A stretch of 64,000 nt of DNA from Promethearchaeota archaeon (GCA_016839555.1 JAEOUA010000011.1:1-64000); one strand, 5' to 3'. Counted from the first letter of the stretch, positions 1-64,000 are shown. The notes: generated by a model not told the origin, from the letters alone. Numbers and translations: made by a program.

Positions 1-1
1 A

Positions 2-1429
2 AATATCTGTAGCCGATTCATCACCTTCTTCCTCGCCTGAAAAAATAACGTCTGCGACATTTGAGATACTATAAGAACCCGACCAACCAGAAGGTCTTCC
101 AAGAAATAGATAAGAATAGCCGCGATCTGGACCACCAGTTCCTGGAGCTCCGACAAGTAAGTCATCATAAGTATCGTTATTCACGTCTCCTATCCGAGCA
201 ATGGAAGTTCCCATATTTTCTCTATATTTATTCCCAGTTATACCCATATCTATATTGGATGAAAGCGACATATCCATCGACCATCCTGTCGCTTTTCCTA
301 ATATTATGTATAATTTTCCTGCATCTTCAGCTCCATCATCATTGGCTCCTGCACCAATCGCAATATCAGCGAAACCATCTTTATTTAAGTCTCCGAAAAT
401 GGTTGCTGCCGTTCCAGAGCTATCACCATTATTCTCTCCAATAAATGAAGCATTTACATTCGATAAATCTACATCCTTTTGCCATCCAGATTTTCGTCCA
501 AATATTAAATACGTTTGTCCTTTATAATTATCATACCTTCGACTGGCAATAAGAATATCATTATAATCATCACCATTAATGTCACCTATTGCTTTTTCAA
601 GATCGAGACCTATATTATCATCTGGATTCTCACCCCTAAATGAGGCATTTACTGTAGAAAGTGGGGTATTCATCGTCCATCCCGATGATTTCCCTAAAAT
701 TAAATATACTTTTCCGGCATCTGTTCCCCCATCATCATTCTTTCTTGCTCCAATTATAAAATCATCGTAGGTATCGTTATTTACATCTCCAACGCCTGCT
801 AAATTAGTTCCGGCGCCATCATTATTATTTTCCCCATAAAAAGAAGCATCTGCATCTGATAAATTCATCTCAATTGACCATCCAGACTTTTTCCCAAAAA
901 ATAAATAACTCTGACCTCTTCCACTTCCATGTGTATCATCACCAGGTATCCCAGCAAGAATATCATCAAATCCATCTCCGTTGACATCTCCAACACCTTT
1001 TACATTCATACTGGTTTTATCCCAATCTGGTTCTTCTTTTAAAGTTACATTCGCATTAGTTACATTCATATTCATTTCTAAAGTTATATTGGATCCAAAG
1101 AAGATATACGCTTCTCCATAAAAATTAGTAGTTCTATTTACATAGCATGCAATAAGAATATCATCATAGCTATCACCATTGACATCTCCTACAATATCTA
1201 TATTCTCTCCAGCATTTCTTTCTGCTGCCTCACCAATAAAAGAGGCATCTGCATCGCTTAGACTGATCTGAGTTCCAGCAGATTTAATGCTTGAAGTTTG
1301 AATGGTGCGTCTCGAATAAACGGTATCCACTTGTACCTGCATAACGCTTGTTATTGAGATCATACTCAAGATAACAAATAGCAATACCACATGTTTTAGT
1401 GTTTTCTTATTAGGTATTTTTAAGTTCAT
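2..1429 (-). CDS. FG-GAP repeat (integrin-alpha-like beta-propeller) exported protein; runs off left edge
   Basis: Not in ORF track (no stop in window). Manual translation: MNLKIPNKKTLKHVVLLFVILSMISI (signal/TM), then repeats GDVNGDSYDDILIA, GDVNGDGFDDILAG, GDVNNDTYDDFIIGA, GDINGDDYNDILIA, GDLNKDGFADIAIGA, GDVNNDTYDDLLVGA with G.xYxFFG segments. Confidence 0.9.
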   Translation of the reverse strand, partial: MNLKIPNKKTLKHVVLLFVILSMISITSVMQVQVDTVYSRRTIQTSSIKSAGTQISLSDADASFIGEAAERNAGENIDIVGDVNGDSYDDILIACYVNRTTNFYGEAYIFFGSNITLEMNMNVTNANVTLKEEPDWDKTSMNVKGVGDVNGDGFDDILAGIPGDDTHGSGRGQSYLFFGKKSGWSIEMNLSDADASFYGENNNDGAGTNLAGVGDVNNDTYDDFIIGARKNDDGGTDAGKVYLILGKSSGWTMNTPLSTVNASFRGENPDDNIGLDLEKAIGDINGDDYNDILIASRRYDNYKGQTYLIFGRKSGWQKDVDLSNVNASFIGENNGDSSGTAATIFGDLNKDGFADIAIGAGANDDGAEDAGKLYIILGKATGWSMDMSLSSNIDMGITGNKYRENMGTSIARIGDVNNDTYDDLLVGAPGTGGPDRGYSYLFLGRPSGWSGSYSISNVADVIFSGEEEGDESATDI

Positions 1430-1770
1430 AGTTTTTATAATAATTTTTTTAATTTAGATAAAAATTTATTTTTCTTATTACATAAAAATTGATTTGTCTT
1501 TTAAACAAATAGACATGATGCTATATAAAACTTTCCCTTTTATCGGAAGCTTAATATACATTACCTAGTCTATTAAATATATATCTATAGCAATATATTT
1601 AAAGAAACAATTTTCTTTATTTTGAAATTTTTAGTATATCTAATATCCTCTTGTATTTAAATGAAAAAATAATTATGCCACTCTAAAAAAGTTTTTACAA
1701 AATTTACAAAATCAAATTTATTCAAAATGTGTTTTCTAATAAAAAATAATATAATAAGGAAGAAAAAACC

Positions 1771-2199
1771 TCAATTTTTAAATGATTGTTTATCTATTTC
1801 TATACTCATTTTATTCATTCTATTAATGGTTTCCTTTAGGTTATTAAGTGCTATATGGGGAAATAGCATACTTATGTAATCTACGAATATTTCGCTGAAT
1901 TCTTTAATTACAAATTTCAATGTAAGCTTCCCTATATAATTCAATTGATCATCTAATAATTGTGTACCCGTAATTAGATATGATGTTTTTTTGGTAATAC
2001 GACGTCTTCGAGGAGAAAACAATTTTTTAATAGAGGTTTCTTTTTCCATATCTTCCAGATATTTTTTTAATGACTCCTTGGAGAGCGGGAAAGTTTGCAA
2101 TAAATCTTTTTTAGTATGATTATCCACTCGAAGTTTGTTAAAGGTAGAAAAAATCTTTAATATTTTCTCATATTCAGCTCTTATATTTTCAAAGTTCAT
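1771..2199 (-). CDS. hypothetical protein (ATG 2199 preferred to TTG 2214)
   Basis: Open frame, basic protein, no recognised motif. Confidence 0.55.
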   Translation of the reverse strand: MNFENIRAEYEKILKIFSTFNKLRVDNHTKKDLLQTFPLSKESLKKYLEDMEKETSIKKLFSPRRRRITKKTSYLITGTQLLDDQLNYIGKLTLKFVIKEFSEIFVDYISMLFPHIALNNLKETINRMNKMSIEIDKQSFKN

Positions 2200-2286
2200 G
2201 TTTAAATATCTCAACTCTCTAATATTAATTTATATTTAGTTATCATATTTTCAAAATTCATGTTAAAATACTTCACCTAAGATTTG

Positions 2287-2308
2287 ATTAGGTAATTAAT
2301 TACCCAAT
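2287..2308. promoter_or_regulatory. near-palindromic putative operator, copy 1 (ATTAGGTAAT-TA-ATTACCCAAT)
   Basis: 19/22 identical to the perfect palindrome at 2421-2442. Confidence 0.55.
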
Positions 2309-2420
2309 TTTTCTTTTCTATATAAAGGAAAAATCACTAAATCAACTTGATCATAATATGGAAAATAGGAAGAAGAGATTTTTTTTCTTCATTTCTTGTG
2401 GACTAAATTTTGATGAAGTC

Positions 2421-2442
2421 ATTAGGTAATGCATTACCTAAT
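2421..2442. promoter_or_regulatory. perfect 22-bp palindrome, putative operator copy 2 (ATTAGGTAATGCATTACCTAAT)
   Basis: Self-reverse-complementary; lies in divergent intergenic region. Confidence 0.6.
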
Positions 2443-2797
2443 CGTCATTTTTTGCCATCGCGAAGGCAAACCAACAAAAATATTTAAATATATGACTATC
2501 TTAATAATATTCATAATAAAGAGATAAAAGACTCTAAAAATAACATCCATAACTTAGGATAAAAGAACCTATGTAATGGGAGAATAAGAATAAATTTGCA
2601 ATTAGTTCAATTTAGGTTAGATAATTTAGAAGTATTTCCAGATTGTAAAACGCAGCGATTTATATTATACAAAAAATCAAGATATTCCATCATCTTTGAA
2701 TTACATTTTCCTCATTTTTTGTTTTCTTGTTTAAATAGGCATAATAATAGTTTTAGTAACTATAGAAATAATCATAAATTAGAGGTAATACGAAATT

Positions 2798-3766
2798 ATG
2801 GAAAAACAATATTCTAAAAGAAAGGTTCGTCGCAACGCAGGAGTGATTTTAATCCTCTTTTCTTTATGTGTTTTACCGCTCATTATGAGTATCCCTTCAC
2901 TTTTGCAAACTCAATCTCCCGAATTTACTTTCCTCGGGATTGATCGGGATAATTCCCAACAAGGGTTTAGTAGTGATTTTGGACCTTTTGAAAACATAGG
3001 AGAGTTATCCATAAATGACTTGATTATTACTCAATATGAAGACAGCATTGGGTTGGGTGAAAAGTCTCGCTTCATTTATAATATTTTTCCTTTCAATCCA
3101 CTTGAGGATGAGCAGCATATTCCACAGAATCCTTACGGAAATAATCTTTTTAGTTTTAAAATCCCGACGGTATTCAAGTATGAGAAAAAGCAAGGAACTA
3201 CCACTCGTAATAAGGTTTTAGATTTGAGTACACTAAATCTTATTCCTGGGATATATAATGTGTTTGTTACCTATGCCAAATCCTCTCTACTCTCTTTCCT
3301 ATACGGGTTCCATCGAGCAGAACCTCAGCAATATATCCTTAAGCTAACAAAAGATTATGTAAGATTGATGGGTAACCCTCTCTTAAATAAGGATGATATT
3401 GCATTCGGCAATGTATATACCATTGAAAATGCTCAAAATTCATGGGATGTGCATTACGAGGGCTATTTGTTAAATTCGAAAAATGAACCCCTGAAATATA
3501 AAACAATAGAACTTTTTTTGGAAAAGCAAAACCACTGGGTTAGTGTGGGTAAAATAATTACTAACGAATATGGCTATTTCCATCATGTGGAAAAGGTGTT
3601 TGGTTCATTTGAAGTGAACAGTTTGGCAAAAATAATATTCGAAGGAGATGTGTGCTATGAGCCTCTAGAGCTTATTGAATACGCGGGTTTAGAAACGGAT
3701 CTTGGCACGGGAGAATCCTTGTTAAAAAATATCCTTGTTAAAAAATGCCCTCCCATGCTCACTTAA
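2798..3766 (+). CDS. exported/membrane-anchored beta-rich protein; probable N-terminal fragment of a giant protein
   Basis: Basic N-terminus + hydrophobic helix (KRKVRRNAGVILILFSLCVLPLI); Ig/CnaB-like pattern GYLLNSKNEPLKYKTIELF...TNEYGYF; ends right after a 16-bp tandem duplication. Confidence 0.7.
   Translation: MEKQYSKRKVRRNAGVILILFSLCVLPLIMSIPSLLQTQSPEFTFLGIDRDNSQQGFSSDFGPFENIGELSINDLIITQYEDSIGLGEKSRFIYNIFPFNPLEDEQHIPQNPYGNNLFSFKIPTVFKYEKKQGTTTRNKVLDLSTLNLIPGIYNVFVTYAKSSLLSFLYGFHRAEPQQYILKLTKDYVRLMGNPLLNKDDIAFGNVYTIENAQNSWDVHYEGYLLNSKNEPLKYKTIELFLEKQNHWVSVGKIITNEYGYFHHVEKVFGSFEVNSLAKIIFEGDVCYEPLELIEYAGLETDLGTGESLLKNILVKKCPPMLT
3715..3746 (+). repeat. perfect 16-bp tandem duplication (ATCCTTGTTAAAAAAT x2)
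   Basis: 3715-3730 identical to 3731-3746. Confidence 0.9.
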
Positions 3767-3854
3767 GTCAATATGAATATTAATCCCAAAACCAAAATAT
3801 TTCTGTGTGGCCTTTAAATGATAATCTACTTTTTCCAAAATTATTTTGCGATAA

Positions 3855-6800
3855 TCGAAGGAAATCCCTGAGCTCTTCATCGGACTGGATTTCGATTATA
3901 CCAACATCGATTACGAGCAATTTACCACCGCACTCTACACCTATAATGATTATCCTTTCTACACCTATTATCATAAAGGGTTGGCTGGAATTCCCAAATG
4001 GTCTGATCCCTATCAATATAACACTTTAGGCTACGTGGAACAGAAAATTACGGGAGCCAGTACCGTTATGAACGCCATTTTTGGGGATGCAGAACCCATC
4101 TTAGATGAAATTCGACCTATTAGTTACGATGGTGCGATTCGATATATATTCGAGAAGCGCTCATATTCCTCTCCCGCTTCACCATTATTCCAGCCAATTG
4201 TGTTAAGTGAACCGAGATATAACCTCCTCAAAAAGCTCGGAATAGTGTCTCCGGGACATTTAGGCATTATAGTAAAGCATACAAGCTCATCAGGCTCTTT
4301 GGGAATGAACCCTTACTGCCTTACAAGAGCAGAAAGTCTACAATACGGGGCAAAGATTCCCTTAGCCTTCAATAAAACCTTCGGATATCCCATCATTTCC
4401 ATCTCACTTGCCATTAAGCAAGGAGGTCGCACCATAGATACCATTACTATTCCCGAAGAAATGTATGAAGTGAAAGGAGGGGATTTACTCCTTACTTCCT
4501 CTTTAGAAGACCTAGCTGAAACTTCAGATAAGTATAAGGTATTTATAGGCTCTGATACGGAGAGCCTTCCTTCCAACATGTATTATCAAATGGAAGTGGT
4601 ATTCCATCGCTTCGTTCCGCTTACCCCAGAATACGAGGGTTTAGCATTAGCCCAAGTGGGACACTATGCGGTCATGGACCAAATTCACCAGTACACCTTT
4701 GCGGAGATTTCCAGCAATATGATCGCCGAGATCGGCTACACCGAAGTGCTCACCATGCTTTCTACCCTAGCGTCAGCACCCGCCATGATTTTTTACTCCT
4801 ATGCATCATTTAGGGCAGAACAACAGGCAGAAACACAAGTGCTTAAAGAATTTATAAAAGGAATCCATGAAGTGCTATTCAAAGCATTTGTAGTAGCTCC
4901 AATCTCGGAAACTATTGAAGAACTCACCATCGATGTAATTCTGGAGGGGCTTGTTGAGGGATACCTGCGAGAATGGGGCTTTTCGGATAACTTCGGGCAG
5001 TGGTGCTCGCTCATTGCGACCAGCATCCGGGAGGGCGTGAGCCTCAGTAATCGGATTGATAGTTCCATTAAGCATAAGTCAAAAGCAAAGTTTGATTTAG
5101 AATCAAAAGTAGGCAAAATAGAATCCCAACTGAAATCGCAAGATCTTAACTCCGAACAAAAGCAAAAACTTCAAGATGAAAAGCTGGGACTTGAATCGGA
5201 AATAGCGACTCTTCAACAGAAGATCGATAGTAAGCTAGCCATACGCGACGCCCTTAAATTAGTGTCCAGTGTAATGTTCGCGGCTGCCTCCATGGGATTC
5301 GGCGGACTTTCTCTGGGAGGGATGTCCAGTCTTATCAGTACCTCCTATGATCAATTCGTCAAAGAACCACTTCATAATGCGCTCTTAAAGAACTCCAAAA
5401 AACGGACGATTGGGTATCAACTCGGACAAATCAATGCAAAAATTGACAAACTTCAAGAGAAAATGGAAACCCTCGATACCGATTCCAAAAAGTATAAAGA
5501 CTTAGAAAAAACCTATTATCACCTGATATATGAGCAAAATCAACTAAATGCCCTTAAGGAGCAGATTGCCAAGGCGTCCGATATATCGCAAAACATTAAT
5601 TCTGAAGTATTGGATGAAACGGGTTCCATAGAACTTTCTCAACAAGAAACCGAGGTGCGCCTGAAACTTAAAAAACTTTCTAATTTAGGAGGAAAATATG
5701 GAAAAGAATTTAACATACGAGCATGGGCTGATTATGCGCTTTCTCTTGATGAAGTTCAAGCACAAGAAAAAATTCAAGCTAAAATTCTTGAGTATAAATA
5801 CAATGAACATCGTTTAACTTTAGAACAGCGCAAAGATCACATCGAAAAGGAAATCCTCCTTGCTAAATATACCTTACAAGCAAATGGAGATCCTGTTAAT
5901 GCTCGTTATCTAGACATGATGGGAACAGTATGTACCGATCCTATGGTATATGCCACTCCTCGAGATAGAAGTCTCTTAAGGGATTTTTCTACCGGTGTTC
6001 CCAAACAAGCTCAAAATGCTTTTGTAAAACTCGATGGAGCGTGGAAAGATTTTGATACTCCCCAGATGCGCGCCTTATATGAGTTAGAAACTGGTAAGGA
6101 TGCAACTGGATTTGATAATCGATACAATCCACCACAAATAAAGATTGAACAAGAATATAAAAAATGGATATATAAGAAAGTAACTGTACAAGGATCCAAT
6201 ATAGCATTCAGAGTTCCTGCCATGATCATTAAAGAAGGGGAATCACATACAAATGATATTATTGACTATTGGAGAAGTAAATTGTACGATATGGATAAGA
6301 TTCATACTAAAGAAAGAATTATTGGTGAGAAAATTGAATTTGAATTAAAAGTTATCGAGCCTAATGGTAGAGTATTCACTTTTTATGAATTTAGCCATAA
6401 AGATATTGATATTTCTCAATTTATTGCGGATGAAAATATAAAATTTCCTATTTTTCAAATTCAAGAGCGAACCGATACCGTTAAATTTGAGAGAACACCT
6501 GCATGGGATCAAATGATCGAAGACGCATTAGCAATAAAGAAATCTGGTGGAGATTATCCTTTTGGTAAAGATAATCCTGCCTCCCCTATGCGAGATGAGC
6601 TAAATACTATGCGTGACAGATTAATGGTACTTCTTAATCATATGGTCTATAGTAATACCAAAGTAGATATTAATTCTTATAAAAAATTATATGCAAAAAT
6701 GGGAACAAGTCAAAAAGCATTTGAAGCTATTATCGGTAAATGCGCTAAAGGGTATAATAAGAAAGTTGATGATGCGGGTAATACAGTTTTTCATCCTTAT

Positions 6801-9089
6801 TTCGGTCCTAATCAAGAAACAATTGCAAAATGGGAAGCCAATATTATTAAAGATATTTATTTGGATTCACATCTGAAAGATAAATCTTCTAAAGCACAGC
6901 TTGTAAAGGATTTCTTTAATCCGTATTATAAGATGATGGGCATGGATTATGATAATGACTATTATTTGGATGCTTATCGCTTTCTATATACTCTTTCTGC
7001 TTATCTTTATGAAAAGGGTTATATTAGTGGTGCTGAACCCAAACAATTGGAAAAGGAATTTTCATCTGTTTTAGGAGAAAGTCATGACTTAACGAAAGTT
7101 TATAATGATTTGAAGGATGGAGAACATGAGTTGCCACATTCAGAAATTATTTTAAAGATTTTCCAATTATCAATAAAACTAATTCAAAAAAAAAGTGGTG
7201 CTATAGAAGATATAGAAATTCTTGATTTAATCAGAAGCAGAAATGGAGAAGATTGGAATTCTAGACTTTTTAGTTCTCCTGCTGTGGTTAGAAATCTTAA
7301 AAGTGAAAATTCTGTTTACAAGGAAAGCGCGTTTGGGCGATTTCTCATCGACCTTGTAGATGACGATTCTTTTCGCAGTGTTTTTATTCTACCGTTCTTA
7401 GAATATAAGGGTATTGATATTTTAGACCTTGATTTAGACATTGATTTGGAGCAAACAATTCGTAGAATTTCAAAATTACTTTTTGGAAAAGAAAGATATA
7501 TATATCAAAATCCTTCAAAGCCAATAATATCAAAATTAATGGAAAGTTTATATCGTATTCTCACTTTAAGTCAAAAGGATTTAGGTTATAATGTCCCAGA
7601 AGATAGGTTAAGGATCATGAAAGAGAATTATATTACAAAGATTCATAATTTTATAAAAAATAATGAAATAAGAATGGGAACTCCTAAAGGTTTCGATCTA
7701 GCTACTTTTGATGAAAATTCTTTTATTAATACTAAAGTGGATGTTTTCATTTATGTCTATTTATCATATCTGGTTCACAATAACATTTACTATGCTCCAA
7801 TTGAGGATGTTACTTCTTTAATGCCAAGTTTAATACATGGTTTAGATATTTCGAAAACTAGTTCTTTGCCTACTCTTAAGGGTACTGTCGATGAGATTGT
7901 GTCTTATATTGATGCTAATATAAAAAGTTATTATTCTTCAGATATTTCATATGAAGAATTTGCCATGAAAAACGATATCTATCAATTAGCAATTCACTAT
8001 CTAAATAAATACATAAATGATTTTAAGTTTAAGCAAAAGTCTGATACAAGCTTCTCTTTTAATTACGAGTATACTTCCATCGAACAATTAATAGCACATT
8101 CGAAATATATGTCAGATGAAGTTTTTGAAAATCTAATAAATCAAATTTTTTCTGCAGAAAAAGATAGTAAAAAAGCTTTAGGATTATATAAGAAACTTTA
8201 TGCGGAAGATCCTGGAATCGACAATATTTTGGCCCCTTCTTTGCTAACTAGTGCCGAAATGACAAAATTTGATGGAATTACTACAGATCATTTTAAAGAG
8301 TTCATAAAATTCTATAAAAATAAAGGTTATAAATTATTTGATTCTGGAAAAGTATCTTCTTCTAGTGAGGATATTTCCAAAAGTTTCATAGAGTTAATTG
8401 AAAGAATACAAGAATATGCATTCTATGACTCAGATATAGAAAGCCATACACATCCCACTTCTTATGTGGACACCGCGGAAATTCTTAGATCCATGGGGGA
8501 ATATTTAGCTCATGAAAAACCCAGTTTGGGTAGGGCGCAAGTCAGTCAAAATTCTTATCGATATTGGAATGGAAAAATTGATCTTTATTTGCATGAATTA
8601 AGCGGAAATAACGAATTTGCGATTCGCGATTTTAAACCTCGATGGGATGCAGATACTGGAGGTGATTTAAACTCTCATTTCATTAATACTTTTGCCCAAG
8701 TAATTGTGTATTGTCTCATTGAATTGGCTGCTTTAGAACAGGGAGTTGATATGAGTAGTGAAGAGATCACAATGCTCGGAGGTGTGTTCAATGAAAAGGT
8801 TGCAGTAGAATTTGATCCTAAGAGAATGTACATATTACTCTTCGATCTTTTGTTGAATGTGGAAAGTTCAGAATGGCATGATCATTTAGAGAAAGATATT
8901 GATCTGAGTTCTGATTATGAAGTTGATTTACCGGATATTTATAAGATGTTTTTCATTGATTGCTGGCAGATAGGAGATATTAAAGCCTATCTGGAAGCCT
9001 CCGGTTATACCGAAGCCCAAATCAGTGAGTATGAAAGTAAAATAGAGGAACTTCAAACAGAGATTGGGGATATAACCTCACCGCCTTAA
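3855..9089 (+). CDS. giant protein with coiled coils, hydrophobic helices and C-terminal RecB-type PD-(D/E)XK nuclease; putative polymorphic toxin, probably 5'-truncated
   Basis: Track ORF 3981-9089; the frame stays open upstream to a TAA at 3852-3854; GKIDL (8571), DFK (8628), QVIVY (8697). Confidence 0.7.
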   Translation, partial: SKEIPELFIGLDFDYTNIDYEQFTTALYTYNDYPFYTYYHKGLAGIPKWSDPYQYNTLGYVEQKITGASTVMNAIFGDAEPILDEIRPISYDGAIRYIFEKRSYSSPASPLFQPIVLSEPRYNLLKKLGIVSPGHLGIIVKHTSSSGSLGMNPYCLTRAESLQYGAKIPLAFNKTFGYPIISISLAIKQGGRTIDTITIPEEMYEVKGGDLLLTSSLEDLAETSDKYKVFIGSDTESLPSNMYYQMEVVFHRFVPLTPEYEGLALAQVGHYAVMDQIHQYTFAEISSNMIAEIGYTEVLTMLSTLASAPAMIFYSYASFRAEQQAETQVLKEFIKGIHEVLFKAFVVAPISETIEELTIDVILEGLVEGYLREWGFSDNFGQWCSLIATSIREGVSLSNRIDSSIKHKSKAKFDLESKVGKIESQLKSQDLNSEQKQKLQDEKLGLESEIATLQQKIDSKLAIRDALKLVSSVMFAAASMGFGGLSLGGMSSLISTSYDQFVKEPLHNALLKNSKKRTIGYQLGQINAKIDKLQEKMETLDTDSKKYKDLEKTYYHLIYEQNQLNALKEQIAKASDISQNINSEVLDETGSIELSQQETEVRLKLKKLSNLGGKYGKEFNIRAWADYALSLDEVQAQEKIQAKILEYKYNEHRLTLEQRKDHIEKEILLAKYTLQANGDPVNARYLDMMGTVCTDPMVYATPRDRSLLRDFSTGVPKQAQNAFVKLDGAWKDFDTPQMRALYELETGKDATGFDNRYNPPQIKIEQEYKKWIYKKVTVQGSNIAFRVPAMIIKEGESHTNDIIDYWRSKLYDMDKIHTKERIIGEKIEFELKVIEPNGRVFTFYEFSHKDIDISQFIADENIKFPIFQIQERTDTVKFERTPAWDQMIEDALAIKKSGGDYPFGKDNPASPMRDELNTMRDRLMVLLNHMVYSNTKVDINSYKKLYAKMGTSQKAFEAIIGKCAKGYNKKVDDAGNTVFHPYFGPNQETIAKWEANIIKDIYLDSHLKDKSSKAQLVKDFFNPYYKMMGMDYDNDYYLDAYRFLYTLSAYLYEKGYISGAEPKQLEKEFSSVLGESHDLTKVYNDLKDGEHELPHSEIILKIFQLSIKLIQKKSGAIEDIEILDLIRSRNGEDWNSRLFSSPAVVRNLKSENSVYKESAFGRFLIDLVDDDSFRSVFILPFLEYKGIDILDLDLDIDLEQTIRRISKLLFGKERYIYQNPSKPIISKLMESLYRILTLSQKDLGYNVPEDRLRIMKENYITKIHNFIKNNEIRMGTPKGFDLATFDENSFINTKVDVFIYVYLSYLVHNNIYYAPIEDVTSLMPSLIHGLDISKTSSLPTLKGTVDEIVSYIDANIKSYYSSDISYEEFAMKNDIYQLAIHYLNKYINDFKFKQKSDTSFSFNYEYTSIEQLIAHSKYMSDEVFENLINQIFSAEKDSKKALGLYKKLYAEDPGIDNILAPSLLTSAEMTKFDGITTDHFKEFIKFYKNKGYKLFDSGKVSSSSEDISKSFIELIERIQEYAFYDSDIESHTHPTSYVDTAEILRSMGEYLAHEKPSLGRAQVSQNSYRYWNGKIDLYLHELSGNNEFAIRDFKPRWDADTGGDLNSHFINTFAQVIVYCLIELAALEQGVDMSSEEITMLGGVFNEKVAVEFDPKRMYILLFDLLLNVESSEWHDHLEKDIDLSSDYEVDLPDIYKMFFIDCWQIGDIKAYLEASGYTEAQISEYESKIEELQTEIGDITSPP

Positions 9090-9232
9090 TTTTTTAAATT
9101 TTAATTTTTTTTTAAAGATTTTTTCTTGATAATTTAAAAAATTATAAAGGAGGAAAAAGTTTTTATAACCTCATCATTATATACCTCAAGAAGGAAAAAC
9201 CAAATTTAAATTGAAAACCGAATAATTCGCCT

Positions 9233-10291
9233 ATGGAGTTAAAACAAATAAGCCAAGAGGAGTTAAAATTAATAAAACAATTGGAGAGAGAAACCCATAT
9301 AAGCTCAAGAAGAATCAAAAAATCCTCGGATCGATTTACAAAATATTATTTTAGTTTTGGCGTTTCTGATGGTCATGTAACCCTTCTCTCGTTTTATAAT
9401 CTTAATTTAAAATCCTTTCCAAGAACTATCTTAAAATTTAAGCATCTCTCTGTTTTAGATTTAGAGGGCAATCCCGATGTAATACTGCCCCCAGATTTAT
9501 TACATCTTAAATCGCTTAAGGAATTACGGTTAGCATATTGCAATTATGATACTCTTCCTGATTTCTTTTCGGAATTTAGAGCACTTGAAACCTTAGATTT
9601 ACATAGTAATAAATTGCTTGAAATACCTTCCCAAATAAAGGAGCTAAATACATTACAACAGCTATTCTTAAATGGAAACTCCATAGAAGATATTGGCAAT
9701 GAGAAACCCAATTGTTCTGGATTATTAGAAATATCTCTGAGTAGTAATAAAATCACTCATTTCCCAAACTCTTTATTAAAATTGCTAAATTTAAAATCCC
9801 TCAGTTTAAAATATAATGCCATACCTTCAATACCTTCATCCATTAGCAGACTTTCTTCCCTTGAAAGACTCTCTCTCTCTGGAAACGAGTTAAAATTTTT
9901 GCCCGATTCAATCGAAAAGTTAAGCAAACTTCAAGTCCTTGGACTGGATCACAATAAATTGTGTTATTTACCTTCGAAAATAGGAAATCTAACCCGTCTA
10001 ACATATTTAGATGCTTGCGTGAATAATCTAGAAACATTACCGGATTCAATCTGCAATTTACAAAAGCTAGAATCCTTAATATTAGATGTTAATAATCTCA
10101 AGGAACTTCCAGCAAATTTTACCAACCTTAAAGCTCTCAAAATCTTAAATCTTGATAAAAATCCGAATCTGAAATTGACTCTACCCCAAGAAAGGTTTGT
10201 GAAGGCAGTTAAGCAAGAGTATTGGCGCAGATGGGGGGAGTCAGCAAAAAAAAAATTAGGGAAAATGCGTGAAGATCTTGGGGAAACATAG
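9233..10291 (+). CDS. leucine-rich repeat protein
   Basis: About 11 LxxLxLxxNxLxxLPxxI repeats. Confidence 0.92.
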   Translation: MELKQISQEELKLIKQLERETHISSRRIKKSSDRFTKYYFSFGVSDGHVTLLSFYNLNLKSFPRTILKFKHLSVLDLEGNPDVILPPDLLHLKSLKELRLAYCNYDTLPDFFSEFRALETLDLHSNKLLEIPSQIKELNTLQQLFLNGNSIEDIGNEKPNCSGLLEISLSSNKITHFPNSLLKLLNLKSLSLKYNAIPSIPSSISRLSSLERLSLSGNELKFLPDSIEKLSKLQVLGLDHNKLCYLPSKIGNLTRLTYLDACVNNLETLPDSICNLQKLESLILDVNNLKELPANFTNLKALKILNLDKNPNLKLTLPQERFVKAVKQEYWRRWGESAKKKLGKMREDLGET

Positions 10292-11582
10292 ACCATCGAA
10301 GGCAATCATATTAGCAGCAGGAGAAGGTACAAGACTTAAACCAATTACTTCTTCTATCCCTAAACCAATGATCCCTCTTGCTGGAAAACCACTTCTGGAG
10401 CATAATATTTTAGGTTTAAAAAACGCGGGGATTAATGAACTATTAATTATTGTTGGTTATAAAAAGGAACTCATTAAAGGTTATTTTAAAGACGGACAAA
10501 AATTTGGTTTAAGGATCGAATATATTACTCAAGAAGAATATCGTGGTACGGCTCATGCAACTGGATATGCTAAAGAATTTGTAAGGGATGATACTTTTCT
10601 AATGATGTATGGTGATATATTTGTAGATCAAAAAGCTTTCCAAGAAATCATAAAAAACTTTGAAAAAAGCAAAGCTGATGGCTTAATTTCTTTGTTAAAT
10701 GTGGATAATCCTCAAAATTATGGAATTATAACTCTGGATTCTAAAAATTATGTTAAAGAGATCATAGAAAAACCATCACTAGACAGAGAGGTAGGAAACC
10801 TTGCCAATGCAGGAATTTATATTTTTCCATCATTAATTTTTGATGCAATTGATGAGACTACGCTGTCAAAAAGAAATGAATACGAACTTACGGATTCTAT
10901 TGAAATTTTAATAAATAGCTATAATAAACACATAATTGGTTATATAATGAGAGATATTTATTGGAATGATATTGGCTTACCTTGGCAGTTATTAGAAGTC
11001 AATGAATATATATTGAGTACACTAAAAAGAAAAATAGAAGGCAAAATTGAAAAGAATGTCATTATTAAAGGAGATGTATATATTGGTGAAGGAACCATTG
11101 TAAAGTCAGGAACATATTTAAGAGGGCCTTGTTATATTGGAAAAAAATGTATCATTGGACCAAATGCATTCATACGACCAAGTAGCTCTATTCAAAATAA
11201 TTGTCATATCGGTATGAGTGAAATAAAGAATTCTATCATCCTTTCTAATACAAATATCCCACATTTCAATTATATTGGAGATTCTATTATCTGTGATAAT
11301 GTAAATTTAGGAGCAGGAACAAAAATAGCGAATCTAAGATTTGATGATAAAACTGTGAAAGTTTCTATTAAAGGAACTCGAATTAATTCCCCGAGAAACA
11401 AGTTAGGAGCGATAATAGGAGCAAATGTAAAGACCGGGATTAATGTTAGTATTATGTGTGGAAAGAAAATTGGAGAAAATGCTCGAATAGGTCCTCATAC
11501 TCTTGTTCTTGAGGATGTCCCAAAAGATGTCCTATATTATCATGATCCGAAAAGTGGGATAATCAGAAAAGAATTGAAATAA
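10269..11582 (+). CDS. glmU: bifunctional sugar-1-phosphate nucleotidyltransferase/acetyltransferase (archaeal GlmU-like)
   Basis: ILAAGEGTRLKP, PKPM motifs; C-terminal hexapeptide repeats, HFNYIGDS. Confidence 0.85.
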   Translation: MKILGKHRPSKAIILAAGEGTRLKPITSSIPKPMIPLAGKPLLEHNILGLKNAGINELLIIVGYKKELIKGYFKDGQKFGLRIEYITQEEYRGTAHATGYAKEFVRDDTFLMMYGDIFVDQKAFQEIIKNFEKSKADGLISLLNVDNPQNYGIITLDSKNYVKEIIEKPSLDREVGNLANAGIYIFPSLIFDAIDETTLSKRNEYELTDSIEILINSYNKHIIGYIMRDIYWNDIGLPWQLLEVNEYILSTLKRKIEGKIEKNVIIKGDVYIGEGTIVKSGTYLRGPCYIGKKCIIGPNAFIRPSSSIQNNCHIGMSEIKNSIILSNTNIPHFNYIGDSIICDNVNLGAGTKIANLRFDDKTVKVSIKGTRINSPRNKLGAIIGANVKTGINVSIMCGKKIGENARIGPHTLVLEDVPKDVLYYHDPKSGIIRKELK

Positions 11583-11721
11583 TATCTTTTCTTCTGAAAA
11601 TTTTATAAAATGACGATTCCCTCAAGCGTTATATTAATCCTATAATCAAACAAAATCTTAATTTATAGCATAATATTTATAAAACTAATTAACAAATTGA
11701 AAATGGTGAAATGTTAATTTT

Positions 11722-13200
11722 ATGAATTTTGATGATTTTGAGCTAATTTATCGAGAGAATAGAGTTGAAATCAAGGATAAAGAAAAAATTGTAGAAGAAT
11801 TAAAAAACAAAATTGGAGAGAAAAATGTTTCAACAGAAAAAATTGATATTTTAGCATATACTAGGGATACTTCTTTAATCTCACTTAATTGGACCATAGA
11901 GGGAAAACTGGCAGGTCTTCCGGATATAATTACGTTTCCTGAAAATATTGCTCATATAAAAGATATTTTAGAAATTGCTAATCGTGAAAAAATCCCAATT
12001 GTCCCTTTCGCAGAAGGTTCTGGGGTAGTTGGAGGGGCCATTCCCCTTAGAGGCGGAATTATTATCGATATGAAGCGATTTAATAAAATTTTAGAGATCA
12101 ACGATAAAAATCTCACCGTGACAGTTCAAACAGGGGTAAACGGAATGAATTTAGAGCGCTATTTAAATGCCAAAGGATATACGGGTGGACATATCCCCCA
12201 ATCTTTATATACTTCTTCAGTAGGAGGATGGATTGCTCATAAAGCTGCAGGTCAGTTTTCTACTAAATACGGTAAAATCGAAGATATTGTTCTAGGAATG
12301 AAAGTTGTGCTCCCAACTGGAGAACTTATTACTTTTGATCCAATAGCAAGAGCTGCCACTGGCCCGCAATTGGATAAATATTTCATAGGAAGCGAGGGAA
12401 CTTTAGGAATTGTAACTGAAGCGACTTTAAAAATATGGCCTTATCCAGAAAAAAGAACCTTAGTTTCGTACACATTTCCAACCATTGAAGAATCATTAAA
12501 TGCAACACGACAGATTATGCGTGAAAATGTATATCCTGCCGTTATCAGAATTTATGATGCCGATGAAACTATGCGGCATTTTGAAAATACTGAAAAGGCA
12601 AAAGATAAAGTAATGACTGTGTTTGTGTGTGAAGGAAATCAAAGATTGGTAGATTTAGAAGAGCAAATTACTCGAGAAAAATGTGAAGAAAATTCGGGAG
12701 TTGATTGCGAAGAAGAACCTGTTGAACATTGGTTTGAAACACGATTTAGAGTCACTGAAACTTCCATGTTTCCCCCATATAAGATTGTCGCAGATACGAT
12801 TGAGGTCTCTGTTATGTGGGATCGAGCGGCAGAATTATACCATTCTGTTGTTGATGCAACCAAAAAAGTAGAAGGAAATCTTTTAGTAAGTGCTCATGTC
12901 TCTCATTTCTATCCTAATGGAGTGGGTTTTTATTTCACATTTGGAGGTGTCCCGGGAAAGGAAAAGTCGCAATTTGACTTTTACAAAGAATGTTGGGATG
13001 CCACAATTAAAGCAACATTAGAAGCAGGAGGTTCTATTTCACATCATCATGGTATCGGCATCAATAGAAGTCATTGGATGAAAGAAGAATGGGATGGGGG
13101 TCTCGAGATTATGCAGAAATTCAAAAAAATCTTAGATCCAAATAATATATTTAATCCAGGAAAGATTTATGAGAAGACTTGGAAAGGAGGAAATGAATAA
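11722..13200 (+). CDS. FAD-linked oxidoreductase, alkyl-DHAP synthase (AGPS)-like
   Basis: GHIPQS, GGW..AAGQFSTKYG, GSEGTLGIVTE, SHHHGIG, DPNNIFNPGK. Confidence 0.85.
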   Translation: MNFDDFELIYRENRVEIKDKEKIVEELKNKIGEKNVSTEKIDILAYTRDTSLISLNWTIEGKLAGLPDIITFPENIAHIKDILEIANREKIPIVPFAEGSGVVGGAIPLRGGIIIDMKRFNKILEINDKNLTVTVQTGVNGMNLERYLNAKGYTGGHIPQSLYTSSVGGWIAHKAAGQFSTKYGKIEDIVLGMKVVLPTGELITFDPIARAATGPQLDKYFIGSEGTLGIVTEATLKIWPYPEKRTLVSYTFPTIEESLNATRQIMRENVYPAVIRIYDADETMRHFENTEKAKDKVMTVFVCEGNQRLVDLEEQITREKCEENSGVDCEEEPVEHWFETRFRVTETSMFPPYKIVADTIEVSVMWDRAAELYHSVVDATKKVEGNLLVSAHVSHFYPNGVGFYFTFGGVPGKEKSQFDFYKECWDATIKATLEAGGSISHHHGIGINRSHWMKEEWDGGLEIMQKFKKILDPNNIFNPGKIYEKTWKGGNE

Positions 13201-13202
13201 AA

Positions 13203-14543
13203 ATGGAAGAATTAAAAAAGTATAAGTGGATGATTCCCCTTATCTCGGGAGCAGAAAGACATGTAAGAAGAAAACTCTTAAATAACCTTCGAAAAAAGAA
13301 GGATCATTTTTATCCGGAAGGAGATTATAACGCTGATGTTAAAAATCTGATTAATTGCATGCTTTGTCCAAATATGTGTCGATTTGATTGCGGAACCCTT
13401 CAAGCGGCAGGTAAAGAAACAATCGGGCCTGCATATAAATCCCGGATTGGATATTTACTCACAATAGGAAAAATCAATCCCGAAGATCCTGAAAACAAAG
13501 AATTTATTGATTTAATGTATAAGTGTTCAAATGAAGAAAATTGTAAGATATGGTGCCCTTTTGATTTTTCCGTTGTTTCATTGCTGGAAACTGTGAGAGA
13601 TGATATAAATGAAAAGGGATTAATGCCAGACTACTGTAAAGAACAAATTAAAAAACTAAAAGACACGGGGACTATAGAAGACTATAATATTTTCAAAACC
13701 TATGAAGAGAAAAATATAGAGAATATTAATACTAAAGGTGATGATGAAGTTTTCTATTATATTGGCTGCGAAACGATGAAATTTCCAGAAGTGGTCCAAG
13801 CCAATATAGAAATATTAAAGCGGGCAGGTGTTAAGTTTTCAACAAATTTAGATGAACGAGTATGTTGTGCGGCGCCAGCATTAAATATAAGGGATTTTGA
13901 CACGGTTAAACAACTAGCAGATAAAAATATTGAATTAATCAAAAAAACAGGATCAAAAATAGTTGTTTCTGATTGTCCTGGATGCGTTCATGCTCTTACA
14001 AAAAGATATCAACAAACAGGAACAGTAAATGGAGAATATATTCGTAAGGAACGAGTAAAGGAGGTAACTGAACTTCCAGGAGATTTCTCACGCAATATAT
14101 TCGAAGATGGTCCCGAAGTGATTCATATCGTCGAATATATTAAACGTTTGGTTGATCAAGGTTCTCTAACTTTGAAAAATGTTCCAGAAAAATATCAAAC
14201 GGTCACAATTCACGATCCTTGTCTCTTAGCAAGGAATTTGAATGATATTGAATCCATTAGAGCTATCCTTAACGCGATACCAAATTTAAAGATAAGTGAA
14301 CCGATTTATAATAAAGAAGATACTCATTGCTGCGGGTGGAGTGGAACAGTTCATTGGGCAGATAAAGAAATTGCTATAAAGGAATCTGAAAATAGGATTA
14401 AAGAATTAAAAGATTCAGGATCAGATATAATCATAACTGCTTGTCCAACCTGTGAATTAGGTTTAGCTTATGGTATCGATGAACAGGAAAAAAGTAAAAT
14501 TGAAATAATAGATCTCTCTGAATTATTAATGAAAGCTTTATAA
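13203..14543 (+). CDS. Fe-S / CCG-domain oxidoreductase subunit (GlpC/HdrD-like)
   Basis: CxxCPxxC, YYIGC, CC, SDCPGC, HDPC, CCG, ACPTC. Confidence 0.85.
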   Translation: MEELKKYKWMIPLISGAERHVRRKLLNNLRKKKDHFYPEGDYNADVKNLINCMLCPNMCRFDCGTLQAAGKETIGPAYKSRIGYLLTIGKINPEDPENKEFIDLMYKCSNEENCKIWCPFDFSVVSLLETVRDDINEKGLMPDYCKEQIKKLKDTGTIEDYNIFKTYEEKNIENINTKGDDEVFYYIGCETMKFPEVVQANIEILKRAGVKFSTNLDERVCCAAPALNIRDFDTVKQLADKNIELIKKTGSKIVVSDCPGCVHALTKRYQQTGTVNGEYIRKERVKEVTELPGDFSRNIFEDGPEVIHIVEYIKRLVDQGSLTLKNVPEKYQTVTIHDPCLLARNLNDIESIRAILNAIPNLKISEPIYNKEDTHCCGWSGTVHWADKEIAIKESENRIKELKDSGSDIIITACPTCELGLAYGIDEQEKSKIEIIDLSELLMKAL

Positions 14544-14569
14544 TATTATAAATTTCTTTTTTCTTTTAG

Positions 14570-14610
14570 GTTTGTTTTAAGTTTGTTTTAAGTTTGTTTT
14601 AAGTTTCTTT
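14570..14610 (+). repeat. 11-bp tandem repeat GTTTGTTTTAA x3 plus partial copy
   Basis: Direct reading; T-rich intergenic region. Confidence 0.8.
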
Positions 14611-14725
14611 TTGAAAAAAACCTAATATTTCTATAATTTATTATTAAGTGAAAGTTATTTAAATTAAAAAATTTAAATTTAAAATAAAAATAAAAATAAA
14701 AAAATAGTATAAGAGTGAATTAATA

Positions 14726-16180
14726 ATGTTATTACTAGTTTTTGACTGCGGAACGACTGGTACGCGTTCAATTTTATTTGATATTAATGGAAAAGAAGTT
14801 TCTAGGGCATATGAAGAATATCAGATTCCACAACAGCCTGTTGGCATCTCAGAACAAAATCCGATTATATGGTGGAATGCAATAAAAAATACTTGCAACC
14901 AAGCAATAAAGAATAAGAATATAAATCTTGATGACATAATTGGAATATCTGCTGCGTTCCATCGTGCAACTACAACGCTCATTGATAAGAATGGAGATAT
15001 TTTACTTGATGCATTAACATGGATGGACGAAAGAGAATCCACTAGTTTCGAAGGATTTCAAGAAGAAGGGGGATTACGGAGAATAATTCCAAAATTAATC
15101 TGGATTAAGAGGAATAGACCAGAGATATTTGATAATGCATCTAAAATTATATTCCCTGACACATATACTTACATGAAGTTATGTGGAAAAGAGTTATGCG
15201 CTACAGATCCAACAAACGGTATTTATGGGATTATGAATAAAGAAACATTGGACTGGGATGAAGGTCTTGGTGAACAATTTGGTTTACCCGTGGATCTTTG
15301 GCCTGAGCTACGTAACCCAGGTGAAATCATTGGTGAATTAACAAGCGAAGCCGCAAAAGAACTTGGTTTAAAAGCAAACATTCCGATTATACAGGGAGGT
15401 GGAGATCAACAATGTGCATCCTTAGGAATGGGAGTTATGGATAAGGGGCAAGCGAAAGTTACGACGGGCACAGGCACGTTCGTTGATGTTTGTACTGGCG
15501 ATGAAATAATCCAACCTGTTGGAGATTTTCCAATTTTTCCATTACCTCACGTCATTAAAGGTAAGTGGTTTCTAGAAGGTGTGATGCCTGGTACTGGAAG
15601 TATGTTACAAACATATGCGAGAAACTTTTCACAGTTACAAATTAAAGAAAGTGAAAATGTATATGATGTTTTAACAAAAGAAGCGGAACAAGCCCCCCCT
15701 GGGAGCAATGGCTTACTATTTGTCCCACTTTATATTTTTAGGAAGGGGACAATTCACGGTTTGGGATGGCATCATAATAGAACACATTTCGCACGAGCAA
15801 TTATGGAAAGCGCTGCTTTAAGTGCGAATATGTACTTAGGTTTATTAGAAGGAATGGCAAAAATTAAATTAACTGAGTTAAAATCTGATGGAGGCGCAAT
15901 GAATTCTGACTTTTGGGCACAGATATTCGCAGACATTATAGGAAAGAAGATATTAGTCCCTGAAAATAGAGATGGTGCTGCCTTAGGAGCCGCAATATTA
16001 GGATTTCATGGAACTAAGTCTTATGGAAGCTTTGATGACGCAATAGAGAAAATGGTTCGATTTGAAAAAGAGTTTAATCCCATAAAAGCGAATTCAAAAA
16101 TTTACAAGAAGCTTGTGCGAGTATTCATGCCACTAGTGCTAAAAACAGACGAGGAAAAAAGAGTAACCAAAGATCTTTAA
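14726..16180 (+). CDS. FGGY-family carbohydrate kinase
   Basis: DCGTTGTR, GGGDQQ, TGTG, DGG, GAALGAA. Confidence 0.9.
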   Translation: MLLLVFDCGTTGTRSILFDINGKEVSRAYEEYQIPQQPVGISEQNPIIWWNAIKNTCNQAIKNKNINLDDIIGISAAFHRATTTLIDKNGDILLDALTWMDERESTSFEGFQEEGGLRRIIPKLIWIKRNRPEIFDNASKIIFPDTYTYMKLCGKELCATDPTNGIYGIMNKETLDWDEGLGEQFGLPVDLWPELRNPGEIIGELTSEAAKELGLKANIPIIQGGGDQQCASLGMGVMDKGQAKVTTGTGTFVDVCTGDEIIQPVGDFPIFPLPHVIKGKWFLEGVMPGTGSMLQTYARNFSQLQIKESENVYDVLTKEAEQAPPGSNGLLFVPLYIFRKGTIHGLGWHHNRTHFARAIMESAALSANMYLGLLEGMAKIKLTELKSDGGAMNSDFWAQIFADIIGKKILVPENRDGAALGAAILGFHGTKSYGSFDDAIEKMVRFEKEFNPIKANSKIYKKLVRVFMPLVLKTDEEKRVTKDL

Positions 16181-16380
16181 CAAATTTTTACTTAATTCAA
16201 AAACTGAAGAAACTTAAGCGTGTAACCAAAAAATAAATAGGGATTATCAAATTAGTTAATTATATAAGGAGACTAATTCTATTATGAATATATAAAGGTT
16301 TTCTAGGCGATGACTAGAGGCTTTGTGGATTTCATCTAATTTAAGATGAGAATATAGAAAAAGAAATATACTACTTAGAT

Positions 16381-16611
16381 GATGTTATTGGAAAAAAGAT
16401 TTTAGTACCATAAGTCAAAGATGGAGCAGCCTTAGGAGCTGCCTTTATAGCGGGATTAAAAACTGGTTTTTGGAAATCTAAAGAATATATTAAGAATTTA
16501 TACAAGGTTGGCGAGGTTTATAAACCACAAATCAACGAAAAGGAACGAAATACATTATATGAAACATGGAAGGATATAGTCTCAAGATCTCTAAATTATG
16601 TGAAAATCTAA
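16381..16611 (+). pseudogene. FGGY/glycerol kinase C-terminal fragment with internal stop
   Basis: DVIGKKILVP*VKDGAALGAAFIAGLKTGFWKSKEYIKNLYKVGEVYKPQINEKERNTLYETWKDIVSRS; TAA at 16411. Confidence 0.8.
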
Positions 16612-16875
16612 ATTGAAACATCGTCAATATCCATATTATTTTTTTTTTATTAATTTTTTTCTAAGCTCTTACGAAGTTAGATTCCATATTTTTTTAATTC
16701 TATTTCTAATTGTTTTCTCATCTACATTAATTCTTTCAGCAATTTGTGATATGGAATACATTTTAATTTGTAAACTCTTATTGTTTTAATTAGTAAACTC
16801 TGATTATAAACAATTAAAAACAGAGTTTGAGAAAAGAAAAAGTCCTTAATTCGCAAGAGAACAATCAGTACCTAT

Positions 16876-17799
16876 TTATTTTGGAAAATTAAACAATTTT
16901 CTTGCTTTATCAACTGTCCCAGAATCAAAGTTCCTAAATAAAGCATAAGCAGCAATCGGTACAACACATCCGCAATTTTCACATAATAGGGGTGAATTTC
17001 CCATGACACAAAACTTTTGTCTTCCATCTGGATAGAAACTTTTTATTTGACCGACTTTGAATACACAATGTGGCACAAATTCTTTTGACAGGTATAATTC
17101 TAGCATTTTTTTTGAATAAAAAATGAAATTTCCATATTTACTCATTACTTTTAGAATGCTTTTTATTGCCTCTCTTAACATCTCTCCTTTTAATATTAAA
17201 GGGTCGTGAGGATAACCCGTATATAACTGAAAAACAAGCCCAGATGCACCATTATCATGAGCAATTTTAGCAATATCCTCAATTTCTTTATAATTCAGTG
17301 TCATTATGGCAGAAGTGACAACAGGATGGAATTCCCGAATATTTTTTAAGACTTTATCAAAAACCTTCGCACACCTTATCTTGTCATGAGTTTCCTTAGT
17401 TCCATCTAAACTCACCCAATATTTTGGTTGTTTTTGCCCCTTAAATCGAGGTAATTTCATGACTCCATTTGAGACTACTTGGACTGAGGAGAAAATTTTA
17501 ATTGCTTCTTTTATAAGGTCTGTTCTTAAAGTAGGTTCTCCACCGGTTAAGATGGCTATTTTTGTTCCTAATTTTTTATGGTATTTAAAAATCTTAATCC
17601 ATTCTTCGTTCGATAACTCTTTTCTTTTACTATTTAATTCCGTTGTTGAGGAGAAAAAGTAACAATGTTTACATTTTAAGTTACATTGCCAAGTTAAATC
17701 ATAATTCACATAGAATGGAACCTTCCTTAGTATCGATTTTAAAAAGGAAGGAGCCATGGAAATAAAACTTATTATATTCTTCACTTTAAATAATCCCAT
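16876..17799 (-). CDS. radical SAM protein
   Basis: CNLKCKHC, TGGEP, SNG, VSLDG; Cys-rich C-terminus. Confidence 0.9.
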   Translation of the reverse strand: MGLFKVKNIISFISMAPSFLKSILRKVPFYVNYDLTWQCNLKCKHCYFFSSTTELNSKRKELSNEEWIKIFKYHKKLGTKIAILTGGEPTLRTDLIKEAIKIFSSVQVVSNGVMKLPRFKGQKQPKYWVSLDGTKETHDKIRCAKVFDKVLKNIREFHPVVTSAIMTLNYKEIEDIAKIAHDNGASGLVFQLYTGYPHDPLILKGEMLREAIKSILKVMSKYGNFIFYSKKMLELYLSKEFVPHCVFKVGQIKSFYPDGRQKFCVMGNSPLLCENCGCVVPIAAYALFRNFDSGTVDKARKLFNFPK

Positions 17800-18412
17800 T
17801 ATTAAAAAATAAAATTTGATATTTTATAAAAATTTTATAAAAAGACATAATTTTAAACTCCTGATTCTAATTATTTGATCTTTGTTCCATTCCTTTTTTT
17901 TTATAAGAGATATAATAATCTTAGAGTCTATTTAGAATGTACAGCTTATTGATATAATATATATAGATTTATTTCCCCAATAAAACAATGGAGGTTTGAT
18001 TCCATTTTTTTCAAAAAAATAGATTTATTTTATTTCAAGCAGACCAGGTTTGCTCTATTGCTTTAATAAACTTCAAAAAAAATATATCTGATATAACAGG
18101 AATCGCCTAAAAGTGATAGCACGGTGATAACACAAAATCATATTTTTTCCATTTTTAAATTATGAATTGGAATATTATGATGTAACAGCTAAGCAGGATA
18201 AAGGCGCAAATCTACCAGAATTAGCTGATAGATTTATAAATTGGATAAATAAGATCCATTAAAAATAAAAAATAAGGGATATATTGAATAAAGAAGTATT
18301 AGTATAGAAATTACTAAATTAAGTGTTAGAGTGTCCCTAATGCTCGATTATTAAAAAAGATAGGGGGGGTTCGAATCCTAATTTTTACTTAGAAATCTTT
18401 ATTTCAAATTTT

Positions 18413-18682
18413 ATGAAGAACGAAAGAGAATTCTACAGAAAATCAAGCCTCAAAGGTATTAAAATTATTTTAAGCGATTCTGTATATGAGATTCAAAAAC
18501 AAGATATATACTATTTTGATTCATTCTATGGAAAAAGAACGAGATGGGAAACGATATATATATTAGAAGCAGAAGAAAATACTCCCTTCACAGAAGAACA
18601 GAAAAATACTTTTATGGAACACTTGCTTAATATCATTCACGACGACGGACGGTCTCAAGTTGATATAAAAAAATTCACCTGA
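18413..18682 (+). CDS. hypothetical protein
   Basis: 89-aa ORF, ATG start, followed by T-tract. Confidence 0.5.
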   Translation: MKNEREFYRKSSLKGIKIILSDSVYEIQKQDIYYFDSFYGKRTRWETIYILEAEENTPFTEEQKNTFMEHLLNIIHDDGRSQVDIKKFT

Positions 18683-18826
18683 TATATTTTCTTTTTTTTT
18701 ATTAATTCTTTTTTTAATGTTTATAATAATTTAATGCTCTATTTTAGTATTTAAGGAATTTTTGTTTAAATACATTCAATCAAAATTGTTGTTAATACAT
18801 TACATAAAAATAGAAAGGAAACCATA

Positions 18827-19051
18827 ATGGAAGCAATTTTTAAGCTCAAGCTAAGCACTCAAGATTTAGGAATTAACTCTTCTCAGTATTCTAATGAACA
18901 ACTTAAAGAACTATTAACAAAAGAACTGATCGAGAGCATCATAAATTACGATTTTGAGAAAGCATTTACCCGTAATCCAGATGATTATATCACTTTTAGA
19001 ATACAAAAACCTTCTTTAGAAGTTCCTAAATCTAAAATACCTATATTTTAA
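18827..19051 (+). CDS. hypothetical protein
   Basis: 74-aa ORF with upstream AGGA and downstream T-tract. Confidence 0.5.
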   Translation: MEAIFKLKLSTQDLGINSSQYSNEQLKELLTKELIESIINYDFEKAFTRNPDDYITFRIQKPSLEVPKSKIPIF

Positions 19052-19316
19052 TTCACTTTTTTTCCTTTTTGTTGGAAATATGAGAACGAATGAGAATAAA
19101 AATTCTCAAAAATCCTCAATCATTATAAGGATGATCCCTTTAGTTTGAAATTTCTTTTGGTATAGCAAATTATTATCCTTAGAGGACTATTTGAAATATC
19201 CATAAACTTAGAAAATTCAGAGTAAACCACAAAATCAATTGAGATTTTAGATTAAAAAGCCAGAATAATTTATTATATTCATAAGGCTATATAAAGGCAA
19301 AAAAAGCTAAAACAAA

Positions 19317-19596
19317 ATGAACGATTCAGAGCCATATTTGGTAAAGGTAAGCAGGTATCATCCAGAGTTTATGGATCGCATAAATCGACTTACTATAGAA
19401 CACGCAAAAAATATTGGAAATGCCAATGGAAAACGACTTAATTATTTGCGATGGATGTAACGACAAAATTCTAACGCTAACGACTTATTTATTATGTTTT
19501 AACAGAGAAGGACAAACATTCGTTAATAGATGTATTTGCGATAAATGTAAGGAAAAAAATTCAAAAATTATATTTTTAATGCATAATTTTCTTTGA
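19317..19596 (+). pseudogene. small Cys-motif protein, apparently frameshifted at A6 (19406-19411)
   Basis: ATG 19317 frame (MNDSEPYLVKVSRYHPEF...EHAK) joins the CDGC...CICDKC frame if one A is removed. Confidence 0.4.
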
Positions 19597-19633
19597 TAAC
19601 AAAAATTAATATCTTTTAAAAAATCTAAAAATT

Positions 19634-20461
19634 TTGCCATATTTTGAAAACAAAGAGGGTTATAACCTATATTATGAGGAGTATAATCCTCACGCGAAGC
19701 ATTGTACGGTTATACTTCTTCATGGATTTGCATCCTCAGCATTCTTTTTCAAAGAGCAGATTAAGGTTTTAAAAGATAATTATAGAATAATCTGCTTTGA
19801 TGCATTAGGTCATGGAAAAAGCGATCACCCAAAAGAACTGAATATCTCTAAAAATATTCGTCATGATATCATTAGAGATTTAGAAGATCTGTTGAAACAT
19901 TTAAAAGTTGAAGGTCATTATGGTATCATTGGTCATTCTCTCGTTGGTGGAATGATTGCCCAGCTTATTTGTAAAAAACATCCGGAAGATGTAAAATTTC
20001 TTATTTTATTAAACTCTGGATATATAAATACGGATAATGTTATTCGAAATATTTTTTACAATCTTCTCCCATATATGGTTCGGATGAGTTTTCTGGATGT
20101 CGTAAATAACTCTATAGTGAAGATTTTAGATAAAACTAAACCATATATTATCAAAGCATTATCCAATTCCATTTATCATGTGCCACTCTCTAAGGAAGAA
20201 TTAGAAATGAGAATAGAAGAACAAATCTTTGGTATGGTAAATGAAATTAAAAATTACAATCCCTCGGATCTGAAAATCCCTACATTAATAATTGCCGGTC
20301 GACTTGATAATTTTGCCCCAGAACAGATGTCCGAAGAATTACATAAAAAGATTCCAAACTCAAGGCTAGAAATTATAGATATGGCAGGCCACTTTGGTCC
20401 TGCCCAGAGAGATGATGTATACAATGAGGTTATTCTTGAGTTCATAAAAAGCCTTAAATAA
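19634..20461 (+). CDS. alpha/beta hydrolase
   Basis: LLHGF, DALGHGKS, GHSLVGG, GRLD, AGH. Confidence 0.9.
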   Translation: MPYFENKEGYNLYYEEYNPHAKHCTVILLHGFASSAFFFKEQIKVLKDNYRIICFDALGHGKSDHPKELNISKNIRHDIIRDLEDLLKHLKVEGHYGIIGHSLVGGMIAQLICKKHPEDVKFLILLNSGYINTDNVIRNIFYNLLPYMVRMSFLDVVNNSIVKILDKTKPYIIKALSNSIYHVPLSKEELEMRIEEQIFGMVNEIKNYNPSDLKIPTLIIAGRLDNFAPEQMSEELHKKIPNSRLEIIDMAGHFGPAQRDDVYNEVILEFIKSLK

Positions 20462-20515
20462 TATCTTTTCCTATTGAATTAGATATTAACGCGAATTAAC
20501 CTCATCTAAAGTATT

Positions 20516-20890
20516 ATGACTACTAATTTTGAAAAAAATGATTCAAATACAAATTTATCCTTCTTAAAAGAACAAGTCAAGCGTTTTGTAGAAGAAAGAG
20601 AATGGTCGATATATCATACTCCGAAAAATCTTATTCAAGCAATGAATATCGAGCTAGCAGAATTATCGGAGCTATTCTTATTTAAAGAGATAGATAAAAA
20701 ATCAATTAAGAAGGATAAAAAATTATTTCAAAACATTCAAGAGGAACTAGCTGATGTCTTTATTTATTTAATTAGTTTTGTCAATTCGTTAGATTTCGAT
20801 CTTACATCTGCATTTATACAAAAAATGAAAAAGAACACAAAAAAATATACCCTCAAAGAATTCTCTGAAGGTAATTATTATAAAAAATAA
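20516..20890 (+). CDS. MazG-like nucleotide pyrophosphohydrolase (dCTP pyrophosphatase type)
   Basis: ERxW..YHTPKNL, ELAEL, EELADV, KMKKN..KY. Confidence 0.88.
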   Translation: MTTNFEKNDSNTNLSFLKEQVKRFVEEREWSIYHTPKNLIQAMNIELAELSELFLFKEIDKKSIKKDKKLFQNIQEELADVFIYLISFVNSLDFDLTSAFIQKMKKNTKKYTLKEFSEGNYYKK

Positions 20891-21016
20891 TAATAAGCTC
20901 ATCTAAATACTCTAAGTTATGGGTATGGTATTAAATTATTAATATATATTTAAATAAAGAGATATTTATATAATATTGAAAAAGACAAAAGTAAATGAAA
21001 AGAGAATTGAATAAAA

Positions 21017-22759
21017 ATGATTATAAATATTAATTCGATAGAAAATAAGATAGTAATCTTTCATGATAAATATATCCATCTTCACGGATTTATTAAGCTT
21101 GAAGCACAGACCAATAATGCAGAATATGTGATTATTGTTCAAGTATTAGACGAAAAAACTATCACCGATTACATCCTCACTCGGCAAAAACTTAAAAATG
21201 TGGAATTAACGGAATATATTCAAGCAGAATTGGAAACAGAGCTTCAATATGTAGTCCAAGGAAGACCGATTGTATTTTATGAAAAGGATAAAAATAACGG
21301 AAAAGAAAAGTATCACATATTTAATGTATTTTTCCATATCGAAGATCTGATGGAAAAAGGAATCTTAAAACCCCATTCTATGTTTTTATCTGATAATCAA
21401 GATGATAAATACAAATATCTCAAAAGAGTGTTTGATCCTAATGGGATCTTTATGGGGACGCTAGCATCAGAAAAAAAAGTAGATATTTATTTTCCAATGG
21501 AGTATTTGATGTATCATTCATTTGTTGCAGGTGCAACGGGGAGTGGAAAATCAAATTACGGGCAAATATTTATAGACGGTGTGCTACAACATAACGCTCA
21601 AGTGATTTTAAATGATAAGGGCACAAAAGTTTCGATGCTGGCAATAGATATGCACGATGAATATGCCTTAGGATGCTTAAATTATGGCGTATATCATATT
21701 TATGAAGAAACTGAATATGATCAACATTTATTTGGAGATTGGTTCTATCTGTATCCTAATGGAAGTACTCCCCCTGCCGAGCTGAATGCGATAGCACAAC
21801 CGTGTCGAATTAGCTTTCAGGAGATCCGCCCTGAAAACTTATTTTCCATTGGTTCTTTTAATGATCTTCAAGTGGGAGCCCTTTTCTCAGCCTCTAGACA
21901 TAGAGGTGAAGATTATATAACTGCACTGCTTGAAGAAACAGATTATATACCTCCTGGAAATCATTCAGAAATGACGATTGCAGCCGTGAGAAGGCGCATA
22001 TTTTGGTTAGATTCTTCGGATATGTTTCAAGATTGGGTAAATAGTAATCTTTCCGATATCATTGAAAAATTGGAGAAGGGCGCAGTAATTATCTTTAATG
22101 TATCTATGATCACTGATTTAGAGCAATTTTTATTTAACAGTATCGTCGCAAAAACTCTATTTGATATTCGTAAAAGCTTGAAATCCTCATCAACATTAAG
22201 CGAGTTCAGAAAAAAACTTGGAGATGCCTTACCGAATAAATTTTTGGAGAAATATGATAAACATTTAGAAGAGATTTATATAAAATCTGGCGATCAACTG
22301 AAGGATACAAAGGAAATGCCTGTGATCATCTTTACGATTGAAGAAGCTCCCAGCTTGCTTAGACCAGAGATGATGAGATACAATAACGTATTTAAGGATA
22401 TTTCTCGTCAAGGAAGAAAGTTCAATCTAGCGTTGAAAGTGATTTCTCAGCAATACTCTCCTATCGATAATGCAATACTTGACAATATGAATACAATTAT
22501 CAACTTACCCTTAAGATCCGATAATGAAAAAATGGTTGCGGCGCGAACTTTGGGAGGAGGTATAACTCATAATGACATAGAATCATTAACGGGTACAAGG
22601 GGAATTGCGCTTGTTTCAGCCATTTGGTTAACTAATTTCCAAAAGCTTCTCATCCCATTATACGATGATTATTTCTTAGAGCATTCTAAATCATTTTATG
22701 AAAACTATAAAAATCAAATTAAGAAAAAGGAACCCTTCATTCCAAAAACATCCATATAG
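21017..22759 (+). CDS. herA: HerA-like (DUF87) ATPase/helicase
   Basis: H..VAGATGSGKSN, IDMHDEY, IEEAP, RQGRKF, ISQ. Confidence 0.82.
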   Translation: MIININSIENKIVIFHDKYIHLHGFIKLEAQTNNAEYVIIVQVLDEKTITDYILTRQKLKNVELTEYIQAELETELQYVVQGRPIVFYEKDKNNGKEKYHIFNVFFHIEDLMEKGILKPHSMFLSDNQDDKYKYLKRVFDPNGIFMGTLASEKKVDIYFPMEYLMYHSFVAGATGSGKSNYGQIFIDGVLQHNAQVILNDKGTKVSMLAIDMHDEYALGCLNYGVYHIYEETEYDQHLFGDWFYLYPNGSTPPAELNAIAQPCRISFQEIRPENLFSIGSFNDLQVGALFSASRHRGEDYITALLEETDYIPPGNHSEMTIAAVRRRIFWLDSSDMFQDWVNSNLSDIIEKLEKGAVIIFNVSMITDLEQFLFNSIVAKTLFDIRKSLKSSSTLSEFRKKLGDALPNKFLEKYDKHLEEIYIKSGDQLKDTKEMPVIIFTIEEAPSLLRPEMMRYNNVFKDISRQGRKFNLALKVISQQYSPIDNAILDNMNTIINLPLRSDNEKMVAARTLGGGITHNDIESLTGTRGIALVSAIWLTNFQKLLIPLYDDYFLEHSKSFYENYKNQIKKKEPFIPKTSI

Positions 22760-22761
22760 AG

Positions 22762-23970
22762 GTGAATATAATTTCATTTGATTTTGATTTAATTACCATA
22801 GAAAAATCGTTTGAAAAGAGACCTGAAAGGGCGGTCGATTCTGAGATTCAGAAATTTAAAGAATTTATAAAGGATAAAAAAGTGCGTTGGACTGAGGAAG
22901 AGAAAATAGAATTAGAAATGGATAATTTTGATGCAAATGAAGTATTACGCAATATTAGTGTACACTTTAGCGAAATGACACATCAATTAATAGACGGAGA
23001 GCTAAAAGATTATATGGATGAGGGCTACACTATTATAGGGTTTGATGAAAGTTCTACGACGTTTTCCGGCACGTATGCAAGGTTAGCAGGGTTTAAATTT
23101 GGAGAGGCTCAATTACAACTTAAAGATGGAAGGTATGATGAAAAAATCTATATGTATAAGCCAATTCATGCGTATATAGAGGATAATGAGCATAAATTAA
23201 TCATATATAGAGATGTAATAGAAGATTTTGTCAATATTATTAAGGCAAAATTTTACAATTCAGGGATGCAAAATGAAATTGATAGGCTTGAAATGTGGTA
23301 TAAGAGCACCTATAAAACTAAAATAGAAAGTCATATTAATTCGCATGCCTTTTATTATCCTTCAATTGGGCACGTGGTTGACAGAATTAGAACTGCAGAT
23401 GAAATCTTAAAATCATTAATTAGGATCGCAGAATTAAGTGAATGGGGTAAAAGAAAAGATATTATTTTTTTGGGGGACGGTATTCAAATGTTTCGTCAAC
23501 ATATTTTCCCTCCACAAGCATTTGTAGATTTTTTTTATGCTTTTTTGAAAACTTATGATATTAAATATTATAGCTTTTCTAAGACCTGCAGATTAAGAGA
23601 CGCGCAAGGAAATTTTATTCTGCCTATCTGGGCTGAAATATTAAAAAATGAATGTTTTATGGTAGAAGTGCCCAGTCTATCAAAATATACGAAAAGTAAT
23701 ACCTATTTGGTGAGGATGGATGAAAATAGCGAAGCACTGAGATTTGATGTGCCTGAATTCTATAGTTTTACTCAAGCAAAGAAAGCATTAAGAAATCTCA
23801 TTCCATATTCTCCAAGAGGTTATCCCAAATGTTTAAATAAAGCTCATAAGGGTAGCACTTTATTAGTATCAGAATATAACAAATTGGAAACAAAATTTTT
23901 AGAATTGAAATTCAATACGCATACCAAAGATTATACCCAATCATGGAGAGAAAAAGTTTTAGGTGACTAA
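22762..23970 (+). CDS. divergent NurA-like nuclease
   Basis: IIGFDES, FLGDG, FSK, LRFD, GYPKCLNKAH; directly after herA. Confidence 0.65.
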   Translation: MNIISFDFDLITIEKSFEKRPERAVDSEIQKFKEFIKDKKVRWTEEEKIELEMDNFDANEVLRNISVHFSEMTHQLIDGELKDYMDEGYTIIGFDESSTTFSGTYARLAGFKFGEAQLQLKDGRYDEKIYMYKPIHAYIEDNEHKLIIYRDVIEDFVNIIKAKFYNSGMQNEIDRLEMWYKSTYKTKIESHINSHAFYYPSIGHVVDRIRTADEILKSLIRIAELSEWGKRKDIIFLGDGIQMFRQHIFPPQAFVDFFYAFLKTYDIKYYSFSKTCRLRDAQGNFILPIWAEILKNECFMVEVPSLSKYTKSNTYLVRMDENSEALRFDVPEFYSFTQAKKALRNLIPYSPRGYPKCLNKAHKGSTLLVSEYNKLETKFLELKFNTHTKDYTQSWREKVLGD

Positions 23971-25282
23971 CAAAATGGTAAAAATCGTACATCTAGCGGA
24001 TACACATCTTGGTTATAGAGCTCGAAAGGGAGCGCAGGATAAATGGGCAATACAAAACTATTCACGTCCCTATGAACAAGAAATTTATGATACTTTTTTA
24101 GCTGTGATTGAAAAGGTTTCAAATCTTAATGATTTGGATTTCTTAGTTCATTGCGGTGATATCTTTCATCTACCTTATAAAGATAACCCCTATCCTCCTC
24201 CTGAACCTGCGAGAAAAATTTTAAAAAAAGCTCTTGAGGTTTTTTTTAAGAATACACATAATAAGATCCCATTTATTTATATAGAAGGAAATCACGGTAT
24301 ATATAAAAATTATAATTATACTCCCTTTGAAACACATTACACTTCCGAGGAGTATCCTCATTTATATTATTTTAAAGAAGAAGATCTGAGAAACGCAATT
24401 AGAACTAATACTTCTTTAAAATTACAATTTGATGACTTAAATACGGATTTCTATTTATTTCCCTATTTCGAATTTGCAGATTTTCCACAATATAAATCGG
24501 CATATAACCAATGGATCATGAAGCAAAAGCCTTCTGATACGGATCGGATTAATATTGCTATTGCACATGGCTCTACCATTGACGATACTTTACATCCTAA
24601 AATAGCTAAGAATGAATTTAACTATGATTATGTAGCTTTGGGACATGAACATGCATTAAATAAGGTGTCAGCTACTAATTATTATGCGGGAAGTTGTTTA
24701 CCACTAAATTTCAAAGAAATTCACGAGAATCAAGGTTATATAATTGCAGAAATTAACGAAAATTCTAAGAAATTAGAAGTTGAGAGGATATTTACGAGCG
24801 ATAATATTAAACGCCCTTTTAAAATGATTGAGATTGAAACCACTCCCGAAGATTCTACCGATGAATTACAACAAAAAATTCATACTATTATAGTTTCTGA
24901 ACTGAAAGATTCTAAATTTGATCCCTCAACTGCCGCACGTTTAAAACTCAGTTTTATTGGCGAGATTACTTTTGAAAAAAATTGGAAAATAACCAATCTT
25001 ATGAATCATATAAGAAGGGAATTATTTTCACAACCAGAAAAGTATAATCTTTATCAATTGATTTGGCAAGTAAAAGATATTTCAAAATTTACTGAGGATG
25101 ATATCAGTCCTGGCACAATTGCCGAATTTATTTTAGAAAGCCCTGAAGAAGAATATAAAATTTTTATTTCGGAAAAATTATCAGAAAGTAAGACTCATTA
25201 TGATTTAGATAAATTAACCACATTTGGAATGAATTCTATTAAAAAGGCTTTAAAATTAATGGAAAAAGAACAAGAGGAGTGA
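23963..25282 (+). CDS. mre11: Mre11/SbcD-family nuclease
   Basis: HLADTHLG, GDIFH, GNH, IAH, ALGHEH, YAGS. Confidence 0.88.
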   Translation: MTNKMVKIVHLADTHLGYRARKGAQDKWAIQNYSRPYEQEIYDTFLAVIEKVSNLNDLDFLVHCGDIFHLPYKDNPYPPPEPARKILKKALEVFFKNTHNKIPFIYIEGNHGIYKNYNYTPFETHYTSEEYPHLYYFKEEDLRNAIRTNTSLKLQFDDLNTDFYLFPYFEFADFPQYKSAYNQWIMKQKPSDTDRINIAIAHGSTIDDTLHPKIAKNEFNYDYVALGHEHALNKVSATNYYAGSCLPLNFKEIHENQGYIIAEINENSKKLEVERIFTSDNIKRPFKMIEIETTPEDSTDELQQKIHTIIVSELKDSKFDPSTAARLKLSFIGEITFEKNWKITNLMNHIRRELFSQPEKYNLYQLIWQVKDISKFTEDDISPGTIAEFILESPEEEYKIFISEKLSESKTHYDLDKLTTFGMNSIKKALKLMEKEQEE

Positions 25283-25285
25283 ACA

Positions 25286-27376
25286 ATGAAGATTACAAGA
25301 CTCATATTTAAAAATTTCATGGGATATAAAAATCTTAATTTACCTCCTAATGAAGATCAGGAATTACCGGATGGATTAATTGTGATTTCAGGTAAAAATT
25401 CACACGGAAAAACTACCATTTTAGAGGGGATTTTAATTGCGTTTTTTGGCCCAGGAATCATTACTGGGAGAAGTGCCCCAGATTTTATTACATATGGGGT
25501 CCAAGAAAAAACAGAACTTTATGTGTTCTTTACGCTTGATAATGATAATTATTACTTACACCGAAAATGGGGTCGTAAAGGAGGTTCAAGCAAAAGATTA
25601 TTTAAGCAGAATAAAAAAATACATAATTATAACGAAATAAAAAGCTTAGATCTCGAGGATTTGCTAGAAATTACACAAAAACAAGCGCTTAGCACCGTAT
25701 TTGTTAGACAGGGAGAAGTAGAGACATTAGCAAATATTAGCGGTGCAAATTTAAGAGATATAATTATTGATTTATTTAAATTAAATATCATTGATGATGC
25801 GTTAAAAAACTTGCAGAAGCAAAAAAAAGAGTTCGAACTTCAGGTAAAAGAATTAAGAGAAAGTTTTGTCCCAATCGATCGCTTAGAACAAGATATTAAA
25901 AATATCAATAAAGATATTCAAGGAGAAGTAGAATTGTGTGATCGATATGAAAAAGAAGTAAATAATCTAAAAGCTAAGATGAAGAAACTCCCTAAAAAAG
26001 AAAATTTACAAAAGGTGAAGGAAATATATGAACAATTAAATATTTATGATGAAAATTTTGAGTCATATAAAAAAGATTTCGCAGAGAAATTAGCTAAGAG
26101 CAGCTTAAAAAAAGAGGATTTTGCGTCTAAAGATCACATTAAGAAAAAAGTGAAAGAAATTCACAACTTCATTTCACAAAAAAATGAAGATAAAGCTGAA
26201 ATAGCTAAAGAAAAAGAGAATTTAAACCAAAAAATAGGAACTGCTAGAAATATTATAAAAGATTTTAATAAAAAAATCGCTAAGATTGAACAAAACTTAA
26301 AATTCTCTGATGGAAAAGCAAAATGTCCTACTTGCCAATCTGAATTGACTAAAGATCATTATAATAAATTGGTCAGCCAATTTCAAACAGAAATAGAAAA
26401 GAATAAGGAGATAAACTCTCAATTAAGTACTGAACTAAAAGAAAAAAATAAAACTATGAACAGCCTCGAAGTAGAGATTGAAGTATTAACTACTACGAAA
26501 ACTCAGATAGAAAATGTGATAGAATTATATAATAAAGTAATAAAAGCTAAAAGAGAAAAAGATCAAATAATAAAAGATCTAAACTCATTTCTAGAAGATA
26601 AATCTCTCTTAAAAAGTGTTTCTGAGAAAGAAATATTGAAAATCCTTGAGAAGATAGCAAAATTAGACATAAAAATTGAAGAAGCTAATAAAAATATGAA
26701 GAAATCTAAAGAAACTATCGAAAGATATGAAGGAAAAATAAGGGATTTAGAAAAAGAAATTAAGGAGATGAAAAAAATCAGGAAACGAATTGGTAAAATA
26801 GATGTGGATATAGAACATATTGATAAAACCAAAGAATTAGTCAGACGTTTTGTAACAGAATATATGGTAGTGAAACGATTGATAAAAAATATTAAAATTA
26901 AAGCTGATAAATATATTAAGAACTTTACAGCGGGACAATATAGTGATTTATCGATGGATGTGTTTGGGAAGTATGAAACAGGTCTTTCAGTATCTATTAA
27001 GGATAATTATAGTGGTGTTCGAGAGTCAACCAATTTTATTTCGGGAGGTGATAAAACTGCACTGGGATTTGCCTTACGCTTGGCAATTAGTGAATTAATG
27101 CCTGTCATTAGACCAACTAAAGATTCTCCCCGTAAAAATCCGAAGATTAATTTTCTATTATTAGATGAGCCACTTGCGGCATTAGACTCCGATAGAAGGG
27201 AGCGGATTCTAAGTTATCTTAAATTCTCGAAATCTTTTACTCAGATCTTTCTCATAACCCATACAACTATACCTGAAGATATTAAAACCAATAAAATTAT
27301 AGTATCAAAGAATTTTTCCACTGGGTTAAGTGAAGCTAAATTCCAACAAGAATCTATAGATGTTAACTTGGGATAA
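25286..27376 (+). CDS. rad50: Rad50/SbcC-family SMC-like ATPase
   Basis: GKNSHGKT, RQGE, coiled coil with CPTC hook, ISGGD, LLLDEP, ITH. Confidence 0.88.
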   Translation: MKITRLIFKNFMGYKNLNLPPNEDQELPDGLIVISGKNSHGKTTILEGILIAFFGPGIITGRSAPDFITYGVQEKTELYVFFTLDNDNYYLHRKWGRKGGSSKRLFKQNKKIHNYNEIKSLDLEDLLEITQKQALSTVFVRQGEVETLANISGANLRDIIIDLFKLNIIDDALKNLQKQKKEFELQVKELRESFVPIDRLEQDIKNINKDIQGEVELCDRYEKEVNNLKAKMKKLPKKENLQKVKEIYEQLNIYDENFESYKKDFAEKLAKSSLKKEDFASKDHIKKKVKEIHNFISQKNEDKAEIAKEKENLNQKIGTARNIIKDFNKKIAKIEQNLKFSDGKAKCPTCQSELTKDHYNKLVSQFQTEIEKNKEINSQLSTELKEKNKTMNSLEVEIEVLTTTKTQIENVIELYNKVIKAKREKDQIIKDLNSFLEDKSLLKSVSEKEILKILEKIAKLDIKIEEANKNMKKSKETIERYEGKIRDLEKEIKEMKKIRKRIGKIDVDIEHIDKTKELVRRFVTEYMVVKRLIKNIKIKADKYIKNFTAGQYSDLSMDVFGKYETGLSVSIKDNYSGVRESTNFISGGDKTALGFALRLAISELMPVIRPTKDSPRKNPKINFLLLDEPLAALDSDRRERILSYLKFSKSFTQIFLITHTTIPEDIKTNKIIVSKNFSTGLSEAKFQQESIDVNLG

Positions 27377-27464
27377 TAATATAAGAATATAAAATTTAGA
27401 ATAATCATATTAAAATATACTAAAAATGTATAAAAAGGGTAATGTTTTTTAAGAGATAATTTAT

Positions 27465-27684
27465 CTAATATTCCAGAACTTTTATATGCGCCCCAAATAA
27501 AAGAATTCCTGATATATTCTTAGTTTGAATTATTTGTAAAAAATCTGCTTTTATTTGTTTTAAGAGTTCTTCCTCAACTATTGATTAACTAACTCTTTAA
27601 ATTCTTTAAATTTATTTTTCTTGCGCGCTTATGAGGTTTGTTAAGTGTTCTTTTTGATACCTTAATTATTGTATATTTACCCAT
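27465..27684 (-). pseudogene. possible decayed toxin-antitoxin fragments (antitoxin-like N-terminus + minimal nucleotidyltransferase N-terminus)
   Basis: MGKYTIIKVSKRTLNK...* then EEELLKQIKADFLQIIQTKNISGILLFGAH..*. Confidence 0.35.
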
Positions 27685-27806
27685 ATTTTATGAGAGATAC
27701 AGATTGTATAAAACTAAAAATAAAAAATATACTCAATTATTAATAATTATATAGAAGTTAAAATTAGTAAGATTTTTTATCTAAATTAAAATCGGAGGAA
27801 GAATTT

Positions 27807-28319
27807 ATGGTTAAGGATTTACCAAAAAAAATGGAAGATGCTGTGAGGCTACAAATGCTTTATAATATTTCTAATGGATGGTCTTGGTATGCATATAAAA
27901 AATTGGGACCAAAAGGTATTATTGAAATTGAGTTGAAAATGTGGGATGATTTAATGCCACCTGCAGTTGATTTATTATATCAATTGATAGAACCTGAGGG
28001 AAATCGTATTCAACAAGCAAAGCATGTTCTAACTCAAGTCAGTAAAATAAATGGGTATAAAATAAAGAATCTAGAAGAGACTCCTAAATCATTAAAATGG
28101 GAATATAAGACATGCCCAAATTGGAATTCTATGATTCAAATGGGTTTAGATGATTATATATGTAAAGAGGGAAAACCAGCTAAAGTTTCATGTATCCATG
28201 GTTGTACAAAAATTCATGAACATTATTTTAAAAAGATTGATCCTAATATACAAGTGCAATCCATAAAGAATAGACCCAATGCGGATGATACATGCATTTT
28301 TCGAATCTCATTTGAGTAA
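27807..28319 (+). CDS. hypothetical protein, V4R / thiazoline-hydrolase-like Cys pattern
   Basis: GGAGG upstream; KTCP, SCIHGC, C-terminal DTCIFRI. Confidence 0.6.
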   Translation: MVKDLPKKMEDAVRLQMLYNISNGWSWYAYKKLGPKGIIEIELKMWDDLMPPAVDLLYQLIEPEGNRIQQAKHVLTQVSKINGYKIKNLEETPKSLKWEYKTCPNWNSMIQMGLDDYICKEGKPAKVSCIHGCTKIHEHYFKKIDPNIQVQSIKNRPNADDTCIFRISFE

Positions 28320-28694
28320 TTCAATTATCATTAATATAGAAAAAAATAATAAATAAGATCAAGATATCACACAAAGATTAAATTAATAAAGAATTAGGCT
28401 TTTCAAGATGGAATATTCTCTCTCTTTTTTTTAGAAACTTAATAATTTCTAGATTGCGCCCTTTCATTTTAAAGGGATTTTTCCAAATAGAGAGCTCTTG
28501 CAATGAATCTAATGAAAGCAGAATCTCAAGAAGTTTTATAAAATTGGTATTATTAATATATAAACTTTATATTGAAAAATATATTTATGAGAATCAATTT
28601 TATCTCCCTAAACCAAGAAAAGAAATGATCCTTTAATTCGAATTAATCAAATAAAATAAATATAATACAATAAATTTCTATAAATAACATAAAA

Positions 28695-29066
28695 ATGTCG
28701 GAACAAAATCGAGATCCTGTCCATCAAAATATTCTTTCTTTGCATGGTGATTTATTGAATGAATTACGGCTGATATTCACTTCTAAAGATAGAGAGTATC
28801 TTGATAAATATGAGAGTCTTACTGAAGAGAAAAGAAAGGAATGTGATGAATTTGTAGAATTCTTTTCTCATTGTCCGAGATGCAAAAAGCAGAATCCTAA
28901 ATACAATTTAATAGGTTTATTTTTGGATGAAACTCCCAAAAAACAAAAAATTAAGAAAAAATTAGTTAAATTAATGAAAGATCTAAAAAATAACAATATT
29001 TCCGTCTCAGTAGGAGTTCTTTGTTGTGAGTGTTATAAGGAAATATTCGAAAAAGATATTCCGTGA
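28695..29066 (+). CDS. Zn-binding protein (CPRC...CCEC)
   Basis: Paired Cys motifs. Confidence 0.65.
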   Translation: MSEQNRDPVHQNILSLHGDLLNELRLIFTSKDREYLDKYESLTEEKRKECDEFVEFFSHCPRCKKQNPKYNLIGLFLDETPKKQKIKKKLVKLMKDLKNNNISVSVGVLCCECYKEIFEKDIP

Positions 29067-29374
29067 GTTTTAAAAAATTAAATAAACATTTTTAGCAATC
29101 TTAAAAAGGACTCTAATTATGAGAATAAATCTAAATATAGATTATATTAAAAAATTTGGCTTTATTCTTTAATTGTGAGGATTAATATGAATATAGAGAT
29201 TCCCTATTTTTCAATTTAAAATTTATTTAGAAAAAGGATGAATTTAAATATTTGTTGAGAGGAGAAGGAATTAGGAAATGAACACAGATGAATATAATAT
29301 TGACGTATGTTTTCTTTTTATAAAAAGATTCATTTAGAGAAAAAAATATATAACAATTTAATTTTTTATTAAAT

Positions 29375-29608
29375 ATGGAATTTAACTTTGATAAAGTTGC
29401 TAATGCTCTTTATTTTCGATTATCTCAATCTCAAAAAGAAGTTCATTCTTCAGAGGAGATCTCTGAAGATATAATTGTTGATTATGATAAAAAAGGAAAA
29501 ATTGTTGGGATTGAAATTTTAAATTTTACTAAGAAAGAACTTAATCTTAATAAACTGATTCTAATGAATGAAGATGAAATCGTATCTAATTTAGTAAAAT
29601 GTCAATAA
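29375..29608 (+). CDS. DUF2283 family protein (putative antitoxin)
   Basis: FDKVANALYFRL, IIVDYDKKGKIVGIEILN. Confidence 0.85.
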   Translation: MEFNFDKVANALYFRLSQSQKEVHSSEEISEDIIVDYDKKGKIVGIEILNFTKKELNLNKLILMNEDEIVSNLVKCQ

Positions 29609-29832
29609 AATTCACTAAACATGCTTTAGAAAGATTAAAAAATAGAAGTATTTCTAAAGATGAAATACTCGAAATTGTAAATGAATGTGAAGATTTACGA
29701 AAGGATAATTATGGAAATTTCATAGCATAGAAAAAAAAAGGAAAATTCCTATATCGTGTATTTTATTTTTTAAAAGGGAATGATAAAATTATAATTACTG
29801 CTTATAAAACCTCAAAAACAGATAAATATTAA
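29599..29832 (+). pseudogene. DUF4258-type toxin gene with one in-frame TAG
   Basis: MSIKFTKHALERLKNRSISKDEI...FIA*KKKGKFLYRVFY...IIITAY; TAG at 29728-29730; overlaps the DUF2283 stop. Confidence 0.8.
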
Positions 29833-30104
29833 ATATTTTCATGGATCCCTATAAATTCAAGAAAAATTTTTTAGAGATCTTAAAAAAGTCTTATATTTTT
29901 AGATTAAATGCATGTAAAGAGAAAATTAGAAATTTGTTTTATTTTAGGCTTTAGGACTTTTTCTCTTAAAATTTATGACAAAGGCAAATTATTTAATCTA
30001 CGCTAGATCTATTAAATCACTAATAGTAAGATTTAATCAATTTAAAATATAGTTAAAATTATTGCAAATATGCCAGAAGATCATTGTAGAAGATTATAAG
30101 AATC

Positions 30105-31058
30105 ATGAAAGAAAGAGTTCGCAAGTGTCCAAGATGTAATCGCAGATTAGATTATGAAGAATTTATAGCAGCAAATCAAATAAATTATTCACTAGAAAAG
30201 ATAGAGTCTTTATGGAATTGTAAATATCTTAGATTTTATTGTTGTGATTGTTATGATATAATGCTCGAAAAGAAATTCCTCAGCACTATAAAAGAGAATT
30301 CTTATAAATTTTGTGCTAGTTGCGGTAAATATGTTCATTTTTCTCAATTTCGACAGACTTGCAGCAACTTACCATTTAAGACATTAATAAATATCTGGGA
30401 AAAAAAACCTTCTAATATATATTGTGAAAAATGCTATAACGAAATAATATGGGAAGAATATTTTAAAAGTAAAAAGGAAACGATTCAAAAATTAACTCAA
30501 CAATTAAATGAGGGAGAAAAAAAATTCATAATAGACTTAATCGAACAAAGATGCTTATTAATTCCTAGGTTAGAGAAATTCGAATTAAATAGATCTGGAT
30601 TTACGGTAAAAGATAACCATATTAGAACACTAATATTAAATTACTCAGATATAAAAATCATCCCGGAATCAATTGGTAATCTAAAATTTCTCAGGTTTTT
30701 AGATTTAAGTTCTAATCAATTAAAAACAATTCCAAAAACAATTGGGGATTTAGCTTCTTTAAAGGTGTTGAAATTAGGATATAATGAATTATCCAATTTA
30801 CCTCCCTCCATCAAAAATTTAAAAAACTTAACCCAACTTTTTTTGGAGGGAAATAATTTTAAAAAATTGCCCGAAATCATAAAATATTTAACCGAATTAA
30901 GATATCTGGATATAAATAGTAATCAGATCCAAGAAAATCCTCCCTTCTTAGATTCTCTTTCTAATTTGAAAATCCTCTATATGATAAATAGTGGAAGTAG
31001 AAATTTTATAGCTTTTATCAGGAAAACCATAAATGAAAAAGTTTTAATTGTGACTTAA
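30105..31058 (+). CDS. tandem Zn-finger + LRR protein
   Basis: CPRC..CCDC, CASC..YCEKC, then about 5-6 LRRs. Confidence 0.85.
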   Translation: MKERVRKCPRCNRRLDYEEFIAANQINYSLEKIESLWNCKYLRFYCCDCYDIMLEKKFLSTIKENSYKFCASCGKYVHFSQFRQTCSNLPFKTLINIWEKKPSNIYCEKCYNEIIWEEYFKSKKETIQKLTQQLNEGEKKFIIDLIEQRCLLIPRLEKFELNRSGFTVKDNHIRTLILNYSDIKIIPESIGNLKFLRFLDLSSNQLKTIPKTIGDLASLKVLKLGYNELSNLPPSIKNLKNLTQLFLEGNNFKKLPEIIKYLTELRYLDINSNQIQENPPFLDSLSNLKILYMINSGSRNFIAFIRKTINEKVLIVT

Positions 31059-31186
31059 CGTTTAAAAAATGGAATATTAACTGTTTAATTTTTTAATCAT
31101 TTAAAATAGACTTAAAAAATCCAGATAATCATATTATTTAGCGATTATTACGAGATTTTTAAAATTTTAAAGGATTATTTGAAAGT

Positions 31187-32161
31187 ATGGTCCCAAAAAA
31201 TATTGACGATATTATTCGAAAGCAATTAAATAAAACTTTACAAGAAACTAATCTCTCTATAGGAAAATTATATAGAGGAAAAGTTAGGGATAATTATACT
31301 TTAGATGATAAAAGAATTATCATTGCGACTGACCGGTTATCTGCATTTGATAGAGTAATAACAACCATACCGTTTAAGGGAAGTATGCTAAACCAGGTCT
31401 CTTCTTTTTGGTTCGAAAAAACAAAGAATATTGTAAATAATCATCTAATTGAGGTACCTGATCCTAATATCTCAGTCGTTCATCAATGTGAAACAATTCC
31501 AGTGGAAATAATTATTCGCGCATATTTAACGGGTACGGCGTGGCGGAATTATAAAAATGGGAAGCCAACTTCTGGAATAATGCCACCTAAAGGAATGAAA
31601 AAGAATCAAAAACTCGATGAAGTTTTAGTCACTCCCTCCACTAAAGAAGAATCAGGGCATGATATTTATCTACCAAAGAAAAAAATTATAGAAGAAAATA
31701 TGGTTGAGAAAGAGATTTATGAGCAAATGGAAGAGGCAGCATTGAAATTATTTAAATTTGGTCAAGAATATTGTAAGAAAAATGGGCTTATTTTAGTCGA
31801 TACCAAATATGAATTTGGTTTAAAGGATGGGGAATTAATGGTTATAGATGAGATTCATACCCAAGATTCTTCGCGATTTTGGATAACAGATTCCTATGAA
31901 GAAAGATTTAATAAAGGACAGGAACCAGAGATTCTAGATAAAGAAATTTTTCGAGGATGGTTGATGGATACTTATCCAGAAATATTTCCAAATATCAAAA
32001 AGGATCAAGAAATTCCACCAATTGCGGATCATATAAAAATAGAATTAGCAAAGCGTTATATGAGGAGTTATGAAAGGATCACGGGATTAGAATTTAAAGC
32101 TGAAGTCTCTGATATTAATGAAAGAATAAGGAAGAATTTAAAAAAGGCGAATTATTTATAA
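31187..32161 (+). CDS. purC: SAICAR synthase
   Basis: YRGKVRD, TDRLSAFD, LVDTKYEFG, DEIHTQDSSRFW. Confidence 0.95.
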   Translation: MVPKNIDDIIRKQLNKTLQETNLSIGKLYRGKVRDNYTLDDKRIIIATDRLSAFDRVITTIPFKGSMLNQVSSFWFEKTKNIVNNHLIEVPDPNISVVHQCETIPVEIIIRAYLTGTAWRNYKNGKPTSGIMPPKGMKKNQKLDEVLVTPSTKEESGHDIYLPKKKIIEENMVEKEIYEQMEEAALKLFKFGQEYCKKNGLILVDTKYEFGLKDGELMVIDEIHTQDSSRFWITDSYEERFNKGQEPEILDKEIFRGWLMDTYPEIFPNIKKDQEIPPIADHIKIELAKRYMRSYERITGLEFKAEVSDINERIRKNLKKANYL

Positions 32162-32218
32162 ACATCACTCACTTATCATAAGGAAAACTATATAAATCAG
32201 TTCAAAATAATTTTAATT

Positions 32219-32416
32219 ATGTTTGATTTTATTTTATTATCTATAATTGGAGTGCTATATCTTGTGGGATTTATCTTCCTTATAGTCGATGTAATGAACT
32301 TAAATAATAGAAAAAATAAAGCTAAAGATAAATCAGAGCTTCCAGTTTATATAAAACGTAGTTTTTCTTATATTTTGCTTGCATTCTTCTTAATGATCTT
32401 AGTGAATATATTTTAA
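32219..32416 (+). CDS. small two-TM membrane protein
   Basis: Two hydrophobic segments flanking a basic loop. Confidence 0.5.
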   Translation: MFDFILLSIIGVLYLVGFIFLIVDVMNLNNRKNKAKDKSELPVYIKRSFSYILLAFFLMILVNIF

Positions 32417-32679
32417 CTAATATTTAATAATCTAAAATAAAGGAGAACAATTTATCATCAATAATTTAGAAATTTTATAATAAGATATACCCTAAAATAG
32501 AAGCGCAAAACTTTAAATCCATCAAATAAATAATAATGAATTTAAATAAGGCATATATTAAAAGTTTCTCAAAAAACTTTTTTTTAATACATAAATCTAA
32601 TTTTTCAGTAAATATTTTTGATAGAAATTATTTTTAAGTTAATAAGAATTAATTTAAGTATAACACCCTTTTCTTAACA

Positions 32680-32952
32680 ATGGGATTAAGAGAATTTATA
32701 GTGGAAGTAGTCTTAACAAATAAAGCTAAAGCACGAGACCCAACGGGAGAGACAATTCAGAGAGATCTATTAGCAAAAAAAGGATATGATATAGTATCGA
32801 ACGTGAGATCAGGTCAATATTTAAAAATAACTTTAAAAGCTGATGAATCACAGAAAGCAAAAGATATTGTGGAGCGAATGTGCAATGAATTAAGAATATT
32901 TAATCCAGTTACACAAGATTTACATATTTTAAATGTTACTGAACAAAGTTAG
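32680..32952 (+). CDS. purS: FGAM synthase subunit PurS
   Basis: RDPTGETI, VRSG, NPV; upstream of purQ. Confidence 0.92.
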   Translation: MGLREFIVEVVLTNKAKARDPTGETIQRDLLAKKGYDIVSNVRSGQYLKITLKADESQKAKDIVERMCNELRIFNPVTQDLHILNVTEQS

Positions 32953-32957
32953 ATATT

Positions 32958-33668
32958 ATGACTATTAAAGTAGCAGTTATCCAATTTCCAGGTTCTAATT
33001 GTGATTTGGACACATTACATATACTAAATAATGTTATTGGAATAAAAGCAGAATTAATTTGGCATAATGAATTCAATGAGGGAGAGTTTGACAGTGCTGT
33101 TTTGCCCGGAGGATTTTCTTTTGGAGATTATCTAAGATCGGGTATCATAGCAGCTCACAGCCCTGCAATAGAGCATGCCAGAAAAATGCTTAAAGATGAT
33201 AAACCAATTATTGGTATCTGTAATGGATTTCAAATTTTAACCGAGGCTCAACTTCTTCCAGGAGCATTATTAAAAAATGATAGCTTAAAATTTATCTGTA
33301 AATGGGTCAATATAAGAGTTGAGAATAATCATACGGCTTTTACAAATAGGATGCAAAAAGGAGGGATTTTAGATATTCCCATAGCTCATGGTGAGGGAAG
33401 GTATTATACCGATAAGTTAAATGAACTCAAGGAAAACGATCAAATTGTATTTAGATATGTCGATAGAAATGGGAACGCTACTGAGGTTGCCAATCCAAAT
33501 GGTTCTCTTGAAAATATAGCAGGAGTCTGCAATATCGAACGAAATTGTTTGGGTTTAATGCCACATCCTGAAAGAGCATCAGAGGAAATTTTAAGTCCAT
33601 CGGGCACTACTCATGGAAAATTATTTTTTGAATCAATGATCAATTTTATAAAAAGAGGAGGGAATTAA
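32958..33668 (+). CDS. purQ: FGAM synthase subunit PurQ
   Basis: [33 protein letters not shown]. Confidence 0.97.
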
Positions 33669-33672
33669 CCGA

Positions 33673-35919
33673 ATGCCGAAAGTTAAGATTGGAGACGACG
33701 AGTTAGAAGTTAATTTAACGGAGAATGAAGTGACCTATATTGAAAAAAATTTAGAAAGAGTCCCTTCTCTCACGGAATTGGGAATGTTTGACGTTATGTG
33801 GTCAGAGCATTGCTCTTATAAATCATCTCGCCCGAGATTAAAGTTATTTGAAGATGCTGAAGCAAACTATGATTATGTATTAGCAGGACCAGGACAAGAT
33901 GCAGGTGCAATAGATATCGGAGATGGCTATTGTTTAGCATTTCGTATTGAATCTCATAATCACCCCAGTGCTATTGAGCCTTACCATGGAGCTGCAACAG
34001 GTATTGGAGGGATCATTCGAGATATCTTATGTATGGGAGTGAGACCCATTGCTCTTTTGGATCCTTTACGATTTGGCCCCCTTAAGGATGATCCTCATTC
34101 GCAATGGCTCTTTAAATACGTAGTAAAGGGAATCGCGGATTACGGTAATTGTACTGGGATTCCTACAATTGGAGGAGAAGTAGAATTTGATAAAAGCTTT
34201 AGAAATAATTGCTTAGTTAATGTTGCCTGTATTGGGTTGGGCACTATAGAAGACTTTGAACACGCTCCTAGCAGAGCATATTATCCAGGAGATTATGTAG
34301 TTCTTATGGGGGGATCTACTGGTAGAGATGGGATTCATGGAGTAACTTTCGCCTCAAGAACATTGACAGAAGAATCAGAGGAAGATCGTCCCGCAGTTCA
34401 AATTGGTGATCCTTTTACAAAAAAATTAATAATTGAAGCAACCGTTGAAGCGGTGAAAACCGGTTATGTAAGAGGATTGAAAGATTTGGGAGGTGGAGGC
34501 TTATCATGTGCTCTCAGTGAATTAACAGGGGATGGAGGTACGGGAGCTAAAATAGACTTAAATAAAATATATACTCGCGAGCCAGGAATGAATTCCTACG
34601 AAATTATGCTTTCTGAATCACAAGAACGAATGGCATTTATAGTCCATCCAGAGGGATTAGAAAGAGTTTTACAAGTTTTCCAAAAATATGAAATGTCTCA
34701 TAAAGTTATTGGACAAATTGATGATTCACAGGTATTAAAGGTATATGATAATGATAAATTAGTAGTAAGTTTGCCAGCAAAAGCTTTATCCGAATCTCCC
34801 GTGATTGAGAGGGAAGAGAAAAGACCTCAGTATCTTGATGACCTATTATCGCAGAATACACCTGAATCGCCTTATAATTTAGAAGAAATTATCTATAAGT
34901 TGATTAGCTCGGAAAATATCTGTAATAAAGAATGGATTTATAGACAATATGATCATGAGGTGGGTATCCGCTCCGTAGTCAAGTGTGGAGAGGGAGATTC
35001 CGGTGTCTTACGCATTATTGGAACTGATAAATTTATTGCGGCAAGTGTGGGATGCAACTCCAAGCAATGTTATCTTGATCCTTATAATGGAGCGAAAGCA
35101 AATTTAGTGGAAGTATGTGGAAATATTATCAGTAATGGGGCAAAACCTTTAGCTATGGTAAATTGTTGTAATTTTGGAAATCCTGAAAAACCAGAATCTT
35201 ATTGGTATTTTTCTGAAGCTGTAAAAGGAATGGCCGATTTTTGTACAAAAATGCGAATTCCAGTAGTTGGAGGGAATGTGAGTTTTTATAACGAAGATGA
35301 AGTGACTAATACGGCAATTAAGCCTACACCGACGATAATGATGGTGGGATTAATTAATGGAAAAGAAAATATCATCACATTACCTTTTAAAAAGGCAGGT
35401 GATAACATATTTTTAATTGGAAAGACAAAAGCAGAACTTGGAGGCTCTGAATATCATGCTGTTATTCATAACATCGAGGGAGGAAAGCCTCCTGAAGTAG
35501 GAGAGGAAACAATAAAGGCTACATGGAATTTCATTAAGTATCTTTACGGAGAAAAATTAATAAAAGCTAATCATGATGTTAATAAGGGAGGATTCTTAAT
35601 AACCGTCGTAGAGATGTGCTTTAAAAATGATTTAGGAGCAAAGTTAGATTTAAAAAATTATGCTAATGAATCTTTACGAGAAGATGAATTTCTTTTTAGT
35701 GAAAGTGTGGGTAGATTTATAATAGAAAGCGACCCAGAACATTATGACACGATAATGGAAAAAGCGACCTTCTATCAAGTTGAAGTAAAAAAGATTGGAG
35801 AAATAACTTCTGAACCGAAATTAAGAATAATCAACTTCAATGGAAAAGAAATAATAATCGATATTAGCAAAATTAAAGAAACTTATGATTCTACAATCCC
35901 AAACATGATGGAAATCTAA
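33673..35919 (+). CDS. purL: FGAM synthase subunit PurL
   Basis: WSEHCSYKSS, ESHNHPS, SESQERM, GGNVSFYN. Confidence 0.97.
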   Translation: MPKVKIGDDELEVNLTENEVTYIEKNLERVPSLTELGMFDVMWSEHCSYKSSRPRLKLFEDAEANYDYVLAGPGQDAGAIDIGDGYCLAFRIESHNHPSAIEPYHGAATGIGGIIRDILCMGVRPIALLDPLRFGPLKDDPHSQWLFKYVVKGIADYGNCTGIPTIGGEVEFDKSFRNNCLVNVACIGLGTIEDFEHAPSRAYYPGDYVVLMGGSTGRDGIHGVTFASRTLTEESEEDRPAVQIGDPFTKKLIIEATVEAVKTGYVRGLKDLGGGGLSCALSELTGDGGTGAKIDLNKIYTREPGMNSYEIMLSESQERMAFIVHPEGLERVLQVFQKYEMSHKVIGQIDDSQVLKVYDNDKLVVSLPAKALSESPVIEREEKRPQYLDDLLSQNTPESPYNLEEIIYKLISSENICNKEWIYRQYDHEVGIRSVVKCGEGDSGVLRIIGTDKFIAASVGCNSKQCYLDPYNGAKANLVEVCGNIISNGAKPLAMVNCCNFGNPEKPESYWYFSEAVKGMADFCTKMRIPVVGGNVSFYNEDEVTNTAIKPTPTIMMVGLINGKENIITLPFKKAGDNIFLIGKTKAELGGSEYHAVIHNIEGGKPPEVGEETIKATWNFIKYLYGEKLIKANHDVNKGGFLITVVEMCFKNDLGAKLDLKNYANESLREDEFLFSESVGRFIIESDPEHYDTIMEKATFYQVEVKKIGEITSEPKLRIINFNGKEIIIDISKIKETYDSTIPNMMEI

Positions 35920-36029
35920 TTTTTGCTAAAAAATCTACAATTTTTTTACAAAATTTTTAGACAAATATAAAAAACTTTAAAGCTTATAGATTAATAATTA
36001 TTTAGTAAAGTTATAAATAATTAGGTGAA

Positions 36030-36212
36030 ATGATAATGGTACGAGCAAGGGCATGTACAGGTTGTCGAGAATACGTTATAATCAAAGCAGATGATCCAGA
36101 AAATATAAACCTCTTGAAAGAATTCGAAGCTGAACATAGAGGGCATATGCTTATTACTCTAAATTTTGACGAAATTAAAGGAGCATACAGAAAATATAAA
36201 GGATCAGAATAA
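36030..36212 (+). CDS. small putative Zn-binding protein (CxxC...HxxH)
   Basis: ACTGC...EHRGH; GGTGA upstream. Confidence 0.65.
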   Translation: MIMVRARACTGCREYVIIKADDPENINLLKEFEAEHRGHMLITLNFDEIKGAYRKYKGSE

Positions 36213-36578
36213 GACTAATTTTCGCAACCAATTATATCCATAAATTATTAGTTGCTTATAAAAAGGTAAAAAAATTAAAAAACATTTAATTATTGAATCC
36301 TTTCATCTTTATTTTTATTTTCATAATAATATTAATTATAATAGGGTTTGGAATTATTACTTATTCTAAGGGGAGATATCAGTTATTAACTCTTATTATA
36401 AATATAATCATCGTTAAATTACTCGTTTCATGAAGATGCATCTATATGATCAGAATATATACATATTACCTATATTCATAATTAGAATTCTAAGGGAAAT
36501 ATAAATATCATTAAGAATGTAAAATAATGAGTAAAATAACAACTGAATTTAATAAACGAAAGCGTAAAAAAAGTATCT

Positions 36579-36785
36579 CTAAGAAAGGACTTCTAAAATT
36601 TTAGTCAATATACGAGCCTTTCCTCCCGTAGATTGTAAGAGTGTTTTTCCACAGACTAAGCATTCGACATCGTGAGCTGCGCAGCCAAAAATAATTTGAT
36701 TATTACCGCAGTTTAAACATTTTACTCTTAAAAATCTGCTATTTGGATGTGGGATTAGCTTCTTAATTTTCTTTTTTTCTATCAT
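36579..36785 (-). CDS. rps27e: 30S ribosomal protein S27e
   Basis: [12 protein letters not shown]...CLVCG..TGGKA. Confidence 0.95.
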
Positions 36786-36944
36786 ATCTGATAATAAATT
36801 GTTGATTGCTTATAACTTATTTCTTAAAAATATTGGTAAAATAATAATTTTTTCATTTGGAAAGTAAGTATTATGTATTAATACAATTAACGCTAATTTT
36901 AAATGAGACCCAATTATTTTTAATTTTAATCGTTAAAATTATAT

Positions 36945-38009
36945 TTAGAAAGCATATTTTTTCCTAACTTTATTAATCACTTTGGTGGTTCTTTGTAGTA
37001 ATTCAAAAGCAAGCTGAGGAGGACTCCATGAAGATACTCCACAATCAGGCCCCACAAATTTCAACCGATCTTTATAATGCCCTAGTGCAAATTTAAGATT
37101 TTTTTCTATAGTTTCTTCAGAATCGATTAGGAGACGCTTGCCTTCAAAGGATTTCAATTTATCTTGAGGAGTTCCTGCATCTAAAGCTTCTGCTGTGATG
37201 TTATCTATATTGGTTCTTGTGATTCCAACTCTGATAAATTTATCATAATTATCAAATTCTCTTTTCGAAATAATATTTGAATGATCTCCGGCATATTCAC
37301 ATGTGATAACCTCAATATTTTTACTCTGTAGAGCTATATCAGCGTGATTGAGTGTATGAAGATGGATTTGAGTAATACAATTTATATTTTCTAAAGATTT
37401 ATCAAAAATTGCAATTAAATCATCTTTAGACACATTAAAAAGATCCACGAATCCAAAAGAAGGTTCATCAATAGATATGGTTGAGGTATTGATAAATTTA
37501 TCATTAAAAATGGAATTTTTTAGGAACCTATTAACTGTCTTAGAATAATTTAATGCTAAGTCTTTATATAACGTAAAGGAATGGTCTTTTATATATAGTT
37601 CAATCGGACCTGTTATACATAGCTTAATATTTAATGGCTCTCCAGTTTCATTAAAATAGTCCTTGGCAAATTGCTGCAATATAAGACTTTCGGAAATAAA
37701 TGCCTTATCCTTTTCAATAAGCCCAGGCTCTGTTTCATATTCTTTTAGGGGCTTTAAAAATTGAGTATACATATCCATATGCTGCGGATAATTAATGATT
37801 TCTACTCCAGCCTTCTGTTTTAACTTAAAAGATTCCAAAAAGGGATTAATGTAATAATTTTTAATTCCTTGATTTTCATAGACATCTTTAACGCTACTAT
37901 TAATTAAGGCTTTATAAGCGGTCCAATAAAATCTCTGAAATACTTCTCTATCAATATTTTCTGGCAGAGGAAAACTGCCTACATCGTCGTATAATAGAAA
38001 ATCCTTCAT
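36945..38009 (-). CDS. cobalamin-independent methionine synthase-like single-barrel protein
   Basis: DVGSFPLP, ITGP, IDEPS, IHLH, GPDCG. Confidence 0.75.
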   Translation of the reverse strand: MKDFLLYDDVGSFPLPENIDREVFQRFYWTAYKALINSSVKDVYENQGIKNYYINPFLESFKLKQKAGVEIINYPQHMDMYTQFLKPLKEYETEPGLIEKDKAFISESLILQQFAKDYFNETGEPLNIKLCITGPIELYIKDHSFTLYKDLALNYSKTVNRFLKNSIFNDKFINTSTISIDEPSFGFVDLFNVSKDDLIAIFDKSLENINCITQIHLHTLNHADIALQSKNIEVITCEYAGDHSNIISKREFDNYDKFIRVGITRTNIDNITAEALDAGTPQDKLKSFEGKRLLIDSEETIEKNLKFALGHYKDRLKFVGPDCGVSSWSPPQLAFELLQRTTKVINKVRKKYAF

Positions 38010-38286
38010 TTCATTTTAATTATAATTCAATAATAATATAAATTATATCACTAAATATTTTATCCAAAAAAAGCTTAAACAAATAAATCCAATAATTATT
38101 TATATTGCTTTTACATTAGAAGCGGAAGAAATTCATTCTCTTTCTTTTTGCTTGAGAAAACCCGAAATTGGAATAAAAATAAATTTATAATTCAACTCTA
38201 AATAATGCTTTTATAAAAAATATTTCAAGAGAAGGAGTTTAATTCTATAAAATTGAGATTAGAAGAACAGATTAAATCAATTCTTT

Positions 38287-38568
38287 TTAGACTTGCTGGA
38301 GCTCGAATCTTTTCACACGATAGGATTTTCCATAATGCATTTTTCTGCATTCAGAACATTCAAAAAGAAGCAAGGTCTTTTTGTTTATTTTGGCGTTTTT
38401 ATGAAAGATCTCTTTTGGAAAACTCCCGTAACCCTTTTTTTTTCGCTCTACTCTTCTTCTACCTTGATTTAGCATCCGCTCTTTTCCCTTTTTATAAATA
38501 CTTACAGTATGTTTCGTGTGTTTGAAGCAATATGGACAGTAACGATTAACTTCTTTTGGATATTTCAT
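38287..38568 (-). CDS. rpl44e: 50S ribosomal protein L44e
   Basis: YCPYC.KHT.H, GYG, CSEC. Confidence 0.95.
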   Translation of the reverse strand: MKYPKEVNRYCPYCFKHTKHTVSIYKKGKERMLNQGRRRVERKKKGYGSFPKEIFHKNAKINKKTLLLFECSECRKMHYGKSYRVKRFELQQV

Positions 38569-38751
38569 TGTTTGCTTTCTTATTAATTCTTTTTACAAAT
38601 TATTATTTAATAGTATAATGAGCATAATTTTAAATTCTTTTTTATTTAACATAATCTTTAAGAAGGTAAGGAAATTTTAATAACAAAGAATTTAAAACTT
38701 CCCACAAACATAAAGATTAAGAAAACAAAATAATAAAAATAAAATTTTAAG

Positions 38752-39669
38752 ATGTTTAGGGAGAAGTTTAAAGAAGGGATAATTTCAGCTCGAGATTTTA
38801 CCAGAGAAGATATTGAATATCTTCTTAAAAGAGGACACGAAATGATGGAAGTCCAGAGCTCAGATATTCTTTCAGGAAAAATATTAGCTACATTATTTTT
38901 TGAACCTTCGACTAGAACACGGTTAAGTTTTGAATCAGCTATGCACCGTTTGGGTGGGAAAGTTATTGGATTTCAATCTGAAGATGTATCATCGGTAAAA
39001 AAAGGTGAAAGTTTAGCAGATACAATTAGGACAGTTCAGAGTTATTCTGATATAATTGTTATTCGTCATCCTATGGAGGGGGCTGCCAAAATGGCTACAA
39101 GATTTGCTGATATTCCCATAATAAATGCAGGTTCCGGGAGCAAAGAGCATCCAACACAAGCACTTTTAGATTTATTAACCATTAAAGAAGAATTAGGCAG
39201 ATTGGATGGATTAAATATTGGAATTATGGGAGATTTAAAATATGGCCGAACAGTTCATTCACTTGCAATGTTATTATCAAATTTTGAAGTTAATCTTTAT
39301 TTTATAAGCCCTAAGGAATTACAAATGAGAAATAGGTATAAACAATATTTAATTCAACAAAGAGAGGTTAAATTTAAGGAAATTACAAATTATAGAAAAA
39401 TTTTAAATGTTTTAGATGTTCTATATATGACACGAATTCAAAAAGAAAGATTTGTAGATATGGAAGAATATGAGCGTGTTAAGGATTTTTATGTATTTAA
39501 GAAAAAAGATTTAAAGCAAACACAACCTCACTTTAAATTAATGCATCCATTACCTCGAATCACGGAAATCCCACCTGAAATTGATAAATCTGAAAAAGCA
39601 ATCTATTTCAAGCAAACCAATTATGGATTACACATGCGAAAAGCTATCCTTGCTGAACTTTTATCTTAA
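38752..39669 (+). CDS. pyrB: aspartate carbamoyltransferase catalytic subunit
   Basis: FFEPSTRTRLSF, HPTQ, GDLKYGRTVHS, MHPLP. Confidence 0.97.
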   Translation: MFREKFKEGIISARDFTREDIEYLLKRGHEMMEVQSSDILSGKILATLFFEPSTRTRLSFESAMHRLGGKVIGFQSEDVSSVKKGESLADTIRTVQSYSDIIVIRHPMEGAAKMATRFADIPIINAGSGSKEHPTQALLDLLTIKEELGRLDGLNIGIMGDLKYGRTVHSLAMLLSNFEVNLYFISPKELQMRNRYKQYLIQQREVKFKEITNYRKILNVLDVLYMTRIQKERFVDMEEYERVKDFYVFKKKDLKQTQPHFKLMHPLPRITEIPPEIDKSEKAIYFKQTNYGLHMRKAILAELLS

Positions 39670-39742
39670 TATGAATTAATAAGAGCTATATTATACGAGC
39701 CGTGCTTTATTTTTTTTAAGTAATTTCTTATGGCTTATTTTA

Positions 39743-41716
39743 TTAACTACAATTAAACTTAAAAGCGGGCAATTTAAAATCTAAAATTTGGTCTATGATA
39801 AAGTTGAGATTCTTAGATGTTTTTTGATCAAAATTAATTTCAAATAATGACCCTCCATCTAAAAAATCACTAAATTTTTTATAAAGAGCCATTTTCTGTT
39901 TCAGAGTTAAATTAGTATCTTCTCTTATTAAATTATATGAAGTAGGATTTAATTGAGTAGTATGATAGGTATTATTTCGATCGTGAATATAATTAAGAAA
40001 ATTTTCGTTATGAGGTTGAGTTAAGCAAAAATTTTCATTTTCTTTACGGTTCTCCTCAGATATTTTTTTATTTATAAATTTTAAGATATTCAGAGCAAAT
40101 TCTTGACTTTCCTTCATTCTATCAAGTTCAATTCCACAATGATAATTAACTGCCATATTTAACCCAATAAAACTAATTGATTTAATTGCTTCATTTAATA
40201 AATCATCTGAATTCAAATTGTTGTATTGTTTACAAATATCACTCCATTCGTTTAACTTGTTCAATTTTTCTTTTATAAAATATTCCTTATAAGAAAATAA
40301 TTCAAAAACAGAATTGAGTCGATTTTCTAAGCTTGTAAAAAATAACTCATCATCTTGTTTTGCTTCTAAAGATAATTCATATAAATCGACAAAAATTTTA
40401 TCTAATATAATTTTTAATTGGCTTATTATATTTTTTTCATTTATATTCAAATTAATAAGCTGTGAATTTAAGAAATTGGATTTTCCCCTAAAAAAAATAA
40501 GATTATTAATAAAATCTTTCTTAAAATAATTTAAAAATCTTGTTAACCTCTCTTTTCCACCAAATTGAGTATAATCAATAAAGAGTAAAGCTGGGCTATT
40601 TTCTTGTCTACAGTTGCTTCCCATATAATCATAAAAACTCTTAATAATATTAGGATAAGAATTGAATTTGAATGGTTCTTCAGAAGGAAGAAGACTTTGT
40701 TTTAAATCAATTCTAATATTTAATTTTAAATTCGAGTTATTATGCAAAAAATGTAGATGAGACCATAAAAAATTCATATAATAATTGAAAGAATTACTAT
40801 TTTTATCAAAACAATTTAATAACTCATCAAAATCTATCATTAAAAGCTGATCAGAAAAACAGGAACTAATTTTAATAAGATTGTTAAAAAAAGGGAGGAT
40901 TTTATGTACCCCCATATCTTTTTCTGATGGAATAAGATTATTCTTAAATAAAGGGATTATATTAACATAAATACTTAATGGTTTTAATGCCCAATAATTT
41001 AAATGTAATAATATAATTTTTCTGGATAAATATAAATCTGCCAAATGTTTAGGCAGGAGATTTAGTAAAAGGAATTGCTCGGAGACTTCTGACCCCAGTT
41101 TATTTATAAATTCGTTTGGATTAATAAGAGCACTATTAAATAATTTAAAAGTGTCATAGGGTGGAACTCCTAATCGAGTTAATTTATGACGGACTTCTTC
41201 TAAACCTTCTTCTACTAATATAACATTCACGAATTCTCTGATTAATGGGGTTGTCAAATATTCTATGTTTGTTTGAGATAATCTCTTTTTTACGATATTT
41301 GCTATTTTTTCTGCTAAAAAAGTATTAAGATTTGCCTCTCGAATTAAAAAATTTTTTACTTTTTTAATATCAAATGGCTCAGTAGAATATTTCGAAGTAC
41401 GTATGACACGCGGCTTATTTGAACCAGAAAGAATGCTTTCTATGGTCAGAATTTCTTTTAAAATCTTTCTTCCTAATGCTGTGATAAGATATCCTTGCTC
41501 TTGTGAGGAGTATTTTATTAATTTCGCGTCTTTTAGTGTGTTTAAATGATATGATAGATTTATAGAATGCGGATCACGGGCTAATTCTTTTTCAATCTCC
41601 GAAAACATCAGACTTCTATTAGAGAGAGATAATGCTTTTAATACATCCAATCTGATTGTCTGACCCAATGTTTTCAATTGCTTTTCTAAAAGTGTCGGAA
41701 TTCTGTCGGATTCCAT
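39743..41716 (-). CDS. ArsR-type HTH + ATP-cone + degenerate NrdD-like domain fusion
   Basis: RLDVLKAL...LSYHLNTL..AKLI; VIRTS..TEPFD..V...LIREA...LTTPLIREFVN; RLGVPPYD; SISFIGL; no C-terminal glycyl-radical motif. Confidence 0.75.
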   Translation of the reverse strand: MESDRIPTLLEKQLKTLGQTIRLDVLKALSLSNRSLMFSEIEKELARDPHSINLSYHLNTLKDAKLIKYSSQEQGYLITALGRKILKEILTIESILSGSNKPRVIRTSKYSTEPFDIKKVKNFLIREANLNTFLAEKIANIVKKRLSQTNIEYLTTPLIREFVNVILVEEGLEEVRHKLTRLGVPPYDTFKLFNSALINPNEFINKLGSEVSEQFLLLNLLPKHLADLYLSRKIILLHLNYWALKPLSIYVNIIPLFKNNLIPSEKDMGVHKILPFFNNLIKISSCFSDQLLMIDFDELLNCFDKNSNSFNYYMNFLWSHLHFLHNNSNLKLNIRIDLKQSLLPSEEPFKFNSYPNIIKSFYDYMGSNCRQENSPALLFIDYTQFGGKERLTRFLNYFKKDFINNLIFFRGKSNFLNSQLINLNINEKNIISQLKIILDKIFVDLYELSLEAKQDDELFFTSLENRLNSVFELFSYKEYFIKEKLNKLNEWSDICKQYNNLNSDDLLNEAIKSISFIGLNMAVNYHCGIELDRMKESQEFALNILKFINKKISEENRKENENFCLTQPHNENFLNYIHDRNNTYHTTQLNPTSYNLIREDTNLTLKQKMALYKKFSDFLDGGSLFEINFDQKTSKNLNFIIDQILDFKLPAFKFNCS

Positions 41717-41956
41717 TATAATTTTCTTAGGATAATATAATTAGAAATATATCTTATGGAATAATATATGTCTTAATTATATAAAAATTTACTCATCAAA
41801 ATACTATGTCAATAATGCTAATAATATCTCGGTGATATTATAGAATCATTATAAAAATATTTGGGAAAGAATGAGTAGTTGAAAATATAAAATGGAAATT
41901 CTTTCAAAAAATGGTATTATCTAATCTATATAAGAATTTGATAAAAAAAGATTAAT

Positions 41957-42571
41957 TCAGCGAGCAGATAAAGCTATACGTTCGACTTCATCTTTTTTCT
42001 TCACTGCTTGGGATTGCTGACTATTATTAGCAGCAGCAATTAATTCTTGAGCAACATTTTCCGCGAAAGGTTTAATATTAGCATGACTTTTTTTCCCAAT
42101 AGCTTGGACGAGGTATTTTATTGCTAAATCTACTCGTCTCTGAGGCGCTACATCGACTGCTGAAGAATAAGAAATGCCTCCCATAGCAATTCGGGTCACT
42201 TCCTCGCGGGGAGCACTGTTAGATATCGCATAAACCAAAATTTGTATTGGGTTTTTTCCTGTTTTTAATTCGATAAGCGAAAATGCATCTTTTATTATAG
42301 TTAGAATATGATTCTTTTTACCAGAATGATAAGAACTCTTATGTCCCTTGATTTTTGATCCCATAAAACCTGGTGCTAATAATCGATTTATTAATCTTTC
42401 CACTATCGATACTTTTTTAGTTTTCCAAAAGGTCTTTTTATCGTGTCTCCCACAGCTATGAGGTATTATGACTGGGGTTAAATTTATATATCTTTCGAGC
42501 GTCCAATCTGGAATTTCAATGTTTTCAAATGACCATTTATTAAATAGTTTAATTTCACTTTTTTCTGCCAT
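41957..42571 (-). CDS. rps7: 30S ribosomal protein S7
   Basis: KLFNKWS, NPIQILV.AI.NSAPREE, DVAPQRRVD. Confidence 0.97.
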   Translation of the reverse strand: MAEKSEIKLFNKWSFENIEIPDWTLERYINLTPVIIPHSCGRHDKKTFWKTKKVSIVERLINRLLAPGFMGSKIKGHKSSYHSGKKNHILTIIKDAFSLIELKTGKNPIQILVYAISNSAPREEVTRIAMGGISYSSAVDVAPQRRVDLAIKYLVQAIGKKSHANIKPFAENVAQELIAAANNSQQSQAVKKKDEVERIALSAR

Positions 42572-42576
42572 GATAC

Positions 42577-43005
42577 TTACCTTATTGGTTTTTCTTTTAT
42601 TCCTTTCACTAGTGCATCAAGTGATACTCCGTTCACTTTTATGACTTTCCAGCGTACACCCGGAAGGTCTCCTACAGAACGGCCTTTTGCACCTCCAATA
42701 CCCTCAACAATAACACGATCATGCTCATCAATGAAATTAAGCGCACCATCTCCCGGTAAGAAAGCAGTAATTCCCTTTCCGTTCTTCCTTAATTGGACTC
42801 TCACACATTTTCTAATTGCAGAGTTTGGTTGTTTAGATTCGCGTCCCACTTTTTGAAGGACAATCCCAGATGCTTGAGGAGCCCCTTCTAAAGGATCAAC
42901 TCTTTGTTTTAACTTCAATTTCTTTCTTTTATATTTTGTTTTTGACCAGCGCCATTTCTTACGATTTTCCTTTAATTTCCTTGCAGCATATAATCCTTTC
43001 GGCAT
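42577..43005 (-). CDS. rps12: 30S ribosomal protein S12
   Basis: [25 protein letters not shown]. Confidence 0.98.
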
Positions 43006-43173
43006 TTCACTACCACTAATATATAATATTATATTAAAATTTATAGCAAATAGTTCTAATATTTCTTTAAACTTAAAATTAATGGATTAATCTGAATTAA
43101 AATTCAAACTATATCTAATTCAACTTCATTTCTTATAATTTAAATATAAGTATAGCAAATGTGAAGTAATCTT

Positions 43174-43647
43174 CTAACTCCTAGTATCAATAATCACATT
43201 ATCTACATCGTAATGTCTCATTACCAGTGTCTTGGTTTTCCGAATCATACTGCCTTCTTTCCCTATCGCCTTTCCACGATCTTGAGGGCGCACTGAAATC
43301 ACAACCGTACGTTTATTGTTTTTACCTTCTTTGACTTCTATATTATTAACTTTAATGGAATTTTTAGTAGTATTTAATATGTATTTAATAAAACTTTCAA
43401 GATTTTCAGAAAAAGGTATCACATCTATCTTTTTTTGAAGCTTTGAGGTTAGATCTTTCACATGTTCTCCATCTCTCCCTATGGCCTTTCCCACATCTTC
43501 TTTCTTCACCAAGAAAATGATCACTTCATCAGAATCATCGGGTGCTTGATAAAAAATGCAGTCTTTGATAATTGCACCGCTGATATTATTGAACAGAGAA
43601 ATAAGTTCCATGGATTCTCGGTCCAATTTTATGTTTTTTTTGAGCAT
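43174..43647 (-). CDS. nusA: archaeal NusA (two KH domains)
   Basis: GKAIGRDG, GKAIGKEG; conserved rpl30e-nusA-rps12 order. Confidence 0.93.
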   Translation of the reverse strand: MLKKNIKLDRESMELISLFNNISGAIIKDCIFYQAPDDSDEVIIFLVKKEDVGKAIGRDGEHVKDLTSKLQKKIDVIPFSENLESFIKYILNTTKNSIKVNNIEVKEGKNNKRTVVISVRPQDRGKAIGKEGSMIRKTKTLVMRHYDVDNVIIDTRS

Positions 43648-43728
43648 TTTAAAATAATATTTTGAAATTTACAATTAAATTTTAATTTCTGTTTTCTTTT
43701 AATATTTTTCTTTTTTACACTTCAGATC

Positions 43729-44100
43729 CTAATTTTTTTTACTCTTTAACTGTTCCAATGCGCTGTCCCCATAATCATAAATTCCCAATATTGAAATCAT
43801 ATACGGTTTTGCTAAGGCTAACCCTAGATCCCAACTGGATCCTTTATATTTATAGATAAACATCTCATCCTCTAAAAGATTATTATAGTAATTGATTTCA
43901 CTCAAAATTTCTTGAGGGCAGTTATTGGCAACGATAATCATTTTATACTTATTTTCTCTCAATTTTCTAAGTACTTGATTCTTGCCATGGATGATCTCTC
44001 CGGTTTTAAAGGCGACTTTAATATTGGTATCGACATCAAAGACTTTTTTCTTTTTCCTTGATAAGTCAATATCCATTGAGTCTTTTTTCTTTTTTGCCAT
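43729..44100 (-). CDS. rpl30e: 50S ribosomal protein L30e
   Basis: KTG..IHG, IIVANNCP, GSSWDLGLA..KPY, GDS. Confidence 0.92.
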   Translation of the reverse strand: MAKKKKDSMDIDLSRKKKKVFDVDTNIKVAFKTGEIIHGKNQVLRKLRENKYKMIIVANNCPQEILSEINYYNNLLEDEMFIYKYKGSSWDLGLALAKPYMISILGIYDYGDSALEQLKSKKN

Positions 44101-44176
44101 AATTATTAAAAAACTCTGAATTATAATAAGATTTGTAAGTAAATAAAAAAATGATTTGTTATTTTAATTTTTAATG

Positions 44177-45385
44177 TTACTTCTCTTTCTTTTTTCGGTT
44201 TAATAATTGAAGGTTCTGATCTAAATCCATTGTAATCTCAATTCTACCTGTCCCTATGGGACAAACTTGCCCAACGATAACGTTCTCTGGGATACCTAAT
44301 AGGCGCTCTTCCTCTCCATAAATCCCCGCATCTAATAATTGATTAACAGTAACTTCAAATGCTGCTCTTGCAAAGACGCTACTTTTTGAGCCAGAAATTC
44401 CATGCCTCCCAATTGATTGAATGGTACCCGTCTTACACATTGAGTCTGCCAGGATGAGTAAATGCCTGCTATCCACATCTAGTCCTTGTTGTTTCAGCAC
44501 ATTAGTTGCTTCCTTAATAATTAAACTTCTCGCTGCTTCAATACCAAACAATTTTTCTACTTCATGTAGATGATTTGAGACCGTTCGTGTGGGATCTACG
44601 CCTTCAATTTGTATAACCCCAGTTAGATTTGTTCCTTCAGTCTTAATAATCCATTCTTTTTCGTTTTCTGAAGGAGTTAATAATCCACGTTTTATTCCTC
44701 TTACTCCTTTTACTACTTTTTTGAGGATCTTTTCTCGTAATTTTTGAAGTTGTTGCAAATCTTCAATTTTAGGGTCTATAATGATCTTGTTTCCCTCTCT
44801 TTCAATGGTTCCTTTCTTTTTATATCGCCTTAATAGCTCGGGGATTTCATCGATATCAATTCCTTTTTTTTCGCATATTTCAGGGATTAAATTAATTACA
44901 ATATTCCAATTCACGAAATCAAGATCCACTTCTGAACTGATTTGTTCGATACGTAATTGTTCGATACGATTATGAACCTTTATCGCTTCTTCTTCACTTC
45001 CTCGATACTCATCGGTTAAATAAATATTCATATTAGGGGTGGAAGGAAATCGTCTGGCATCAACGATCTCAATTAATCGCGGGAGCCCTTGAGTCACAGA
45101 GAACTCCTCTACACCTGCGTAGTGGAACGTTCTTAGGGTCATCTGGGTCCCCGGCTCGCCAATGGACTGCGCAGCAACCGTTCCCACGGGTTCCGAAGTC
45201 TCCACAATAGCATTCATGTAATTAATAAAAACCTTATTAAGAAAATAGTCCAGTTGTTCTTCTTCTAATGGTTCTTCCTCTGATTTAATTTTTTCTCGGA
45301 TTCTTTCAATTAAATGTACCGGAATTCCATCTTCATATAATTCTTTTAACTTTTTTTCTAACATTTCTGATGATACTTTTACCAT
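44177..45385 (-). CDS. rpoA2: RNA polymerase subunit A'' (Rpo1C); start at ATG 45385
   Basis: [38 protein letters not shown]. Confidence 0.97.
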
Positions 45386-45408
45386 AAGATACACACCTTT
45401 GTTGTTTA

Positions 45409-48354
45409 TTATGATTCTAAATACTCTTCTCTCCATTCACGGAATTGTTTTGTGATTTTTCCGCGCCAAACAGCATTTTTTCTCGTTTCTTTTTCATATA
45501 ACTCTTGTAATTCTTCTTCAGTAGCAACTTTTTTTGTTGGTTTAGAACTTTCTTCTACTTTTGTTTTTTCCTTTTTCTTTGGAGGGAGTTCCACTTCTTT
45601 TTCTTTTATCTTTGATGATTCTTTATGTTTCTTTTTTAGTTCTTGTATTTCTTCGATGTTAAGGGTTTTAGCTTGGAGCAGTAAGACATCTAAATTAACA
45701 GCATCACCATGGTCCGTCATCTGTGGATTAACACTATCGTCGCCAAATTTAAATTGAATAATATTTTTATCGGAATTCCTAACTGTGTTGTCGTTCTCAA
45801 CCACCATATCTTGTAAAGCATTTACCAGTCGACGTTGCATATATCCTGAAGTACTTGTTCTTACCGCAGTATCAACAAGCCCTTCTCGACCACCCATGGA
45901 ATGAAAGAAAAATCCAGAGGGATCTAATCCATTTCGATATGATTGTTGGACGAATCCCCTTGCTTTTGGAGTAAGATCATTTTCTTTGAAATGGGGTAAG
46001 GTTCTAGAAGAGTACCCTCTATTGATTCTCTCACCTCTAATAGCTTGTTGTCCGACGACTGCCGACATCTGTCCTAAATTAAGAATATTACCTCTTGCTC
46101 CAGACTTTGTCATTATAACAGAATGAGCTTCATCTCCAATATATTCAGCGGCAACTTCTTCTGCCTTCTTACGTGCTTCTGCTAATATTTGCCGAATCCG
46201 TAATTCCAATGTTTCTTTTAAGGACCGGCCAGGAGCACGTTTTAATACAGTAGTATCATTTTCTCTGAACGCTTTAATCAATTTTTCGGATTCTTCTTCT
46301 GACTCTTCTAAAATCTCATGAATCTTCTTTAGAGCATCTCCTTTTACGTATACTTCATCCAATCCCATAGTCATACCATTTTGTCTAATAATATATAGTA
46401 GCATCCTAGTTGCATTATCCAAGAATTTTCTTCCCCTAGTATTACCATGATCTTTAATTATTCTCTGAAGAATACTATTTGGTTGCATTGCCCCAAATGA
46501 TTTTTCATCAAGTGTACCAGTCAGTAATTTGCCATTTTTAATAGATACGTAAGCATCATAGGGACAATCTTCCTCTTCACATTTTTCTCCTTTTTTGCTG
46601 AAACATTTTTTACAGAATTTCGATCGTAATTCTAAGTTTAAATCTCTAGGAAATAACATACTGAATATTTGTTTTCCAGAATACATAGGTTCTGGTTCTT
46701 TTACAGCTGGTTCGAGATCTTCCAATTCAAAATCAGGATTTTCTTCAAAAACCCCTCCTAAAAAGAGCAGTTTAAGGGTGTCTTTCTTATTAAAAAGGGA
46801 GTCTTTGCTTGTAAATTGGAACACGCTTGAAATAAAATCTTGTATTCCACCGAGAATAGGTCCACCAAATCGGGGTGAAAGGATATGTTCTTGTACCTTT
46901 AATAATAATTCTGCCTCTGTTCTGGCTTCTTCACTCTGGGGCACATGAAGATTCATCTCATCTCCATCGAAGTCAGCATTATAGGGAGGACAAACAGTAA
47001 GATTTAGTCGAAAAGTTTTTCCTTCTAAGATTCGTACTTCATGAGCCATAATTGACATTCTATGAAGAGAAGGTTGTCGATTGAATAATACTAAATCCCC
47101 ATCATTTAAATGCCTTTCAACAGTAAAGCCAGGAGCAAGCATATCCGCAATAATCCCACGGTTTTTCACATATCGAAGGTCAATTCTTCTTCTGTCATTA
47201 CGAATAATATAATTAGCTCCAGGATGTTTATTAGGACCATTTAAAACTAACTGCTTCATCTCTTCAATGTTCCAATCATTTACATTGGTAGGGATCGTTA
47301 ATATTTTTGCGATCTCTTTAGGAACTCCAACTTCATTAATGCTGATATAAGGATTAGGAGAAATAACACTTCTGGCAGAAAAATCTACACGTTTTCCGCT
47401 GAGATTACTTCTAAATCGACCTTCTTTTCCCTTTAATCTTTGGGTTAAGGTTCGTAATGCTCTCCCGGAACGATGTCTCGCCGGAGGGATTCCGGAGACT
47501 TGATTATCAAAATAAGTAGTAATATGATATTGTAATAATTCCCATAAATCCTCAACGATTAAATGAGGGGCTCCTGCATCAATATTTTCTCGTAATCTTT
47601 GATTTATTCTAATTACATCCACCAGTTTATGGGTTAAATCATCTTCCGAACGAATACCACTATCAAGTGTTATGGATGGTCGAGAACATACTGGCGGAAT
47701 TGGAAGCACAGTAAAAATTACCCATTCTAATCGAGCATTTTTAGGAGAAATTCCCAATATTCGAAGATCAGTATCGGTCATTTTCTTTAATCGCTTTCGA
47801 ATCTCGATGGGTGTTAATCTTTGTGAACCTCTAGCCTCTGTTTCCTCATAAAATGTAGTAGGTTTTTCTAGGATTATTTTTTTCTTGGTCGCACCACAAA
47901 ACGGACAAATTTTGTTTTTTCGCGCCATTTTAAATACGATCTTCGTAATATCTTCATCTCCTTCATAAAAGATTTTACGGTGCTTTATTTGTTCATTTCG
48001 AAGGCGCTCTCTCGCATCTTCAGAAAGCATTAATCGAGAACATTCTGGGCAAATACTACGCAATACTTTTAATATTTTTTTAGCATATCCCACATGAATG
48101 ACGGGTCTTGCCAATTCGATATGGCCAAAGTGCCCCATACAATTATTTACTAAGTTACCACAAGTCTGACAGCGCTGTCCAGGCTCTATGGTACCTAAGC
48201 GCTGATCCATTAATCCTGAAGGGATCGGAAGCCCATCTTCGTCATAAGTGTCTGCAGTAATTATACGAGCTGCGGACATTTTTCGGATTTCGTCAGGGCT
48301 TAGAAGACCAAACTTGATCTTCTCTATCATTTTATTTCTACTAAACGAATACAT
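45409..48354 (-). CDS. rpoA1: RNA polymerase subunit A' (Rpo1N)
   Basis: [29 protein letters not shown]. Confidence 0.98.
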
Positions 48355-48590
48355 AAGAATCAGTTAAATTTTTAATTGTGAAATTATAAAAATCAGTCAA
48401 ATAATTCTTTCTCCACTTTAAAAAAAGTAATAAAGGAAAAAATAAAAATTTTATGGATATTTATTTAATATTTTTTAAAATTTTAAGACTAAAACAAATA
48501 ATTTATTTTTTAGATATATTTTTGATATTTATAACAAGAGTACATTATATATTTTTTTATTAGAATAAATTTTATTGATATTATTAAAAT

Positions 48591-49217
48591 ATGGGAAAAG
48601 AAACTTATTTAAAAGTTATAAGAAGCAAATTATTTGTTTTTATAATCCAAATTTCTATACTTGGATTAATAATTTTTAGTTTTGACTATACATTTCCAAT
48701 CGAATCTCCATATCTTAATGTTATTACTCGCCAAAGAAGAACTATTATTCAGTTACTCGGTAATCTTATATTATATGACGATTTAGACGGATTGGTATTA
48801 ATCTACGGAAGTTGGATATTAGTCTCGTTCATTCCGGTTCTTATTTATAGAGAACCAAGATTGGCGTTTAGTGCCAATATTAAGCTGATATTTTTCCCTA
48901 ATTTCTTTTTTTATGTATTTGTATACAAGTATTTAGCTACTTATTTTGAGCAATACTTCTGGAACTTATTTTTACGCACCCTCTCCTTATTTGCTATCTT
49001 AGCCATCGTATCCTTAGTAATTCCTTATTTTTATGATAGATATCGAAAGAAAAAGGAATCCATTCAGACTCTTGATTTAAGAAAGATTGCGCAAAAAAAT
49101 AAGTATAAATGCCCATATTGTGGTACAGAATTTAATTCTAAGCCACTCTATTGCTATAATTGTTCTAGAAAACTTCCTATTGAATCTATAAATGAGGATA
49201 AAAAAATAAAAATTTGA
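48591..49217 (+). CDS. membrane protein with C-terminal zinc ribbon
   Basis: About 4 TM segments; CPYC...CYNC. Confidence 0.7.
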   Translation: MGKETYLKVIRSKLFVFIIQISILGLIIFSFDYTFPIESPYLNVITRQRRTIIQLLGNLILYDDLDGLVLIYGSWILVSFIPVLIYREPRLAFSANIKLIFFPNFFFYVFVYKYLATYFEQYFWNLFLRTLSLFAILAIVSLVIPYFYDRYRKKKESIQTLDLRKIAQKNKYKCPYCGTEFNSKPLYCYNCSRKLPIESINEDKKIKI

Positions 49218-49254
49218 TTAACTATTTATAAACATTTTTAAAAGAGAATAAAAA

Positions 49255-50004
49255 ATGGAATCATTTCTTTTTGCATTACTATTAACCTCTATTGCGGGAA
49301 TCTCTACAACTATTGGAAGTCTGATAGCCATTATTATCAAAAAACCTAATGAAAAATATGTTTCAATTATAATGGGATTTTCCGCAGGGGTTATGATACT
49401 TATTTCTTTTGTGGAATTATTGCAAAAAGGTATAGAAGCCTCATCATTTTTAATGGGACATATATATTTTTTTATTGGGATGTTTATAATGTATATAATT
49501 GATGTTTCAATTTCACATCAATATGAATTTGAGGAATATCAAAGTCTTAAGAATGGAAAATTACAAAAAGTGTCATTATTAGTCACTATTGGTATTTTTA
49601 TTCATAATTTCCCAGAGGGAATGGCTACTTTCATAGCTTCTCTGCAGAATGTAAATCTAGGCATTATTCTATGTTTCGCTATTGCCATTCATAATATACC
49701 TGAAGGAATCGCTGTGGCAATCCCAATATATTTATTAACTGAAGATAAGAAAAAAGCTTTTTTCTGGTCGTTTTTTTCAGGAGTAAGTGAGCCAATAGGT
49801 GCAATACTGAGCGGCTTAATTCTTTTTCCATTTATCAATGATTACATTTTAGGTGTAATGCTTGCCGTTATTGGAGGTTTTATGGTTTATATTTCATTAG
49901 ATGAATTATTGCCAGCATCTCGAGAAAGTGGTCATGAACATTTATCAATATTAGGTATTATCATGGGGATGATCGTAATGGCTTTAAGTTTAAGTTTATT
50001 GTAG
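49255..50004 (+). CDS. zupT: ZIP-family zinc transporter
   Basis: HNFPEG, HNIPEG, SGVSEP, DELLP. Confidence 0.92.
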   Translation: MESFLFALLLTSIAGISTTIGSLIAIIIKKPNEKYVSIIMGFSAGVMILISFVELLQKGIEASSFLMGHIYFFIGMFIMYIIDVSISHQYEFEEYQSLKNGKLQKVSLLVTIGIFIHNFPEGMATFIASLQNVNLGIILCFAIAIHNIPEGIAVAIPIYLLTEDKKKAFFWSFFSGVSEPIGAILSGLILFPFINDYILGVMLAVIGGFMVYISLDELLPASRESGHEHLSILGIIMGMIVMALSLSLL

Positions 50005-50102
50005 TAATTTATATTTAATTTTAGACTATTCTATAGCTAAAAATATTCTGAAAAATTTAATAAAATCCAAAGAGAAGTGAAGGAACTTTATAATCCTTAT
50101 AA

Positions 50103-51290
50103 TCAATTAAGTTTCCTAATTTCAGAGAAAAATTCTTTTGAGGGAACGGAATTAAATAAAAACATATTCACAACTATTTCTCTATATTCATCATTTTGAT
50201 TTGCTAATTTAAACATATTAGATAGGTTTCTTCCACTATTCTCGTAGAAAAATTCCACCATAGAACGCTTTAATTTAAAATTTTTAATTATTTTTCGCAC
50301 GTTCGAGTTCAATTTATATTGTTTTAATACCTCTTTAGAAATTTTATCTTCTTCTAAAGCATAAATTGCAGCTTCAGCGGCTGCTTGTCCAGAAACCACA
50401 CCAGGATGGATCCCTTCACCACTTATAGGAGATGTAAATCCGGCGGTATCTCCAATTAACATTATATTATCATTATATAAACTCTTTTTCTTTACTCCTA
50501 ATACGGGTAAAGGATAAGAAGCAGACCAAATCGCTTTGTAATCCCTTGTTGGTAGGAGCTCTTTAATATACGGATCTTTAAAAAATTCATTATAAATAGT
50601 ATTTAAGTTATAATTGAGATTATCTTCTTCAAAAGTTCCACATCCTATATTGAATCTGTTATTACCTAACGGAAATATCCACCCATAACCCTTATATGGT
50701 CGAAAAAAAACATGAATGCATTTATGTTCAAGGGATAAATCACCTTCAATAATTGCACATTTTGCTATTCCTAATTCCTCTATTTTCCATTTTTTTCTTA
50801 ATCCGGATTTTGTTGCGAGTTTCGAACTCATCCCATCTGCAATAATGAGAATTTTTCCAAAATATTCTTTTGTTCCTGAAGAAGTTTTTGTTTTAATTCC
50901 GATTGATTGTCGGTTTTTCCAAATAAACTCATAGGAAAGATTATTATCAAACAAATAAGTTCCCGCATCAATTGCTACGTTTCGAACAATATTATCAAAT
51001 TCTAACCGATCCATATTAATGGAATATTCTCGGGAGCCTTTCCAGGTATATTTTAATTTATTATAATCTCCAGAATACATTAAAATACTATCAATTTTAT
51101 GTGGATTTGCTTTTTTTAGCTGGGGAAAATATTTTAAGATTCTGGCACTTACCCCACCTCCACAAGGTTTACGCCAATTTGTATCTCGCTCAATTAATGC
51201 TACTTTAAATCCTTTATTGGCTAATAACTCAGCACATTTCGATCCTGCTGGCCCAGCACCAGAAATGACAATGTCGAACATATTATTCAT
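50103..51290 (-). CDS. geranylgeranyl reductase-family flavoprotein
   Basis: GAGPAG, KPCGGG, IADG, YGWIFP, GDTAG..SPISGEGI. Confidence 0.88.
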   Translation of the reverse strand: MNNMFDIVISGAGPAGSKCAELLANKGFKVALIERDTNWRKPCGGGVSARILKYFPQLKKANPHKIDSILMYSGDYNKLKYTWKGSREYSINMDRLEFDNIVRNVAIDAGTYLFDNNLSYEFIWKNRQSIGIKTKTSSGTKEYFGKILIIADGMSSKLATKSGLRKKWKIEELGIAKCAIIEGDLSLEHKCIHVFFRPYKGYGWIFPLGNNRFNIGCGTFEEDNLNYNLNTIYNEFFKDPYIKELLPTRDYKAIWSASYPLPVLGVKKKSLYNDNIMLIGDTAGFTSPISGEGIHPGVVSGQAAAEAAIYALEEDKISKEVLKQYKLNSNVRKIIKNFKLKRSMVEFFYENSGRNLSNMFKLANQNDEYREIVVNMFLFNSVPSKEFFSEIRKLN

Positions 51291-51664
51291 AATGATATTT
51301 GGTTATCCTTCAATTAATAATATTAGTTTTTTAAAAAAATTTTAAGAATATTAAATTTATTTATGATATTTTGGTATGTTTTTATTACATACTAAGAAAA
51401 TAACACAAAATTTGAAAGATATAATGAATAAATAAAAAAGAACTGAAAATTATAATAAAAACGGTAGGATCTTATCATATTGATCTAAAAGCTTTAAGTA
51501 CGTTCTTTTATTCATCCATTTGAAAATAAATGATCTTTCTTTAAATTAATATAATAAAAGTTAAGAGTATGGTGCGTTAAAAATATAGAAAGAAAAAAAA
51601 GGGAAAAATTATTAAAATTTTTAGCTATAAAATAATTAATTTTAAAGCTATTTTGTTTTTGGTT

Positions 51665-51877
51665 TTATATCCTGATTAAATCAATAGCAATCTTCATATC
51701 GTTAGCGGTAACCTTTTTTCTTCCAGAATGTTTAGCAATATCTAACGCACAGTCAGTTAGATTTTTAGCATAGGTTTCTAAGAAATCCATTAGTTTATCA
51801 ACCGCATCTCTCGCTACGATTTCAGCTCCCGCATCTTTCATAAGGGCCCTTAATGGGGACCAAGCAAATGCTGCCAT
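51665..51877 (-). CDS. archaeal histone (start ATG 51877)
   Basis: LRALMKDAGAEIVARDAV...AKHSGRKKVTANDM; GGAGG upstream. Confidence 0.92.
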   Translation of the reverse strand: MAAFAWSPLRALMKDAGAEIVARDAVDKLMDFLETYAKNLTDCALDIAKHSGRKKVTANDMKIAIDLIRI

Positions 51878-52438
51878 AATTTTCAATCCTCCACTATTTT
51901 TTTAAATTATTTTAATTTTATTTTCTATTAAATTATTATATCTTAATATAATATTGGACTTTCTTATATATAAATGTATTGGTTTATCTGAGCAATTACA
52001 TGACTACAATCAATTCGACAAAAAGGATCTTTATTGATAGAAAAAAAATTTTTTAGGAGTGGGATTCACCAAATGATCTGATTAAAATATGATATAGAGT
52101 AACAAGGTTTTTGATCTAGTGATAGTTACTTTCTAGTAATCTGAGGAATCTGGTAAACAGATTTCATTGAAAGATTGGAGGAAGAAAAAATAACCATATA
52201 ACAGTAATAATCAGATAAATCAGTTTTTTATATCCACGTTTTTAATATAGATTGCATCTTGGAATAAAAAATATAAGAAAAATTATATTGTTATAGAGTT
52301 AATAAATAGATGAATCTAAAGAATTATTGAAAGAGTATAAGAATTTTAATAATATAATCTTCTCAATAATAACTAAAAATAAGAAATTAATAATTTAAAC
52401 CTTATATAAAGTATATATTAAATTATTTGAAGATTTTT

Positions 52439-53125
52439 ATGAAAAGATCGAAAATTAATGAATTAATGAAAGATACGGTCGAGTTTTTAAGTGAAAATCA
52501 GATTTATTTACCTAAGTTTGCATATTGGACTTTAAAAGAATGGAAATCAAAAGGGAATGAAATTAGAGAAATTATAGATAATCAATTAGGATGGGATATA
52601 AGTGATTATGGGAAAGGAGACTTTTCAAAAATAGGGATAATCCATTTTACTCTAAGAAATGGCAATATTAATAATCCTCAAGCCAGACCGTATTGCGAAA
52701 AGGTCATGGTTATGAGTGAGGGACAAAAGATCCCAATGCATCATCATAGAACGAAAATTGAAGATATAATAAATCGTGGTGGTGGACTTCTTTCAATTCA
52801 ATTATATAATTCGACAGAGGATAATAATTTAGCGAACACTCCAATAACTGTTTTTACTGACGGGATTGAAAGAACTCTTGAACCAGGTGGAATTATTACT
52901 TTAGAACCAGGAGATTCAGTAACATTAAAACCCGAACATTATCATACTTTCTGGGCAGAGAAAGGTCATGGGAAAGTTATTATTGGCGAAGTTTCTACTG
53001 TAAATGATGATTATACAGATAATGTTTTTTTGGAGGACATAAACCGATTTATGGAAATAGATGAAGCTGAAGAGCCTTTATATTTATTATTTGATGATTA
53101 TGAAAAATATTTAAATGTGGTTTAA
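52439..53125 (+). CDS. D-lyxose/D-mannose isomerase family cupin
   Basis: MKRSKIN, LGWDISDYG, PMHHH..KIEDIINRGGG, GEVSTVNDD. Confidence 0.9.
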   Translation: MKRSKINELMKDTVEFLSENQIYLPKFAYWTLKEWKSKGNEIREIIDNQLGWDISDYGKGDFSKIGIIHFTLRNGNINNPQARPYCEKVMVMSEGQKIPMHHHRTKIEDIINRGGGLLSIQLYNSTEDNNLANTPITVFTDGIERTLEPGGIITLEPGDSVTLKPEHYHTFWAEKGHGKVIIGEVSTVNDDYTDNVFLEDINRFMEIDEAEEPLYLLFDDYEKYLNVV

Positions 53126-53137
53126 AGGTTAAAATTT

Positions 53138-55117
53138 ATGATTCAATCAGAAAATCATTATCCATTTAATAAACTCACACCAATTTCAATTTTTAATATC
53201 AAACTAACTGATTCTTTTTGGACAACACGGCAAGAAATAAATAAAATTGTATCGCTTCCGATGATATTAAAAAAATTAGAAAAGGATAATCATATAAATA
53301 ATTTCCGTGTTGCTGCGGGGATAAAAGAAGGAATTCATTTAGGAGACTTTTATTTTGATTCAGATTTATATAAATGGTTAGAAGGGGCATTTTATTTTTC
53401 GAGGTTTCAATTACCCACAAATCTACAAGAAAAAATCAAAGAGATAGTTAATTTAATAGAAAATGCTCAACTTAATGATGGTTATTTAAATACATATTAT
53501 TCCACTAAATTTTTATCGAAAAGATTTACAAATTTATTAATTTTTCATGAATTATATTGCGCAGGTCATCTTTTTGAAGCGGCAGTAGCACAATATGAAA
53601 TGAAGAAGGATTCAAAATTATTACAAGTTGCTATACGATTTGCTGATCTTTTAGTAAAAAAAATTCTTCTAACTGAGACGAAAGACACTTCTGGTCATCC
53701 TGAAATTGAAATGGCGCTTATCAAATTGTATAGATATACAAAAAATGAAAAATATCTAAAACTATGTAAACATCTTATTGATATGAGGGGAAATATCCCC
53801 CATTTTAAGACATATGTTATGAGGAGATTAATTGACGCTCTAAAAACCTTTAATCAAGCAAAAAGAATTAAAAACAACTTCATCAATCAATCTGAGTTAG
53901 ATGAACTTCCAAATGAAGAAACTGCTGAATTTTTAGAGGGTTTTGCAATAAAAGACTGGATGACTTTCCTTCAAGCTAATTTAAATGGAAAGATGTATCA
54001 ATTAAATAAACCCGTCCGGGATGTTTATGAACCGGTGGGACATACTGTTAGAGCATTGTATCTTTATTCTGGTATTGCTGATCTATATTCTCAAATTGGA
54101 GAGAGAGCCTTACTTCATTCACTTGAATTAATTTGGCTAAAAATGGTAAAGGCAAGGATGTACATTACAGGAGGAGTGGGATCAATCAGTCCAACAGAAG
54201 GATTTGATAAAGATTTTAAATTAGAAGCAGAAGATTCATATTCTGAGACATGTGCCGCAATTGCTAATATTATGTGGAATTGGAGAATGTTTCTAATTAC
54301 TGCCAATGGCAAATATACGGATTTAATTGAGAGGCTTATATATAATGCCATGCTTGTGGGTCAATCTTTTGATGGAAAAAAATATTTTTATTCAAATCCT
54401 CTTATTTCTCAAGGAACTGATGAGCGAAAAGAATGGTTTAAATGTCCATGCTGCCCCACTAATTTTATTAGAATGATCCCTACTCTAGAACAATATATCT
54501 ATGCAAAGTCAGAAGAGGAGATTTGGATAAATCAATATATTGGATCTGAAGCAAAAATACATTTAAAGAATGGTGCAGAAGTTATTTTGAATCAAAAAAG
54601 TCGCTTTCCTTGGGAAGGTGAGGTTAATCTTCAAATATCTTTAAATAATAATTCCATATTTTCAATATACCTTAGAATGCCTAACTGGTGCGAAATTAAT
54701 GAAACAGAGATTTATATAAATGACAATAAATATAAGCAGAATCAACCAACTAAAAATTATTTAAAAATCCAAAAACAATGGGTAAATGGAGATCAAATTA
54801 AGCTCATATTCAAAATGAAACCTAAATTAATACAAAGAAATCCTAATATAACAAAAACGAAGGAAGAGTTAGCTATTTCCTATGGACCCTTAATTTACTG
54901 CTTGGAACAAAAAGATAATAAGAAAATAGATATTATGAAAGCTCAAATAGCAAAAAAATCCGAATTAAAAGTAGAAAAAAGTTCTAAATTTATTAATGAT
55001 ATGGCAGCTATAAAAGGAAAATTGAATACTGGAGAAACCTTTACGGCGATCCCCTATTTTGCATGGGGGAATCGGGGTCCAAATAAAATGAGAGTATGGC
55101 TGGAAATTGAGGAATAA
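53138..55117 (+). CDS. glycoside hydrolase family 127 (beta-L-arabinofuranosidase-like)
   Basis: DSDLYKWLEG, HELYCAGH, GHPEIE, GHTVR, YSETCA, CPCCP. Confidence 0.92.
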   Translation: MIQSENHYPFNKLTPISIFNIKLTDSFWTTRQEINKIVSLPMILKKLEKDNHINNFRVAAGIKEGIHLGDFYFDSDLYKWLEGAFYFSRFQLPTNLQEKIKEIVNLIENAQLNDGYLNTYYSTKFLSKRFTNLLIFHELYCAGHLFEAAVAQYEMKKDSKLLQVAIRFADLLVKKILLTETKDTSGHPEIEMALIKLYRYTKNEKYLKLCKHLIDMRGNIPHFKTYVMRRLIDALKTFNQAKRIKNNFINQSELDELPNEETAEFLEGFAIKDWMTFLQANLNGKMYQLNKPVRDVYEPVGHTVRALYLYSGIADLYSQIGERALLHSLELIWLKMVKARMYITGGVGSISPTEGFDKDFKLEAEDSYSETCAAIANIMWNWRMFLITANGKYTDLIERLIYNAMLVGQSFDGKKYFYSNPLISQGTDERKEWFKCPCCPTNFIRMIPTLEQYIYAKSEEEIWINQYIGSEAKIHLKNGAEVILNQKSRFPWEGEVNLQISLNNNSIFSIYLRMPNWCEINETEIYINDNKYKQNQPTKNYLKIQKQWVNGDQIKLIFKMKPKLIQRNPNITKTKEELAISYGPLIYCLEQKDNKKIDIMKAQIAKKSELKVEKSSKFINDMAAIKGKLNTGETFTAIPYFAWGNRGPNKMRVWLEIEE

Positions 55118-55144
55118 AATTTCTCTAAATACCTCAAGATAAAT

Positions 55145-55735
55145 TTATTTATTCTTTTCATTAAAAGGTTTAAATTTCTCGAGTAACAGGCCTGTAATGA
55201 GTTTAAATGCTTCCTCCACATTCTCTCCTGTTTTTGATGAAAGCTCAATATAACCTGCTAAATTATATTTTGAGGCTGCTTTTTTACCTTCTTCTCGAGA
55301 TACATTTCGTTCTTCATCTAAATCGAGTTTGGAACCAATTAACACGATGGGAATATCTCCTTCACTTTTTCGTATAATACTTATCCACTCAGGTAAATGT
55401 TCTAATGTAATTGGTTTTGTGATATCATATAAAAAAAACGCAGAGTTGGCCCCTTTGCAATATTTTGGCAAAAGAAATCTGAAGCGCTTTTCACCTGCAA
55501 AATCCCAAATTTGGAGCCGGACTCTTTTGTCTTCATAGAGAAGAGTTTTATTATAAAAGTCAACACCTATTGTTAACCTTAAATCCTCTAAAAATGAGCC
55601 AGAAATATACTTTATAGTAAGAGATGTTTTTCCTGTAGTACTATCTCCTAAAATTAAATGTTTGAAACGATAATCTTCCATACTTTTCTTATTATTTTTG
55701 TTTTTACAAGTATATTCTTTTAAATTTTTTAACAA
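55145..55735 (-). CDS. Rab-like small GTPase (start may be ATG 55681)
   Basis: GDSTTGKT, TIGVDF, LQIWDFAGE, RFR, SKLD, SSKTGENV. Confidence 0.92.
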   Translation of the reverse strand: MLKNLKEYTCKNKNNKKSMEDYRFKHLILGDSTTGKTSLTIKYISGSFLEDLRLTIGVDFYNKTLLYEDKRVRLQIWDFAGEKRFRFLLPKYCKGANSAFFLYDITKPITLEHLPEWISIIRKSEGDIPIVLIGSKLDLDEERNVSREEGKKAASKYNLAGYIELSSKTGENVEEAFKLITGLLLEKFKPFNEKNK

Positions 55736-55852
55736 CTAAAAAAATATTAGAGATTTTTTTACCAACCATTCAATATAATATAATAGAAATATATATTAAT
55801 TTATTATTGACATAAATTTAAAATTCATTATTTTATTTTTAAAAAATTTTTT

Positions 55853-56521
55853 CTAAAAAATGATTAATAATATATTATAGAAGCCGTGGCATATAATAAC
55901 AATAATTAAAGATTTACGGAATGATAGAAAGATTAATGAGATGATTATTCCTAAGGAAAAATAATAACCAAAATATGTAATTACAGTAGAGATGGGGACT
56001 AAAAATGGAGGAGTATGATATAATGCAAAAATTATGGAAGAAATTATAATACTCGCTCCATACTTAATCTTTTTTTTTAATTTCAAAATTAGAAAGCTCC
56101 GAAAGAAAGCTTCTTCTGATAATGCTACAATGGTTAGCTGTAAAATAATTAAAATAATTACTTGAAGCAAATTGGGTTGCAACACTTCAGTTGATATAGC
56201 ATTAATTTCTGCTTCGCTAACAAAACGTTTTCCAAATAAAATTTCTATTATCACACGAAAAAAGAGAAAAATATATGCCCCTATTAAAAATAAGACTGTT
56301 CCTAAAATCAAACCGATAATAATTTTTAATACTATTTTTAGAACAAAATCTTTAGATAATTTATATCTCTCTGGGTTTAAGAGTAAAATATTTTTAAGTT
56401 GTGTTCTAAGAGATGTTTTTTCAATCTTTGCTGTAATAAAAGCGGGAATGAAAATATATAATAATTCAAGGGGAGTTAATAAGATTAAAATCCATGGATT
56501 TTCTCCAAGTTGAATAGTCAT
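55853..56521 (-). CDS. CPBP/Abi (type II CAAX protease-like) intramembrane protease
   Basis: EEAFFR, FALYH, HGFYN. Confidence 0.88.
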   Translation of the reverse strand: MTIQLGENPWILILLTPLELLYIFIPAFITAKIEKTSLRTQLKNILLLNPERYKLSKDFVLKIVLKIIIGLILGTVLFLIGAYIFLFFRVIIEILFGKRFVSEAEINAISTEVLQPNLLQVIILIILQLTIVALSEEAFFRSFLILKLKKKIKYGASIIISSIIFALYHTPPFLVPISTVITYFGYYFSLGIIISLIFLSFRKSLIIVIICHGFYNILLIIF

Positions 56522-56596
56522 TGTTATATTAAATTTAATGATAATAAATCAAAAAATCAAATAACCCATATGTATTTTTAAAAAAGATAATTTTAT

Positions 56597-57886
56597 TTGT
56601 ATTTAATGCTTTTAGGAGGAAAAAATTTCAGTAAAAAAGAGGAGTTTGTATCTCAATCAGAAGATCACAGAATTCAAAAGAAATTAGGATTAACTAAGGA
56701 AGAACTTTTATCAAAACATTTAAAAAATCTTGCATCTGAATGTAATGAAATCGAATCTTTAAAAAAGAAATTTGTTAATCTACTGATAAAACACGCAGAA
56801 GAATTAAATTTTAACAAATTTATAGAAAATCCGAATTACCATATCAAGGAAGGAGTTCTAAAAAAACAGGTAGAACCATCAAATATTAGAGGACTCAATG
56901 TTGTGAGTATTGACGGTAGTTCCGTGATCAAACGGTTTATGAATATTGACTTTTCTTTTTTAAAAGCCATAGCGGTAAAATATTATTTTCATAAGAATGA
57001 AGAGGCAAAAATTGAATATTTTCCAGATTTAAATGGATTTAACAATTATAACATCAAAGGAAACTTTATTAGTAAGAATGAGCGATATATAGAAGCAAAT
57101 ACCTCCTTAGATATGAATTTCATGGAAATTAAACTATTAAATAATTATATCCAACAATCTTCAGATATTGATATGATTATAATTGATGGTTCTGTGGTTG
57201 TGATGCCTATTAATTTAATCTTTTCTAAAGATCCCTTAATAAGTTATAAATATGACAATCTTTTAAAAGAATATCATAAATTATATGAAAATTGTCAAGA
57301 GAATCGAATAATTTTAATAGGCTCTATAAAAGACACCAGAACGTCAGCATTAAGCCATTTAATTAGAGACACAATACAATATTTAAAGCCAAATCATAAC
57401 CATTTAAGCGATTTTATTAAGATTAATTATCGTCAAATATTTAATTATTTCTCAGATTTAGATTTGTATAATCGTTTATTAAAAAAATATGAAAGAAGTT
57501 GTATCTTTAAATGTAAAAGAGAAATTGATAAAATTCGAGATACAGGAATTAAAAAAGAGATTCCCTATTATTTTCCTTTAGCATTTTATGCCTTTTATTT
57601 AAAGACAGCGAAATATGATTTACCATGTAGAATAGAATTTTTTATGGATGAACATCATAATTTTTCGGAAGCTTCAAGAAAAGCAGATTTAATATCTTCA
57701 ATTCTATTACCCATTTCCTCTTTAAATGAGCATTATGGTCTTCCTATTCCACAAATTGAAGCTCATAGACGAGCGGTATTCAAACCTCAAGAGGTTAATT
57801 TACTATTTAATTCTCTCCATCGTAAATTGAATAATTACGGAATAAATTTAGTAGAAAAAAGAAGAAATAGAAGACCTTTTAAATGA
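56597..57886 (+). CDS. nurA: NurA-family nuclease (start uncertain)
   Basis: VSIDGS, IIIDGS, IGSIKD, RIEF, YGLPIPQIEAH. Confidence 0.8.
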   Translation: MYLMLLGGKNFSKKEEFVSQSEDHRIQKKLGLTKEELLSKHLKNLASECNEIESLKKKFVNLLIKHAEELNFNKFIENPNYHIKEGVLKKQVEPSNIRGLNVVSIDGSSVIKRFMNIDFSFLKAIAVKYYFHKNEEAKIEYFPDLNGFNNYNIKGNFISKNERYIEANTSLDMNFMEIKLLNNYIQQSSDIDMIIIDGSVVVMPINLIFSKDPLISYKYDNLLKEYHKLYENCQENRIILIGSIKDTRTSALSHLIRDTIQYLKPNHNHLSDFIKINYRQIFNYFSDLDLYNRLLKKYERSCIFKCKREIDKIRDTGIKKEIPYYFPLAFYAFYLKTAKYDLPCRIEFFMDEHHNFSEASRKADLISSILLPISSLNEHYGLPIPQIEAHRRAVFKPQEVNLLFNSLHRKLNNYGINLVEKRRNRRPFK

Positions 57887-58547
57887 AAGGAATTTTGAGC
57901 TTGTTTAAAATAATATCTTCAAAAAAGATATGCTTTTTTCTCAGAATCTTATTTTTAAACCCTCTTTTTTTTATAAATTTATTTAATAAATCCAAATCCA
58001 TTCTAGTTGATGTTATATAATATATACATGAATTTGGATTATTATTTAAATAAATTGGAGCAAATTGAAGAAATTTTTTTAAAAGTTCGTATCCTTTTGG
58101 TCCACCATCCCAATTAGTGTCTTTTTTACTGAGAGAATATTTTTCCTTTATATCGAATGAGGGCAAATATGGAGGATTAAAAATCATTATATCAAAAGTG
58201 TTTTTTAGAGAATTTGGGAAAGAGTTAAATAGATCTGAATGAATATATTTTATACTATTTTCAAGATTATTTTCATTTTCATTCATTTTGGCACAATCAA
58301 TTGCCACTTTTAAAATGTCTGAAGCAAATATTTGAATATTAAACTTTTGCTTTTCTTTTATTAATAATGCGAAAAATATAGCAATAATTCCTGTTCCCGT
58401 TCCCATATCAAGGATATTTTTAACATTTTCAAGCGCAGTTTTATTAATAAAAATTTCTTTAAAATAATCCAGAAGAAGATAAGTATCTTCAGAAGGACTA
58501 TAGACATCTTTAGTGATGTATTTTATAATAGGATCTTGAAAATTCAT
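57879..58547 (-). CDS. HemK2/Mtq2-family release factor methyltransferase
   Basis: VYSPSEDTYLL, LDMGTGTG, FNPPY, WDGG. Confidence 0.9.
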   Translation of the reverse strand: MNFQDPIIKYITKDVYSPSEDTYLLLDYFKEIFINKTALENVKNILDMGTGTGIIAIFFALLIKEKQKFNIQIFASDILKVAIDCAKMNENENNLENSIKYIHSDLFNSFPNSLKNTFDIMIFNPPYLPSFDIKEKYSLSKKDTNWDGGPKGYELLKKFLQFAPIYLNNNPNSCIYYITSTRMDLDLLNKFIKKRGFKNKILRKKHIFFEDIILNKLKIPFI

Positions 58548-58548
58548 C

Positions 58549-59409
58549 TTAATGGTTATATTGTTTTATTAAATCAAATGTTATTTCAGCTAAAGGAGGA
58601 AATTCCTCAAAATTAAATTGAGATAGTTTTTTATTTTGAATATTATTATATTCTAAATGCCCGTTAATTGCTCGTTTTTGAATATTAAGTTTTGGATATT
58701 GATTTTTTAAAAATAATTCTATGGCATTTATTATATTTTTATTTTTATAAGGCATTATTCCAGCAATAAATTCGAGGAAAAATTGTTGTTTTGAATCTTG
58801 GGTTAAAAAAGGATGAATGGAAGCTTTAGGTCTAATTTTAATTAATGAAAGTTTAATATTTGGTCTTGGATAAAACGCATTTTGAGGGATATTCAGCTGT
58901 GTAATAGGTTGCATGAAAGAATTGACTGTGACTGAAATTCGAGAAAAGTTTTTATAATTTTTTTTAGCAAAGATTCTATCTGCGATTTTTTTTTCAATAA
59001 TTAAAATTCCTTCTGGTGGATTGGAGTGAAAAAAAATTTTCTCAAAAAGTGGTCCAGTAATAGAATAGGGGGGATTTGATACAACTTTGTGATGCGGTGG
59101 TAATTCTGCTTTCAGAACATCTTTTTTTATTAGTTCAATATTGGGTACTTTTGTATATTTCCTTTTCAGGTATTTATAAAGAATAGGATCTAGTTCATAG
59201 GCATAAATCACTTTTGCTTTTTGAATGAGTTGATCAGTTAGAGTTCCTAATCCAGCTCCAATTTCCAAAACAATATCATTCTTAGAAAGATTAGATAATG
59301 TAATTATTTTCTTTAAAATGTATTCGTCAATTAAAAAATTTTGGCCTAATCTTTTTTTAGGAATGAAGTTTTTTTGGGCAAAAAGAAGCTCAATTTCTTC
59401 TTTATTCAT
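58549..59409 (-). CDS. rsmA: 16S rRNA dimethyladenosine transferase
   Basis: LGQNFL, LEIGAGLG.LT, SNPPYSIT. Confidence 0.93.
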   Translation of the reverse strand: MNKEEIELLFAQKNFIPKKRLGQNFLIDEYILKKIITLSNLSKNDIVLEIGAGLGTLTDQLIQKAKVIYAYELDPILYKYLKRKYTKVPNIELIKKDVLKAELPPHHKVVSNPPYSITGPLFEKIFFHSNPPEGILIIEKKIADRIFAKKNYKNFSRISVTVNSFMQPITQLNIPQNAFYPRPNIKLSLIKIRPKASIHPFLTQDSKQQFFLEFIAGIMPYKNKNIINAIELFLKNQYPKLNIQKRAINGHLEYNNIQNKKLSQFNFEEFPPLAEITFDLIKQYNH

Positions 59410-59423
59410 CGTAAATAAAAAAT

Positions 59424-60086
59424 CTACTCATATCTTTTCGTTTTACTAAACAAATAGTATTTTATCCCTTCTCTTTGTAATTCTTTAATAATCCTTAAAG
59501 CAATTTGTTTTGCGGGATTTGAAATACTTGTTCGATCAGAAATATCTTGAAAAGTGACAAACTCAACTTTTCTCGATTCAAGAATTTCCCACATATGCTT
59601 TTGACCTATTCCTGGAATTAATTTCAGTGCATGCAAACGGGGTGTAATTGATGTTGATTTATTAAAGAAGGTAATGAACATTTCTTCATAATTTTGAATT
59701 TCCTTTTCTAATAATGGTTGGATTAAAGCTTTTGAAGTATTAGTCAAGTCATCGTAATCAATCTTTCTCAAAACTTTCCCAAGTTTATTATTATTTAGAA
59801 AATTTTCATATATATCTTTTTCTTGGACTTTAATATCAGATTCTCTATTAAATTCTACTTCATAGAGTACAAAATCAGGAAAAGTTAAAACTTGGGCCAG
59901 AGGTTTTTTTGCCCAGCTGGGCTTTGTATCATCTAAATGCCCATGCGGCAAGAGATCTAATATAATTACTTCTCGTTCTCTCTTTATAAATTGTTTTTTC
60001 TTGTAAGGTTTTTTTCTTCGATAGGATCCATTGTATGGTCTTCGATTTCTTCGATCTCTTGATCTTCTCGGGTCCATTTTTATCAA
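59424..60086 (-). CDS. DUF655 family putative RNA-binding protein
   Basis: LDLLPHG, FFN....TPRLHAL.LIPGIG; sits between rpoF and rsmA. Confidence 0.9.
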   Translation of the reverse strand: MIKMDPRRSRDRRNRRPYNGSYRRKKPYKKKQFIKREREVIILDLLPHGHLDDTKPSWAKKPLAQVLTFPDFVLYEVEFNRESDIKVQEKDIYENFLNNNKLGKVLRKIDYDDLTNTSKALIQPLLEKEIQNYEEMFITFFNKSTSITPRLHALKLIPGIGQKHMWEILESRKVEFVTFQDISDRTSISNPAKQIALRIIKELQREGIKYYLFSKTKRYE

Positions 60087-60265
60087 TAATATACAATTTA
60101 TTTATAAAATTCATATATCAATTTTATTTGTATAAAATTCAATATTAAATTAGGAAATCATTTAAAAAATAACTTTAAACTAATTTATTTCTCAATATTA
60201 GAAATATATGAAATTATACTTAAAAATTATATACTCAACTTATGACTACTTTCAAGGGATTATCC

Positions 60266-60628
60266 TTAACCCTTAATTTCCTCGATTGTATAAAGAATTT
60301 CTTGAAGTTGCTCGTCAACTAGACTTTTACCAAACGCACTTTTCTCTAGAATCATTCGAAGTTCTGGCACAGTTTTTGGATCAATATTCACTATATTTAT
60401 AGCATATAAATCTTCAATTTCATATTTATTGATGAGAATTTCCTTTATTTTAATTGCATCTTTATGAGACATTTTCGAAAAAGTATTGACATAATCATAA
60501 GTAATTTCTTGGAAATGAGACATTCCTGCTTCCTCATCTATCTCCTCCATTTTTTCCTTTACATTTTCCATAATTTTTTTTACTTCCGGAATAGAAACCG
60601 ATTTTTCCCCTTTCCTCTCGTCTACCAT
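60266..60628 (-). CDS. rpoF: RNA polymerase subunit F (Rpo4)
   Basis: VSIPEVK, YDYVNTFSK, IVNIDPKTVPELR; conserved position. Confidence 0.9.
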   Translation of the reverse strand: MVDERKGEKSVSIPEVKKIMENVKEKMEEIDEEAGMSHFQEITYDYVNTFSKMSHKDAIKIKEILINKYEIEDLYAINIVNIDPKTVPELRMILEKSAFGKSLVDEQLQEILYTIEEIKG

Positions 60629-60659
60629 ATATAATTACCCTTATTATTTGCTTTTATTT

Positions 60660-60965
60660 TCAAGTTGATTTGATATTTAAACCGCGTAAATGTTCTTTCC
60701 CAATTATTAACATTTTCTTTGACTTTCCCAAGGAAACTTCTACTTCATAACATCTTCCCCGCATTCCTATAATGGTTCCTGTCTTCCCATAATAGCGGCG
60801 ATGCGGTAATCCACGCTTATGTTGTGCGGGATCTCCAATAATCGCAACTTTTTCACCGATTTCATAATCAATTAAATACTTATCAATCGGATTTTGACCG
60901 CGCATTCGGGGAGATTTTCGATAAACTGATCTCGTCTTGCCACGATAACCCTTGTGTAAAGCCAT
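60660..60965 (-). CDS. rpl21e: 50S ribosomal protein L21e
   Basis: KGYRGKTR, GLPHRRYYGKTG, EHL. Confidence 0.95.
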   Translation of the reverse strand: MALHKGYRGKTRSVYRKSPRMRGQNPIDKYLIDYEIGEKVAIIGDPAQHKRGLPHRRYYGKTGTIIGMRGRCYEVEVSLGKSKKMLIIGKEHLRGLNIKST

Positions 60966-61296
60966 TTTGAGCACAATCTTGTACTTTTTTTTACTATCTT
61001 TTTTAATTAATTATGGTTTTTTTACTTTTTGGTTTTTATTATAATCTTTTTTATTCCTGGTTTGATTTGTGATTTCAAGGTCTAATTTTTAATTGTGATT
61101 ACTTCAGTAGAAGGGTCTGTTATTATACTCTTTTAACCTTTAGATATATTCCATTAGAGGCTTATGATTATTTGATTTAGGTATTACTATATTATTGTCA
61201 TTTAAAAAATTCTTAAACACCATACAGAATAATTTAGTTTGTAAATAAATGTGCAAAATAATAAATTTTATATTTTTTAGTTTGAAGAATATAAAC

Positions 61297-62559
61297 ATGA
61301 AAAAAATAACTGGAGTAGATATCTTAGAGGACGAAATTAAAGAGAACTTAACGACACGAAATATTTATGAAATTTTTAATAATTTCATTATTCCTCTTAT
61401 CAGTGAAGAAGAACGAGATTTTTTAGAGAATGTTGAGGATTTTTTAATCAAAAAATTAGAGCCAAAAATAGATCTTAATAAGGATGTATATCCTCTTTTT
61501 CCTATTTTAGGGAAGAAAAATTATATTCAAAGATTAAATCAATACGGAGATACAGAGAGATTTGGGATGCGATATGAGATGCTATTAGCAATGGCGACCT
61601 CCATCATGGACCCAGAACTTGATTTAGCACGAGTAGTTTCAGGAGACATTTTTGCAAATCCTTTATTCCTGCATGGAAAAGGAGAACATATAGCTGAAGT
61701 TTTGGATAATGTAATGTCTGGTGAAAAAATTGGGTGTCTTTGTATTACTGAGAGAGAACACGGTTGCGATGCGGTAAATATGCAAACTACCATAGAAGAA
61801 TATGAAGATCATCTCATTCTCAACGGAGAAAAGGTTTATACTTCCAATGGTCCTATTGGAGACTATTTTCTGGTATTTGGAGTGTCCAATAAAAATGATC
61901 CTCGTGGTTCCATGTATCAAATTATAGCTGAGCGAGAAATGGAAGGAATCGAGGTCAATCGATTAGGCATTCAATCTATCCCTAGAGTTCAGGTAGGTCA
62001 GACAATATTCAATTCGGTAAAGATTCCAAAACAAAATGTTCTCGCAGCAAGAGGGCAAGGGTATAAGAATCTTTTTTCGGGATTAGTAGCGGAAAGAGAT
62101 GCGATAATAGGCTCAAGTCTGGGGATCGGTTGGTTGACAGCTATCACAGCATTGATATATACTAACCTTCATACACAATTTGGAAGACCAATTTATGATT
62201 TTCAAGCAGTCTCCTTTCCTATTGCAAAATTATTTACAGAACTTATGGCTGCCACGGAACTGGGATTTAAATCAGCATCGGAATATAGAAAAACTTTAAA
62301 ATATAGTGATCCAAAATTTATTAAATATAATGCCGCATTCAGCTCGGGAACAAAATTTCTTGCGTCAAATCTAGCCTATAAAATATCATACGAAACCCAA
62401 CAATTATGTGGAGGTATTGCATTTACAGATAATCTTCGTATTGATAAAGCGCTTGAAGTCTCTAAAGTTCAAGAAATCATTGGAGGTGCACGAAATATTC
62501 AATTATATTTAGTAAGCCGTGGAATAAGAGATATTGTGAAAAGATTAGCACTGCTTTAA
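61297..62559 (+). CDS. acyl-CoA dehydrogenase family protein
   Basis: LCITEREHGCD, LNGEKVYTSNG, QFGRPIYDFQAV, QLCGG, IIGG. Confidence 0.88.
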   Translation: MKKITGVDILEDEIKENLTTRNIYEIFNNFIIPLISEEERDFLENVEDFLIKKLEPKIDLNKDVYPLFPILGKKNYIQRLNQYGDTERFGMRYEMLLAMATSIMDPELDLARVVSGDIFANPLFLHGKGEHIAEVLDNVMSGEKIGCLCITEREHGCDAVNMQTTIEEYEDHLILNGEKVYTSNGPIGDYFLVFGVSNKNDPRGSMYQIIAEREMEGIEVNRLGIQSIPRVQVGQTIFNSVKIPKQNVLAARGQGYKNLFSGLVAERDAIIGSSLGIGWLTAITALIYTNLHTQFGRPIYDFQAVSFPIAKLFTELMAATELGFKSASEYRKTLKYSDPKFIKYNAAFSSGTKFLASNLAYKISYETQQLCGGIAFTDNLRIDKALEVSKVQEIIGGARNIQLYLVSRGIRDIVKRLALL

Positions 62560-62661
62560 CATCTTTATTTGAAATTATAACTTATATGATAAGTGAATTT
62601 ACGATTCTTGGGAAAATTTTTAGTGTTAAGATTAATAACTTCATGCGACATTTGGTATTCG

Positions 62662-63999
62662 TTAATAATCTATAGCAATGACATCTAATGTTTTACAATT
62701 CAGAGTAAACCCAAAAATTTCACTAAAAGAGGGAGTAGTTCTTCCATCATCACTTGTAATCAACTCTTTTATATAAGTTCCCCCTTGAGTCTGTATAATA
62801 AATTCAAATAAATTGGGTTCTATATAGGAGCCTTCAATTTTATAGATCTTTTTGTTTCTCACCTTATTAGCCCTTCGATGGGCAACTCGTTGAGGAGTTT
62901 TTTGATGAATAATTTCTCCTTCAATAATTTTCTTTAATTGCCGTAATTTTTCGTCGAAGTCAATTTTGTCTATTTCTTTATTTGCTTCTATCAGAGCTTT
63001 ATATGTTTTTGTGGTATTTTTTGCATCTTGCTTAATATTTATGACTTTATCTTTATTGCTATGCGCTAAATCATTAATTTCTACTTTTCCTTTATTCAGA
63101 GTATTAACTTCTTCTTTTAATCTAGGTAAGTCTAAGGTTCTTATTTTTGAATTTATAAGTTCTAAGATAAATGGTCTTCCAGAACCTAGCATTCTCACAT
63201 CGATATCTTCTCTTCCAGCTCCGTGAAATTTGGAACTATCCGCGCGAGCTGCTTTAAGAAATGGCAAACTAATCAACTCCTCGACACTTGTTTGATACAT
63301 TTTACCCGTATAATTACAATATTCACAACCTGCCCCATCACACTTACTACAAGGCCATCGTGTCTGAGGTATCCCTCTTATAAGTTTTCTATATCTTCCA
63401 TAAATAAAGAGGGATCGAATTAATAAATTTACAGAAAATGATTCATATCCAAGAGAACAAATGATTGTTAAATGGGGATAGGTAAATTCTGTCGGTTTCT
63501 CAAGAATAGATGATAATAATTTTCCTAATTCTCTATTAAAATGAGATTTAAATGATTCTGCTTCAAAAAGATTTAATTTTGCTTTAAATCGATCTTCTTT
63601 ATTCCCAATTTCTGGATTAAGACTTGTCCCTACCAAAAAATTATGGAACTCAATCCCCTTAATTTCCTCTAAAATTGGATTTATATATGAGTTCAACTCT
63701 TGAAATATATTATTACACAAGTAGCATTTTTTTTCAGGAGTTCTAATATTGTATTCATATCCCTCTTTTTCTAATACTTTTTGAGCAGGAACGAAGTATG
63801 CACATTCTGCTAATATTTTCAAAGTTTTTAATGCATCTTCTCTTGCTGTTTCGTCTCCCGAAAGATAATTTTTATGAGATTCCATTACTTGAGTGAGAAG
63901 CAGTGCCTCTCCTCTTTCTTTATTTGTTGTTTGTGTACTTAATAAAGAAAAACATCGTCCTAAACAATACAGACAGATATATCGTTCCTTGTAAATTTG
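62662..63999 (-). CDS. pus10: tRNA pseudouridine(54/55) synthase Pus10; 5' end beyond the window
   Basis: GAGREDIDVRMLGSGRPF, QKTPQRVAHRR, GGTYIKE; frame continues upstream of 63885 through CLYCLGR. Confidence 0.95.
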   Translation of the reverse strand, partial: QIYKERYICLYCLGRCFSLLSTQTTNKERGEALLLTQVMESHKNYLSGDETAREDALKTLKILAECAYFVPAQKVLEKEGYEYNIRTPEKKCYLCNNIFQELNSYINPILEEIKGIEFHNFLVGTSLNPEIGNKEDRFKAKLNLFEAESFKSHFNRELGKLLSSILEKPTEFTYPHLTIICSLGYESFSVNLLIRSLFIYGRYRKLIRGIPQTRWPCSKCDGAGCEYCNYTGKMYQTSVEELISLPFLKAARADSSKFHGAGREDIDVRMLGSGRPFILELINSKIRTLDLPRLKEEVNTLNKGKVEINDLAHSNKDKVINIKQDAKNTTKTYKALIEANKEIDKIDFDEKLRQLKKIIEGEIIHQKTPQRVAHRRANKVRNKKIYKIEGSYIEPNLFEFIIQTQGGTYIKELITSDDGRTTPSFSEIFGFTLNCKTLDVIAIDY

Positions 64000-64000
64000 T

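Follow-up and report, generated by a model that had tools for sequence, protein, structure and literature searches.

The closest described counterparts of the locus analysed here are the bacterial polymorphic toxins (CdiA-CT/CdiI, Rhs and MafB), which it resembles in having a very large protein that joins a conserved part to exchangeable, nucleic acid-targeting tips, a cognate gene directly downstream, orphan cassettes of tip and partner, and several copies per genome (Zhang et al., 2012; PMC3482391). REase-fold tips carrying E, D, ExK, Q and Y are on record in bacteria, as is an Imm-LRR class; immunity classes of the repeat type are, without exception, not in wide use, and classical polymorphic toxin systems are reported as rare in archaea (PMC3482391). 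Giant genes are also found in the aloposons of Ca. Heimdallarchaeum, and HeimM2 is an LRR-plus-homing-endonuclease element (PMC8813620). Our literature searches found no paper on a polymorphic toxin-like family in Asgard archaea, nor one describing the trunk family reported below. The locus lies in a 64,000-nt stretch of DNA (the window) from a Promethearchaeota archaeon (GCA_016839555.1 JAEOUA010000011.1:1-64000), and all positions are counted on this whole stretch. A preliminary description, made from the DNA alone, had proposed a polymorphic toxin system. On our analysis, the nuclease tip, variable C-termini, LRR linkage, Asgard origin and tail export are supported, but the signal-bearing ORF at 2798-3766 is not the export domain. 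We think it probable, on balance, that the window carries a giant modular effector, truncated at its 5′ end, from a family that is restricted to Asgard archaea and organised like the bacterial polymorphic toxins.

The giant-family gene occupies an open frame of 1744 codons on the plus strand (3855..9089), which is unlikely to be a chance occurrence because it remains open for 5.2 kb in DNA of 31% GC. The first canonical start codon, a TTG at 3981, yields a protein of 1702 aa (P0002), and the in-frame stretch 5′ of this codon (3861..3980, plus strand) is 91% identical to homologues by tblastn. When the N-termini of the relatives P0006 and P0007 were compared with the window by tblastn, homology ended at the stop codon 3852-3854; since in-frame homology runs upstream as far as this stop, the window copy is truncated at its 5′ end. 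Relatives have 225-290 aa, and in one case approximately 5,700 aa, 5′ of the trunk that the window copy does not possess. The gene may be inactive, as it has no start codon at the place where the related sequences extend further 5′; lacking the upstream body, it would therefore be an orphan cassette kept in store or else a shortened protein initiated at TTG 3981, with the helix at aa 257-272 as signal anchor.

Residues 1-600 (3981..5780, plus strand) form a conserved trunk, defined by an alignment with invariant columns and 74-79% identical to P0006 and P0007. From aa 1 to 250 it is rich in beta structure; a hydrophobic helix follows at aa 257-272 (4749-4796), then an acidic helix containing E310, E314, D318 and E322 (4908-4946) and, at aa 427-453 (5259-5339), a hydrophobic segment rich in Gly. 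All lie on the plus strand, and both of the hydrophobic stretches named in the preliminary description are thus present. In complete members, the hydrophobic segments are of only moderate hydrophobicity and no N-terminal signal peptide is predicted. Identity to P0006 and P0007 falls sharply after aa ~580, and the trunk is followed by a mostly helical, fast-evolving middle (aa ~600-1469; 5781..8387, plus strand) of no known domain, for which Pfam, PADLOC and PHROG gave no match. The giant proteins likewise matched no Pfam trafficking domain. GC3 is 0.40-0.48 in the trunk compared with 0.19-0.23 downstream, and only two near-length homologues of the giant protein were found among 5.8 billion proteins.

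A profile of the trunk (the first ~600 aa) identified 197 representative clusters, with open frames of up to ~20,000 aa. Nearly all of them belong to a single family of Promethearchaeota (Loki-type Asgard), bearing out the proposed Asgard origin, and the trunk family is common in one Promethearchaeota family, being present in 25 of 68 sampled genomes. Its distribution is patchy and multi-copy, at non-syntenic positions whose neighbours differ between loci. An FG-GAP surface protein gene adjoins two loci, and the huge bodies of relatives contain Ca-binding-like motifs. Close pairs have trunks that are 79-86% identical, whereas identity in the same pairs is 25-30% in the middle, 19-42% in the tip and 32-40% in the LRR protein; two of the organisms share 93% identity in ribosomal protein S4e. 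As had been anticipated for a polymorphic system, a conserved trunk is combined with C-termini that vary, the 89 tips falling into 45 sequence clusters and several enzyme families. Pfam detected LAGLIDADG_3 at three tips (one scoring 30.4 bits against a cut-off of 22.5), Toxin-deaminase PF14424 at two (1.9e-6) and, in addition, GIY-YIG, NADAR and PRTase-CE. Within the closest relatives the tip remains RecB-like, having diverged rather than been swapped, and the variable unit spans ~1,100 aa, unlike a short tip set off by a sharply defined pre-toxin motif. An orphan cassette, consisting of a tip with its own LRR gene, lies inverted beside the paralog on contig C4 of the same genome; its tip-only frame encodes 480 aa with 28% identity to the P0013 tip, and its LRR protein is 38% identical to P0014.

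The last ~230 aa of P0002 (aa 1470-1702; 8388..9086, plus strand) is a predicted RecB/Cas4-like PD-(D/E)XK nuclease domain whose catalytic residues are intact, as judged from motifs, a structural model and weak profile and fold matches. The motif GKIDL-x14-DFK-x20-QVIVY occurs with exactly the spacing reported earlier, its key residues being D1534 (8580-8582), D1550 (8628-8630), K1552 (8634-8636), Q1573 (8697-8699) and Y1577 (8709-8711), with E1512 upstream. Across 10 tips the conserved elements are E, GxxD, DxK-P and Q..Y. The D, DxK-P and Q are invariant in the alignment of these 10 C-termini, which are otherwise only 18-32% identical, and the motif is therefore not a product of chance; Q1573 is retained in all aligned tips and Y1577 in at least 90%. 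In an AF2 model of the tip (pLDDT 72.8, pTM 0.73), D1534, D1550 and K1552 are located on strands 2 and 3, and Q1573 and Y1577 in a helix (94-119) that follows the DxK strand. Foldseek and VIA-align returned Cas4, AddA, RecB, Exo5, MGME1 and ACE1 as the top matches to this model, led by Cas4 (Z 7.3, rmsd 2.2 over 90 residues) and with AddA and RecB at Z 7.0. The top matches are without exception nucleases of the clan with a restriction-endonuclease-like alpha-beta-beta-beta-alpha-beta core, but Foldseek E-values are 0.02-0.2 and VIA-align Z is at most 7.3 (below 8), under the level that the tool regards as clear. Profile comparison gave a similar picture: PDDEXK_1 (PF12705) matched three of nine relatives' tips (best E 0.0024) and DUF2800 two of nine, all below threshold, P0007 scoring 13 bits against a PDDEXK_1 gathering threshold of 22 bits, while the P0002 tip gave no PDDEXK_1 match even at E up to 10, and a PDB profile search matched the RecB active-site region at E=1. 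Each of these fold and Pfam matches is non-significant taken alone; together with the motifs in 10 relatives and the AF2 model they support the RecB-type tip that had been proposed. The tip alignments contain no invariant or near-invariant Cys column, and so no Cas4 Fe-S quartet, and the Pfam Tox-REase models did not match the tips, even at E up to 10.

Downstream of the giant gene, a T-rich spacer of 143 nt with T runs and TATA-like words (9090..9232) precedes P0003 (9233..10291, plus strand), a 352-aa LRR protein (Pfam LRR_14 3e-28, LRR_8 2e-25); at seven other loci the spacer between giant gene and partner is 39-186 nt. The LRR gene is overlapped by a GlmU-like gene (10269-11582; NTP_transferase 1e-52), and housekeeping genes directly follow the giant-LRR locus. 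The positions originally given for the open reading frames all agree with our ORF calls. An LRR gene is directly downstream in 12 of 28 loci, whereas the entire genome of 3.7 Mb has approximately 20 places with LRRs, so the linkage noted earlier is non-random; at loci with a RecB-like tip the count is six of eight, and orthologous LRR genes could be aligned after five other RecB-tipped relatives. A small zinc-ribbon gene takes the partner position in five of the 28 loci, and 11 have neither type of partner by this crude screen. Because the tips that precede LRR genes belong to no fewer than four or five sequence types, the LRR is not specific to one tip fold. P0003 has no signal peptide and does not avoid N-x-S/T (3 sites, 3.6 expected), nor do the LRR partners taken together (22 sites, 31.7 expected). 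By analogy with known toxin–antidote pairs, the LRR protein may serve as an immunity protein against the tip.

Sites for N-glycosylation are nearly absent from the region after the trunk, where the family as a whole has 7 N-x-S/T sites compared with 521 expected. The reverse pattern S/T-x-N occurs 445 times in this region and the D-x-S/T control ratio is 0.94; N-x-C is found once against 16. A further 16 loci, taken from related genomes and not fully independent of the first set because at least one overlaps it, contain 1 site against 148 expected. The site-free zone starts at the first hydrophobic helix (trunk profile position ~250) and runs to the stop codon; in the window copy it covers aa 250-1702 (4728..9086, plus strand), with no site against 8.0 expected. 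The ratio is 0.01 for the family tail versus 1.01 genome-wide, and the only three ORFs in the genome with a ratio below 0.15 are the three family copies. An STT3/AglB oligosaccharyltransferase gene is present, and the N-terminal bodies of relatives bear N-x-S/T at about the expected rate. The near absence of these sites beyond the first hydrophobic helix argues that the tail is exported, this avoidance being the one basis for the assignment; no known secretion system or processing protease is encoded near the locus. Export, as envisaged in the preliminary description, is thereby supported for the tail. The signal-bearing ORF that had been counted as part of the system (2798..3766, plus strand) encodes the 322-aa P0001, with a strongly hydrophobic N-terminal signal anchor; no homologue of it was found among 5.8 billion proteins, and the genome contains no paralog. 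Since it has no relatives and no likeness to the family N-terminal modules, to any family member or to any fetched locus, we regard it as an orphan neighbour outside the system rather than an export domain.

In the reading that we favour, full-length relatives would display a very large, N-x-S/T-bearing N-terminal body on the cell surface, with the first trunk helix marking the point from which the chain is exported. The chain beyond this helix would be kept free of N-glycans because it has another membrane to pass, or must not fold until it has been delivered. The Gly-rich helix and helical middle could then aid entry into a neighbouring cell, in which the nuclease tip would cut DNA, while the cytoplasmic LRR protein would bind and block its cognate tip in producing cells and in their kin. 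The unit of middle, tip and LRR gene might be swapped by homologous recombination in the conserved, GC3-rich trunk. More tentatively, the family could constitute an Asgard-specific, contact-dependent delivery machine unrelated to T5, T6 or T7 systems, in which a giant surface stalk bearing N-glycosylation sites carries a membrane-inserting trunk. Through this trunk, 1,100-2,300 aa of cargo free of glycans, made up of an enzyme tip and a helical module for entry, would be exported into neighbouring cells, with LRR proteins as the main antidotes.

The locus could instead serve intracellular, membrane-anchored defence or abortive infection, with the LRR protein sensing a viral or foreign protein in the manner of NLR-type sensors and freeing the nuclease, or another effector tip, against DNA in the same cell. 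LRR domains are classic sensors, and the diversity of effectors (nucleases and deaminases) and fast evolution of tip and LRR would fit an arms race with viruses; the absence of a signal peptide and the patchy, multi-copy, non-syntenic occurrence of the family also accord with this. However, a cytoplasmic tail would have no reason to avoid N-x-S/T (ratio 0.01, against 1.01 genome-wide), known defence proteins do not resemble bodies of 5,000-20,000 aa in which these sites are roughly as frequent as expected, no PADLOC family was matched and orphan tip-LRR cassettes are a trait of toxin loci, making defence unlikely.

We consider it quite unlikely that the locus is a selfish or mobile element, akin to aloposons or HeimM2, whose homing-type endonuclease tips spread or maintain it. 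No tRNA gene was found within 20 kb (window 1-20000), a 12-kb stretch showed no conspicuous terminal repeats of the kind that bound elements, no relative was found in IMG/VR viral contigs, P0002 has no PHROG match and housekeeping genes follow directly; homing would also leave the N-x-S/T gap and the deaminase tips unexplained, even though LAGLIDADG, GIY-YIG, HNH-like and PD-(D/E)XK tips are those of homing endonuclease families, neighbours vary from locus to locus, and both giant genes and an LRR-plus-homing-endonuclease element are known from Asgard mobile DNA (PMC8813620). A structural or adhesive surface protein for cell–cell contact or protrusions, with the LRR protein as a cytoplasmic assembly adaptor and a nuclease-like tip that is inactive or degrades extracellular DNA, would account for the huge N-x-S/T-bearing bodies with Ca-binding-like motifs, the FG-GAP surface protein gene beside two loci and the lack of a recognisable secretion system or immunity family. 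It seems very unlikely nonetheless, as the catalytic residues do not vary even though the tips have diverged greatly, other enzymes that modify DNA or bases stand in the place of the tip, divergence of the partner gene goes along with that of the tip region, and orphan cassettes exist.

The trunk family includes some of the largest archaeal open frames, built on an entirely uncharacterised scaffold. The N-glycosylation-site gap offers a sequence-only marker for a part of a protein that is exported yet has to remain unmodified, and delivered effectors could be sought with it in any N-glycosylating archaeon. If the LRR genes are antidotes, they would give the LRR-based inhibition of nucleases in eukaryotes a prokaryotic counterpart that can be tested. 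Should the delivery machine exist, no inter-cellular weapon would have been known before it among the archaea related to eukaryotes, and LRR solenoids would have been put to early use in it against nucleases. The family also raises the question of whether Loki-type archaea fight each other or their syntrophic partners.

In comparison with the bacterial polymorphic toxins, the trunk, middle and body of the Asgard proteins match no known trafficking, repeat or pre-toxin domain, the family has no signal peptide and no TPS, T6SS or T7SS marker, and its variable unit is ~1,100 aa long. The host also differs, being an Asgard archaeon, and the N-glycosylation-site-free tail is a trait that we found in no paper. 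Compared by layout rather than by protein homology, the aloposons similarly contain unexplained giant Asgard genes, some near LRR or endonuclease genes, but these are tandem genes for proteins of 3,000-6,000 aa at a tRNA gene (PMC8813620), whereas here there is one gene, for 1,702 aa, with no tRNA site and no MinD/ParA-type upstream genes. The tips share the order of catalytic motifs, and apparently the fold, with RecB, AddA, Cas4, Exo5 and MGME1 (PDDEXK_1), with below-threshold scores, but have no conserved Cys quartet and are fused to an apparently exported giant protein rather than to a helicase or CRISPR module. They also resemble the Tox-REase-1, -6 and -7 tips, which carry E, D, (D/E)xK, Q and (Y) at the C-terminus (PMC3482391), although no Pfam Tox-REase model matched and the nearest models, PDDEXK_1 and DUF2800, are both below threshold; the immunity protein that accompanies Tox-REase-7 is likewise a solenoid, of the HEAT type. 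Both Imm-LRR (PMC3482391) and the vertebrate ribonuclease inhibitor set an LRR solenoid beside or against a nuclease, as this locus appears to do; in contrast to Imm-LRR, the LRR protein of the Asgard family is the commonest partner and follows several types of tip.

All of the open reading frame positions in the preliminary description were confirmed in the sequence. P0001 (2798-3766, + strand), the N-terminal segment of which is strongly hydrophobic, is followed by P0002 (3981-9089, +), a giant-family protein of 1702 aa with a TTG start at 3981 in a frame that is open from 3855, and then by an LRR gene (9233-10291, +; Pfam LRR_14, 3e-28). The LRR gene and a GlmU-like gene share 23 nt, in agreement with the overlap with glmU reported earlier. 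Both hydrophobic stretches that had been described in P0002 were found as stated, as was the motif GKIDL-x14-DFK-x20-QVIVY, with identical spacing. We divide P0002 into a conserved trunk (the first ~600 aa), a fast-evolving helical middle (aa ~600-1469) and a C-terminal tip (aa 1470-1702). Upstream of the giant gene lies a divergent gene for an FG-GAP-repeat surface protein (2-1429, - strand) with 9 N-glycosylation (N-x-S/T) sites against 5.9 expected, and the same arrangement recurs in a relative known from a different assembly, where the FG-GAP-repeat gene is at L010:2615-3052 (-). A 62-nt direct repeat in two tandem copies (77% identity) occupies 2151-2274 at the 5′ end of the minus-strand ORF 1771-2214, close to a 23-nt inverted repeat (arms 2286-2308 and 2421-2443). 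No tRNA gene or terminal repeats pointing to a mobile element were found around the giant gene.

A search of 5.8 billion proteins returned only two near-length homologs of P0002, namely the JGI metagenome proteins P0006 and P0007. These carry 225-290 additional residues, including a hydrophobic hairpin, ahead of the point at which homology with the window begins. This point is at 3861, directly 3′ of a stop codon, and from there 40 codons at 91% identity precede the first possible start codon. Judged by its sequence, P0002 is a truncated copy of the giant family. Contig C11 begins with the window, and because the truncation lies 3.8 kb into the contig it is not an assembly edge. P0001 was considered as the missing N-terminal module and ruled out, having no likeness to P0006, P0007 or any family member; it is an orphan, for which no relatives were detected among the 5.8 billion proteins.

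To define the extent of the family, we searched 1.84 billion proteins with a trunk profile, which yielded 197 representative clusters, 53 of them at E <=1e-30, with members of up to 7,406 aa (P0016) in which the trunk usually lies 700-1,700 aa ahead of the C-terminus. The family is present in 29 of 301 genomes of the phylum, 25 of these 29 belonging to the taxonomic family of the window, from which 68 genomes were sampled, with one to four copies per genome and open frames that reach 12,000-20,600 aa; one member carries the NCBI name Promethearchaeota archaeon. No Pfam domains were detected in the long N-terminal bodies that precede the trunk in relatives. An Atlas feature search with the trunk gave scores no higher than 0.78, PADLOC matched none of six proteins, P0002 had no match in PHROGs, a scan of IMG/VR with the trunk did not find relatives and a literature search did not find a paper on the trunk family. 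The window's own genome (G000) contains three copies, namely P0002, P0013 on contig C4 and, at the very beginning of contig C7, P0012. Since contig C7 opens within the trunk of P0012 (C7:1-4076), this repeated giant-gene family is apparently a place where the assembly breaks. At another locus, the ORF directly upstream of the giant gene P0058 (L014:4984-5949) shows homology to N-terminal modules that lie within nine other giants, so that assemblies contain some giant genes in split or frameshifted form.

The preliminary description had raised the question of whether C-termini vary among homologs of the trunk, and they do: when the C-terminal 330 aa were compared across 89 members, 45 BLAST clusters resulted, of which the RecB-like type is the largest (n=9). 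In pairs with trunks that are 79-86% identical, the middles share 25-30% identity, the tips 19-42% and the downstream genes 32-40%; two of the compared organisms share 93% identity in ribosomal protein S4e. Pfam searches of the tips revealed LAGLIDADG_3, above threshold in P0030, Toxin-deaminase (PF14424, 1.9e-6) and, further, GIY-YIG, NADAR, PRTase-CE and APOBEC-like domains. Pattern searches (regular expressions) for motifs of the deaminase, LAGLIDADG and HNH types were uninformative. The tip of P0012 contains a zinc ribbon matching phage endonuclease families, together with a nuclease-like domain; the next gene encodes 142 aa and is not an LRR gene. Beside P0013 and its LRR partner, P0014, lies an inverted 480-aa tip-only frame, 28% identical to the P0013 tip with an HHW motif in both, followed by its own LRR gene, the product of which is 38% identical to P0014. 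By analogy with bacterial toxin loci, this HNH-like tip and LRR without a trunk (C4 ~298,078-300,420, minus strand; L009:12079-14001 and beyond) is an orphan cassette. Base composition also changes along the gene, since GC3 in the trunk of P0002 is 0.40-0.48 and drops between 5355 and 5655 to 0.19-0.23, the level of the neighbouring genes, a step that recurs in six other loci. Across the window, L002, L003, L008, L009, L010 and L011, GC3 is 0.36-0.54 in the trunk, roughly double the 0.17-0.33 of neighbouring genes and of the remainder of the giant gene. The step may have been left by gene conversion or frequent recombination within the conserved part.

In an alignment of the last ~230 aa of P0002 with the C-termini of nine other members of the family, identity is 18-32%. 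Across these 10 tips D1534, D1550, K1552, P1553 and Q1573 are invariant, G1531 and Y1577 almost invariant, and an E-x-P further upstream is frequent. Pfam gave no significant match for these tips; weak matches were to PDDEXK_1 in three of nine (best E 0.0024), a score on which membership of this family was rejected, and to the Cas4-like DUF2800 in two. A profile search of the PDB reached the RecB active-site region at E=1, and phmmer of the tip against the PDB gave nothing relevant. An AF2 model from the 10-sequence alignment (pLDDT 72.8, pTM 0.73; a 3-sequence alignment gave pLDDT 42, too poor for use) places the motifs on the predicted order of strands and helices as in PD-(D/E)XK enzymes. 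The top Foldseek rows for this model were Cas4 SSO0001, MGME1, ACE1, AdnAB and RecB (E 0.02-0.2), and VIA-align gave Z 7.3 for Cas4 (rmsd 2.2, 90 residues), 7.0 for AddA and RecB and 6.8 for Exo5. With hhalign, the D, DxK and Q..Y motifs aligned with those of three PDDEXK_1 proteins of related genomes, at E 0.031 only. Since these scores, each non-significant, agree mutually and with the invariant motif, the tip is very probably a RecB/Cas4-like PD-(D/E)XK nuclease. It is not a Cas4 itself, because the Cys quartet is absent.

Among the 28 loci that could be judged, an LRR gene lies directly 3′ of the giant gene in 12 (the window, L002, L003, L009, L010, L011, L012, L014, L020, L026, L030 and L034), including six of eight RecB-like tips, and the whole G000 genome has only about 20 LRR places. 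Five other loci encode instead a small downstream protein of ~126-155 aa with a common K-I-R motif. This K-I-R-x-x-L-R partner family occurs at L016:14684-15064 and in frames just 3′ of the giants in L017, L019, L027 and L031; P0169, the only small partner whose complete sequence was examined, carries a zinc ribbon at its C-terminus. The tips accompanied by LRR genes include RecB-like, HNH-like and LAGLIDADG types, among others, and the LRR is therefore the usual partner of the family and not bound to one tip fold. Co-folding of the LRR and tip alignments gave a score of 0.00, to be compared with a mark of 0.32, which is evidence neither way. A second LRR gene in the window (30105-31058, +), with an N-terminal double zinc ribbon, has no adjoining giant gene.

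The tail of these proteins avoids N-glycosylation sites. Taking N-x-S/T with x not P and the expectation from composition, we counted 7 sites against 521 expected after the trunk in 153 members. In the same sequence, the reversed S/T-x-N occurs 445 times, D-x-S/T and Q-x-S/T are at ratios of 0.94 and 0.99, and N-x-C is found once against 16. Sites are present at trunk profile positions 1-250; from position 250, the first hydrophobic helix, onwards a single site compares with 115 occurrences of the reversed pattern. In the largest members, the observed/expected ratio in the far N-terminal bodies is about 1.1-1.25, not clearly above chance. P0002 itself has one site, at aa 131, and none against 8.0 expected in aa 250-1702 (P = 3e-4). 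A further 16 loci cut from related genomes gave 1 site against 148 expected, a replication that is not fully independent because the tip of at least one, L031, is identical to a first-set protein. The overall ratio in G000, which encodes an STT3/AglB oligosaccharyltransferase, is 1.01 (1,785 ORFs), and among its 156 ORFs with >=5 expected sites only the three family copies fall below 0.15. No avoidance was seen in the LRR partners. A literature search did not find a precedent for proteins that avoid such sites. In a cytoplasmic region N-x-S/T sites are expected to be neutral, from which we infer that the tail encounters the glycosylation machinery on the outer side of the membrane and that selection keeps it unmodified. 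The absence of sites from the tail thus weakens the alternative that the family serves in defence inside the cell; an exported, unmodified tail is what cargo that must enter another cell would be expected to show.

The giant gene in the window is genuine and belongs, as a truncated member, to a family of giant Asgard proteins. In bacteria, toxin tips of the REase fold with E, D, ExK, Q and Y have been described and an Imm-LRR class is listed, polymorphic toxin systems being described as rare in archaea (Zhang et al., 2012; PMC3482391). For Heimdallarchaeum, Wu et al. (2022; PMC8813620) report an LRR-plus-homing-endonuclease element as well as giant genes that lack an explanation. The family reported here is laid out genetically like a polymorphic toxin with its antidote, and by analogy would function as such.
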